Shown: positions 1 through 64,000 of the stretch, one piece after another | Position numbering within the stretch: position 1 is the stretch's first letter | Layout: each line of letters begins with the position of its first letter | Notes under the pieces: model-generated | Database searches by the model: none | The model's input: only the letters and a program-made list of their open reading frames with translations | What the model was told of the DNA's origin: nothing | Translations under genes and position numbers: made by a program | NCBI RefSeq assembly: GCF_037042905.1 | Contig: NC_087246.1 | Coordinates: forward strand, 66,030,001-66,094,000 | Direction: 5' to 3' | Length of the DNA stretch: 64,000 bases | From: Lytechinus pictus | Lineage: Eukaryota

Positions 1-269
1 GTACATAGAGTGACCATCACAAAATTGATTACATTAAATTTTACATAATAATAATGTATAATTATGATCATTTACATATTTGATTATACCAAGGTTGCAG
101 ACATGCAGTGGTATGACAATATAAGCAGATGCTTGGGCTGTTGTCACACCTTTGGATATATGAAATACATACATGAATATAAAAGAATACTAAAAATTAA
201 AAACTAACGATTACACACAGAAAAAAAATTAACAAATAAACAAATTATATGTGCCACAACTATTATTTA

Positions 270-1100
270 CATAAGAAATTTTTTTATAACTTGCTCAGGG
301 CCTATGTGTTCATCGTTCCTGGTGCTCGCATTGTATGTTTAACAAGATATATAACCCTGTTGTACTAAAACATCCCGTTTTCAAGTCAATATACACCAAA
401 TATAGTCCCTCGCGTTATTATTGTGTTAAAAAAAAACTGTAAAAAAAAATCGCTTTAGATCTTTTTTAAGGACTGATTTTAGGAATTCATGAACAGCAGA
501 TATATCTCACCAATCCACTAATGATTAGTGGATTGGTGAGATTGGTGAGATATATCTGCTGTTCATGAATTCCTAAAATCAGTCCTTAAAAATGATGTCC
601 CTTTTTCTGACATTATTTGGTTAGTGAAATACGTATGGTCTGAGTGAATTCCTAGAAACAAGCCTTAGAATGCCCCTTTTCAGGTCTGAATTTCCTAAAT
701 TTTAAGCTTCACGCTCGTTATATTTGATTAGTGAGATGCGTATGATAATCATGATTACAATTACCACGAAAAGTGCTTCATGATGTGTTTAGATGTAATT
801 ATAACAAAATCAGCAATCGCTTGTTTGTTTAGCAAGACAGGTACGTATCATGATTACAAAAATTTGCTTATGTCCCTTTTAGGTCTGAATATGAAAAATT
901 TTCAGCTCGCGCTTCGCGCTCGCATTATTTGATCAGTGAGATACATTTCCGTTATAATGGCGCAGACCTTAAAATGCCTCTATTAGGTCAGTATACCTGG
1001 CAATTGAGCGCGCCACGCGTGCCCTCTAAGTGACTAAAAAAAATTATGGTGCCCCCCACGCCCCCATGCCGTTAGCGTGGGGGGGGGGGGTACGCCACTA
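270..1100 (+). mobile_element. Non-autonomous hAT-like element, 5'-truncated copy (same family as 46830-47984)
   Basis: Colinear similarity to ~47040-47970, with repeated gctcgcgcttcgcgctcgc motifs; ends ...tacgccacta. Confidence 0.7.
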
Positions 1101-1390
1101 GCCACCGTAATACACCCCAGTCATTACAGATCTGAAATACATTACTTCCTTGACTTCTTAATAATTACATTTCCAAAATCTTTCTTAATCTGATCAAATG
1201 GCTAATTTGTACTTTGCGACGTTTTAATCTGATATAATAAATTTCATCTATTCCTTAATGTTACAAACCAGAAAGACGATATTCAATTATGTGCGTTAAT
1301 TTGCAGCACATGAGATCCCTGGGTAACCTCGCCATATCTTCCAGCCCTACAAAATACCCAGACGACACTCAATGCTCCTAACACTGTATA

Positions 1391-2490
1391 CAGTGGCGTA
1401 ATGTGCAAGAAATTTTGAGGGGCAAGACATGGAGTATGGGGTAGCATTTCGAAAAAAAACTGAGAAGAGTGAAGAGGGTTTAGGATATAGGTACAGTTCT
1501 CCTAATATTTATAGAAAAAGTTGTGTTCTTGCTCGCCATAGTAGAATGGGATCCAGCCGCTCAGGTTAATTGCACAAATCCTGTGATAAGAAATATTTAC
1601 ACTATATAACAATTTCAAATAGGGTAGAAAAAGGGATAGATGTCACAAAATGTCTCGCGAAGTAATGAGCTCACTAAATACTGCAGAGAATATAAACTTC
1701 GAAGGAGTGGAAGTGACGGTAAGAAGTATAAGAATTGGAAAATGTAGAGAAATAGGTATAAATTGATCCTCCACAAGATTTGAGTCGATCCTCACTAGCA
1801 GCTGGATGAGATGGTCAGCATGAGTGGTCAGGACGAAGGCAGAGAGTAGAGTGATGATGTGGTAGAGAAAACAAGTTGTTTTTACCAACATCAGAAAAGG
1901 TGAGACAAAGAAATAAGCGCCAAAAAGGGGGGCAAAACAAAGTTGAAAAGAACAAAGAAGAGAGAAGCAGACTGTGAGAAAAGCAAACATGCAAGCATCT
2001 CTGTAGTGATGTTGTATACCTGCAAGTTCATTGCAATAAACAAGGGACAATGAAAGGATGTTTGCTCCAAGTCTAGGAACAAAAGAAAGGTTGTTTCTAA
2101 ATATAAGAATGTGTTTGCCAAGTAGATTTGGGCAGGTAATGAGTTGCGTTGTTCTGTGCAAGTACCGTATAGTAGTACATTGCACATGGCAGAAGCAAGT
2201 TAGAATGTAGACATGAAATTGAAAATAAAAGAAAGAATTTATATACATGTTCAGAATATTGAAATATAAATGAAAATATATACAAGGAAAGAATATATAG
2301 ATGTAGATATAGTCAAGTCACTACAAGGGTAAGCAAAAATTTTGGTTCTTTAATGCAAAAAAAATATTTTCTCGATAGATTTTGACCTAATTATTCAGAA
2401 CTTATCATTTTCCCTTTCTCCCCTTTCTCTTGCTCTTGGATATTTGAGGGGGTCCATGGCCCCAAGCCCCTCCCCCATCTGTACTCCGAA
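1391..2490. mobile_element. hAT-like MITE (family of 52207-52465) carrying a ~0.85-kb purine-skewed insertion
   Basis: Starts cagtggcgta...ggggcaagacatgg and ends ...cccccatctgtac, like the uninterrupted copy at 52207-52465. Confidence 0.45.
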
Positions 2491-2897
2491 ACCCCACTAT
2501 ACATGATGTGAAGCTCTCAGAAGGAGCTACAATCATAACATTTAGATAAAATATAAATATTTTAAGTTTTCTCCTAACAAGAGGTCTCGAAGATCGATAG
2601 GGGTCTTTGTTTAGAGGCTATATTTAAGAGGTGATGCAAAAATGCGTTTAATATATCGTGAATATAATTATTCAAAATCGGTAGAACAAAGGTTTACAAT
2701 CTGTTTATTGACGAGTATTGCGTTACAGGCGTATGCTGCCACAAGCCACTACTTTTTGTGATGACATGAATAATGTATTCATGTTCATTATTTGATTTTT
2801 ACTCTAATCAAGTGACTTTTATGACATAGAAGAAAATGAATGTTTAGTTGAATTGAATAAAATTGGCAAGAAGTTTTCTTGTTTTTCACTATTCGTG

Positions 2898-3257
2898 TAG
2901 AGTTAATATAGAATGGAGCTATAACACTGTATAATGATAACGAAGCATTCATATCATGCGAAATTATAATAATTAAACTTACTCGTTCATGAGATTCGTC
3001 ACTTGAAATATAATCTATAATTAGAGTTAATATAGAATGGAGCTATAACACTGTATAATGATAACGAAGCATTCATATCATGCGAAATTATAATAATTCA
3101 ACTTACTCGTTCATGAGATTCGTCACTTGAAATATAATCTATAATTAGAGTTAATATAGAATGGAGCTATAACACTGTATAATGATAACGAAGCATTCAT
3201 ATCATGCGAAATTATAATAATTCAACTTACTCGTTCATGAGATTCGTCACTTGAAAT
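2898..3257. repeat. Tandem repeat, 124-bp unit, ~2.9 near-identical copies
   Basis: Unit begins tagagttaatatagaatggagc at 2898, 3022 and 3146. Confidence 0.95.
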
Positions 3258-6064
3258 TATAGATGGGTATTTCTTATCCTCAACCCTGACAGTCCTGTGC
3301 CAAGTCTTCGTTCTGTCTGCTAAAGACTCGCCGCATGTTTGATGCTGATGAAAATACGCGCGCAGAACCCAATCCTAATCCCAGACACAAATAAATCAAA
3401 CATGACTTGCGAAGCCCCCATGAATCGACCAATTACCAATCATGTATATAGAGAAGGATGTCATTCACGAGATTCATGGACAATTATTATCCGACTTCGG
3501 TCTTTCATAGTTTCAAGTCTTATCTTCACCTATTCTGCAGACCATTTACTGGTTAGCTCATATTACCGTCCTGAGCAAAACGCTGAAAATAACCGTATTT
3601 ATTGAATTATAAGACTTAGCAATATTTTGTGAAAGCAATTAAATATATGCACGTCGTCAAGAATATTCATATGATGATGTATGTCCCCACTTATCATTAC
3701 TTAGTATTTCATACTGTAAAAAAAATGTGTCAATTACATTGTCTTCCTTATAACAAAATAAATTGCGGCAATGAACGATTGCCCGTTATATCGGTTGTCA
3801 GTCCATTTTTTTTATTTTTGGTGGACAAATATGAATAAATATAATATCAAACAATAACATACAAAAGAATAAGTGGAGATTTGACATCATCAGCTTGCTT
3901 ATTGCATAATCATGCTTAATCATACTAAATCACACTAAATCAAATCAAAAACTTGGTTACCCGATGTATCCAATATTCCATTTGCATTAGATCAATATGA
4001 TTTCGTTTCCAATTATAGGAAATATAGACATAGCGAGGGTGTTGCGTTATATGTTTCACACGTTCAATTACGAATGCAAGATTCATGACGAAATCAGTAA
4101 TTATGAATTAATACGTAGAGTCACTTTTTATCGAAATCAATGTCCCAAATAAAAAAAAATAATTGTAGGTGTTATATATAGACCACCGAATTCTAACCAT
4201 AATGATTTTTTTACTTTACCTTGCACGACTAGGTGTTTCCTAAGAGTCTGCTGACTGGTCGCCTGATTATACATCATGTTTCAATAAGTTTCTGCATATT
4301 TTCAGTAGTAAATTGGATAAGCATATTCTAAAAGTAAAAGATAGACAAACTAACCATAAAAAAATCACCAGGAATTCCTTGGATATCTTAACCACTTTTG
4401 CGTTTAATTAAAAGAAAAAATAACTTATATCTGTATATCATAACTAAAAACTTGAAGGTACTCTACAGGCAAAAACTAAATACACCACATATAAGAATAC
4501 TGTAGCCGAACCTTTCTTTCCAGGCGAACTGGTTCGTTTCGACCGCATACAAGCAGTTGCAGGTGTAAAATCCGTCTTTTTCATTTCTGACTCTCTGCTC
4601 CCAGTAACTTTGGAACCGAACAACCATGTTGAAGAACCGTGTGTGATTTTCTTATAATGGTAGGAAGACCATACACGGTATACTTCTCACTCAATATATC
4701 TCGTCTATCCAGTAACTCTTGCTATTTCCAGTATCTCAGTCATTTCGGTTTCTCCTGTACTTCGCCCATTCCAGTATTTTCCGTAATTTCAGTACTCTCA
4801 GCCATTTTTCAGTAATTTACGTATCTCAGTAATTTCAGTATTTTCCTTATCTCGGTACAGCATTCTCAATTCTTCTCGTCAGTACTTCCAACACTTCATA
4901 CTTCTGATCTATTTCCGATTCTTGATACGTCACAACTCCGTACAACGAAATAAGAAGAAGAATTAATTTCTTATTATTTTGATGCTGAGAAAATTATATT
5001 CATCCTGTCTCTTTAGTGAGCACGAAGCCCGTCTGCGTTTAAAAATAATGGAGGCCGCTTGTTAGCCAGAAAACTTGGAGCTTATTTAAAAAACAGTTAA
5101 AGTCATAAAATAAATCTTTTGAGAGACGGTGATGGTTAATGGCACTTTGTATTATACCCAAACAGCTATTAATAATTAAAGATACATTTTAAGACAATCA
5201 TACATTATAAACACCGCTATTTCTCAGCAAATAGTGTTTAATAACATTTAAAAGAAAAGCTACGTAATCGATTACAAACGATTACTGAATTTCCCTATGC
5301 AACTACATGTATATACATGGATTAAAAATTATTCTACGCTCTTCACCGTTTAGAAACCATGCTGAACATAATAAACCTTTCAATTTGTTATAATACTCTA
5401 ATTGAGACAATACGTTTGACAAAGAAAAGATACTTCACTGATTGAATAATTCTATATAAGCACGACATTCAAAATACATGGAAAGTTCTTAAACAGAAAT
5501 TACACATAATCCAATGAAACTACTGATGCAAAATAATACCATACAATTAATTTCTTTAATTTATGAGCCCTTTTTTTCAAAGACACTCTACCCCACTCCA
5601 GCAGTACATCAGTGACCAATGGTGATATAATTAATGCAGTGAGCAAACAAATATGTTTTACTAATCCTTTTTATAAATGCAAGTGAACGAAGCGGACCAG
5701 CAAAAGAAATATGAAATAAATTATTAGAGCTTTCGTTGACTTTGTACGTAGAATGATATTAGAATACCATAACCTGCATAATAAATTCTTGTTGGTACAT
5801 TGAAATACGTATTTTATATATTTGAAATATTTATTCGATTTTAAACAATTCTCCCACCCCAGTAGTACGCCAATGTTATCGATGATTAAAATTTAATGAA
5901 TATCTTGAGCACTGATCTGTGGTGTCTTTGGGTTTGTTTGGATGTCCATTGTCTGCTCGATCATATTCCGGAGTTTGTATACAAAATAAAAATGACGATT
6001 ATGTCGCATAATTACAATGAAGCTTCATAATAGATCCTTACATCCAGGATGTCCTGCGAAAAGA

Positions 6065-9000
6065 TCAGAATGTCCTTTTCTCCTGTCTCACGCAGCGGAA
6101 TAACTTCTGCAGGAATCGTGTTATTTTCACTGAGGAGATAAAAAGGGGTGGGGGAGACCGGGGTGTCAATATTGATAGTAGAGAAACGGAATATCAAAGC
6201 GACAATTTTTTTAATTGATTTCTGTATGTTTTTGGAAAATGTGTTTGATGACAATGCTATAATATTGCTATATACCGATACGCTTTCAAACCATCCACTC
6301 ACTTTTCATAATCAATAAATGAATCTACAAAATCATAAATCTGTTCAACATGTTCGAGGTCTGTTATTGCAACCATGGGAATATGATTATGAACTTCATA
6401 TGTTTTGATCATGTCAACTTCTAGTTGAATAAGCCTATTATCTTTTCTCCATTTTGAAATGTCTATGTTATGTACAGGTAATACAACTCATTAAATCTGA
6501 AAAAAAATAATATCCGCATGAGTTCAGACTCTGACGATTATATTCATTCAAATCAATTTTCACCTGTCTTGATGGAAAAAAATAATTGTTAAACATGTAT
6601 GAGTGACGAAATCGTGAGAGTTTTAATCCCTCGGGGCGGCACGAGACCCCACCACCCATGGCAACTTGCACATGTAACTTGAAATTATCGGCTTTAATTT
6701 CCATTCAATGGTTTTATATCTATCACATTAACAGTGAGCTGATATATATTTTTTAATTTACGAGTTACTTTAAATCTTATATTTTTTAATTCATAGTCAT
6801 TTCTTCGAAGGTAAAATAACTTTTGTTAGAGACTTAGCAAAAATAGAAATAGAAATTTACCTGAATATGGCCGGATCCTCTTCAGTTTGTATTTGGGATG
6901 CACCATTGCGTAATAAACCGGGATAGCAACGAAAGCGAGGATGAGCGCGATGCAGTTCCTAAGGGGGTTGGCATATAACGACATCGAAGCAATGAACAAG
7001 AGGGCCGCCATGTAAACGAATGCGATCACAAGCGGAACCTGTGTAGTAATCACGATAAGGAGTGATATATCACTGAAATAGTAAAGATTGGATGAAGATA
7101 TATTATGTTCAACAAAAACACAGCATAAATGATTATGTTGAAGCTTCTTAACCAAGAGATATTAGTATATTTCACAAATTACTTATTAAAACAAGCATGC
7201 TATAAGATTCTTACTTTATAGGGTCGGGGCATGTCAGGGTACTTCCATCGATAGTAAGGCACGATAGCGATAGTAACCGTTTCAAATACGACATCTATAA
7301 ACCCAAGGTATTCGACCAGGACAATGATATCGTCTTCGACGAGGAAGATGAGTGCGATCACACAAGATAATATAGCAGGAAGAGGCGTGTTACGTGAGAT
7401 GGACACCATGGATAAGATCTCGGGGAGGTGACCTTCTCGGGCCGATGAAAACCTTGTCCTGATAAAGAAAAAAAAAGGACAACATAAGAGCATTAAAAAG
7501 AACAACGTCCCCCCCCCCCCATCTGGTATTGGTACATTTTAGCAAAGAGCTCGAAGCTCCTTGATTTTAGCTATTTATCTATATAGTTATGCACAAATCG
7601 GATAAAATGAGATCATTCCAATTTCCTTAATAACGTGTTTACCTTTTTGCTCAATCACTGCTATTTTCGCTTCTTTTTTTTTTTTACTCAGTAATGCACA
7701 GAATATTGCAACAATGACCAGACACCCCCCCCCCTTCAGTGGTGGATCCAGGCGGGGCGCAAGAGACACACGCCCCTCTATTAATAGAGAATTTGCCATT
7801 CATCATACTACATCAATATAACTCAATTAGACAAGGGTTTGGGGATTTTCATTCATTTTTTTTTCGAGAGAATATAAATGCTTTTAGACTGAGCCAAAGT
7901 AGTATGTGTGCATTATTGGATTGACTATAATTCCGACGGCTTGTGTGTTCTAATTGAGGCGAAATCCGTATCAGATTAATCAAGGGAATATTTATCGTTC
8001 TTCTTTTCATGAAATTTCATTTTTTATCATTGCTTTGAATTATCATTATTATTTTTTGTGTGTGTCGTTGATGCTTAGAATCTTTTCATCGTTTAAGACG
8101 ATGATCTTTCACATCCCACAACATGAAATTTAACGTAACAAAGTCTAAATAAACTCAAATCGTTCGTGCGCCATCTATCGTTATATGCAATCGCAATGAC
8201 GCAAAGGGTGGAAGGGGAGGGATATGAATGCGAGTATGAGGTATCCCCCCCCCCCTCGTTACCAATGAAAAAACGGATAAGAATTGCTTATAATTGACGC
8301 CCATATTCAAGGTTGGCAAAATGAGCACTTTTTGTATGGTTGAATAACCTTTTAGTTTCTTATCCTCACGCCATAATTTGTGTTTTCTATGACCCCCACT
8401 GATATATTGAATATTGTATCATAGTGATTTGTATTGTTCTTATTTAAAGTGGAATTGAATTTGAAATTTAGTTTATTTATTGATTCATTTTTTACTTTTC
8501 AAATTTTATAGGAGGAAAATGTCGACTCTGTTTTGGAATTGATTGCCTTTTATCCTATTAAATTCTCGGAAAGGATCGTCGACCAATTTTACTTCAATCA
8601 ATGGTTGACCGTTTACTTTTATATCGACAAGAACAATTTTTTTTTTTGGGGGGAATATGACCCCCATCCTCAGGGGTGTCACTAGGACTTTTCCGGGGGG
8701 GGGGGGTGGAGGCCCTGATTACCGACAAATATCGGTACCGATTACTGACGTCCGGCGACATGATGAGTTTTGAAAGCATTCCTCATTCCCCTTAAATAGG
8801 GACGCACCATTAAATATCCAGTGGGGGGGGGGGGGGGGAGGCTGGAAGTTTTTCAACCAAAAAAAAATATAGTTGCTATATGAGCAAAAAAAAGAAAAGT
8901 TGATTCACCATCAGAGTAAAAACAAACTTGGTCCACTGCCAAAATTCTGAATGAGGCAAAAAAAAAACTTGTCTCTGAGGACTGAGAAAAAAATACTCAA

Positions 9001-12000
9001 GAAGAAAGGGGGGGGGGTTGCAACAACCCAAACTTCCAGCCCCCCTGGGTATCTAATAGTGCGTGCCCTAGTCACATTTCTTTCGTCACACACAGAGGCA
9101 GTACCATCCCCTCCTCCCCCCTTAAGCGACGGCCCTCCCAATCCCTCCAAAAGCAGCCTTTGATATAGGTGTATAATACCTTGATGATTTATAAATGCTG
9201 GTGTTGGTGCTGCCCAATGAAGACATCGCAACAAACACCCAGATCATCCACGACCATCTGATTCCAAGGGAATGGATGCTGTAATCCTGAAACGAAATGG
9301 GGGAAGGGTTGTCTTTAAAGTGAATATTTATTTCGAAAGTATATGGTAGTAACGCATCGCAAGATAGATAGTTCAGAAGTTGTTGATTTCAGTAACTTCG
9401 GCTGCGAAAACTAAAGAGTAAACAGGTCGCATAATAAATAGTGTCCAAATCAACGAGTTTGCCTCTTTGTAGTTCTTTATTGTACTCATCGACCTTGACA
9501 TCGAGGGCAATTATGTGGAATTGTCCTTGGCTTTGGGCAGTCAGTCATTGACATTGTCCTTGATCTTGGCCTTGTCTCTGTGGCAGGCACAACACTGCCT
9601 GAGCTTGTGTAATTCATCATTTACCCCCCCCCCATAAAAGTACCAATGCATAGATAAAAGAAGAAAAAAAATACGAAGTTACAGCTACAAATCAATTACG
9701 AATACAAATCATGAAGAAGAAGAAACAAAACATAAAACAACGGTGAGGAGAACAATATGAAAGACTAAAACGAAGTAATGGAAAAGATTTTATTAAAAGG
9801 GACAGCGACAGTATATTCCGATAGTGGACAATATAAAAGTGACGTCTTTTAGTAGAATAGTACCGAAACTTATTTGTTTTTATCCGTTGTTGTTCATTTT
9901 TCCTTACCACTTCTAAAAAAACATACCGGGGGCAGTGGCCACATTCTTAAAACAAATCAAATTGACTAGACCAGTAGTCAGCTGGGTGCAACTGATATGA
10001 CAATCACTGATTATCACATTTCTGACATATATTCTACGAGTCAGAAAAAACTATGTTTTAGTAAAATACGACTAGAAAATAGTCAAATATGACTAGAATA
10101 ACAGTTGTACCCCGCTGACCCTAGTAACTAGTCATTTGTTACTGTTTGTTTAAGAGTGCACTGCCCCCCCCCCCCCCGTGTGCTGCCCATTCTCATTGAT
10201 GAGGGGTAAATCTCTTACCGCTGCCACCGCATCGGATGCAAGAATCTCATTAGGTGAGAGAAGCGTTAGATAGGCGACGTTGGTCATGAGGTACACCGCC
10301 GTGATCAACGACATCGAGATGACGATGCTCAGTGGAATATTTCTGGATTATGAAAAGTAAAATAATAGCTGCAGATGATTTTTAGTAGGTTTTAGTGTTT
10401 ACTGTTGATATTTTGTTTTAAAAAATCTGCTTTTGAAAAGAACGCCGCCTTTATGACTAACGCTCCGACTGTGCTTTTTGTAATTAACCTCCATTTTCCC
10501 GTTGTTCTTTTCTTCCTTAACTCCGTTCCTTCTTTTTGTCCCTTATTTCCCTTCTCCATTTCAATTCCTTTGCTTCTCTTTCACTCTCATTTTTGCCATT
10601 TCTTTTATTTCCTCTCTCCCTTTCCATTCTTCTTTAAAGGTCAAGTGCACCCCAGCAAAATGTTGATCTGAATAAATAGAGAAAAATCATATTAGCATAA
10701 CACTGAAAATTTCATCAAAATCGGATGTAAAACAGTGATATGCACAACTCAGTGACATGCCAAATCGTCAGTCGATGATGTCCATCACTCACTATTTCTT
10801 TTGTTTTTTTATTGTTTGAATTATACAATATTTCATTTTTTACAGATTTGACCATAGGGACCGACTTGACTGAATCATATTGTTTATATCAAACAATGCT
10901 AATTCCACATGTTCAGGGAGGAATTAATCACTGTTTCACTTGACAATGAGAAGAAAATTAGAATATCTCATATTTCATTTGATAAAATTCAAAAGAAATA
11001 GTGAGTGGATAACGTCATCAGTCTCCTCATTTGCATAACGACCAGGATGTGCATATAACTGTTTTGTGAAATTAAGCTAAACTTTAAAATGTCATAACTT
11101 TCTTATTTTACATCCGATTTTGATGAAATTTTAAGTGTTATGCTTGTTGGATATTTTTCTTTATATTCAAATCAATTTTTGTTGGGGTGGACTTGTCCTT
11201 TAAGAAATACAACCCGAAACTTTCATGGACATGGATGTTGCTTTACCTGGATACGCAGTTTACTGCCAGGATGTAAACAACAATTGTATCTTGTTGCTTT
11301 TCCGAAAGTGCAATTTTAAGAATTGTTTTTATTCAATTCAATTCAATTTAATTCAAAATTATTTCACTTTTTCAAAAATGAATAAATAAATTCCATATAA
11401 TAAAATACAAAATAATAAGTGGGAATATGACATCATCAGCTTGCTAATTACATATTCATGAAGAAATACATATATAATTGTTTCGCCGAAATATTGCAAA
11501 ACTTTAAAGATCCGATTTTGATGAAATTTTCAGTATTGTAATTTTCTGATTGTAATTTTTCTGTATAATCATAATATTTCAAACCTTGAGTACCCCTTCA
11601 ATCTGAACCCAAAGTAAAAAAACAGATAATAGTATAAAAAAAAAACGTTGGACGGTGAATACTGTAAATTGTCTCGACGACTTACCGTGCAGGGCTCTTT
11701 ACTTCTTCTGTGATTGTGGTGACAACGCTCCTGAAAAAGAGAAAGTATGAAATCAATCAATGACCCCTTTGCGGTAGTCACTCTTCATCTACAGCTGTAT
11801 ATATGAGGTGAGGTGACAATGACGATGGTCAAATGATGACAGTCACGTTGTGGGGATAATAATAGTGGTGATGATTTTTCTTATTATTTGATGGTGATGG
11901 GTATGAGGTTGGTGATAATGATCGTGTTGAAAATAACTATAGGCCTCATCGATGACGTTGGTGACAAAAAGGGATGCAAGAACTAATCCTACTACAGTGA

Positions 12001-12942
12001 CTAACCTACTACCGTAACTAATCTACTACCGTGACTAATCCTAGTACCGTGACGTAACCTACTACCGTAACTATAATCCTACTATCGTGACTTATATCCT
12101 ACTACCGTGACTAACCTACTACCGTAACTAATCTACTACCGTAACTAATCCTACTACCGTGACTAGACTACTACCGTATACTCCTACTATTGTGAATAAC
12201 CTACTACCGTGACTAACCTTCTACCGTGACTCATATCCTACTACCGTGACTAACCTACTACCGTGACTAACCTACTACCGTGACTCATCCTACTACCGTG
12301 ACTAATCCTACTACCGTAACTAATCTACTACCGTAACTAACCTACTACCGTAACTAATCCTACTACCGTGACTCATATCCTACTACCGTGACTAACCTTC
12401 TACCGTGACTAATGTACTACCGTAACTAATCTACTACCGTAACTAACCTACTACCGTGACTAATCTACTACCGTGATTAATCATACCGTAACTAATCTAC
12501 TACCGAGACTAACCTACTGCCCTAACTAACTAATCCTACTACCGTGACTCATATCCTACTACCGTGACTAACCTACTGCCGTGACTAACCTACTACCGTG
12601 ACTCATCCTACTACCGTGACTAATCCTACTACCGTAACTAATCTACTACCGTAACTAACCTACTACCGTAACTAATCCTACTACCGTGACTCCTATCCTA
12701 CTACCGTGACTAACCTACTACCGTGACTAACCTTCTACCGTGACTAATCTACTACCGTAACTAACCTACTACCGTGACTAATCTACTACCGTGATTAATC
12801 CTACCGTAACTAATCTACTACCGTAACTAACCTACTACTGAGACTAACCTACTACCCTAACTAACTAATCCTACTACCGTGACTCATATCCTACTACCGT
12901 GACTTACATACTACCGTGACTAACCTACTACCGTGACTAATC

Positions 12943-12985
<43 letters not shown>

Positions 12986-15900
12986 AACATCTACTACTGC
13001 ACTTCGCTAAAAATGCCCGGATCATCAATAATTCAACAATACAACGCTTAAACTGATGAGAGGGTGAAAGATCATAGGAATCAACATTGATATTTTTACC
13101 ATAACGCAACTGTAGCTATAAAGTGCACAATAAAAAATTCAAGTTTAGTCCATCTAACATAATTATATTTCAACTGCAAGACATCTGAAAGCCAAGGGGA
13201 AGCGTTTGAACGATTTGTAGGCTTAAGATAAATTTTCCCCAAAGCTCGAGCCCAAATTCATGCTTGGTAAATATTTCACCGTATTTAGATATTTGATCTC
13301 ATGATGGCTAACTTTTAATGCAATGATTTAAACCGAAAAAAACATTCAAGAGGGAGGTTTAGTAGAGCCGAATGTGTTAGCTTCCTGTCAATCATTCTCA
13401 TAATTCTCCTGATTATTCAATTCTAAACCTTTGAAGCAATTCACTATAGACTACAACATAACAAAGAAAGGCACAGGAAGGGGATCTGGATATACCTATT
13501 GTAGACTGACATGCTAAAGCTATAGAAAAATATACCGTGGTGCTCAAAAGTTAGTGAACCCTACCAGAAAATGAAGATATTTAGAGTGTTCAAGTTCTGC
13601 CATGCTTTATATATTTGATTGTGAAGTCAGGTGATAAATATGACCATTAAAGTTTGTTTCTCTGGCCTCGTCGAACAATGTTGTCTACATTCAACACTCG
13701 GAATGAAGGAGTGAATTTGTGGTGGGGTTCACTAACTTTTTTTTAATCACGATTGTACCTTTCAATCCGCAGTAGCTCCATGGTATTATATTATGCTTAT
13801 AATTATGCAGGTAATGAGTCCAAATCTTTGAGGGTTTCATGGTTTCAGGCGTACAGGGAAAATTTTCTTAATAGTCGCGGGAATAGGAAACAAGTCGATA
13901 TTTGTCGAGATGCGATAAGAAAAAATGCGATAAAAATGTGTAATAAACGTGAAGTGCCTATAAAGAAATGCAATGTATACAAGAAACAAAGATGAATGAT
14001 ATTAATGTTGTCATGAATATATCATCCCGATACAGGCTCGCTTAAAGGGCGAGAAGGGAGACTATATAATGAGACCTCAACTAAATGGAAAACCGTATTT
14101 TGCATCGTGTAATGATAAAACTCATATAACTTGTTATACCTGGTGAATAAAATATTAATCTATCAATCAAAATCTTTCTACTGGGAGTAGGATGGATGGT
14201 TCATTGATACTACACCATACCTCTTTCAATAGGTATTGAAATATTTCATGTACCTCGATATATTTTGACATTCTTAAACGATGATTCATATCCATTCAAA
14301 TGTGAAGAGAAAAAATTGTCACCCCCCAAAAAAATACATATATATATATATTCACTAGCAAAAAGAGCCTCTTCTGACTGTTATCATCATTGTTATATTG
14401 TTAAGATCATCAGAAATCATAATCATATAATCATAACCATAATCTTATTTATTATCAGCATTACATATCATGATCATGATGATGATCATCATCATTATCG
14501 TCATCGTCATTATCATCATCATTATCATCATCACTAACGACTACACCATAATCATCAGTATTATTACCATGAGAGTTGAGAAAGAAAATTCATTATTTCC
14601 TACCATCCGTTGTAAGCCCATAACCCCGACAGAAGCCCAGTTGGTAGGAGAGCCGGATCGTATGAGGCCAAGCTGAAAGGCTCCCGAAAATTTGAAGTAT
14701 AACCTGTATTACAAAAATGGAGTAAACACCAATACACAAACGGTTACGTGTGAAAATAATTCAATTTTGAACAAGTGCTAATTATTCAGAAAATAATGTA
14801 TGATTTCCCGTCAATTATTATAGAATATACTATAGAGATGTCTCATCCAGAACCTTTTGATATAATTGTTTTGTAAACGAATGCACCTATTAACTTGCGC
14901 CAAGTATAAGCTGTCATACATCGGGAATATGAAGAGGCCCCCATTGACATTCTATTCCAATGTTGTATTTTATGACGAAATTTATGGTTTATGAAAATCT
15001 CTGAAAACTAGTTAAATGAAATCATGTAAAAGCAATCGATGCTAATAACGATAATATTGAAAGATAATATCGAGCTTTACTCTGCGATGCAGACTGAAAG
15101 GGTCCATAGGTAAAATAACTGGAATAGCGATGCCGGGATTGGGGAAGGGGTGGGGTTTGGGGAAACTGGACCCCCTACTTTCAATGACTAAGAACCAAGG
15201 AAAAGGGAGAAAGGGAAGAGACGCCAATGAGAAGGGAGCAAAAAAACCCACGATATTATTTTGTGGTTATAATTTCAAAAATCTATCACAAGTTAGGTTT
15301 TCATTCTAAATATGCCAAAATTTTTGCTAGCTTGATTTAAAAAAAAGAAATTTGCCCCTCAAAATCTTTGGCTTCTTACGCGACTGTGAAAACAATCCCA
15401 TTAGTTCTTTATGTACAAGAATTCAATTGCCGTATTATGATTGACGTTACATCGAGTTGGAAATCCAGGCCAAATCCGTGGCTAATTGAAAAAGTTTCGT
15501 TTGCGGTGGGGGAAAAAAGTATTCAGCTATCGGACATGATCGATTGCCAGCTCAAACGAAACTTCTTTCATTTTGGGATATGATTGTATTCACGTCGAGT
15601 GAGAATCGGAAATATCCATCTTGTAATGAAATACTGGTACAATTTTGAGACATACTCTCAAACACCGTCCCAATTGCCAGTGGGGAGTAGGGAGAATGGT
15701 CAATTGTTACATCAGAGAAAGCTTCCCACAATAGCTATTGAAACTTGGCGCACCTCGACTAAAGAAAAATATTTTCCTAACTGTTAATAGCATACCTGGT
15801 ATGAAATATCTTTTTTTCTTCAAGTCGTTCGTCAGTGTATACAGACTGATTTTATCTATACGTTGACTGACGATTATATATATAACCCTTTTCAACTAGG

Positions 15901-18417
15901 ACAACGTGCAAAGTATGTTTTCTTTTCCGCCGCATTCCGGCGTAATAATTCAGACTGTGATAAGTGGCTTTCCTATTAAGAAAATAATTTAGATATGTAC
16001 CTTTTGACAGGTTGTACATCCCGGTTACAATAATGATGGCGAGTCCAACTACCTTTGTTACACTTAGGGTGCGTTTATCCGCCACTTTTTTACCCTATAA
16101 TCATGATTCCAATCATGATTCAAATCACGATTCTGCAGAATCACGATTGCGTTTAGTCGAAATTGAATATAATCATGATTAGAATCACAAACATGAACTA
16201 CGAAAAAAAGGGCGTTTGGAAAGACGTTTCTGCAGAATCACGTACGAAAATGTTCGGATAAACGATATCGTGATTTGAATCATGATTATATGACGTCATT
16301 GTGTCGAGCTATTTCCGGTTCTTGCCAAGGCGCGCGCCCCACGTTGTCACATCACATGTACGTCGCCGACCTCCAATTAAGTGTCCAACGTTGACCTATA
16401 CTTCCTGGGTCAAACTGCGCACTGTGATGCGCACTGGATCGGTCCGAATCCGAGGAGAAACAGCGTTGGAACGAAGGTCGTCTAAACCCTGATTCTGTAG
16501 TAATTGTGATTCATGTTTGTGATTTGAATCATGATTCCAATCATGATTCAAATCACGATTCTGGCTTGAGGTCGGATAAACGCAGCCATAGTACCCCAGC
16601 CAGTCTGGATGCTAAACGAGCACTGATACCATTCACTGCCAGAACAAAGACTGAAACAAAACAAAAATATTCTGGATCTTTTGCTTATTTCAACGATGAA
16701 AAGTTAACATATCATTTAATATAGCATTATGTTATATCATACGTTTCATGATATGACATTTCCAACTCATATATAACCTTCTGTCTTTTCAAAAATAAAA
16801 CTGATCAGAAGTCCTTGCTTCTCATGCATGCGTAGAGACCCTCACAGTTCATATGTTTTGAAGATAAGTAAAATCCCAAAACAATCTTAACAAAACACTC
16901 TTAAAATTAAATCCTGCAGCCCTACATTGGGTCATAGACATTTATAAAACTTAGATCTACTATTCCTCCGGATCGAAGTTTGAAGCTATAGTTATCAGCA
17001 TTAGCAAAAATTATCAGCATAAGATATCAGCATTATCATTGACATGACACCCAGTCGGTTTAGAGACAGTTCCGTTGGAGTGGCTGTGGTAGCAGTTTTC
17101 GCAACAACTACACAGACGCTTTCTGGAACGTAGATAATCTATTGTCAAATACCCTTCGTGACAATAAAGTCATTGTCGACGGTCAGTGAACCTAAACAGC
17201 AGGTTTGTCTGTGACTCTGGATAAACGACATATTTGCGATTATTCGTCAGCTCTGAAATATCGGACAAAACTGACTCACTGACCCTCGACAAAGGCTCCG
17301 TTGTAATTGACTTGCATTTTCAATGTATTTTCTGCGTTATATGAGTCATTCCGCATAGTTGAGCGAAAACTAGCTATTGTCTTGGATTCAAGGGAACAAT
17401 ACCAAACTTGTAGACCTACAGGGACGGAAGATTCGTATTGATAGTAATTATTCTATCGCAGGGCAATTTGATTCTTAAAGAAGATTTGGGACGTGCACGG
17501 TTTAGCTAACTCACGGAGGAAGAGCACGCTAAGGAATTTCAAAGACACGACGGGCACTTCCTCGCACTGGAAAAAGGGCGTCAGCAGGTAGTTTGAGATG
17601 GTGGAGATTGCAACAGCTGCTCCACACGGCATGATGACGGTTTCGAGGGCCCAGAGCCTGATAAAAGCCACCAGGGGTCCCCAGGCCTGGAGGATGAAGG
17701 TGAAGTCCCCACCAGACTTCTTCATGATGACAGCTAGTTCGGCCATTGTGAGGGCGCCACACGTCTGAATGATGGCGCATGCTATCCATAGGATGAATGA
17801 AAGGCCTACGGATCCTCCAGCACCACGAAGGACACCGGTCGGAGAAATGAAGATCCCCGTCCCAACCACAAGACCAACCTGTTTTAACAATATAATGATC
17901 GTTCAAAATATGCGGCTACCTCTTATTATGATTTACAACAACGAATCATATTAATCCATGAACACAGACTATATCCCTAAAGATTAAATAATAATTAATA
18001 AATGTAAAAATTAACCCCAAATTGTCTTCAGATTTGACATTAGAGTATGAAGACAAACAGAGTATCTATTATTTCACATGAATGTGAGATTGTTTTCTGT
18101 TCTATATAGATATCAAGTTTGTTGCTTCTTCAACAGGTGGCTGTATCCTTGAGGGGAATTAAACAATAAAACAAACATTCCTCAAAATCATTCTTCCAAC
18201 ACCTTATGTTTGAAAGTAAAACCCTACAGGTTACTGCTGCCAGTCACAACCAAAATATCCTGTTCTTAACTTTATCAATTTTTTTCATTCATCTAGTTAG
18301 ATGATCAACTATCTACTACTCACAAAATGACAGATGCAACCAAAAATTCCAAGGTGTCGAGGTATGGCGACTTTGTCCTTGCATTCATCTTTGCTATCTC
18401 CGGCATCTTTATCATTA
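6065..18417 (-). CDS. SLC7 family L-type amino acid transporter light chain (paralogue A); one coding exon interrupted by a MITE (possible null allele/pseudogene)
   Basis: Exons in transcript order, all GT-AG and phase-consistent: 18417-18324, 17878-17515, 16650-16001 (split by MITE 16067-16587), 14703-14604, 11730-11686, 10342-10219, 9286-9180, 7458-7215, 7038-6861, 6129-6065 (stop TGA). Motifs: [25 protein letters not shown] (heavy-chain disulfide Cys), TM5 Lys (SVTK), [40 protein letters not shown]; ends QEKRTF. Most exon lengths equal those of paralogue B. Confidence 0.9.
8799..9068. mobile_element. MITE with GGGACGCACCATTA terminal inverted repeats
   Basis: gggacgcaccattaaatatcca ... 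gggtatctaatagtgcgtgccc; second copy at 56852-57110. Confidence 0.75.
9940..10138. mobile_element. Small foldback MITE
   Basis: Imperfect inverted arms (cttaaaacaaa..gactag..agtcagctgggtgcaactg / cagttgtacccgctgacc..ctagtc..tttgtttaag). Confidence 0.55.
10638..11199. mobile_element. Kolobok/T2-type MITE
   Basis: TTAA flanks (10634-10637, 11200-11203); TIRs AGGtCAAGTgCACCCCA..AAAA / TTTTGTTGGGGTGGACTTGTCCT. Confidence 0.8.
11985..12997. repeat. Minisatellite of ~16-19 bp CTACTACCGT(G/A)ACTAA units grading into (CTA)n
   Basis: Directly visible tandem array in an intron of paralogue A. Confidence 0.95.
13535..13755. mobile_element. Tc1/mariner-type MITE
   Basis: TA flanks; degenerate TIRs cgtggtgctcaaaagttagtgaacc / ggttcactaacttttttttaatcacg. 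Confidence 0.6.
14440..14535. repeat. (CAT)n microsatellite
   Basis: Direct observation. Confidence 0.85.
16067..16587. mobile_element. PIF/Harbinger-type MITE inserted in a coding exon of SLC7 paralogue A
   Basis: TIRs GGGTGCGTTTATCCG / CGGATAAACGCAGCC; 3-bp flanks TTA (16064-66) and ATA (16588-90); internal AATCATGATT palindromes. Removing the element plus one TSD restores a 126-nt exon, the same length as paralogue B's. Confidence 0.9.
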
Positions 18418-18774
18418 CTGGCAAGAATGTTCATAGAAAAACAATACACATCAAACACCTTTAATAACGGTCATAAGGATTTGATATTATCATTATTCAA
18501 TGAAGCATTTGAAGACTTGAGGAGTTCATGATATTAAGACATAATTATACACGCACACGTTCACAGAATTCAATGTTAGTGGTTTCCATGGCAATGAGTG
18601 TATAGACCTATGTCATTCTGATTAGTTTCACCAAGTTTTGACTTTAGATTTCATCTTCAAACAGCCATTTCAAAGAAGCTACCGTCCGGATTCACCACTT
18701 ATTCTACAGCCAGTCGGTGTATTGATACATCATTCGGCCTAATATGCCAAATGACAAATATATCAAGTTGTTAT

Positions 18775-19110
18775 TAGACTAAATGGATGTAGACTAATGA
18801 TGATAGACCGACTGAGGTTAAACAAACCGACAATGGACCTAAATTATGTGTACACCGTATTGGTAATAAAATAAATTGGTTTTATTGATAGACGAAATGG
18901 CAATTAGACCAAATAATGATGGACCAAATCGGTATTAGACCAAATGGCCCTAAGACGAATCGACTATAGACCAAATAGAGATCAAACCAAATAACACTGA
19001 GACCAAGTAATAATTGGACGAAATGATGACTAGACCAACTGATTATTATATTAACTGATATTAGACCACACGATGTTAGACCAATTATTGTAATAAACAC
19101 GTTAGACTGA
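18775..19110. repeat. Degenerate array of short TAGACC-containing units (probable MITE subterminal region)
   Basis: Many tagacc/tagact motifs at ~17-20 bp spacing. Confidence 0.55.
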
Positions 19111-21088
19111 TGATGATAAACCTTTCCAGACGATAGCCTTTTTGAAATGGTTGTTTGAGGTTAAATATTGATTCAAATTTCGTTGAAAGTATTCAGAATG
19201 GTGTATTTTAAAAAAAGGTCCCAACGCAGCCTTTTGGCAAAACGGGGGGGGGGGGGGGTTGAACGAAAGGTGGAGTTCCCGATTAAACGCTACGTCCCAC
19301 TCTTTCTGTACAAGCCGTCATCATAGCTGCAATACTTTATTGTGTTTATAAAGGCTAATCAAAATTATAACTGTCAAAGATTCCATCGTACGGGCATGAC
19401 ATCACATCAGCTCGCTCACTACATTTTCATAACAATAGGCATCTAACTTTCCCAATGGACAGTTCGAAGCTTAAAATTTCAATAACAAAATTTGATGGAA
19501 TTTCAAGTACCGGCTTTATCAAGTGTTATTTCAATTATGAAAATAAAATGTTATTCAGTTATATGGAATTAAATGAATCTAAATGAAGGGTTTAGAAAAA
19601 TAGAAAGATAAATAAAGTTCAACAAAAGAGAATATGACGTGATAAAAAATAACACAGAAACATGTTAACTGAATTTCGACGATTAACGTGCAAATGTATG
19701 CTTCTGTAAATGAAATTGAAAATGATAGTTAGGACGAAATCGAACGATTTTCCTTTGGTGCTAAGTATTGAATGACAAGTTTGAATGAATTTCTCTCTAA
19801 ATTGAATTTCAAAAAAAAAATAAAGGAATGATATGAAACGGAACTGGATACTAAAAAGATGAAAATGAACCGTGGGTGCAGAGAGTTGCCAAAAATCGTC
19901 CGAATTTATGCATTAAGTTAAATGAAACTGTGGTGATATTGTACGGGCACCTTTACCACTTATGGTTTGGTTATAAATCATTATTCTTAATTATAGTGGG
20001 GGTTTTCTTTGTCAGAGCACCCCAGTAACAATAAAAAGTCCTCTGTGGCCAGGTCAATGAATGATGATTATACATGGCAGCTTTTGCATGAATTGACAAT
20101 ACAGAGTCCGCGTTTCAGAATATTTGACCAGCCACTCAAAAACCAACAATAAGTCGCCCAAAATGAATTTTAAATTTTAATATAGTTTGAAAAAACACAG
20201 CCATAGCTTTAAAATGACATATATAGTTTGTCTAAATTGATCAACAATAACCACTTAAATACTTGATTGAATGCAGAAGAAACAAAGCATGAGTTTCAGA
20301 GAGAAAACAACTTGTGAAGATTGTGTTACTCAATAATGAGATGTGCGCACTGTGCAATTTCAATTAAATTTTCAAGCAGTCCACAAAAACTTGTGTCAAA
20401 CAAACTCTTGTATCTTGTCTTCTAAGTGAGTTTACAATTCGAAATTTTTACAGCATAAAGAAGAATAAATACTCCTTTGGATAAGATAATTTTAATTTAT
20501 GGCTTTTGAAGACCAATTTACTATTTTGACTATTACAGAGAACCTTCCCTGGCGACTTATTGGTGGAATAAGATATAGACATTTTAAAATAGGGATTGGC
20601 AAAATGAGCATACTTTTGGCTTATATGTTTCCGACCGAGAAAAATGGTCCAAATCAACCAAATTATTGGTTGAAATATACTAGGAATTTGGTTGATTTTG
20701 ACCAATGTATCTGTCGTATCAACTAAGAGAATGGTCGTTTTGACCACTCGGCGTGTAGGCCTACGTGTCGACATCCGCACATACAGGCGCGCCGGAACAC
20801 TTTCAGTTTTTGGGGGGCAAAATCCCGAAGGGGGCACAATATTTTTGACAGCGTGAGATACCGAAGCGATCGAGCGGGAGAGGGTGTGGGACCCCCCACG
20901 GTAAGGACTTTGTGTAAAAATGGAGTATAAAAGTTGCGTTTCTAAGAGCATTCAAAAATAAATTTCTTGAGAATTATACATAGAATTTACTACGAAAGAC
21001 TATACTCATAATTTATGAGAACCTATGAAATCTACGCGCAAAACGATCGCTTCGGAATGTGGTTTTCATGTCTGATCAATTAACTTAC

Positions 21089-21135
21089 GTATTACGCTTA
21101 TATTGACTCAAAATACCAGAAATTACATTTTTCAT
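21089..21135 (-). CDS. Candidate first coding exon of SLC7 paralogue A
   Basis: ATG at 21135-21133, open for MKNVISGILSQYKRN(T), ending AC|gtaagt in phase 2, the phase required by the 18417 acceptor. No homology support, so tentative. Confidence 0.3.
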
Positions 21136-23188
21136 GCAATATCCTTTCAGAAACATTTATTTATGTACATTTACATACACGGACGACGCGAGAGAGCACA
21201 ATCATCATAAGTTTCAAGTAATTCTTATCAGAACAAGGAGTAAGCAGAAGAAGCGTAACAACAGAAACAAAAGAAATTATAATGAATGTCTTTTCAAATT
21301 CAAAATGTCATACTGTTCTGACGTGGCAGACGTCGATAAGCACTTAAATCCCCATTCTATGCAAATCATTTCTGACATCAGCATTGGAGATAGTCCCTGA
21401 TTATCCATGCATGGGCAATACGTTTCATATTTTGTAACTTGAGGAAAAAGAAATATGACAAGCTTAATTGTCTAACAATTTAAAACTTTTCTGAAAATCA
21501 TTAAAGTTTAAAACATTACTCGATTTATGTGTTTCCTTTTGCATGTTTTGTATGGCTGGGAAGCACTTTTGGATGACTCCTTAAAAATCTTCTTTTTTCT
21601 TTACATATTTTTTGGGGAAAATGTGACCATAACTAGTTTTGTTTCCTCCCTATTGACCCACACTGGTGTTTCTTCATGACCAGGGTCGCAGTTCCAGCAA
21701 ATGACGAGCCTGGCAAACGAAATTGTTTCAAACCAAAGTAATATAGGCCTTTTAAAGACTTTGAGATGGCAAACATGATCGTACGCAGCCGGGGGCCGCC
21801 GATCGAGAGAGCAAAAATTCACAAAATTCACCAAAAGTGTGCACGAAATCCTTTAATTTTATTCTAGAAAATGCAAAAGCTCCCCCATCACAAACCCCTC
21901 GCTCTTAAGTATCTTCGAAAATTTAGGTCTTGCAGCCCCACCCACCCCCGGATTTTTTTAGATTTTTGCATACATCCATGAATAACGAAAGCTGGGATAA
22001 ACCAGAGAACATAGCTGCCTCTCGATCTGATTAGTAACAGGTAATGGGAAGGAGTCTTGGAATCTAAAATACAAAAGTGCTATATCATATGAGCTGAAAT
22101 AGTATCAGACAAAACGCCTGCCAATCATGCCAATGAAAAGGAATCGAGGAAAATACGGGGCTATGAAAATAGTAGAGCAGTACTGTAACGCTTATTTTTC
22201 TTTTATATTCTTTATTTACATTTTTATTCATATCTCGGATAATATGATTCGGATCAAGGAAACACTTTCACAGATGATTTTATTAAACATTATCTCTAAG
22301 TTGCTTTCGAGTGGGATTCACCATTTTCACAAATTATAAATTATAATCCTCTACACATAATTATTCTGTGTGTAATTTTCTGATAACATGTCTATATTGA
22401 GTTGAAATGACCTTGGTATTTTCTTTAGGGCACTGACTTGTTATCATTGTATTAACTCAATTTATATTTAGTTGAAATGAAATAATTGAAATAAGTTTTC
22501 ATAATTTAAATCTATATCTTTATTAATCTATACTTACCATTTCAGGGATGACTTACATAGGCAACAAGTATATGAGATATTGACGACCTCGAGATGTTAT
22601 GCATGGTTTCTGGGCTTGACAGCTATGACATAGATTCCATAATAGTTGCTCGAGTAAACGCGCGTTAGTGATATCGGGTCCGGTCTGAGCGTTTCTGGGC
22701 GACCGCGCGTTTGTTAGCCGACACAGCCAGCATATGCATTGGTGTACAGCTTTCAATTTGCCATTCGGTTTTAGTCTGAAATGTATTCATTAAAAGGTTA
22801 AACGTTATCACGATGTAATAAGATGGAAAAGGGGCTAATTAAAGGTATGTTTCACAGAGGGACATGTTCGTCAAAAGACGCGAGGCTTAGTACTATTATG
22901 TCAGGGGCGAAATGTTTTTATTTTGACAATGGAAATGACAATTTTTAGGCAGAAAAGTGCCTTCATCGTTTACTTTTGTCCTTAAATAATTTATCAGTTT
23001 TCTTCTTTTGGGGGGCACATTGGGGGGGGGGGGCAAAATCTCGTTTTGCCCCCCCAAATTTTTATTTGGGGGGGCAAGTGCGCCCCTGCCCCCCGCTTCC
23101 GGCGCCCTTGCGCACATACACCCTATCACCATGGAGCTACTCCGTTAGTAGCTCCATGTAATCAAGGAGCTTCCAAGCTCCTTGATGG

Positions 23189-23225
<37 letters not shown>

Positions 23226-23809
23226 CGAAAATAAATGTATGAATTAATAAATACATCGAACGAACATTCATTTTTTCCCTGATATTTGCCTTGCCCCAAA
23301 TCTGAAGAATGGATCGACGCCAAAGAAAAACAACGATTTGTCCGGGAAAAGCTAAGGCGTTTAGGTAAGACGAATGTTAAGGTAAGACGAATGAATAGAT
23401 ATCAGTCATTTTAAGTTAGAATTAAAGCAAAATTTGAAAAATAAATAAATCGAATTAACGAGCCCATTTCTCCATAGTGTAAATTGCTTGGTTTTGAGCC
23501 ACGTGAAACTGATCTTGATGCTGAAACAGAGATTGAACATGGTAGTTTTCTTTATATTTTAATAAGGGCATTAAATGAGGCACTTACCGGTATTCCATAT
23601 CGAGAGTAATATGCTGCTGATGTTCGTGATGTTATTGGAATGTCGTTGTCACAATCCGAAAACACTGCGAATGGTCAGGAAAAATCAGCTCGATTCCGTA
23701 CGTTACACTTTATTCGTGATCGAATGTTAGGCTTCGGTGACTTCAGTGATCATTCAGTTCACGATGAGTAATTCGAGGGTCATGAGGGTAAAAAAAAAAC
23801 ATGTGTTTT

Positions 23810-26140
23810 GTTTCAGTCTCGTGCCACACTGATTGATAACATTTTCACTAATGATATGGAATTGGATTGTAAAGAGTGGTATATTGATTGCAAATATATT
23901 ATCGGACCATCTACCTATCTTTACCCTCACACAAAGAGATGCTAAATCGTGCAAATATTCATGTGACCCTATTCGTTATGATATGTCTGAAAAAAGCTAT
24001 TTCGAGTTTCGGAATCACTTAAGTAAATTATCCTGGGAGAGAATCTTAGACAGTGTAACGGCAATAAATTGCATATGACAGGTTTATGACTATATTGAAT
24101 AATAATCTTTAACATCTCTTTTCCAATTGTTAAAAAAATCTATAAACATAAAAGGAAGCCCTGGCTTACGTCTGGCATATTAAAATTATGCAAGAAAAAG
24201 CTATATTGTATAAAAAGTTTTTGAAGAATCCATCGGAAATTAAACACACAAATTATAAAAGATATCGAAATATTCTTACAAAAACAATTCGAATTGCGAA
24301 ACAAGACTACTATACCAAGAAAGTTTATGATAATAAAAAAGATAGTAGAAAGTTGTGGTGTGTAAATAACGAAGTCTTAGGAAGAACAAAAAAGAAAACC
24401 GCGTCTCTAAACTTCAATACAAATGATGGTTGTGTTTTTGATGATCATACTGTAATAGCAAATAGATTTAACCAATACTCTGTAAATATTGGAACTGAAT
24501 CTACTGATTCATCAAATATCAATATTTCTCATTGCTTGAGTTACTTGAAAGATCATGTTTCTCAATCTATGTATTTTAAAACCGGTAGAAGAATATACGA
24601 TTTTAGAGGTTGTACATGAGTTAAATCAGAGGAAAAGTCCTGGTTATGATAATATTATGACCATGATTGTAAAAAAATAGACTTATTAATGTTACCACTT
24701 TATTTTATTTTAAACTTGTCATTTGTATCTGGTGTAGTACCAAAAGGACCATGAATATCATTTTGTAAATTACCGCCCAGTTTCAGTGTTACCTGTATAA
24801 AAAAAATCTTTAACGTCTATTTTATAAACGTTTGCTTTCATTTTTAGAAAAAATTACATTTTATAAAATTTTCAATAATTATTCATTTAGATCCGGCCAT
24901 TCAACCAGATTAGCAGTCACCGACTTCTTAGATCAATTGGTCATGGCACTTGGTAATAAGAAACATATATTAAACAAGTCATAATTTTATGGAATTCGAG
25001 GGATAGTGTTTGACTGGATTAAAGATTACTTGAATAACAGAAGACAGTTTGTAAATCATAATGGTGTTCACTCCAGTGAACTTCAAATTTCATGTGGAAT
25101 TCCGCAAGGTTGGATTCTCTGGCCCCTATTTTTCTAATATACATTAATGATCTTCCTAATGTCTCTGAAATACTGTCTTATATAATATTTGCAGATACAA
25201 TTTTTTTTCAGTGATCCAGATTTAATGTCACTAATGCATGAGATGAACATAGAAATCAGTAAGTTTGTTTTATTAGTTTAAGGTTAATGGTTTACGGGTT
25301 AAACTAGATAAAACAAAATGTATGCATTTGACCACTCCAAATAAAAAATATGATAGTAATTTATTGAATATGAATATAACAAATTCTGCTATATGTAATA
25401 GTATTACTAGGATTGCATACAGATTTTAGGTCTAATCGTTGATGAAAAACTAACGTGGTCAAACCATGTATATGCTCTAAGATTGCTAGAGTCATTGGCA
25501 CTATGAGCAGAGTGAAAATTTGATACCCCTAAAGTGCATTGTTTATTGCCACACTTGTCATATGGTAACATAATTTGAGCAAGCTTGTTCAATTTATCTG
25601 GTAAGTAGAATATTTTAATTACAGAAGCGTGCCATGAGAGTCATTGACAAGGTTCCTCATAGAGCACATACTTTTTTTTTCTAAAATATAATGTATTGAC
25701 AATTTATCAACTAGGTGACCTGGAACTTGCAGAATTTATGTATAAATATAGCAAAAGTCAATTACAACAACAATTTTCTAATTGGTACACCGTAAATGAT
25801 CCCATCCATAATTATGATACCAGGAACTCAAAGATGTATCATAGTATTTATTTCAAAACAACCCTAGGGCAAAAGAGTGTTAGATACAGAGGTCAAGTCC
25901 TCTGGAATGGTTTAGATGATATTCTTTAAAAAATTTAATAGAAATTTGATATCATGGTTATTTAGGAGATAACTCAGACAAGCGTATTTTGCTTTTGTTA
26001 TCCCCTTTTATTTACTTGTATATTTTCTTTGTATTTTTCCTCTTTTTTTTTCTTTGTATTCATTTTTAAATGGATGTGTTACCTTTGTATTTGCACTTGT
26101 AAGCTTTTTTTACAAGTACTGGAAAATAAATTGAATTGAA
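23810..26140 (+). mobile_element. Decayed CR1/L2-clade LINE ORF2 (endonuclease end plus reverse transcriptase)
   Basis: SDHLPIF endonuclease C-terminal motif; KPWLT; YKRYRNILTKTIRIAKQDYY; KSPGYD; YRPVSVLP; GIPQG; HNYDTRNS; (ttgaa) tail at ~26128-26140; many stops and frameshifts. Confidence 0.88.
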
Positions 26141-27230
26141 TATTTGGATTCCCCAACTTTCCTGACGAGTACTGTATTGCAAACTATTACGAATACTTGT
26201 TTGCAATATCAAAATCAATTTTCGAATTCATTTCCTTATATACGGAAAAATATTTTCGGAAAAGTTCAACTCACATTTTTTTATCAGTGGGTCGATTTTA
26301 TACAGGAGCCATGTGGTAATTTGTTTGCTATCTTTTCTGAATAAAAAAAAGAACTTCAGTGATACCATCTTAAAACCACGTGCAAAGGCTTACTGTTGTC
26401 TGTTTGACCAATGGTAACGACTGTTTGTGGAAAAAAAAAGATAGCAAAGAAATCTTGAACATGTTCAAAATTTCTTTGCGACAAGAAAAACTGTTGCAGC
26501 AACGAAAACAGTTTACGAACTTCCCTGCAACCTTTAACAAACTTTTTGTAACATTTTACGAACCCCGGCGAAACATCAAATTCGTTAAGCTTGCAAGCAT
26601 TCGCGCTCATTGATATACGACTTTTCTTAAACCACTTTCTCGCTACAATCCAGGTGTGTGAGTGATTATAACAAAAAGAACTGACAAAAGCTGAAGACTG
26701 ATAATAAGAAAGTTGGGTGCTTGTCCTCGATGATTAACTATGCATTAAAAGAAAATGTGATGAATGAATATTTATGCAATGTCAACTAGAACCAAGATTT
26801 CAGCTATGGAAGAATGATGGTTCGGCAACAATAGTCTCGTGAATGTCTCATGCATCTACCTATTTTAATTGGAACATCTTTTATGTGTACCCAGAATAGA
26901 TGAATAGATCTAGACCATGCAGGCTGTATCGTGACTTTTAAGCTTGAATAACATGTGACTTACTCTCCACGTTACAAAGCCGATTTTGTTTATCTGCAAA
27001 GCATGAAGATATTATGAAGGTTTATATATTCATTATATTTTTCACAAACTGGGGGCACGGGAACGTTAAATTGCTATAAATCAGTGTCAGATGTAAATAT
27101 CATATTTTCACGTTTTTGTGTGCACGTTCACTGAATAGGTCGTGGGAAGAACCTACCCCCCCCCCTTGCTCCCAAGACCTTGTCAGTGATAGAACATTTA
27201 CACTGTAAAACATATTTAGTAAAGTTTTTG

Positions 27231-28694
27231 GAGCGTTGTTGGAGCGGTCGTGGAGCGGTAGGGAGAGAGGGTCGAATTTCGACAACGCTCGTCACCGCTC
27301 ACAAAATTTGGGAAAAAATCGAAAACATGGGCGTTGCCTTAGCGGTGCACCGCTCAAGCCAGCGTAGCTTTAGCGTTGGTTTAACGGTGGCGAGCGGTCG
27401 CGAGCGTTGGTTTAGCGGTGACTCGAGCGTTGATAGAGCGGAGTTCTGCGCATGCGGGCGTCGCACAGTGGGCCAGAATGAGTTGAAAGTGCGCCAAAAT
27501 TATTTTCCGTGTTATATTTTTACTTTAACATGTAGATTAAGGGTAATTTTTGGCGTAGAATCGACTGAACATAATTTAAAGCCCATATGACGTCACTTTG
27601 ATACCAAATTTTGATTGGCTGCTTAAAACCTATCTGTGAAAAGAAAAATTACGCTAAACAATGTGAAGTATATAAACTTTTTGTTATGTGCTACTTTAAG
27701 ATTGATCAGAGTGAATGTTGGTTTATGCTTCTCACATGCCTAACAAGTGTGTATGAGATCCTGAAAATAGTTTTATGGCATCAAAATGATCATTAGATTT
27801 AAAAAATACTTTAAAATCTGAAAAATATTAACCTTGCTTTATCAAGCTGTGTAGACTTGGTTAAAACGCAGAGTATATAACACAACGAATGTTTTACTAT
27901 GATGAGGGTTTTAGGCTGAAATTATTCTACAAGTAACTTTTATCTCTGGAAGAGGGCTGGGTAGCCCTTATATGCGTTATCAACCTTCATTTTGTTTACA
28001 TCATACCCGGAATTTCATGGAATGGAAGGGGAATCGTCCCCGCCGTGCAAAATTGCAAAAATGATCGGCAATGTACACCCCAAACGGTGCGCTGCGATGA
28101 CTGCACGGTATAAAAATTACCGTTTTTTAACAGGTTTTTGGGGTGATGTCTCAAGTAAAACCGTTCCAGCAATCCCGGTTGTCCAGCGCTCAAGATTTCT
28201 GCGTTGGCCTAGCGGACCCAAGCGTTCACGAACTTTCGTCTAGCGGTGCCAAACTTTGACTGGGCGTTGTTAGAGCGGTAGTCAACTTTGCTGGAGCGAA
28301 AAATTGCCCGCTCCTCACCACTCGCAATATTTTGAGCAGCTCAAAACTTTCGGAGCGGTAGGAGGGACCATCAGCGGTGGCCGAGCGTATTCGGCGTTGC
28401 CTTAACGGAGGCCAACTTTGGTTAAACGGTGGTGAACGGTAGCGAGCGGTGATGATTTTTTCTCTCCGCTCCATGACCGCTCCAACAACGCTCGGGCGGT
28501 GTGACCAGGCCTTTAAACGGTGGTGAACGGTAGCGAGCGGTGATGATTTTTTCTCTCCGCTCCACGACCGCTCCAACAACGCTCGGGCGGTGTGACCAGG
28601 CCTTTAAACGGTGGTGAACGGTAGCGAGCGGTGATTATTTTTTCTCACCGCTCCACGACCGCTCCAACAACGCTCGGGCGGTGTAACCAGGCCT
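27231..28694. mobile_element. Harbinger-like non-autonomous element, left end truncated, right end triplicated, with nested insertion
   Basis: gagcgttgttggagcggtcgtggagcgg at 27231 is the reverse complement of the right subterminal ccgctccacgaccgctccaacaacgctc; terminus GGTGTGACCAGGCCT. Confidence 0.65.
27464..27960 (+). mobile_element. Truncated Transib-like element end (CACAGTG terminus preceded by CGTCG)
   Basis: Abrupt GC-to-AT switch at cgtcg|CACAGTGG inside the Harbinger-like element; no matching right end found, so the end coordinate is approximate. Confidence 0.45.
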
Positions 28695-31055
28695 GAATGC
28701 AGAAAGCCGGGAAGCATATTGTCCAGTAAGGTTAAAAATAAGCAGCAATTACGTTAGAATGGGCAAAATTTTCATCACACTGGATAAATAAAAATGCCCT
28801 AAAGATATGCCCAATGTTGGTTGTATACATAATTACCCTCAGCATTAGGTGGTAATTACCCTGGAAAATTTTACCCAATATTTTTTAGAGTGCAGAATGG
28901 TAATAGGGTTCTGAAATTCAAGTTTGAAGGGTAATACATTTCTTAGTGTGTGCCATCATAATATGTGAATATAGAATCATTGGAAAGCATGATTATTCAT
29001 GTATCATTAGTAATGCTAACGCTATCATGGAATGCACAGACTTGATAAATAAGCAGTAATGTCATACCTTAAATGTTGCAAATTTGTTGTTTCTAATAGT
29101 GAATTTTCAATTGTTTCGAGGATGGACTGAGTTTGAAATGATATTGATGTACTGATGCGTGAAAGTCCACACATGGTGTATTCTCATGGTAACGGATTGA
29201 ATGTGTTTGGAATAATGTTGAACCCTTTCATTAAGATGTTGAATTTTCAAAAGATGAGAATGTTGTTTTTGTCGTTGATCATTTTAAATTTATGAAGCTT
29301 TCACTTCAAGCAAACAAGAAATCACGCAAACAGTTGATACACATCTCTTCAAAAACACAAACCACACCTTTCAACCTTAATGACACACTAATGAAGACAC
29401 ACAATCATTCATTACTACCTGTGTCGAGGGAAAATTCTAATGAAATGGAGACAGGATAGAGAAAACATTGCATTCTCAAAATTTCACTTCTGACGTTGCC
29501 CTTTATTCAGGGTAATAGCACAATTCATAATTAAATAATCATAACAAATGGAAAGTCATTTGTAAAGAGAAATAATGAAGCTTTCCAATGACATCAGTTT
29601 CGCCTTTAATACTTCAGTGACACAAAAATATATATCATCCCTCTAACTTGAATTGCAGAACTTTTTTGAGGGGTTTCTTAAAGCATCTAATACATTGTTA
29701 GATAAATAAAAGCGTGAGCATACAAACATATGATGAAATGATCGCCACTGCCCCCTAATTATGTGTATTTTAATGAGAACAGGTATTTTGACAATAGACC
29801 AGTTCGTAGTTACTTCGTGAACAATTTTGTTCAAATTACCTTTCATTTATTTCATTGTGATATGCAGATGTCAAAGCAATGTATTACGTAAGCATGTCTA
29901 ACATAGCAGGATGAAGAAATTGAATAGACCAAATGACTAGAATAGCACACCAATGAACTCTCTATTTGTTGCAATTCTACTTTGAATGCATATTTATAGC
30001 ATGTTGTATAATGTACAGGTAAACTGTGAAATACCAGTCGTTCGTGGACGCATTGTTGTTTTTGTGGATGTAAATGAAAAACACAATTGAAAAGAATATA
30101 TGAATAACCAAGACATCATTTAAAATTTTAAACCACCATGTCACTTCAGTACAAATGACTTTCCTCTGATCGTGCGCAAAATGGAAAGTACGAACTGGCT
30201 TATAGCGACTGTCAAGACGTATCTGATCATTTACAAAGGAACGGTTTCCTGATCTGGAATTTTGTTGGCTGATGTCCGATTTCAGAATTATGCCTTTCAA
30301 TCAACATATTCAGATTTGGGAAGAAAGATGGAGAAGCAGACGACTTTTTTAATATCAAAGTCTATCTTTACTTTGGTAACCCCCTCCCCCAAGTGCATGC
30401 CACCATTCCATTTCTAGATCATATTGATTCTTTATTCCATAAATCTACAAATTTTACATCAAATTTTAATTCGAGCGAGGAGCGAGCTGAAATTTTTGAT
30501 GTACTGTCACTGGCCCGAAAGAGAACCTTTTATTTCTGTTAAACACTAAGGAATATTGTTTTTAAAAAATAGATCTACAAAGTAAATGACTCGAGCGCCT
30601 AGCGCGAACAAAATTTTCGGGCGGTTTAGCATTTAGTTTCTAGGCCCATTGTGTATGAGCACTTTTTGTAATCATGAACAGATGCATATCTCTTTAAAAC
30701 AAAATAATGAAATGTGGAATTGCAAGCAGAATAGTCTGTGCACATCTTCTAGTTTTGTTGTTGTCGTTCTTCTTATTCCCCTTCTTCTTCTTCCCCTTTT
30801 AATAATACTTTAAATATATATATTCAAAAATGTGCAAGACGGTGAAGCGAGTGAATCAAACGTGCATGATCTGCCCTTTGTACCCCTTTCTATATGAATG
30901 CATTTTGTGAACCAACGTTGGCGGGATGTATCACTCGCTTAAAACTAACCTAGATTTATTTTGATTCTGTCAAATTTCATCATTAGCTAAAATTTTACTT
31001 TCACTCTAACAAAGAACTTTCGCACCAGCATATTCTAATCAAAGGGAAACGCATA

Positions 31056-34000
31056 ATGGCGGGAAGGTAAGAATGCCTCCTAATTTTGTATTATTGTTAT
31101 TATATTTCTGCATTAATTTTTCTTAGATAACATGTTGCGATTGATAGTATCATAAAGCAGGTTTGGTAATCAACCTCCATGCACTCTTCTCGTAATAATA
31201 TTTGTATCTTGTATTCCTGTATCGATCGTGCTTGTCAAATAAACTTTTGCGTTTAATAATGTTACTATTATGCTGAATTATGTTTATTAACTGTCTTCGT
31301 AATCATACGCTCTTTTTAAAACCCTTTTCATGTTTTATTTCTCATTTTGATTACCAATATCACGCACAAAAAGGAAGATCAGTGATTTATTTTATGTGAA
31401 CTCTGAATCAACATTTCAAGTAGGAGTATAGCGTCATTGAGGGTGCTGTTACAGATGGGGAGCTGGAGCGGCGGGGGTGCCTCTGGACCACCTAGTTCCA
31501 CGACGAACAAAAATTGAGAAAGGGAAATCAAATAAGATATCATTTGTTAGATTATTTGTTAGATATTATGTCAAAGTTGTTTTTAGAATTGTTCCCACAT
31601 ATTACGCCAAGTTTTGTTCCCCCAAGTAGTTGTAAACATAATACACATTATTGGCAATCACCGCTCTTTAAATAACATAATTATTCCCAGACATAAAATC
31701 ACATTTGGTTTGGTGTGGAAGTTCTGAACAATCGATAGGAAATTAGTACTTATTAATTACAGAGCACCTTCAACGTGAAATAAATTGAAAAAAGAATCGA
31801 AAAATCTTGATAATCAATTTCTATTTTAAAAGACAATGATTATAAATCATCTCTTATCTATCAATCATTCACTCATGAGGCAATGTTAAAATACGAACTT
31901 ACTGTTGCCCTTTTGTGTTTTATTTTGTTTAGGCCTAGTTTTTTAGTTGTATGAAAATGTATTTATTTCATATTCAGGGAACTAAGGCTTTGATATGCAT
32001 TTGGCCTTAGCTGGTCCCAAATCTAATTATTAATTTTATATCTATTAATATATTTGAAGAGTATAGAAGTAATGTAATTAATGTTTTAACATGATACCAA
32101 TTTTGCGAAAAATTAGGAGGCGACGGCTACCCCCTCCCATAAAAACACCACCAAACGCGAGACTATGATTGGTTTTTCAAGACACAATTCTTATCTTAAA
32201 TGAGAAATGATTTTCACTAGACAGTATAATATACAGATCGCACTGACTAGAAACAAAACAAAAATCTAAATCATTGGATTTTAAACTTATATCGAATCGT
32301 TTAAATGATATCAACCTAAACTTCTTCAATAAATCACCGTAAACTTCTATTGTAATCGTTAAAAAAGATATAACATTCCTTAGTATATTCAGTATTGTCA
32401 TGTAGCGAAGCTAACTATTGCTTATATGATGCATTTTTCAAATTCTTCCAGCTAATTTAGCGTCATCTTCTGATGGCCTCCACTATTGTTTTCGATTGTC
32501 ACTTTTGACTTTTGTTTGCGGAAATATACTGGATAGTAATTTCCTTGCTGGAAAGGACATAGCCTCAAACAGTGTGATCACAGCTTGGTGGATTATGTTA
32601 AATTCACAGCTTGACTACCTCTTTGGTGTGGATGTTCACAGTGTGTTGCCAGAGTGAATATGTGATTCACATGCACTTTTGAAATGCTTACATTAAATGT
32701 GAAGATGATTTTACATTGTGTTCCACACTGTCATCACACTGTCGCACACACTTGTGAGAAACTGTATTCTTTCCAGTAGGGTTTGCTCAATGGCACGTAC
32801 TATTTTTTCTCAAACTGATTAAAGTTCAAGTTTATTGCTTTTGAACTTTCCCAATTAAACCCAGTGTAAATAGTGATACAACCAAAACACCTTGACCGTG
32901 CCTAGTCCCTTTCCGATGATATATATAATCACCATCCATGATTTACAGCCCACATCGGAAATGGAAACAATTTAGAATTCAAAAGGTACAGTGGGCAGGG
33001 ATGGAAAACATATTTACTTAAAGTTTTTGTTTGTACAAATTAGTCAAAATCGATCACAACAGTAATAACAAAATAATTACCGATAATTTATTTTTCAACC
33101 GATACCAACATTGGAAAATTCAGATACAATTTTCCCCTAAGCTGCTTTAAATCTATAGTATATGAATTTACGAAGTTAAACATCGGGTAAATTCATAGGA
33201 AAAGAATAACAAAAGTAATCACGGAAGTGTATCTTAAAGTTCTGAATTGTGTTATGAAACCGTGAGCTTGGAACCAGTGCCGATATGATCATAAGCTGAC
33301 TTTGCCATTATAATTTATTTAATTCAATATATCATTGTTCATGTGCAGGACTATATCAAAACTTCTGTTTCTTGAATACAGGGGTGGATCAATGATCTGA
33401 GCAAAGAAAAAAAAGGTTTTCACCAAAAAAAATTAAGTTCATTTTCGTCCACGAAAAATTTGACAAGCCAAAAAAAAATTGAATACATGATTTCCCCTCC
33501 CACTTTAGATTTTAGAAGAATGATACTAATTGGGTTTTTTTTGTACAGCTTTATCTACAAAACATCTTTACTGAACAGAATGATACCAAGATCGACATAA
33601 CTTCATGCGTTTTTTTTTTAATTTCCATCATGTTCCCTTATTATGATACAGTTCATTCGCTTGTAGCGGGAAGAGAATACTATAAAATAAATACATTTTA
33701 AATGAAGATAGATATCCCCTGCGTTACTGATTTACTTTAAATCCATGGGTGATATTCTGATAGCCATGGTTTAGTCAAACCTGGGTTAACTTAGACCATA
33801 CTTTTATGGAGTGACAGATTTACCAAGTAAAATCATTCTTATCCTGCAGAAGAAAGTTGTTAAAAGATTAATCGAGTCATAAAACGGGCAGAATAGGAAA
33901 ATACAAAAAATATGATGAATTTCAATGAATTAGTTGGTAAATTTTAATCGCTACCAATATTGAAGAAATATTATGAAGACAGCTTTCCGTAGCAATGTGG

Positions 34001-37000
34001 TTTAAACTTCTCGTTTAGACTATACTAGGATTAAACCTATAGGTTTTATTATCAGAATACCCCAGTGTTTTTTTTTCTCTCTCTCCAGCTGCGAGAATGA
34101 TGTCGCTATCAAGCACGAAGAGAAAGGTTCTGATTCGAGCGGCAAAAAAGTGTTCATCCCACGACATATAGGTTTACTTGGCGTCATCGCCCATACGGTA
34201 AGGATTCATTCAGGTCCTTGTGTTATCCCATTGTAACCTGTTTACATTATCGTAGGGTTGCCCTAGGTTGATTGTACCCAGCTAATCGTACGATGATACG
34301 ATCGCCGTAGGGTTGCGTACGATGATCGTAAGAATTTCGTACTGATTCGTGCTCAGTAGGTCGGATCTATGAATTTATCTTATTTTATTTTTCTGGCGCG
34401 AAGGTTTTTTTTTTATCATAATATTGCAGCCTGTATGTGGGCATACGATCAGCATAGAAACATTACACCACAATTTAGGGGCGTCGGTCAGCGCAAAGGC
34501 GTCGAATAATGTACCGACGTACCATCCGCGCAGGAACATTGTATGATCTCCATAAAGCCTCCATAATTTTATGCATGGATTTTACAACTTTGACCCTCTA
34601 CAATACCGAATTTAAGAAATCGCAGTATATAATGTAAACTAAAAAATAATGTAACCAACTGCGATGCCACAAAAACCCAAAACAAACAAATCCGTAGACT
34701 CATCCATCGTAGGATGATCCTAGCAAATATAAATGAGGCATTATGATCCTGTCTACATTGCCGTTTGAATAACGAATGCGTAATTATTGAACTTTTTAAT
34801 TGGAACTTCAGATGGTTGGCAGATACTTATTTTCTGTTATCCGTGAAATTGAGAGAAAATACAGAATTAAAGGTGTCCTCACACTATAGCAGCGGTTGAG
34901 TGTTGGTAACGGTGGTCAATTAAAAGACTCAATAGACCATTCTAGACAGCAGTCATCGTAAACCGTATGAGGGCAAAGATGATGATGATGGTGTGGTGGT
35001 GATGGTGGTGGTGGTGGAGATGATGATGGTAATGATGATGATGATGATGATGATGACGACAACGATGATGGTAGTAGTGGGGATGAGGATGAGGTAATGA
35101 TGTTTAAGATGTGATGGGGTTGACAATGATGAAAGTGATGATGTTGACGACGATAATGACGATGCAGATGGTAGTGGTGATGATGTTGATTATGATGATG
35201 ATGATTACGATGATGATAATGATGATGATTACGATGATGGTAATGATGCTGCTGCTGCTGATAATGGTGATGGCGGTGGTAGAGACGAGTATATATCTTC
35301 GAACAATTCTTGCCACATAACACCAAATAACATTATATTTTACACTCTCTGTTACTCCTGTCGGTCGATACCTTCATACATGATGTAGGTTGGAGCTGTC
35401 ATAGGGACTGGTATCTTCATCTCTCCAACGGGTGTGTTGCGAGGAGCAGGAGGGTCGGTCGGTCTTGCTTTCATCTTCTGGATCGTTTGTGGCATCATCC
35501 AAACCTGCGGATGCTTCATATACACAGAACTGGCGCTGATGTTCCGCAAATCAGGGGGTAAGACAACTCCACATCCAGAACTATACGGGAACTGGGTCAT
35601 CATCATGATCATTCAAACAAAAAAATGTACTGTGATCTGCCATACTAGTCATGCTAGCAATAGATATAATCTAGTATGGCTATCAGTTATTTACTGCTGG
35701 AAAATTATATAGTAGCTTGCTGTAAAGTAATAATTACAGTATATTACTGTGTAGCAGAGCGGTTGTCTGATTTATTTCATAATTTATACACTTGCCATTT
35801 CCCCTATTTTAGATTATTTTCTGCTACCGATTCTTATGATTTGTTTGTATTGCAAAATTTGTGTTTCCGTGTATATGTCTAAAACATGCTCAAGATAATA
35901 TTAATCATACTTGCTAATGGAGCGCCTTACACACTATTTAAAAAGAAAGTGTAGAAAGGGGTAAACAACCTTAAACAAGGGCCAAGAAGTGACAGCGTTT
36001 TCAATGAGGATGGAGAACGCTGTCACTCCTCGGCCATTCTCCACTCTTTCCCACCCGGCCTTTTCGCCGTTCGTGTTTTCAGGGTGCAGTTATACTTCAT
36101 CATGAGTCTACAAGCACTCTTCAATAAGACAGCCATGGTTCATTATGTATTAAGACAAATAGTATCTATTTCTCTCTTTTTTTGGCAGGTGAATTTACTT
36201 TCATGTTAGAGGGATGGGGGCGAGCTGTCGGTTTCTTAAAGCTCTGGACCATTGTGATGGTTAATGCGTCCTCTGTGGCGATTCAGGCACACGTCGTTTC
36301 TCAATATCTCCTGACGCCATTCTTTCAGTGTGTCGATCCACCGGTTATTAGTTTACGATTCATCAGTTTTTGCGCCATTCGTAAGTAAAAAAAAAAAAAA
36401 GAAGAAGCTTTTTCCACTTAGATTTCACAACCTATTCAACTAGCATAAATATGAGGACACTGCCTGCGGCGTCCCCCCCCAAAAAAAAAAAAATCACTCA
36501 TGACAATTATTTTATACATTTCGCCCCATTATCAGATGCCATGGAACGGTTTTGAAAGTGGGGGATGAGCCGAAAGTGGGTGGGGGCTGACCATGCAAAA
36601 ATTCACAATCAGAAGGTAATTGTACGTTTTGTATGCGGTTTTGGAACAAAATAAATTTTGTCAGTGAAAAATTAACACTTTAACGGTTTACAGTCCTGTA
36701 TAACTTCATAAATTCGATCGTTTTAATAAGAATTCTGTATATCTCCAGTGTCATTAAAATAAAGAAAACAAATAGATAAAGAAATAAATAAAGAAATAAA
36801 TAGATAAAAAAATAAACTTTAATATATGGATGAGATATAAAACAAATATACCGGGCGTTTCTTTCGAAAGTGTAGTGGAAATATTTTATCCTCGGTTGGT
36901 CCGGCAATGTTACTATTTTCCATCTGGGCTCACCCCCCTCGGGAAAAATAGTAATTGCCGAACCAACCTCGGATAATAATATTTCCACTTTACTTTCTCA

Positions 37001-40000
37001 AACCCGGTATATTTGTATAATATGTGAAGTGAAATTTAAACTAGATTTTAATTCGTCATGCGGACGAATTAGGTGGTCTGTCCTTATTCTCGCCATCATG
37101 ATCACCATTACCATGTTCCAGCAGATCAATATGATCTTCATGATGACAACGGAATGTTCATTATGGATGGAATACTTGTGAAAGACGGGAGATGATAAAG
37201 CACTGTGAAAATGGTCTCTTTGATATATGACAATACATGTGATATGAAAAAAGTAATTATAGTCTGTTTTATCTTGCTAAATTTTAACTTTTATACCTTT
37301 TAATTAACATAAAGGATCATGTACGAGGTGGTAAAAAAGAAAAAAAAATGATAAAAAAATCATCTTGTTTACCCCAGGACTCGAACCTGCGCCCCCGAGA
37401 ACGCAAGTCAAGTGCGTTATCCATTGAGCCACGACATTCCCCATAGAGATTACACGTAAGCAAATTTGAGAATTGCAAATCCAATTTTGCAAGCGAAAAA
37501 CGGGCATGATCCCGGCATCTGATCAAAAAATGGAGGGCACACTTCCGAAAGCTTAGAATCTCAGCTACAACATTTTAAAAGCTCAGAGACAACTGACAAG
37601 AAAAAGTGGAGATATAGCTCACGAAACAGAGGAATGTAGAATCTAGTTTTGAGAAAAAGTCATGTCCCATAGAGACTACACGCAAAATGAGGAAAAATGA
37701 CATGCCTCTTTTGATCGCTATTTTACGCCATGATGCGTTTTTCAAAATGAAATTTCATGCCAATTCAGGAGAATGAGTACATTCTAAACTACAACATATC
37801 GAAAATTGGGCGAAAATTGACCAATATTCACGGAGTTAAAGCCTAATTTGCATAATTATTATGACGTCATAACAAGGAAAATTGATATTTTAACTTCCGA
37901 CGCCATTATGATGACGTCATGATCAAATTGAGGGACAATGGTGACATGAAATCAAATCTACAACTCATACTCTATCGATATATGAAAAAAAAATGGGGGT
38001 CAACGCACTATTTAAAGAGCTACAGTGAATTTTTAATAGGCATGTTTTTGCCCATATATGGCCTATAGTAAGAGCTCGCGCGCACACGTGCTGCAAACTT
38101 TAACGGGTGTTAATTTCGTTATTAATGGTCGTAGAAGGTTGATGAAGGTATCAAATTGCTCAGAATTATATTATCAATGCAATGATATAAAAAAAAACGG
38201 CGTTTCTGTGTTGCGTTGAAGGCGTTACGCGCGGAAACGCGCGCGCATACGTGTGCGTGCGCAAATTTTTGAAATGCTTAAAATGACCTAAAACGTACTC
38301 TACTTTGGTCAAAAAGTGATTTTGAGCAATTTAAAATTTTGACGAGCGCGTACGCGCGCGTCGTGACCACCAGGTGACCTTTGATGACATGAACTGTTGA
38401 CCCTTGACCTGAAATTAATGTGATGTAAATATTGGTAATTTTTGATAATTGATAATGGAGATATGATTGATAATGTGATTTTACAAAATGGCGTCTAGAT
38501 GACGTCATCATGACCTGATGACCTTGAAAATGTTATTTTCACGTCTTATGACAATCACCTTTGACTGTGCCAAAATTGAAAGAAATTAACAAAACCGATC
38601 TGGAGTTATCCTAGGAACAAAAAATTGGCGGAAATAAAAATAAATAATAATAATAATAATAATAATAATAAAGAAGAAAGAAAATTCTGACAAAACTAAT
38701 AGGTGATCTGTCGTTGACAGACCACCTAAAAAGTATGATAGTTGCTATCTGCTCTCTGAAATGTAATTAAGTTTAAGGCCAATTTGACACTGACAAAAAG
38801 CTGATTTGATTTTGAATAAACATCAAAAGATTAAACAAATTCAATGCTGAATATTTCGTCAAAATCAAGTGTAAAATTAAGTTACCGGATTTAAAAAAAG
38901 TCTTTAATGACGTAGAACTGAGATTACAGACCCCTTCTGATAATACATCAGTTGATGCATTCAGTAGTTTACAAACATTATCTTTACCCGAATGTGAATT
39001 TAAATCCAGTGAAATAAAAAAAGATTACGTTTCTAAGGCATTGTCAAACATTGATTGTTCAAATGCCGTTGATGTAGATGACACACATCCTAAGGCCTGC
39101 TGTTCCTTTTTTAGTAGAACCATTGGTATATATATGCATTATGATATTGTGAACATGTACCATTCCAAGAGATTTAAACGATTTAAAGACGGCAAGAATT
39201 ACTCAAATACATAAAGGAGGATGATGTCGATAATATTAGACCGATATCTGTTCTACCTGCCTTGTCTAAAATATTAGAAAGAACAATCCACAATCAACTT
39301 TATGAATACTTGAATGAAAATAAACTGCTAACGAATTCCCAGTCAGTTTTTTGTTAGACCTTTGCATTCTACTACTACATGTCTAAATGAAATTACAGGC
39401 TATCTGTAATGGATCAGGGGCGAATGATGGGAGGTATTTTCCTCAATTTACGTCAAGCGTTTGATGTTATACCACATATTACTTTCATTCTTGAAAAACT
39501 GAAGTATAATGTAATTGAGGGTAACGAACATGATTGGATGAAAGCATATTTTACATACAGGAGACAGTTTGTCGTAATAAATAAGTGTATCAGTAAAATT
39601 AGTTCAGGCGTCCCACAGGGATCCATATTGGTTCCATTAATATTTTGTATTTTTATCAATGCTATATGTAACTTGAAATGAATGTTAATTCTAAAATGTG
39701 TCTTTATGCAGATACTGCTTTTTTGTAATGATGTATTATCTAAAAACAAAAATCTGCGAAGTGATTTTGATGTTATATGTAACTGGCTCAACCTTAACGG
39801 TATGCATTTGCATAAAAAATGCAAAAGTCATGATTCATCCCCGATGAATGGAAACATGCTAAAGTCACTCCAATTCACAAGGGGGGGGGGGCATAACTAT
39901 AGACCTATATCTGTTATCCCTGTGGTTATGAAAATATTTGAAAGACTAGTTCATACCCAGGTTCCAGACTACTTTTTTGGAACATGATTTACTAGCTAGT

Positions 40001-43000
40001 GAGCAGTCTGGATTTCGGAAGAATAATAATAATAATAATAATACAGGTATATTTACCCAGGGAAGCCGCTTCAGTTCCGAAAACTGTTCTCCCAGCGGGC
40101 CCTGCTATCGCTCAACTAGCACGGTTCTTACCTATTTAAGTGATCATCTGTACACGCAAATGGATCATGGTCGACTGATGGGAGTTGTGTTTTTAGACCT
40201 CAAAAAGGCGTTTGACTCAGTCGACCATGATCTTTTGCTTCACAAACTTACCATGTATGGAATTCTTGGAGCAGAGTATAATTGGTTTGAGAACTACCTA
40301 AAACATCGTTCACAGTGTACTTCTGTCAAAACTTTTTCCTCTGAATTGAAAAAGGTACAAACAGGAGTGCCTGAAGGCTCAATCTTGGGGCCTCTCCTGT
40401 GTACTTTAATTTATTTATTTTATTTATTTCTGAAAATTTGACAGGGTAGCCCATTCACCAATAAGTAGTGGTCTTCCATGGGGCCCTGAATAACAATAAA
40501 CATATTTACAAAATGCATAACGTATGTACAGAATGTTACGGCATTAAGATTCACATTATGATTTGAATGTAAAACGAAACATTAACAAACTTAGCAGCAA
40601 ACAAAACGCAGACGGGCACTCGTTTGACGTATAATCAAATATCAATAAATCAAATTAACTAAGAACGACATCTTGAAAATACTGATAATATACATCAAAT
40701 CATCAAGGTCATGCTAACACAAAATACGCACAACAGTGGATGTTCCGCAAGTTATTCATAAATTACAAGTTCTTTTAAACATTCTCTTAAATGAAATGAC
40801 AGAAGGAGCTGTTCTAATTGAATTATCAAGCTTATTCCATTCAAATATTGAAGAAACAATTGGACTACACTTATAACAATCAGTGCGAAACTTGGGCACG
40901 CGTAAATATCCACTGTCTCTCTGTCTGGTATGATGTTCATGTACATCATTTGGATTGGTTAAGTTTACCTGAAGGTAAGAAGGTGCTAAATTATGAACAC
41001 ATTTATATATCATCAAAACGTGACTGAGCTCAAATCGTTTGTCTAGTGTCATCCATTTAAGACTTGCGAACAAATCAGCCGACGGTGTGTCGTATGTCTT
41101 GTTCAATATTATTCTTGCAGCCCTCTTCTGAATTTTTTGCAGCTTAATATTATTGTATGGGATTGAAATCTATTCGACCATACAGCAGAACAGCAATCAA
41201 ATCTTGGCAACACTAAACTGTTATAAAGCAACTTTAAGGACTGCACAGGCAAAAAACTTTTCGCTCTCTTTATTATTCCAAAACTTTTCTGAGTAAGTTT
41301 ACATACATTTTCAATTTGTTTTGACCATTTCAGTTCTTCATCTATCAAAACTCCTAAGCATTCAGTGAATTGAACTCTATTTATCAAATCACCGTTTAAC
41401 GAAATCGTGAAAGAATCTATTTTCCTGAGATTAGCACGAGAACCTATTATCATGACACAAGTTTTTTCAGTGTTGAGGACGAGCTGATTATCTTTAATCC
41501 ATACCATGACCTTGTTTAATACAACACTTAATTTTTCTTCCAAAACTGTCGCATCATTCGCACTGATGGTAAGTGTCGTGTCGTCAGCGTACATATCTCT
41601 GGTGAATGACATACCCAATGTTCTTAAGAAAATAATGTACGATCATGCTGGTGACACTGCATTAATGTTCAGCGCTAAATGTACTGAAGAAATTGAAACA
41701 AAAATCAATTCAGATCTTCAGAGAATAAGTCAATGGCTAATATTAAATCGACTAACACTAAACCCTGAAAAGTCGAAGTGCATGTTATTTGGTACCTCTA
41801 ACAAACTAAAAAATTCAGATCCCTAAAATGTGAAAGTTGATAATCATGTCCTTGAAAGAGTTTCAAATTTCAAATACTTGGGCACGTGGTTCGACGAGTC
41901 ACTCACCTGGCAAAAACAAGTTGATGAAACGAGCAAAAAAATTGGCTCACGTATTGCCTTATATAAGTAGACTAAGAAAGTATTTAACTATCGATAGTGC
42001 CAAAATCCTAGCTAATGCCTTGATAACACCTCATTTTGACTACTGCAGTCCTTCCTGTGCTAACTGTTCAAAATACATAAAGGATGCATTCATTGCCCAA
42101 CATAAGAAAATGACAAGACTTGTCCTTGGACATGTTGGATGCAATTTCATGACACCTATTGTCACAACTGAAATGGGTAAACATTGAACAAAGATGGGAA
42201 TTCAACAAATGTAAATTAATGTACAATGCACTCAATGGAATGGTCCTTAATATATTTCTGATATGTTTACTAAAAGTAATAGCGTCCACACTCACCGTAC
42301 GAGGGGTGCCACCTCACAAGGTTTGCTGGTACCTATATATGGTCAAAACACAGATGGGGAAAAAGTTTTTCTCATGAAGGGTCACTCTTGTGGAAAGGAC
42401 TTCTTCCAGCTCTTAAAAATGCAACAACCAAAGAAGCATTCACCACCTTATACTGGAGGCTAGCAAAACTCCTGAGGGGTTGTAATTACTTGTTTATGCC
42501 GTTGTTAGCTCCCAGTGAGTGTAAATCGTGCACTCTGTTTTTTTAATAGCAATCCTATGTAATTTTGTATTATTATGAAACATACAATCACTATTGAATC
42601 TTTAATGCTCATATTATCGTTATGTTATATATCATATGCTGTGTGAAGTAAATGTAAATAATTGTTATTTAACTATAATGATATGATTCAGTCCAACGAA
42701 TATTGATTAATAATAACCACTCTGTAGTATAAGTGTAATGCGCATCTTTTTTTTAATTATAAGCAAATTGTGTATCCGGGATATACTCATAGTTCTTTCA
42801 GTGAGGTTTTTTTGTATGATTGATCGATTTCTAAATTCACACTTGCAAATTCACTAAATTGATAAGTTTTTAATTATAAAAACGTAGTAACCTATAATGA
42901 AAATACATACCTATCAATTTTTTCTTGTTTTCCTGTCAATTTCCAATACTGCTTCCTTTTTCAAGAACTCAAATCATTTCTCTCTAATCGTATTGAAGTG

Positions 43001-46000
43001 TAACAATGTCGACTTCATGTGTTGTATATAATGTGTTCTTTTTATTGTTTATGTATATATATGTATTGTACAGGGCCCTGGTTGACATCAGTGTCTAAAC
43101 TACTGAACAGGCTACCTTTGGTAAAGAAGACAAATAAAATAGAATAAACAAAATAAAAATATCTCGTACCATAGGTTGTATAAAGATAATCAATCATTTA
43201 CTTCCGCCTAGGATTCTTATGAATTTATATTTTGCCATGATTTTACCTTACATTGATTATTGTTGCACATCTTAGGGAAGCTGTGCAAAAAACAACAAAA
43301 TAAGATACAAAAACTGCAGAATAAGTATTTCCGAATAATTTTGAATAAGTACTATCTTACAACATGAATTGTTGTAATTATACTGAATAACTTGATATAA
43401 TGATTCCATAATACTTGTTGATTCACTGTATAGGCCTATAATGTATTCTGTATTTACTTTATTATGATTTTATATTACATTACATACATTGAAAATCTAT
43501 GATGTTGAGTTATTTGTTTAACTGCAGGGCGCCTTCGGAAAGCAATTTTGCATAACTGAACAGGCCTACCATGCAGTATAAATAAAGTAAACAATTACAA
43601 ATGAATTATTTCATACTTTTTATCAATTGAGAAGTCTATTTAATTCTGTACTTCATTGAAAATGAAATCAAGCACTCTTCTTTGATATCTTAATCATATT
43701 CGAACTTTACCCATTGCCGGAAGACAATTTTCATGTATCACAATTCAAATTGATTACAATTTTAATTACAATAAATTGATTACATTCTACAGTTGTACTT
43801 GTTTTCGTCAACTGTGTGAGCGCCAATTTACCGACTCGCTTCGCAGGTTTCTTCACGGTGACGAAAACCTTTGGACTCCTGATGGTGATCATGACTGGCA
43901 TCCATAACCTTATTCAAGGTACGTTATCGCTATTTTTTCTAACAGGGGAGGGTGCACAAAAGTTGGTGGAATGTTCCCTTACTTTCATGATCCAACTTTA
44001 TGTTGTGGTTTATTAAAAAAAACTCATGAACATACGGATGTATACCACACTGAATAATACTTGCGACTGAATCGATGTTTGGATTCACCAACTTTCTGCC
44101 GAATTCTAACGAATAATTTTGTTTGCGTCTGGTATTTACAAACTGTTTTCAAACGTGTAATAATATGCTTGTCTGATATCACCTTCATGCTGATTCCCAT
44201 GTGGTCGCTTGCATGGGCGAATCAAAATGAACTTCAGCGACACTATCTGGTATAAGATCGAATGCAAAGGCTATAGCTTACTAATTTCTCTGTAAAGCCA
44301 GGGTTACAAAAAACTGAATAAATTCGGACTGATTCTAACCGAATCCGGCCTAATTCAGATGTTTTCGATGGATTCGAATGTTTCCAAATCCTTTCCAAAA
44401 TTTCGCTTATTCGCGGAGGGAGAACAGATTCCCGAAACCCCCCGAATACGTGTATTCGGATGGACTCGCAGCTGATTCGGCTCCTTTGTAACCAGGCTTT
44501 TAAGCTATCGTTTCACCGTAGAGTATTCTGTTGTCCCTCCGCGAATGCGAGAACATTTGGGAGGGATTCGAGAACATTCGCGGAGAAATTCGGCTCGCTT
44601 TGAAATGTTTATAACCAGCCGAATACCCTCCAAAATACTCCCGAATGTGACCATAACAAATTTCCTTCGGGCCACATTTGGGATGTATTCGGATGACATT
44701 CGGTTGGATTAGGAGAGGTATTCGGCACACTGGCGGACCCAGGGGGGGGGGGGCACAGCCGGCCCGTGCCCCCCCCCCCCCCGCTCCCCCTTTTTAGAGG
44801 CACAGTTAAAATTTGTAATGTAAAATGTCAGTAAAACAGAAGTGTGCCCCCCCCCCTATTGAAAGGGAAGGCCTTTTTTTAATTTGCTTTTTTTTTCGTA
44901 GACGAAATCCCCTTAATTTTTTTTTGAAACCTTTTTTTCGATTGTCTGCTGACAAGTTTAAAACTTTTAAATCTCTGCTTAAAACACATTTATTTGCTCA
45001 TTGAATTTTTTTCTCCTTGTATGACTTTTTTGTGTAACTAGAGGATTAAATATTCATGTTTAGTTCTCTTTCGTAAGTTGGTTTTGTGTTAGGGTTTTAG
45101 CTTAGGCCTGGTGTTTTTAGAGCCCTTGTGAGTTATGAAACTGCCGGATTGCCTTCTGGGCAAGTTCCTTAAACTGCGGGTGAACAGGGCATTAAGATCA
45201 GGCACCAGTCCCCGTAGATACATTTTTAAGTGCTGTTTAATGTAATTTCATTATTATTATTATTATTATCATTAGTTATTTATCGTAAAGCGCTTTGATA
45301 ATATTTTCGGTAAAACGCTAATAAGTACTTGTTATGTATGTATGTATGTCAATTTTTTCCTCGGGAAAATGTGCCCCCCCCCCCTTTTGAAAATTCCTGG
45401 ATCCGCCCCTGATTCAACGTATTCTGGACAAATTCGGATCTACTCGTATCATTTGGGGGGTAACGGTCCGAGCTCGGCGCATTTGACCATATTCGTTACG
45501 ATTCGGGTCAACATTCAAATCGTCATTCGACTGTAATCGGTGCAATCGGGCCACGTTCATTCGGCTCGATTCTTGCCATTAGTCTGGTTTTATTCGGCTT
45601 TATTCTGGATGGCCAAAATTGATTTGGGTCAATTCTCAGTGATTTGGGACCTTGCTGAATCGGGACCTATTCGGGATCCATTAGTCCTTATTCGGGGAGC
45701 TCCCAGAATCAGAGACGAATAAGTTCCGAATCCACCGAATTATGCCATTTTCAGTCAGAATCAGTCCGAATTTATTTGGGAAAATTCGGCTTTGGTGTAA
45801 TCCTAGCTTTACAAAAATTGCTTACGATCTTTCTTTCCAACTAGAATATCCTTTACATTGAATAGTATCAGACCCAAAAAATGGAAGAGAAAAACATTTT
45901 CTCCCTAAATTCTCTTCATTTGCAATGAGGTGTAAAAAGAACGAAAACATGTTGAGATTATTCCTTCTTGTCCCTTGCTCGTTACAACTGTCGACATAAT

Positions 46001-48351
46001 ATGTTATGATCGTCTGTTTTTCTCTTCTTTATTCTTCTTCATGGTTGCAGGCAGGACAATTTACCTCCAGAATGCGTTTGAAGGTAGCAGCGTTGATGTC
46101 AAGACTATTCCTCTAGCCATCTACTCAGGAATGTTTGCCTTTGGAGGATGGTAATAATATACAATCTATTTTACTTGTTATCCATGCCTATATACCCTCG
46201 GTCGAGTGTGGCACAATTCATCTCTCCTTGACGCATCTTTTTCTTCTCTCTTACCCCCCCCCCCTTTCTTGTATATTTTTATTTTTATTTTTTAATTCTT
46301 GTGAGCATGGGGGTTTTATTGCCCCCTGGCCTCAGTGCCACCGCCCGGGTGCCTGAGCCACAGTGAGATTCGAACCCGAGTCTGCACTGCTCTGATCTGA
46401 TGCCTCTGGAAAGACTTGAGCGAACCATGATCAATGAATTAGTGCCAGTTCCCCTTTCTCAATGATGACCATGCGAGAGCAGCGAGACTTCCATTATAAA
46501 GTAATATAAAGTATATTATGAAAGGGATATATAGTTGTAACTTCTGAAGGTTTCCATGGCAAAGAAGAGTTGTGTAGTAGATTCACGGTACACCATCATG
46601 TATCTTTCTTGGGCAAGTGTTGGTCCTGAAAAGGACCACCCAAACTCGACGTTTCGACAAGTGTGTCCTTGTCGTCTTCAGGAGAATGTAAAGAACTATC
46701 GTAATCGTAGGATTTGATTACTCTATCCCCCATTACAGAAAATATGTTGTAAAATGATTTGTCAACATAATAATTTGCATTTATAATTTTATTGAATAAT
46801 TATGTAAGTGCGAGTGTAAAGTGTAAGAGCAGTGGCGTAACTACGGGGGGCATGGAGGGCACTTCACCCCCCCCCCCATCGGCTGGCAAAAAAACGGGGA
46901 AAAGGAGAAAAAGAGGGAGAAAGGAAAAGAAACGTTGGTGGGAAAGAAGAATTATTGTTCATCATAATGTTATATTAGATTATATTATAATTATGTTATG
47001 TTATATTACATAAAAAACTTTTTTTTATATAACTTTATAAAAAATAATTTGCTCAGGGCCTATGTCTTTATTGTCCCTGGTGCTCGCATTGTCTGTTAAA
47101 CGAGATATATAATCCTGTTGTACTAAAACCTTCCGTTTTCAAGTCAATTGTCGCACTTCGAGTTATTATTGTTTTATGTAGTGACATATGCTTCTTTTTC
47201 ATGACTACTTAAAGTGATTGCCCCATTTTAACGTCTTAATATAAACCATTTCCTGTCCGTGCTTAAGTTCGCATTAGTGGATTATTGAGTGGATTATTGA
47301 ATTCCTAAAATCTGTCCTTAAAATGCTACCTTTTCTGATCTGAATATTATAATTTTCAGCTCGCGCTTCGCATCATTTGGTTAGTGAAATGCGTATGGTC
47401 TTAGTGTATTCCTACGAACAAGTCTGAGAATGCCCCTCTTCAGGTCTGAATTTCCTAAATTTTCAGCTCGCGCTTCGCGCTCGCAATATTTGATTAGTAA
47501 GATGCGTATGAAAATCATGATTACAATAACTTCAAAAAGTGCTTCATGTGTTTAGATGTAATTCCAGCAAAATCAGCAAGCGATTGGCACTCGCATTAGA
47601 TGACTATGGTGAGATATGTATACTCTCAATGGATTTCTAAAATATAGTCCTTAAAATGTCCCTGTTTGGAGTAATTATATACAAAAATTTCAGCTCGCGC
47701 TTTGCGCTCGCATTGTTTGGTTAGCGAGACAGGTACGTCCCATGACTACAAAAATGTGCTTATAATGTCCATTTTTTAGGTCTGAATATCAAAAATTTTC
47801 AACTCGCGCTTCACGCTCGCATTATTTGACCAGTGAGATACATATCCGTTTAATGGCACTGTCCTTAAAATGCCTCTATTAGGTCAGTATACCTGGCAAC
47901 TGAGCGCGCTTCGCGCGCTCACTAAGTGACTCAAATTTTTTGCTGGTGCCCCCCCCCAATGCCGTGACCCACGGTATGCTTCTGTGTAAGAGATAAGTGA
48001 CAGTGCAGTGGTAAATATATCCATTATAATCAACATAGCCTTGATTAATTATTATACGATCATTTACCGCGACAAAGTTATTTTCTAGAGTCTAGACATT
48101 CTTCCAGCTTGTCAACCAACGAACGGTGTTGCTGCCCTTTACGTTCGTTGTTGTCAACCTTCTTGTTTTACATATACCTGCCAATAATTTATTCATCCTG
48201 TTTTCTGAATATTACAATGTGTTTCCTTTATTTTCAAACAGGGATGTAGTTATGTCTTTCACAGAAGAGGTTAAACGACCTGAGAGGTGAGGCATTATAA
48301 ACAACCTTCATAACCATTTAGTGATTATTGCAAAAATTATGATGATGATGA

Positions 48352-48422
<71 letters not shown>

Positions 48423-51400
48423 GTACTACTACTACTACTGTTACTCCTACTACTACAACTACTACTAATAATAATGATAATAATAACGATGATAATGATA
48501 GTAAGTAATAATAATGATAATAATAACAATAATAAATTAATAATAACAATAATATAATAATAATGAATGATGATGAATACTACTACTCCTAATAATAATA
48601 CTATTGATAATGTTATGATGATGATGATGATGACGAAAGTAGCCATGATGATGCTAGTCATGATTTTAAATTTGAAGTTTTTTCCGTAAAACTTCATTTT
48701 TTTCTGAATAAATTAGATACAAGTATAGCATTTTGTTGCAAATTCGTTTTAAACATCTTCTTTTTCTTTCATTTTTCTTGTCAGAAATATTCCTTTAGGA
48801 GTGTCTTTATCCATGGCAACTATAACTATTCTCTATATCATGGCCAATATTGCCTACTTTACTCTACTTTCACCACAAGATGTGTTGCAGTCTGAAGCCG
48901 TGGCAGCGGTTAGTCATTTTTTTGGGGTCAATGGCATACAATAGAGCGTTTAGGGGGGCCTGGAGCCCCCCCCCCCCTCCCCCCGAAAAAATATCAAACG
49001 TGTATTATTCTGAGAAGGAAATGGCAGAAGTTTATATAATTTCGGTCACCAACAAGGTATGTTAGAACGAAATATTGAGAAATGGCATACAGTGAAATAA
49101 AATAAGGGGAAAGGGGCTTGAGGGATTGTGAGGCAGCTCCTTCTAAAATAATTATAGGTATGCAACAAAGGAACAAATTTTAAAAAAGCACTCTCATCAA
49201 TGATTCACTGATCGATTCGTCTTCGTCGTATATTGATCTACCGTGAATTTGTTCCATCTTGAATTTGTACTTTTTTAAATTGTTTTTATCATTTTGCAGG
49301 ATTACAGTGTTCTAGCATTAGGTAGATGGTCTTGGCTAATCTGGCTATTTGTTGCACTATCTGCCATGGGTAATCTCAACAGCAATACATGCAAACGAGG
49401 AAGGTAAATGATTGATTGATTGATTCATTCATTCATTCATTGATCGATTGATTCATTGATTGGTTCATTTTTTCATTCATTATTCAATTGATTGATTGAT
49501 TGATTGATATGATTGATTGATTGATTGATTGATTGATCGATTGAGTTATTGATTGACAGCGTTGTTGACTATAATTAATATACATATTGTAGGGCGGTTG
49601 TCTGATCAGGCGAATAAGGACTCGATAGAAATTGATTGAAAATCATAAAGCAGATTATATTTGATAGTAATAAGTTGGTTATTGTGTAAGTCATCATTAT
49701 TTTTTTTTTAACTGTGGTAATTTATTTCGTTTCCAAGCGAGAACAAGCTGTTTAAATGATTGGTCATCCCCCCCCCCCCATTTCCCTCTTTAGGCAGGTC
49801 TTCGCGGCATCTCGAGAGGGGCTTTTCCCGGAGATCACTGCGATGTTGAATGTGAGATACAACACACCCATCCCGGCCATTCTCACCCTACTTCTGAGTC
49901 TCGTCTACCTGATGGAGACAAGGGTTCTATCGCTTCTCAGGTACGTCATGTTCATCGAAACCATATTCGATACCATGACGGTGGCGGTGCTCCCCTACTT
50001 CCGGTGGAAGCATCCTGATCTAGAGAGACCTTTTAGGGTAAGTATGGAAAAAAAAATCATGTGATTCTATCTGATAAAACGGGGAGGCGTGCTGTTGACC
50101 AATTTAGCTTTGGTGGTCAATAAATTAAATATGAAGAAAATTATTCAAAAAACAAACTGGCAGGGAATGGTGAATATAACTATATATAACTGTCAATGAC
50201 ATACAATAAAGCGTTTAGGGGGGTCTGAAGCCCCCCTATTTTTTTTTATGGAGCGTTGTGGCCCAGTGGATTAGTCTTCTGACTTTGAAACAGAGGGTCG
50301 TGGGTTCGAATCCCAGTCATGGCGTAATTTCCTTCAGCAAGAAATTTATCCACATTGTGCTGCACTCAACCCATGTGAGGTGAATGGGTACCCGGCAGGA
50401 TTAATTCCTTGAATGCATGAGCGCTGAAAGGCAGCTCGAGCTAAAGCCGGGGTAATACTAATAATAACAACGCGTCTCGGAATAGAATATTTCTAGATAG
50501 ATGGCGCTATATAAATACCTATTATTATTATTATTTACTGTTTTATATGGCTCAAGAGTTTGATACACGATCTTCTTGTCACTGCGACAATGACTGAGTA
50601 GAAAATAGGCCTACATCTATAGGAGTAAGGGGGCTATACCGCCCCCCCCCCCATCCGTGCCTGACTACCATGTCCCTGGGAAGCGGTGGTGCTGGGGGTG
50701 CTACGTGTATTGTTTTCCATAAAGGCAGCACCCACAGGAAGTCTGGAAGATGTGAAAAATTGGATAGACCTCCTTTTTGTTATGAAAAATTTATCGGAAC
50801 CAAAATGACTAAATATCAAAAATTAATTGAGATGTGAAATGGAAAGGAAAATTAATTTTGATGAATTAATTGGTACATTATAGTTGCCACGAATGTTGAA
50901 GATATACTGCATGTGAAGCCATACAGCATTCCATAAAAGTGTGGTCTAAAATTTTAGGTTCAATCCTATATAGTTGAGACTAGGGTTTAACCTAGGTTTA
51001 ATTATCAGAATACCACCCGTAGTATGTGTGGGTATACATTTCTTTTATTAAAATAATAGGTATCTATATTCTCATTTTTTCTCTCTGAAGAGAGAGCCTT
51101 AGTGATAATTTCAAAAGTTTAAAGTCACCTCAAGACCTTGAACATAAATTACCATGAAATATACAAATTATTTGTTTTCCCTTTATAAAGGCACCGTTGG
51201 TGATGGTTGTTATTTACATGGTTGGTCAGATCTTCATCACAGGGATGTCGTTCTATTTGGATCCAGTAAGGAAATCTCTCGGCCTCTTCATTGTCTTGAT
51301 TGGTCTTCCGGTTTATTTCTTCTTTTTTCATGAGCGATTTAGACTGAAATCCATACAGCCTTACTCACGTAAGTAGCAAGCAATATTGTACTGTGATATC

Positions 51401-52781
51401 TATTAGGAGCATGGCCCTGGGAAGCGGGGGTGACGACCCTCAAGATTTTCCTTGGGGTGCTGCGTGTATTATTCTCCATAGGCAGCATCTTCCTGGAATT
51501 CTGGTAGATGTTAAAAAATTGAGAAATCTAAGCAAAATGACCTATATTTTGTAGCGAAACCCCTTTTTTCTTATGCTCGTCAAAATATCTCGAGACCTAA
51601 ATAGCCTTCATTTTTTAGTGAAACCGAAACCCACCGCCTTTTTTTTGCATGTCAAATTTACATCAGCACCCCCAGTAAAAAAAAATGGGTCCTAGGAGCC
51701 TGATTAGGAGGGGGTTGGGTTGCCGTCCCTAGGGATGGGGATATATCCCCCCTCCCAAAAAAAATTACAGTAGTAGATTGTAACTATGATGATATATTAA
51801 TATAATGACAAATTGTGATCATGGTGATAAGGAGGGAGAAGAAAATGATGATTATCATGATGATTATAATTGTAATGATTGTGGTACACGTATGAAAACC
51901 GTCATTATGTAAATTTCTGATGATGATTATTGTTATTGAATGAAACCACTTCTTTCGGAAACTGTTAGAAACAGATCGTTTTGGCTTCTTCCCATTAATT
52001 TTTTTACCCCCCTTTTGAATATCACTTCATTTTCGTTAGTATACTTTATTTTGGCATGTTTGGTTTATTATATAATAAGTAAAGAAAATAAAAAATAAAT
52101 GAGAATTGATATTTTTTTTTGCATTTTTGCAATATCCTAACATCACTTTCCTGTAACTCGATAGAATTTGATTTCAACCTTTGTTGAAGTAGACGTCAAG
52201 AAATATCAGTGGCGTAGTGGGCCAAAAAATCATCAAAGGGGGCAAGATATGGTATATAGGTCAAAATTAATTTTTTTTTAAAGGTTGCGAGCGAGCAAAA
52301 AAATTTCGACATTTTTATTATAAAAATCAAATTTTGTGATAGACTGACAAAATATTTAAAAAATAGTATGTCTTTCCTTTTCTCTTTTGTTTTCTTAGTC
52401 GTGTTTTTTTTTTTGGGGGGGGGGGTTGCTTCCCAGCCCCCCCCCCTCCCATATGTACGCTACTGCACAGTAAAAAATATATACAACGCTGTTTACTATA
52501 TGAACCTTACAGTAATTGTTTATACAGTTTAAACAAGTGTTTAAATCTTAAGCAACAAAGTTTGATTTTCAATATCTAATGTTCAATAAATCAAACATGA
52601 TTGTTTAAACGGTTAAACAAATACTGTAAGGTTCATATAGTAAACAGCGTTGTATAAAATCTTAAACAGCGTTTTTATTGTAAGTACGTTGTCTATTTTT
52701 TTAAAACTCTTTCCAGATAAAATGACGAGATTTCTTCAGAGACTATTCAACTGCATCCACCAAGAGAAGAAGACTTACTAA
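31056..52781 (+). CDS. SLC7 family L-type amino acid transporter light chain (paralogue B), ~488 aa, 12 coding exons
   Basis: Exons 31056-31066 (MAG-S), 34089-34197, 35389-35557, 36189-36380, 43793-43918, 46051-46150, 48242-48286, 48785-48908, 49300-49403, 49794-50037, 51191-51368, 52717-52781 (TAA). Total 1467 nt, all GT-AG, in frame. Motifs: [70 protein letters not shown]; ends QEKKTY. Confidence 0.92.
33748..34063. mobile_element. MITE (gggtgatattctgata...tatcagaatacccc)
   Basis: Terminal inverted repeats; related right end at ~50940-51018. Confidence 0.55.
34978..35280. repeat. (GAT/GGT)n compound microsatellite
   Basis: Direct observation. Confidence 0.9.
36845..37014. mobile_element. 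Small MITE with AAATATACCGGG inverted ends
   Basis: aaatataccggg ... cccggtatattt. Confidence 0.55.
37041..38729 (-). mobile_element. Non-autonomous Helentron/Helitron2-like (DINE-1/HINE architecture) element
   Basis: 14-bp subterminal inverted repeats TTAGGTGGTCTGTC (37069-37082) / GACAGACCACCTAA (38716-38729). Palindrome at one end (38700-38728), hairpin AATTCGTC-atgcg-GACGAATT plus terminal CTAG at the other, internal (AAT)n, inserted in an A/T run. Confidence 0.7.
37371..37438 (-). pseudogene. tRNA-like Pol III unit inside the Helentron-like element
   Basis: A box TGGCTCAATGG, B box GGTTCGAGTCC, downstream T-run (37353-37359). Acceptor and anticodon stems are imperfect, so not a functional tRNA. 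Confidence 0.65.
38900..39830 (+). mobile_element. Decayed L2/CR1 LINE RT fragment (layer A)
   Basis: RPISVLPALSKILER, IFLNLRQAFDVIPH, GVPQGSILVPLIF; frameshifted. Confidence 0.85.
40022..40104 (-). mobile_element. Isolated LINE 3'-end insertion with (ATT)n tail
   Basis: Reverse strand cagggcccgctgggagaacag...ttccctgggtaaatatacctg(tat)n interrupting the QSGFR..STST motif of layer B. Confidence 0.7.
40409..41600 (-). mobile_element. 5'-truncated L2/CR1 LINE (layer C), inverted inside layer B
   Basis: MYADDTT, LNTEKT, LGVLIDEELKW, LYNSLVLPRFDCCS, HEHHTRQ; 3' end cagggcccc...gggctaccctg plus (AATAA)n at 40409-40488. Confidence 0.9.
44296..45808. mobile_element. Harbinger-like non-autonomous element with nested hAT-like MITE (~44728-45411)
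   Basis: Ends AGCCAGGGTTACA / TGTAATCCTAGCT with TAA/TTA flanks; attcgg-rich interior; nested cactggcggaccc...ggatccgcccctg. Confidence 0.6.
46645..46684 (-). ncRNA. Minimal type I hammerhead ribozyme motif (Penelope-like element associated)
   Basis: Minus strand: cuc-CUGAAGA-c-GACAAG(gacaca)CUUGUC-GAAA-C-GUC^gag. Complete catalytic core, perfect 6-bp stem II, palindromic minimal stem III, 3-bp stem I. Confidence 0.7.
46830..47984 (+). mobile_element. Full-length non-autonomous hAT element
   Basis: Perfect 8-bp TSD TGTAAGAG (46822-46829, 47985-47992); CAG...CTG termini; internal gctcgcgcttcgcgctcgc repeats. Confidence 0.85.
48338..48655. repeat. (CTA)n/(TAA)n/(GAT)n compound microsatellite
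   Basis: Direct observation. Confidence 0.92.
49408..49556. repeat. (ATTG)n/(ATTC)n microsatellite
   Basis: Direct observation, right after a splice donor. Confidence 0.9.
50250..50535 (+). mobile_element. tRNA-derived SINE (tRNA head, Deu/Nin-like core, L2-type tail)
   Basis: A box TGGCCCAGTGG, B box GGTTCGAATCC, TTG anticodon-like loop; core tgctgcactcaaccca..gaatgggtacc; tail gcgctatataaat(att)n. Confidence 0.85.
52207..52465. mobile_element. hAT-like MITE
   Basis: cagtggcgta ... tacgctactg termini. Confidence 0.6.
52466..52682. mobile_element. Palindromic foldback MITE immediately upstream of the last exon of paralogue B
   Basis: tatacaacgctgtttactatatgaaccttacagta / tactgtaaggttcatatagtaaacagcgttgtata, perfect 35-bp inverted arms. 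Confidence 0.75.
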
Positions 52782-55087
52782 CGATCATATCACGTCTTAA
52801 CACTGTAATCTGGACCTGTATATACTGTAGAAAATTATGCAGTTTATAAGTCGGAGATTTAAAAAAAAATACAACACACCTTCTTAATATGTTGCTTAGC
52901 TTATTCGCCCCCCCCCCCCTATGTGTTATCTAGAGGAGTATATTAGCACAATAGCTGGATACTTTAACATGTCTTTAAAATTTAAATGTGTAACTATAAC
53001 AGTTAATGAGTAAAAGAATAATGACAAGTTAACTATTTCACAATTATATCACAGCTATATCCCCGGTATAGCCTCACTTTCATTAGGCGATTTAATACGG
53101 AAATAGTATTGCCTTTAACAAAATTATTATTTGAAGATAAGATGTGATCAACTTCACATGTGAAATCATATACACTATCCTGGTAACATAAATATAATAC
53201 TTGGACACACTTTTTCTTTATTATGCGAGCCTCATGGAGCAAGTGAAATAATGTTATCATCACTATCCAAGAATTTTCAGCCGAAATAACCTTTGAACTT
53301 ATTCCAGTGACCTGAAATTTCAGTCCCGTAATTGCTATAACTTTACAAGTTTCAAAGAATATTGAAAAAAAATAATGATCAAAGAGATAGTTTGGACCTT
53401 CGGACTGCTATGATAAAAATTAATCATAAACGAATTGGAGCTCAAATACAGGAAACCAAAAGTTTGTCAAACGACACGTTTAGGATGGTTGAGATGGGCG
53501 GCATGCTATCGTGTGTAATGGCGGCGATATGTCAATAATTATGAAGGGCTTACACGTTTAATTTAGAAGATCTGGAGTGATTTTTCACCCCCTCCCCTTC
53601 TCCGATGATAAAGTATACCATGGAGAATTGTGTTTGAGTTATTTATACACACGACTTTACGAATCGCTTGCATGCTTTTCTTTGCTACCAAATCAGATTC
53701 TCAATCAGATTGATTCCCATCAGCTGCAGGTGAAATTTGATCTTCAACTTGTAGTTATTAACAAGTATGGAAAATGTAATTTTTTTCTGAAACTGGGGAG
53801 GGTAATATACATTCCCAATATGTTAAAATGCGAAACTTATGCGTATGGCTTTATGAAACATCTCCCAGACCCCCCTTCGTTCGTTTTGTTTTTAGATAAT
53901 TGACATATTTTAATTAGAAATATTTGTCAAATTCTAGAAAATAAAACTTGTCTCCCGAATATAATAATACATATGCAAATCCTTCTTAAGCCATCCGAGA
54001 ATCAATATTATTAAAAGATCAAATCAGACAAATCAAATAATAGCCAGGTAAAACTTGCTTACATACTTCATTGTCAAGTTCAGTATAAACAGTTGTAGTG
54101 AGGCCTAACCAGGTGCGGATCCAGAATTTCAGAAAGGGGAGGGGAGGGGGGGGGGCAGGAGAGCAAAATGTTGATCAATATCTCTGCTGGTGGTGGCCAG
54201 CCACGAAAAAAGGCAAACAAATAAAACACAAAAGGGTGGATTTCATCTTTACTTTCTATTAGGAGGTAGGGAGGGGCATTTATTTTCCAACTTACAAGGG
54301 GGTAATAGTATACCACTGTTTGCCTAAAAGGTATGTCACATTGTCACATACCCCCCCCCCCCCCCCCCCCGTCACACCCTTGATCCGCGCCTGTGCTTAA
54401 AGAGAACCTGTTTAATAAAGCGCTGAGTTCTTTCGTAGCGGCGATGGGAATTTCTGAATGACGCCGTATCTTATTAAAACCGCCCAACCCCATTTTGTAA
54501 AATCAGATTTATGTAGGCCTATATTTCGTACTTTTTCAACACGGACGTCGGGTATGTATAATGTTTTTTAATCTGTATTTTGTATATTTCTTAAGTAAAT
54601 GATAATAATATGAACAGTGAGACTCAACAATGAAATTAAATTGAACGATAAAATAATCATTTGTATTTTCTTTCATTTCTTCATAGTCTGTGTAAAAAGC
54701 AGTTAATGTACATTAGAAGTCTGTGTACAAAGCCGTAAATGTACATTATCCGTTCATATAGGTTGACGTGAAGGCATGTGTTTCCCCCTATTTCCATCAA
54801 TTTTTGAACTCAATTTAAATTTAATTTCCCCGGTTAATTTCAAATTCAAATTCAAAACATGATCCAATCCAATCCATTCTATGTTTCCGTTGAGAAGTTT
54901 ATGACAGCAACTTTAATAAGGAGTTACAATGGTATGTTGGTCGAGAAACAAATTTTATTGAATTCCTTTGTAATTATCTTAATTTCCTAGCTTTCATATT
55001 GTACGGAATGATCTTGGTTAATCCTTGAACAACGCGAGGCGTTTACTAGAATCCAATATCCAGCAGGTTACACAACGAGCAGGTGCA

Positions 55088-56179
55088 ATGAGGGCGAAGA
55101 TCTCAAAGTGTTTGTATTGCTTGACTCTCCTGGCTGCAGCAATGTCCTCATGGCTCGGGTACAGCATCACCAAGCACAACATCCGAGGTTCGATCCCCAA
55201 GCCTGACAGAGAAATATTACGATTCGAAAATAGTAAACAGAAGCAGTTAATTTCTGATGAAAGCGTAGAAGCTGAATCCATAAGTGCTAAAAACCATTCC
55301 AAGAACCTGGGTGTCCTCGCCCAGCATTCATGGACACCCGTTTCTGCTTTACACAACTATAACTACTTGCAGAATAATCGTCTCAAGTGCGAAAGGGCTT
55401 ATACAACGGTCATTGCCATCGTGGCGTCAGCCCCGGGAAACTTCGACCGAAGAAATGTTATCAGGATGACATGGATTCAGCGCGCGATTGAGTTCAAGTT
55501 TGCCATGAAAGTCATGTTCATATTGGGAGAGACGTCCGACAGATCAGTCGGGTACAGGATCAAGCAAGAGGCTTACATCCACAAGGACATTATCCAAGAA
55601 GATTTCCAGGATACCTACCTCAACCTGACAGTCAAGACGATCGGTGCCCTGAAGTGGGCCACACAGTCATGCCCCCGGGCCAAGTTCTTCATGAAACTCG
55701 ACGATGATGTCGTTGTCAATGTCGGGAATCTGACTTGGTTTCTCGAAAAACACGTCCCGTCGTCCAACTACCTTGGTGGTATTCCGATCTTCGGGGCTCG
55801 TGTGTATCGCGATCCAACCGAAAAATGGTACACACCAATGGAGATCTATCCTAACGAAACATACCCTCCCTACACGGAAGGGAAAGCGTACGTCATGTCC
55901 ATGGACGTTGCTGAAAGGATCTACAACCACTCTCAAACCTTACAGATCTTCCCCTGGGAGGATATCTTCATCGGTATATGTGCCAAACACTTAAATATTG
56001 TTCCCCAAGAAATAATATGCTTCCTTGAACGTGATTTACTGAAAGTGCGATATGAAGATAAACTTGTAAAGTCTAACAAAACATTAAAAAATGTGAGGTT
56101 CCTGTACGTCGTTTACGACCTTGACGTAGAAGAAATGATCGATGTTTGGAGGGCATGGATGTCAAATAGCTGGGGTTAA
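55088..56179 (+). CDS. Beta-1,3-galactosyltransferase-like glycosyltransferase (CAZy GT31), 363 aa, single coding exon
   Basis: First ATG at 55088, followed by an N-terminal type II signal anchor (CLYCLTLLAAAMSSWLGYSI). GT31 motifs: ASAPGNFDRRNVIRMTW, FILG, DIIQEDFQDTYLNLTVKT, FMKLDDDVVVN (DxD), KWY, YPPY, EDIFIGIC, EEM..VW. Confidence 0.93.
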   Translation: MRAKISKCLYCLTLLAAAMSSWLGYSITKHNIRGSIPKPDREILRFENSKQKQLISDESVEAESISAKNHSKNLGVLAQHSWTPVSALHNYNYLQNNRLKCERAYTTVIAIVASAPGNFDRRNVIRMTWIQRAIEFKFAMKVMFILGETSDRSVGYRIKQEAYIHKDIIQEDFQDTYLNLTVKTIGALKWATQSCPRAKFFMKLDDDVVVNVGNLTWFLEKHVPSSNYLGGIPIFGARVYRDPTEKWYTPMEIYPNETYPPYTEGKAYVMSMDVAERIYNHSQTLQIFPWEDIFIGICAKHLNIVPQEIICFLERDLLKVRYEDKLVKSNKTLKNVRFLYVVYDLDVEEMIDVWRAWMSNSWG

Positions 56180-56236
56180 CGTAATCGAAGTGAAGTGGAT
56201 TTTTTTTCGAAATCAATTTCAATAGGTCTCATTTAA

Positions 56237-56775
56237 TGGGATGTCCAGCCCAAGAAAAAGTTGTTCTGAATGGAAAGAGAAAAATCTAACTAGCTGAAGA
56301 ATTCATCGAAATTAGATGTAAACAAGGAAATTGTGACATTTTAAAAACTTTTTTTTTCATTTTTTTTTTGTGATATGCAAATGAGTGCCAATGAGACAAT
56401 TCATGAAACACACTCACCATTCTTTAAATTATACAATACTTTTATTATTTCGTATTTCGATTTGTTCATCAAATCACAATATGCCACAATAAATTGTAAT
56501 TCCTCATGTTCAGGGAGGAATCCAATTTTCAAACTATAATGAAGAGAAAATTGACATGTTTCATCTGCATGTAATGAATTTCAAAATGGTGAGTATGACG
56601 CCATCGGCTGCCTCATTTGCACACCGAACGAGATATGCATACTACTGGTTTGTAAACTCAAACGATATTTTAAATTTGCTTATTTTACATCCGATTTTGA
56701 TGAATATTCATTGTTAAGCTTGTTTGATTTTCTTTTCCTACTCAAACCAGCTTTTTGTCGGGGTGGACTTCTCCT
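56237..56775. mobile_element. Kolobok/T2-type MITE, diverged copy of 10638-11199
   Basis: Colinear similarity; ends ggggtggacttctcct|ttaa. Confidence 0.7.
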
Positions 56776-56851
56776 TTAACTGCAGAAAAAGCGACAGGCA
56801 TGAGATCGACTGAAAGAAATTACTGCAAGACTTAAGATCACGGACGTCTCA

Positions 56852-57110
56852 GGGACGCACCATTAGATATCCAGGGGGCTGGAAGTTTTTCAAAAAAAAA
56901 CTTGACTGGCTATATGAGCAAAAAAAGCTTGACTCACCATCAGAGTAAAAAATAAAAACTTGGTCCACTGACAAATCATCTGAAAGGGGCCCAAAAAATT
57001 GTCATACTGGACTAAGGAAAAAAAAAACTTTACTGAAAGAAGAAAGGAAAAAAAAATTGCATCAACCCAAACTTCCAGCCCCCCCCCCCCCCATTATAAT
57101 GGTGCGTCCC
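56852..57110. mobile_element. MITE, copy of 8799-9068
   Basis: gggacgcaccatta ... taatggtgcgtccc. Confidence 0.75.
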
Positions 57111-58162
57111 CTAGATACGCCATTTGTAAAGAGGTCTGATTTGTCATCGACTGGCATTGCTTACAACACCCAAATGGTTCTCTCATACCCTCATATTAAG
57201 AATGATATTAATATCAAAACCTATAAAAATGAAATCGTGAATCGGATAATGAATAATTGAATGGAACCGATGTGAATTGACTCGAATTTATTAACAAATA
57301 TCACTACATTATTAAATTAATTTGTATCAGTGGAGTATAGTTGAATTTTGTTAATCCGAGCTAACAAATTAGCAACATACTTAACAAAGTTAGCTCCTAT
57401 TGAATAGGTTGACTCACAATATTAATGAGCATCGATGAAATGTCTCAATTTTACTTACTTCATTACTTCATATTTATTCAACGAACATTTTTACGTAATT
57501 TCCAGAAAAAAAGATTAATAATTGACAGAATACTTTACAATGATGTTTGTATTGTTGGTCAGCTCTTTGTGAAATAAATCTATTTGTGTTATTGTAACTA
57601 AATGTAAAACATGACTTGTTTAAAATTCATTCAAGAGGTAGATTTTTCTCTTACAGCTAATGCTGTAATCATAAACGCAAACTTATAGGTCAAACAGGAA
57701 TCCCTTGAGATTTATAAGCTAATTGCCATGGCCATGATGGCATAAGCTTTCATAAGCGTACTTGTACATATTATATGGACGATTAACTCAACACTGGGGG
57801 CTAATAACACTGGGGGTTTGTTTTACTATTGCGAATCGTGCAATGATGCTTATTAAATAAAACTCTCAGTGATTCCTCTTGAAACATTATTGGGTGGGGG
57901 AATCGATTTTTTAGTTAGGACAAGAAATCGACGAAGAAAATCATGAAGGATAGGTTTTTCCAGGTCCTAGTTAGTCATTTCCTGCGTGAAAGCGTATTGG
58001 TAAGGCGAAATATTGGGGATTTACAAAGGCACATCCGTTTTGTTCCAAATTAGGATATAATTGAATGGATGAACATGAACTTGAAACGCTACATGGTGGT
58101 CAAATTATCGGTTTCGGTACTATCATGGTCACACCAATAAATGAAGTCTTTCCCGCACATCC

Positions 58163-58345
58163 CGGTGGGTCTTTTATAAAGCTGTTTGTAAGTTAAGAGC
58201 GACTTCACGAACAACTGGTTATTCTTTATTGATGTAAATGATATCCACACCATATTTTCATTGGTGCTGATGTAGTTTCAAGAAAGGATCACCAGTCGAT
58301 CGTAAAGCCGTTCATAAGTTACGAACAGCTTTATGCAACATCCAC
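58163..58345. mobile_element. Foldback MITE
   Basis: ataaagctgtttgtaagtta..gcgactt / aagccgttcataagttacgaacagctttat inverted arms. Confidence 0.6.
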
Positions 58346-59025
58346 ACAGACTGTTCTACCAACACCCACCGCACAAATTACGTTCGAAATGGTCTATTCC
58401 CGGTCTTTGAACAAATCAAGATATGTGGCGTCACAGCTCTTCAGTGGCCGTAGACCAGTCAGAGACGGGGCCCACAGGCCGCAGCCTCGATAAAACTTTT
58501 CACCAATCAAACCACATACTCAATATGACGTCATACCTTTCGCAAGTGTCTAGTCTTGAAAACCTAACAAATGAGTTCTAGTCATTGCTCTGCATCTGAC
58601 TGTTTGCGATAGAGTGGTTTATATTCGAACAACTCAAGAACTGTCAATCAGTCTTCTGAGAGATACGAAACAACGAAGTTTGTATGTTGGTGATGGTTAA
58701 CAAATTTAATCTTTCTTTACTAGATGACATAGTTTCGGAAATTAAACATATGCGTCCTTTGACACAAAACAAAGTGAAAGTATTTTGAAAATGCTCCTAA
58801 AATGGAATTCATCTTTTTACACATATGTTCACGACTTCAAAGATGTAAAAAAATCCAAAATCAGACGTACAATGACGTTTAGTGTGATAGATACTCCAAA
58901 GTGTACATACGGACAGGTTTTTTTTCAGATTAGCCGTATGTTGTATGACTATTTACCATACAGGTGAAACATTAAACATATATACTAAGGTTAGAGAGGG
59001 GTTGATTCCCTTTGATTAAAAGTTA

Positions 59026-62000
59026 TCAAACAATGACTTTCTCCACACTGACACTAGTCGAGCTTGAGGTCTTCGACTTCGGTTTCTTACTATCAAACAC
59101 AAATTTCCCGATGTCTTCGATGTTCATGTGAGGATGGACGCCGACCTCGATGCCCGATTCGCGGCACATTTCAAGTAGAGTGTCAATGTTGGACTGGGAG
59201 AGTCGCAAGTAGCGGCATCGCAGGACTTGAAGCGGGTCAAAGTTCATCGCAGGATCGGCGTCGTGCTGTTGCCTTTGAGCGGCCGCTTGCGAGTTGATGC
59301 ACTGCAGCGCGCGAAGTTGAGCACGAAACCGACGGTTTTGAACGGAGTTGCTGGAAGGGTCGTAGGCCGTGCTGCTGCCGACACTGCCGGCGATGAGTTC
59401 TTCGATGTTTACACCAGCACCATCCGCCTTGTTGTTGTATAAGGCCGAGCGAAGATCATTCAGAACATCCATTGGAATGTGGATATGACTATGTGAAGCA
59501 TCTTAAATAATAATTAAAGATAAATAAATTGACATTAGTTCCACATAATTTTATTTTAAAAAACCCGTCCAAATCCATTTCATGATTTGCAGTCTCTAAG
59601 ACGACACATTTCCATAGGCATTAGAGTTTGTCGCACGTTATTTTAGAGCGTTAACCAAAATTTTGTTGTACAAAATATATTCTAATTTTTTTATGGTTCT
59701 CACACCCCCTCCCAACAGCCGGTGATGATTAAGATGAAGGTTAGAAGCCATATGATAGGCCTTAGTCTGGAAACAAATCTTTATGGCAAATTAAATTCAT
59801 ACAAATGCATATATACAGTGCGTCCCAGAAAAAACGAAACCGAGATTTAGCGATGATTTATCATAATCCCCCCAAAAATAGACAAATTACCTACCAATGT
59901 AAAGCTTAGAATCTCTTCTTTCATCTGGTATTACTTAGATTATTTCTCCTTCACGCATGAGCGAGCAAAAACAATTTGAAGGAAGGATACAAAAAATTTA
60001 TTTGGCGGGGGGTATATGAATTTCAAAAAGAAAACCACATGTCTTAAAATTTCAATATCTGCTCTTTGATTTGATATCTCAATTACAGAAAATGGTCAAG
60101 AAATAAGGCTTGAATTTCAATAATTTCATAAAATGAAGAGGTTTTACAGGCTAGCGTTCAAACTCACTCGACACTCCGTTCTGTTTACGATCAGCCATGC
60201 ATTAAGTCTTTTGTTAACCATGCGATAGCTTCTGTGGGAAACCGGTGAAAACAGATTATTTAATGAAATTATGGAAATTCAAGCCTTATTTCAAATAACC
60301 AGAACTTTGTTTTTTCTTGACCATTTTCTGTAATTGAGGTATCAAATTAAAGAGCAGATATTGAAATTTTAAGACATGTGGTTTTCTTTTTGAAATTCAT
60401 ATACCCCCCGCCAAATGAGTTTTTGGTATCCTTCCTTTAAATTGTTTTTGCTCACTCATGCGTGAATGATGAATAATCTAAGTAATATTAGATGAAAGAA
60501 GAGATTCTAAGCTTTACATTGATAGGTCATTTGTCTATTTTATTTTTGATTAAGTTATGATAAATCATCGCTAAATCTCGGTTTCGTTTTTTCTGGGACG
60601 CACTGTATAATATCCATGTATACTCACAAGTCATATCGGTATACAAATTGAGATAGTTTGAATACCCCTATCTCAGCTGATATACATATTTCTTATTTTA
60701 TTTTTTTCATTCGTAATGAGTATCGTTTTATTACTTTTTTTATGGCAATTCTACATGTCCGCTATTTATAAGCTATTTATTTCTAATGAAATCTAAATCT
60801 GCCGAAATAACAAGCAACTAAAATGACATACCTTTAGATTTAGCTTTCTTGATGTGTTCCCGACCTGAATCATGATGGTCATGTTTGGACTCACTGCTTA
60901 ACTTAACAACATGAGCACTCTTACTCGTCGCCTTCTTGTCTTTTGGCGGACTTATTTTACTTTTGGGTTGTTCTTTCGTTTGTGCAGATTTTCCTGGTAG
61001 TTCGTCAGTCATATAAAAAGAGAAACAATCATGTATGTGTGAATGTAAGGGGAAAAAAGAAGAAGAAAAAAGAAAAGGAAGGTTAAAAAACCCTAACATA
61101 ATATTTTATCAAGATAAATATTCCTTCTGTACAATCAAAAACAGATCAAATACTTTAATACAGTGAGACAAAGATTTACGGTCAAAGATTAATGGGCAGT
61201 ACTTACGATTAGATTTAAATTTGCTTGGGGATTCTCGACGTGCTGCAACCACATGGTCACTTTTACCAACTCGGCGCTCTTTCCTTGTTGCAGCGGGAGT
61301 GTCATCTACTGCTTTATCCTCTTGCTTCTTTTCTTCTTTGAAATGGACTTTGTGATCACTGCCTTGGCTGGTGGAAGGCTCATCACCCTCGTCCAAGTCA
61401 TCATGACACTCCAGATTGAGAACTGTTTCCGATTCTGTAGATTCTGTACTCGAATGGTCACTGGGTGTGCGATGCCTCTTGCTCTCTTTGCGTTCTTGTT
61501 CTGGAGTCTCCTCTAAGACTGCTTGTCCACTGAAGAGCTTGCTGAGTAGGAATCGACTTGGTATGGCCATGCCGTGGGAAGAGGTTGGCGGACCGGCAAT
61601 CATATGACCCGATTCCCTGGAACGAGGTCCACCACCTGCCAACAGGTGACTCGACGCCCTTGGCCCTTGGTGGTGACTATGAAAAGAGGTATTGAGGGAG
61701 ATTCGACTTCCGGTGTCGCCAGGTCGGGCAAGCGTCATCTGCGATCCTTTCATGCGATCTTCCATGGATACGCTGGCTCGTCGATGCATGGAGCCTCCCT
61801 TGGGTTCCATGTAACTGCAAAAAATATAAGGAATCAAATCTTAATAAGTCTTAAAATATCGGGAAAGGGGGCGTAAGACAGTAAGATAATGAATAATGCT
61901 ATAAAATGGACAATAAAGTCAATATGATCATCTTTATTCTTTTTATAAAAAGTATCTTTAACGTATTTCATGAATCGAAATATTGTGTTCATTTCTTAGT

Positions 62001-63048
62001 AAGTTACAGCCTATATAAGCTCAAATCATTGAATGATCCAAGGAATGTTTTCGTAGTTACATACATGTCATTGATATAAAGTACGATGTCACTTTCACAT
62101 TTCATGGTATGACTTCATTGATAAATGAATTGAATAAAAATACATTGATATATCAAAAATAGCACTACGGCAAGACTTGATTCTTAAGAAAAAATGTGGA
62201 ACTTGTCAAAAATACTATCTCCATTTTTAAAATTCAAACTATATGAAATGGGAAATTGGATAGTCAGCAGTTGACCTGACTCCCGCGATGTGGGTAGGTA
62301 GTTTGGGAATCGACTGTCATGACTGTAGTCGTCCTGTTGGTGGAGATTCTTCATATCGTCGATCTGATTTAGCACCCATTCCCATTTGAGTGGGCCCCGT
62401 CCCCCATTTAATCCAAACACCACAGGCTTTCGATACACATGTAATGATTTACTTAATAAGCCTAATATAAAAAAGAGGTTTGATTAAAATTATATTAATA
62501 AAAAAAAAGAAAAAAAAAGAAAAGAAAAGACGTCTATCAACAGTAGATATTAACATGCTGAAGGCCTAAGTTGTTTTGTCAAGCATATTAGACGTGTTTA
62601 AAAAGAATTACCTGTGAGCTGGTCTTTTCTTGTTAAGCCCTTCCCTGTTCACATATTCCTTGATGGTATGTCCGTAGCCAGCCGGTTGGTGGACTGGAGG
62701 TGGCCCTTGATTGAGCTCGTAGGAAACCTGAGGACTGATTCCAACACTCGTATGCTTCGATCCTATCCCAGTCATCCCAGCATGGCCACGTGTGAGGTCA
62801 GAGATGGATGTGTACCGTCCGGACGAGCCGGGGACCGGACCGACGCCATCGCGCATGATGTCGACAGACTGTCGCCTGGTCATCAGAGCCTGATGACTTG
62901 ATCGGCCTCTCTGAAGTCCGGAGGGGGTCGCAGTTTGGTGTCCAGTCAGTTGTGACCGAGAACCTACCGATGCGTTGTGAATGGACTTACCCCCTGTCAA
63001 CTTTCCACCACCGGGCAAGTGACCTGTTGTATGATTGACCTGGAGGAT
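59026..63048 (-). CDS. Uncharacterised low-complexity protein with C-terminal C16orf78/DUF4638-like motif (5' end unresolved)
   Basis: Phase-consistent exons 63048-62612, 61814-61207, 60993-60832, 59501-59026 (stop), plus a probable extra exon at ~62461-62276. Ser/Gly/His/Lys-rich body. Terminal DPLQVLRCRYLRLSQSNIDTLLEMCRESGIEVGVHPHMNIEDI resembles the C16orf78 C-terminus as recalled from memory. Confidence 0.75.
59816..60605. mobile_element. Tc1/mariner-type foldback element with ~300-bp TIRs
   Basis: TA|CAGTGCGTCCCAGAAAAAACGAAACCGAG...CTCGGTTTCGTTTTTTCTGGGACGCACTG|TA; long near-identical inverted arms. Confidence 0.9.
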
Positions 63049-64000
63049 CTGTTGAATAGAGAGCCATTTCATGAATTAAAATTGACTATAGTATATAATT
63101 TGATTTAATTCAGAGGCGCATGGTCAAGCACTGGATGGATATATTGCTGTTGGTCATATTGCCAAATACAATTGGACAAATTATTGTGCATTGTCCACAA
63201 TGATCTGCATAGATTTCAAAAGTTCTGGGAGAAGCGCCTGTCGATAATGGCTCGTTCACTTTTTTGCGGATTAAATTAGTCGTATCAATCAGGTATGAAT
63301 TACGTTGGAATACACACTGCATATTCATGTAGTACCTGTACATGGTAAAAAATACCGACGTGGTTAAAGGTCAGAACAAGTGTTTACGATTAAGTCTATT
63401 CTTTTAAACTCTTATTGAGCTACATCTTGTTATAGGTTACGCCAAATTCTTTCCACAGGGCATAGAATGTTAATCGAATATATCTTTAAATGGACTCAAA
63501 TCTTAATGATTGCAATTACCAGGGGCGGCACTACAGGGGGCGACCCCTCCCCCCCTGCATGATTGTTCAAGAAGTGAAAAGAAAGAAAAAGAGCAACTAG
63601 ATATAGGAGTATCAAAAACTGAGTTATGGGTCGTGTAGCTCTACATCATTCCTATTATTCAATAGAGAGAAAAAAATACATCATTTCAGGTCGACTATCC
63701 CCACCCCCAATCAAAATGCCCAAGAGTCCGCCTAGTAAGTACAATTAGCCATTTTCTATCTGTAACCATCTACATGTATTTCAATTTTCTTCTAACTATG
63801 GTTCCCTCACGTGCCCTAAACGGTAAAAAAAAAATTAAATCCACAAGGGTGGCGCTAGAGGAGGAGGAGCACATGCTTCAAGTGATAAAAACGAGGATGG
63901 AGAAGAGAAGAATACGAATGTGGAAACTTTATACAGTATCCCAATGTTTTCACACCCTTTTAATGTGAGAAAAAATAAAAGCTGATGAATTTTCTTTCGG

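Follow-up and report, generated by a model that had tools for sequence, protein, structure and literature searches.

The window analysed here, the whole 64,000-nt stretch of Lytechinus pictus contig NC_087246.1 from position 66,030,001 to 66,094,000, contains an SLC7 gene on its minus strand (6065–23598; gene A), which RefSeq names 'Y+L amino acid transporter 2-like'. The gene A model was built from the joints of RNA contigs together with homologues. It comprises 11 coding exons: exons 1–4 at 23598–23588, 18417–18324, 17878–17515 and 16650–16001, exons 5–8 at 14703–14604, 11730–11686, 10342–10219 and 9286–9180, and exons 9–11 at 7458–7215, 7038–6861 and 6129–6065. All introns are GT-AG and the frame is open over 485 aa once 524 bp within exon 4 are removed, in agreement with the first-pass annotation, which had seen no lesion in the other exons. 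The 485-aa model is 99.8 % identical to RefSeq XP_063951515.1, and the protein is 79 % identical to the 'cystine/glutamate transporter' of S. purpuratus. One gene A exon matches PF13520 (AA_permease_2; E 1.4e-12) and xCT (E 1e-27), and PDB matches to xCT, LAT and y+LAT range from E 1e-27 to 1e-20. By homology, gene A is a predicted amino-acid transporter of the SLC7 light-chain type (xCT/LAT/y+LAT-like). It resembles the SLC7 light chains (xCT, LAT1/2, y+LAT1/2 and b0,+AT) in its PDB and AA_permease_2 matches, whereas it differs from them in belonging to what looks like a sea-urchin-specific expansion of the family, with at least three paralogues on its chromosome.

Paralogue B (about 34087–52778, plus strand; XP_063951516.1) lies head to head with gene A, and the two are about 49 % identical. 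Its 126-nt exon at 43793–43918 (plus strand) is homologous to exon 4 of gene A. A third SLC7 paralogue on the same chromosome (P0161) is 69 % identical to gene A. Paralogue B carries a 630-nt GT-AG intron (35560–36189) in KSGG|EFTF, at a place where the coding sequence of gene A is unbroken, within a single 364-nt exon (17878–17515). A transposon origin of this intron was considered and rejected, as its GT-AG sites are strong and terminal inverted repeats (TIRs) are absent. A separate repeat within a gene A intron (17094–17380) belongs to an older family, with at least 40 genome copies at 74–80 % identity, and occurs frequently in the RNA runs.

Coding exon 4 of gene A extends from 16650 to 16001 on the minus strand, between the acceptor tttcag| and the donor |gtacat, and is split in two. 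The 5′ part, with the first base of a Leu codon, is located at 16591–16650; the 3′ part, which starts with the remaining two bases of the Leu codon and ends one base into the following Gly codon, is located at 16001–16066. The split had been attributed at first reading to a 521-bp element with 15-bp TIRs and TTA/ATA flanks, and this was reproduced. Exon 4 without the intervening 524 bp (16067–16590), that is, the element and one copy of its target-site duplication, measures 126 nt, exactly as the exon of paralogue B, as had also been calculated. If the element is retained, the first in-frame stop is the TGA at 16555–16553 (minus strand), 11 codons past Leu177, close to the ten or so codons first estimated.

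The element occupies 16067–16587. On the forward strand its left TIR, GGGTGCGTTTATCCG, lies at 16067–16081 and its right TIR, CGGATAAACGCAGCC, at 16573–16587, and the two are complementary at 14 of 15 positions. The left copy of the target-site duplication is TTA (16064–16066), which corresponds to the ancestral target as judged from the L. variegatus site and from the 3-bp duplications of the family; the right copy is ATA (16588–16590), with a mismatch to the target at 16588. The GC content of the element is 43 %, its longest stop-free stretch is 68 aa, and six AATCATGATT palindromes are found in its subterminal regions.

The first 40 nt of the element have 154 exact matches in the L. pictus genome, against 0 for the reversed control. 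A search for full copies found 969 candidates, of which 40 were scored, and 40/40 were identical over 521 bp; the genome thus has 40 or more copies with 100 % identity across positions 1–521, located on ten chromosomes. Exact recurrence of 521 bp at 40 or more places means that the match is not due to chance. Thirty copies were compared with their flanks, and no substitution was found in 30 × 521 bp. Perfect 3-bp duplications, directly at positions 1 and 521, border 21 of the 30, and 14 of these 21 duplications are TTA or TAA. An alternative delimitation, a 522-bp element with a 2-bp TA duplication, was rejected because the other copies have 3-bp duplications directly at position 521.

The TWA-biased 3-bp duplication, the short TIRs, the absence of coding capacity and the dispersed near-identical copies are those of a PIF/Harbinger-type MITE, which upholds the Harbinger-type assignment of the first-pass annotation. 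At least 40 identical copies, together with 3-bp duplications that are mostly TTA or TAA, point to a very young, non-autonomous member of this group, and the dozens of base-identical copies indicate that the family was active very recently. The insertion into gene A is itself recent, as first proposed: the element does not differ at all from at least 39 other copies, and the orthologous site in L. variegatus lacks it. A profile search returned at least 150 DDE_Tnp_4 transposase matches in the genome, many with open frames; searched to a distance of 1.5 kb, the 30 best of them showed no TIR of the MITE. Two of the copies (L019 and L009) are nested in reverse-transcriptase open frames of other repeats.

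Mismatched 3-bp duplications occur in 9 of the 30 identical copies, the copy at 16067–16587 included, and 14 of 90 base pairs differ overall. In the mismatched cases the right-hand copy often begins with A. Ordinary mutation does not explain mismatched duplications beside copies that are free of substitutions. They may stem from imprecise integration, from repair in which ectopic copies caused conversion, or from errors of polishing at the edges of repeats.

Two in-frame splicing events that would rescue the reading frame had been set out in the first-pass annotation, and both exist on paper. A GC-AG removal from 16586 to 16063 restores the frame and gives Cys178 (cacATAgta). A GT-AG removal from 16594 to 16095 (GGG|gtacta...ttatag|GGT) is likewise in frame and adds 8 residues (+GKKVADKRT). 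Skipping of the 650-nt exon 4 would also keep the frame, with a loss of 42 residues. The rescue sites had been called weak, and measurement bears this out. The GC-AG donor, ATG|GCTGCG, agrees with the consensus at no position from +3 to +6; the pyrimidine fraction of the corresponding acceptor is 0.45, compared with 0.50–0.90 in nine native gene A acceptors; and the GTACTA donor of the second event is weak.

The first of these events is present in the current annotation. The RefSeq proteins XP_063951515.1 and XP_063951514.1 are identical to the gene A model except for Cys at residue 178, and the RefSeq protein is exactly reproduced from the window, first exon included, only with 16586 to 16063 taken as a GC-AG intron. 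Cys178 in these proteins therefore indicates that the annotation modelled the MITE as a 524-nt GC-AG 'intron' (16063–16586, minus strand).

Four sequencing runs were compared with positions 14400–18600 of the window, three of RNA (X15, X1 and X20) and one of DNA (X27). De novo L. pictus RNA contigs spanning exon 4 were recovered from two independent studies, one of 2157 nt at a depth of 16.9 (X15) and one of 656 nt at a depth of 6.1 (X1). Both drop the neighbouring introns at CT..AC, which is GT-AG on the gene strand; removal at these canonical sites identifies the contigs as cDNA. Both also lack 524 bp, at about 16065–16588 with 3 ambiguous bases, and their flanking pieces show 0 other letters. 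The junction reads cacTTAgta in both, which encodes Ser178. Four equivalent cuts of the assembled allele give TTA, with gene-strand ends TG..TA, AT..CT, TA..CC and CT..CC, and none of these is a splice pair. Because the two copies of the duplication differ, GC-AG removal would leave cacATAgta (Cys178) instead, a junction that was not seen in the X15 or X1 contigs.

An empty cacTTAgtac site in a related species had been suggested as a check on the insertion, and it was found: the orthologous locus of L. variegatus (L035) reads GGGGTACTAAGTGTAAC, uninterrupted, and its TAA/AGT is the same. The older L. pictus model XP_054762088.1 has Ser at residue 178, as do L. variegatus and S. purpuratus; of the proteins compared, the current L. 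pictus RefSeq entries alone have Cys there. Judged from these sequences, the TTA/Ser178 empty site is the ancestral, uninserted state. We infer that the empty-site transcripts derive from MITE-free DNA, the MITE-free L. pictus allele being deduced from the RNA, the older RefSeq protein and the sister species. The assembly holds no empty-site haplotig, as the unique flank at 16591–17500 matches only itself. A search of transcriptome assemblies with P0160:100-300 found no truncated or variant proteins. The raw RNA run X20 has zero reads on any gene A exon and so is silent on the inserted allele.

The same runs contain other members of the MITE family. A variant with an 85-bp deletion (window 16418–16504) is present in RNA contigs of both X15 and X1, evidence of transcription from a deleted subfamily somewhere in the genome. 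Transcription of the family elsewhere in the genome is also evident in X20, and the reads show many further variant positions. The DNA run X27, which bears a third organism label, yields MITE pieces covering 16065–16556 at 99–100 % identity and none of the flanking gene; one 311-nt MITE contig from this run has one difference. Either low coverage has assembled the repeats alone in X27, or the family is common to another species.

The first-pass annotation had raised the possibility that the MITE is a nascent intron. The spliceosome would then remove the MITE and one copy of the duplication at the GC-AG pair, which is formed by the terminus of the MITE, the duplicated TAA and the flanking G, and would leave a working transporter with Cys178 or, if the duplication were perfect (TTA/TTA), with Ser178. 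Such a removal is exactly in frame and has been adopted by RefSeq, and a survey that starts from annotated introns and validates them with RNA-seq tracks has reported introners from S. purpuratus, also a sea urchin (PMC12130899). The RNA junction is TTA, however, not the ATA expected from the assembled allele; the only transcripts without the element carry the pre-insertion TTA/Ser, and no canonical pair yields TTA from the allele as assembled. The TTA junction excludes splicing only of that allele. From a perfect TTA/TTA allele, use of the same GC-AG positions (AAG|GCTGCG...CCCTAAG|T) would give an identical Ser mRNA, a product indistinguishable from the X15 and X1 contigs.

Several further observations count against a nascent intron. 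The ancestral sequence has Ser178 and no insertion, and insertion polymorphism is ordinary for a MITE family this young. The donor lacks the consensus bases at +3 to +6, and the pyrimidine tract of the acceptor is poor. A survey of other copies for exonic insertions with splicing had also been suggested; in the 30 identical copies, a sample considered without annotation, a host coding exon is hit by one alone, that at 16067–16587, and the family thus gives no sign of tolerance in exons. Splicing of the MITE as a new intron is improbable on this evidence.

Partial rescue would make the inserted allele a hypomorph, through cryptic GT-AG splicing with 8 added residues or through skipping of the 650-nt exon with 42 residues lost. 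Both products are in frame, and large exons that bear transposable elements are often skipped. Against this, the GTACTA donor is weak, and in both products a membrane-spanning segment of the APC fold would be changed or missing. Neither the +GKKVADKRT junction nor the skipping of exon 4 was seen in the X15 or X1 contigs or in the reads of X20, a run with no reads on gene A exons, and the second rescue foreseen in the first-pass annotation thus finds no counterpart in these contigs. A hypomorphic allele of this kind is very unlikely.

The insertion could also be foreign to the germline, as an artefact of assembly or polishing or as a somatic event in the sequenced tissue. The imperfect TTA/ATA duplication, the uninterrupted form as the only one in public RNA and the lack of a second haplotig in the assembly would all fit such an origin. 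Yet the boundaries are base-exact and match those of 40 other copies, the insertion site is the preferred TTA of the family, and, with nine copies in 30 flanked by mismatched duplications, that feature is shared across the family in this assembly and is not peculiar to this locus. A non-germline origin is the least probable of the readings weighed here.

A recent insertion polymorphism, with the MITE on the reference haplotype and an intact gene expressed elsewhere, is with good confidence the best account of the locus. A young PIF/Harbinger-type MITE would have transposed into a TTA at codons 177/178, in coding exon 4 of gene A, on the haplotype that became the L. pictus reference. The uninterrupted gene A would be carried and expressed by other animals or by the other haplotype. 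On the inserted allele the MITE is predicted to stay in the mRNA, so that the frame would run 11 codons into the MITE and stop at the TGA. The product would be about 188 residues long, without the conserved AYNGW segment or anything that follows it, and the transcript would likely be subject to nonsense-mediated decay. Loss of function is the predicted outcome, and the inserted allele is presumably null; the first-pass annotation had taken a null or hypomorphic allele as its default, which was sensible. The SLC7 paralogues on the same chromosome may buffer the loss of gene A.

Under the insertion polymorphism, the GC-AG intron in RefSeq is most likely an artefact, produced when RNA of the uninterrupted allele was aligned to a reference that bears the MITE. 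The aligner would have preferred a GC-AG gap with one mismatch to a non-canonical gap with none. On this account the locus illustrates cleanly how a reference that carries a polymorphic transposon can acquire an annotated GC-AG intron and a spurious Ser-to-Cys change. By itself the insertion is an ordinary event, a young transposon that has probably knocked out one allele of a member of an expanded transporter family. A recently active Harbinger-type MITE family is of relevance to L. pictus as a species under development as a genetic model. For surveys of intron-generating transposons the locus is a caution, not a new mechanism, and introner claims in species this polymorphic should be based on RNA and DNA of one and the same individual. 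Were the nascent intron true after all, this would be an animal intron observed at its very origin and still polymorphic, with a working transporter and a correct RefSeq model.

Among known systems, the Ds and dSpm alleles of maize waxy, adh1 and bronze are transposon insertions that are partly spliced from exons. The L. pictus locus is similar to these alleles in having an exonic element with cryptic in-frame sites near its ends; it differs in that no spliced product was observed.

Introners are DNA transposons that generate introns (PMC9860276; PMC12130899). The L. pictus MITE shares with them its nature as a DNA transposon in a coding exon, a removal that would restore the frame and an intron annotation in RefSeq. 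Introners are removed from transcripts at splice sites that the element and its duplication supply, whereas the mRNA seen for the L. pictus locus has the pre-insertion sequence cacTTAgta, which no canonical splice pair can reach from the assembled allele. The putative sites are also very weak. Introner families have many copies as introns in unrelated genes; by contrast, the gene A copy is the only one of the 30 sampled that lies in a host exon.

A further likeness is to the Tourist-like or PIF-Harbinger MITEs, for example mPing of rice, which have short TIRs, no coding capacity and 3-bp duplications of TTA or TAA. The L. pictus element is like them in its burst of identical copies, some of which lie inside genes. 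It differs from them in being an echinoderm element of 521 bp, with a TIR of its own and the AATCATGATT subterminal palindromes, and in the mismatched duplications that flank thirty per cent of its copies.
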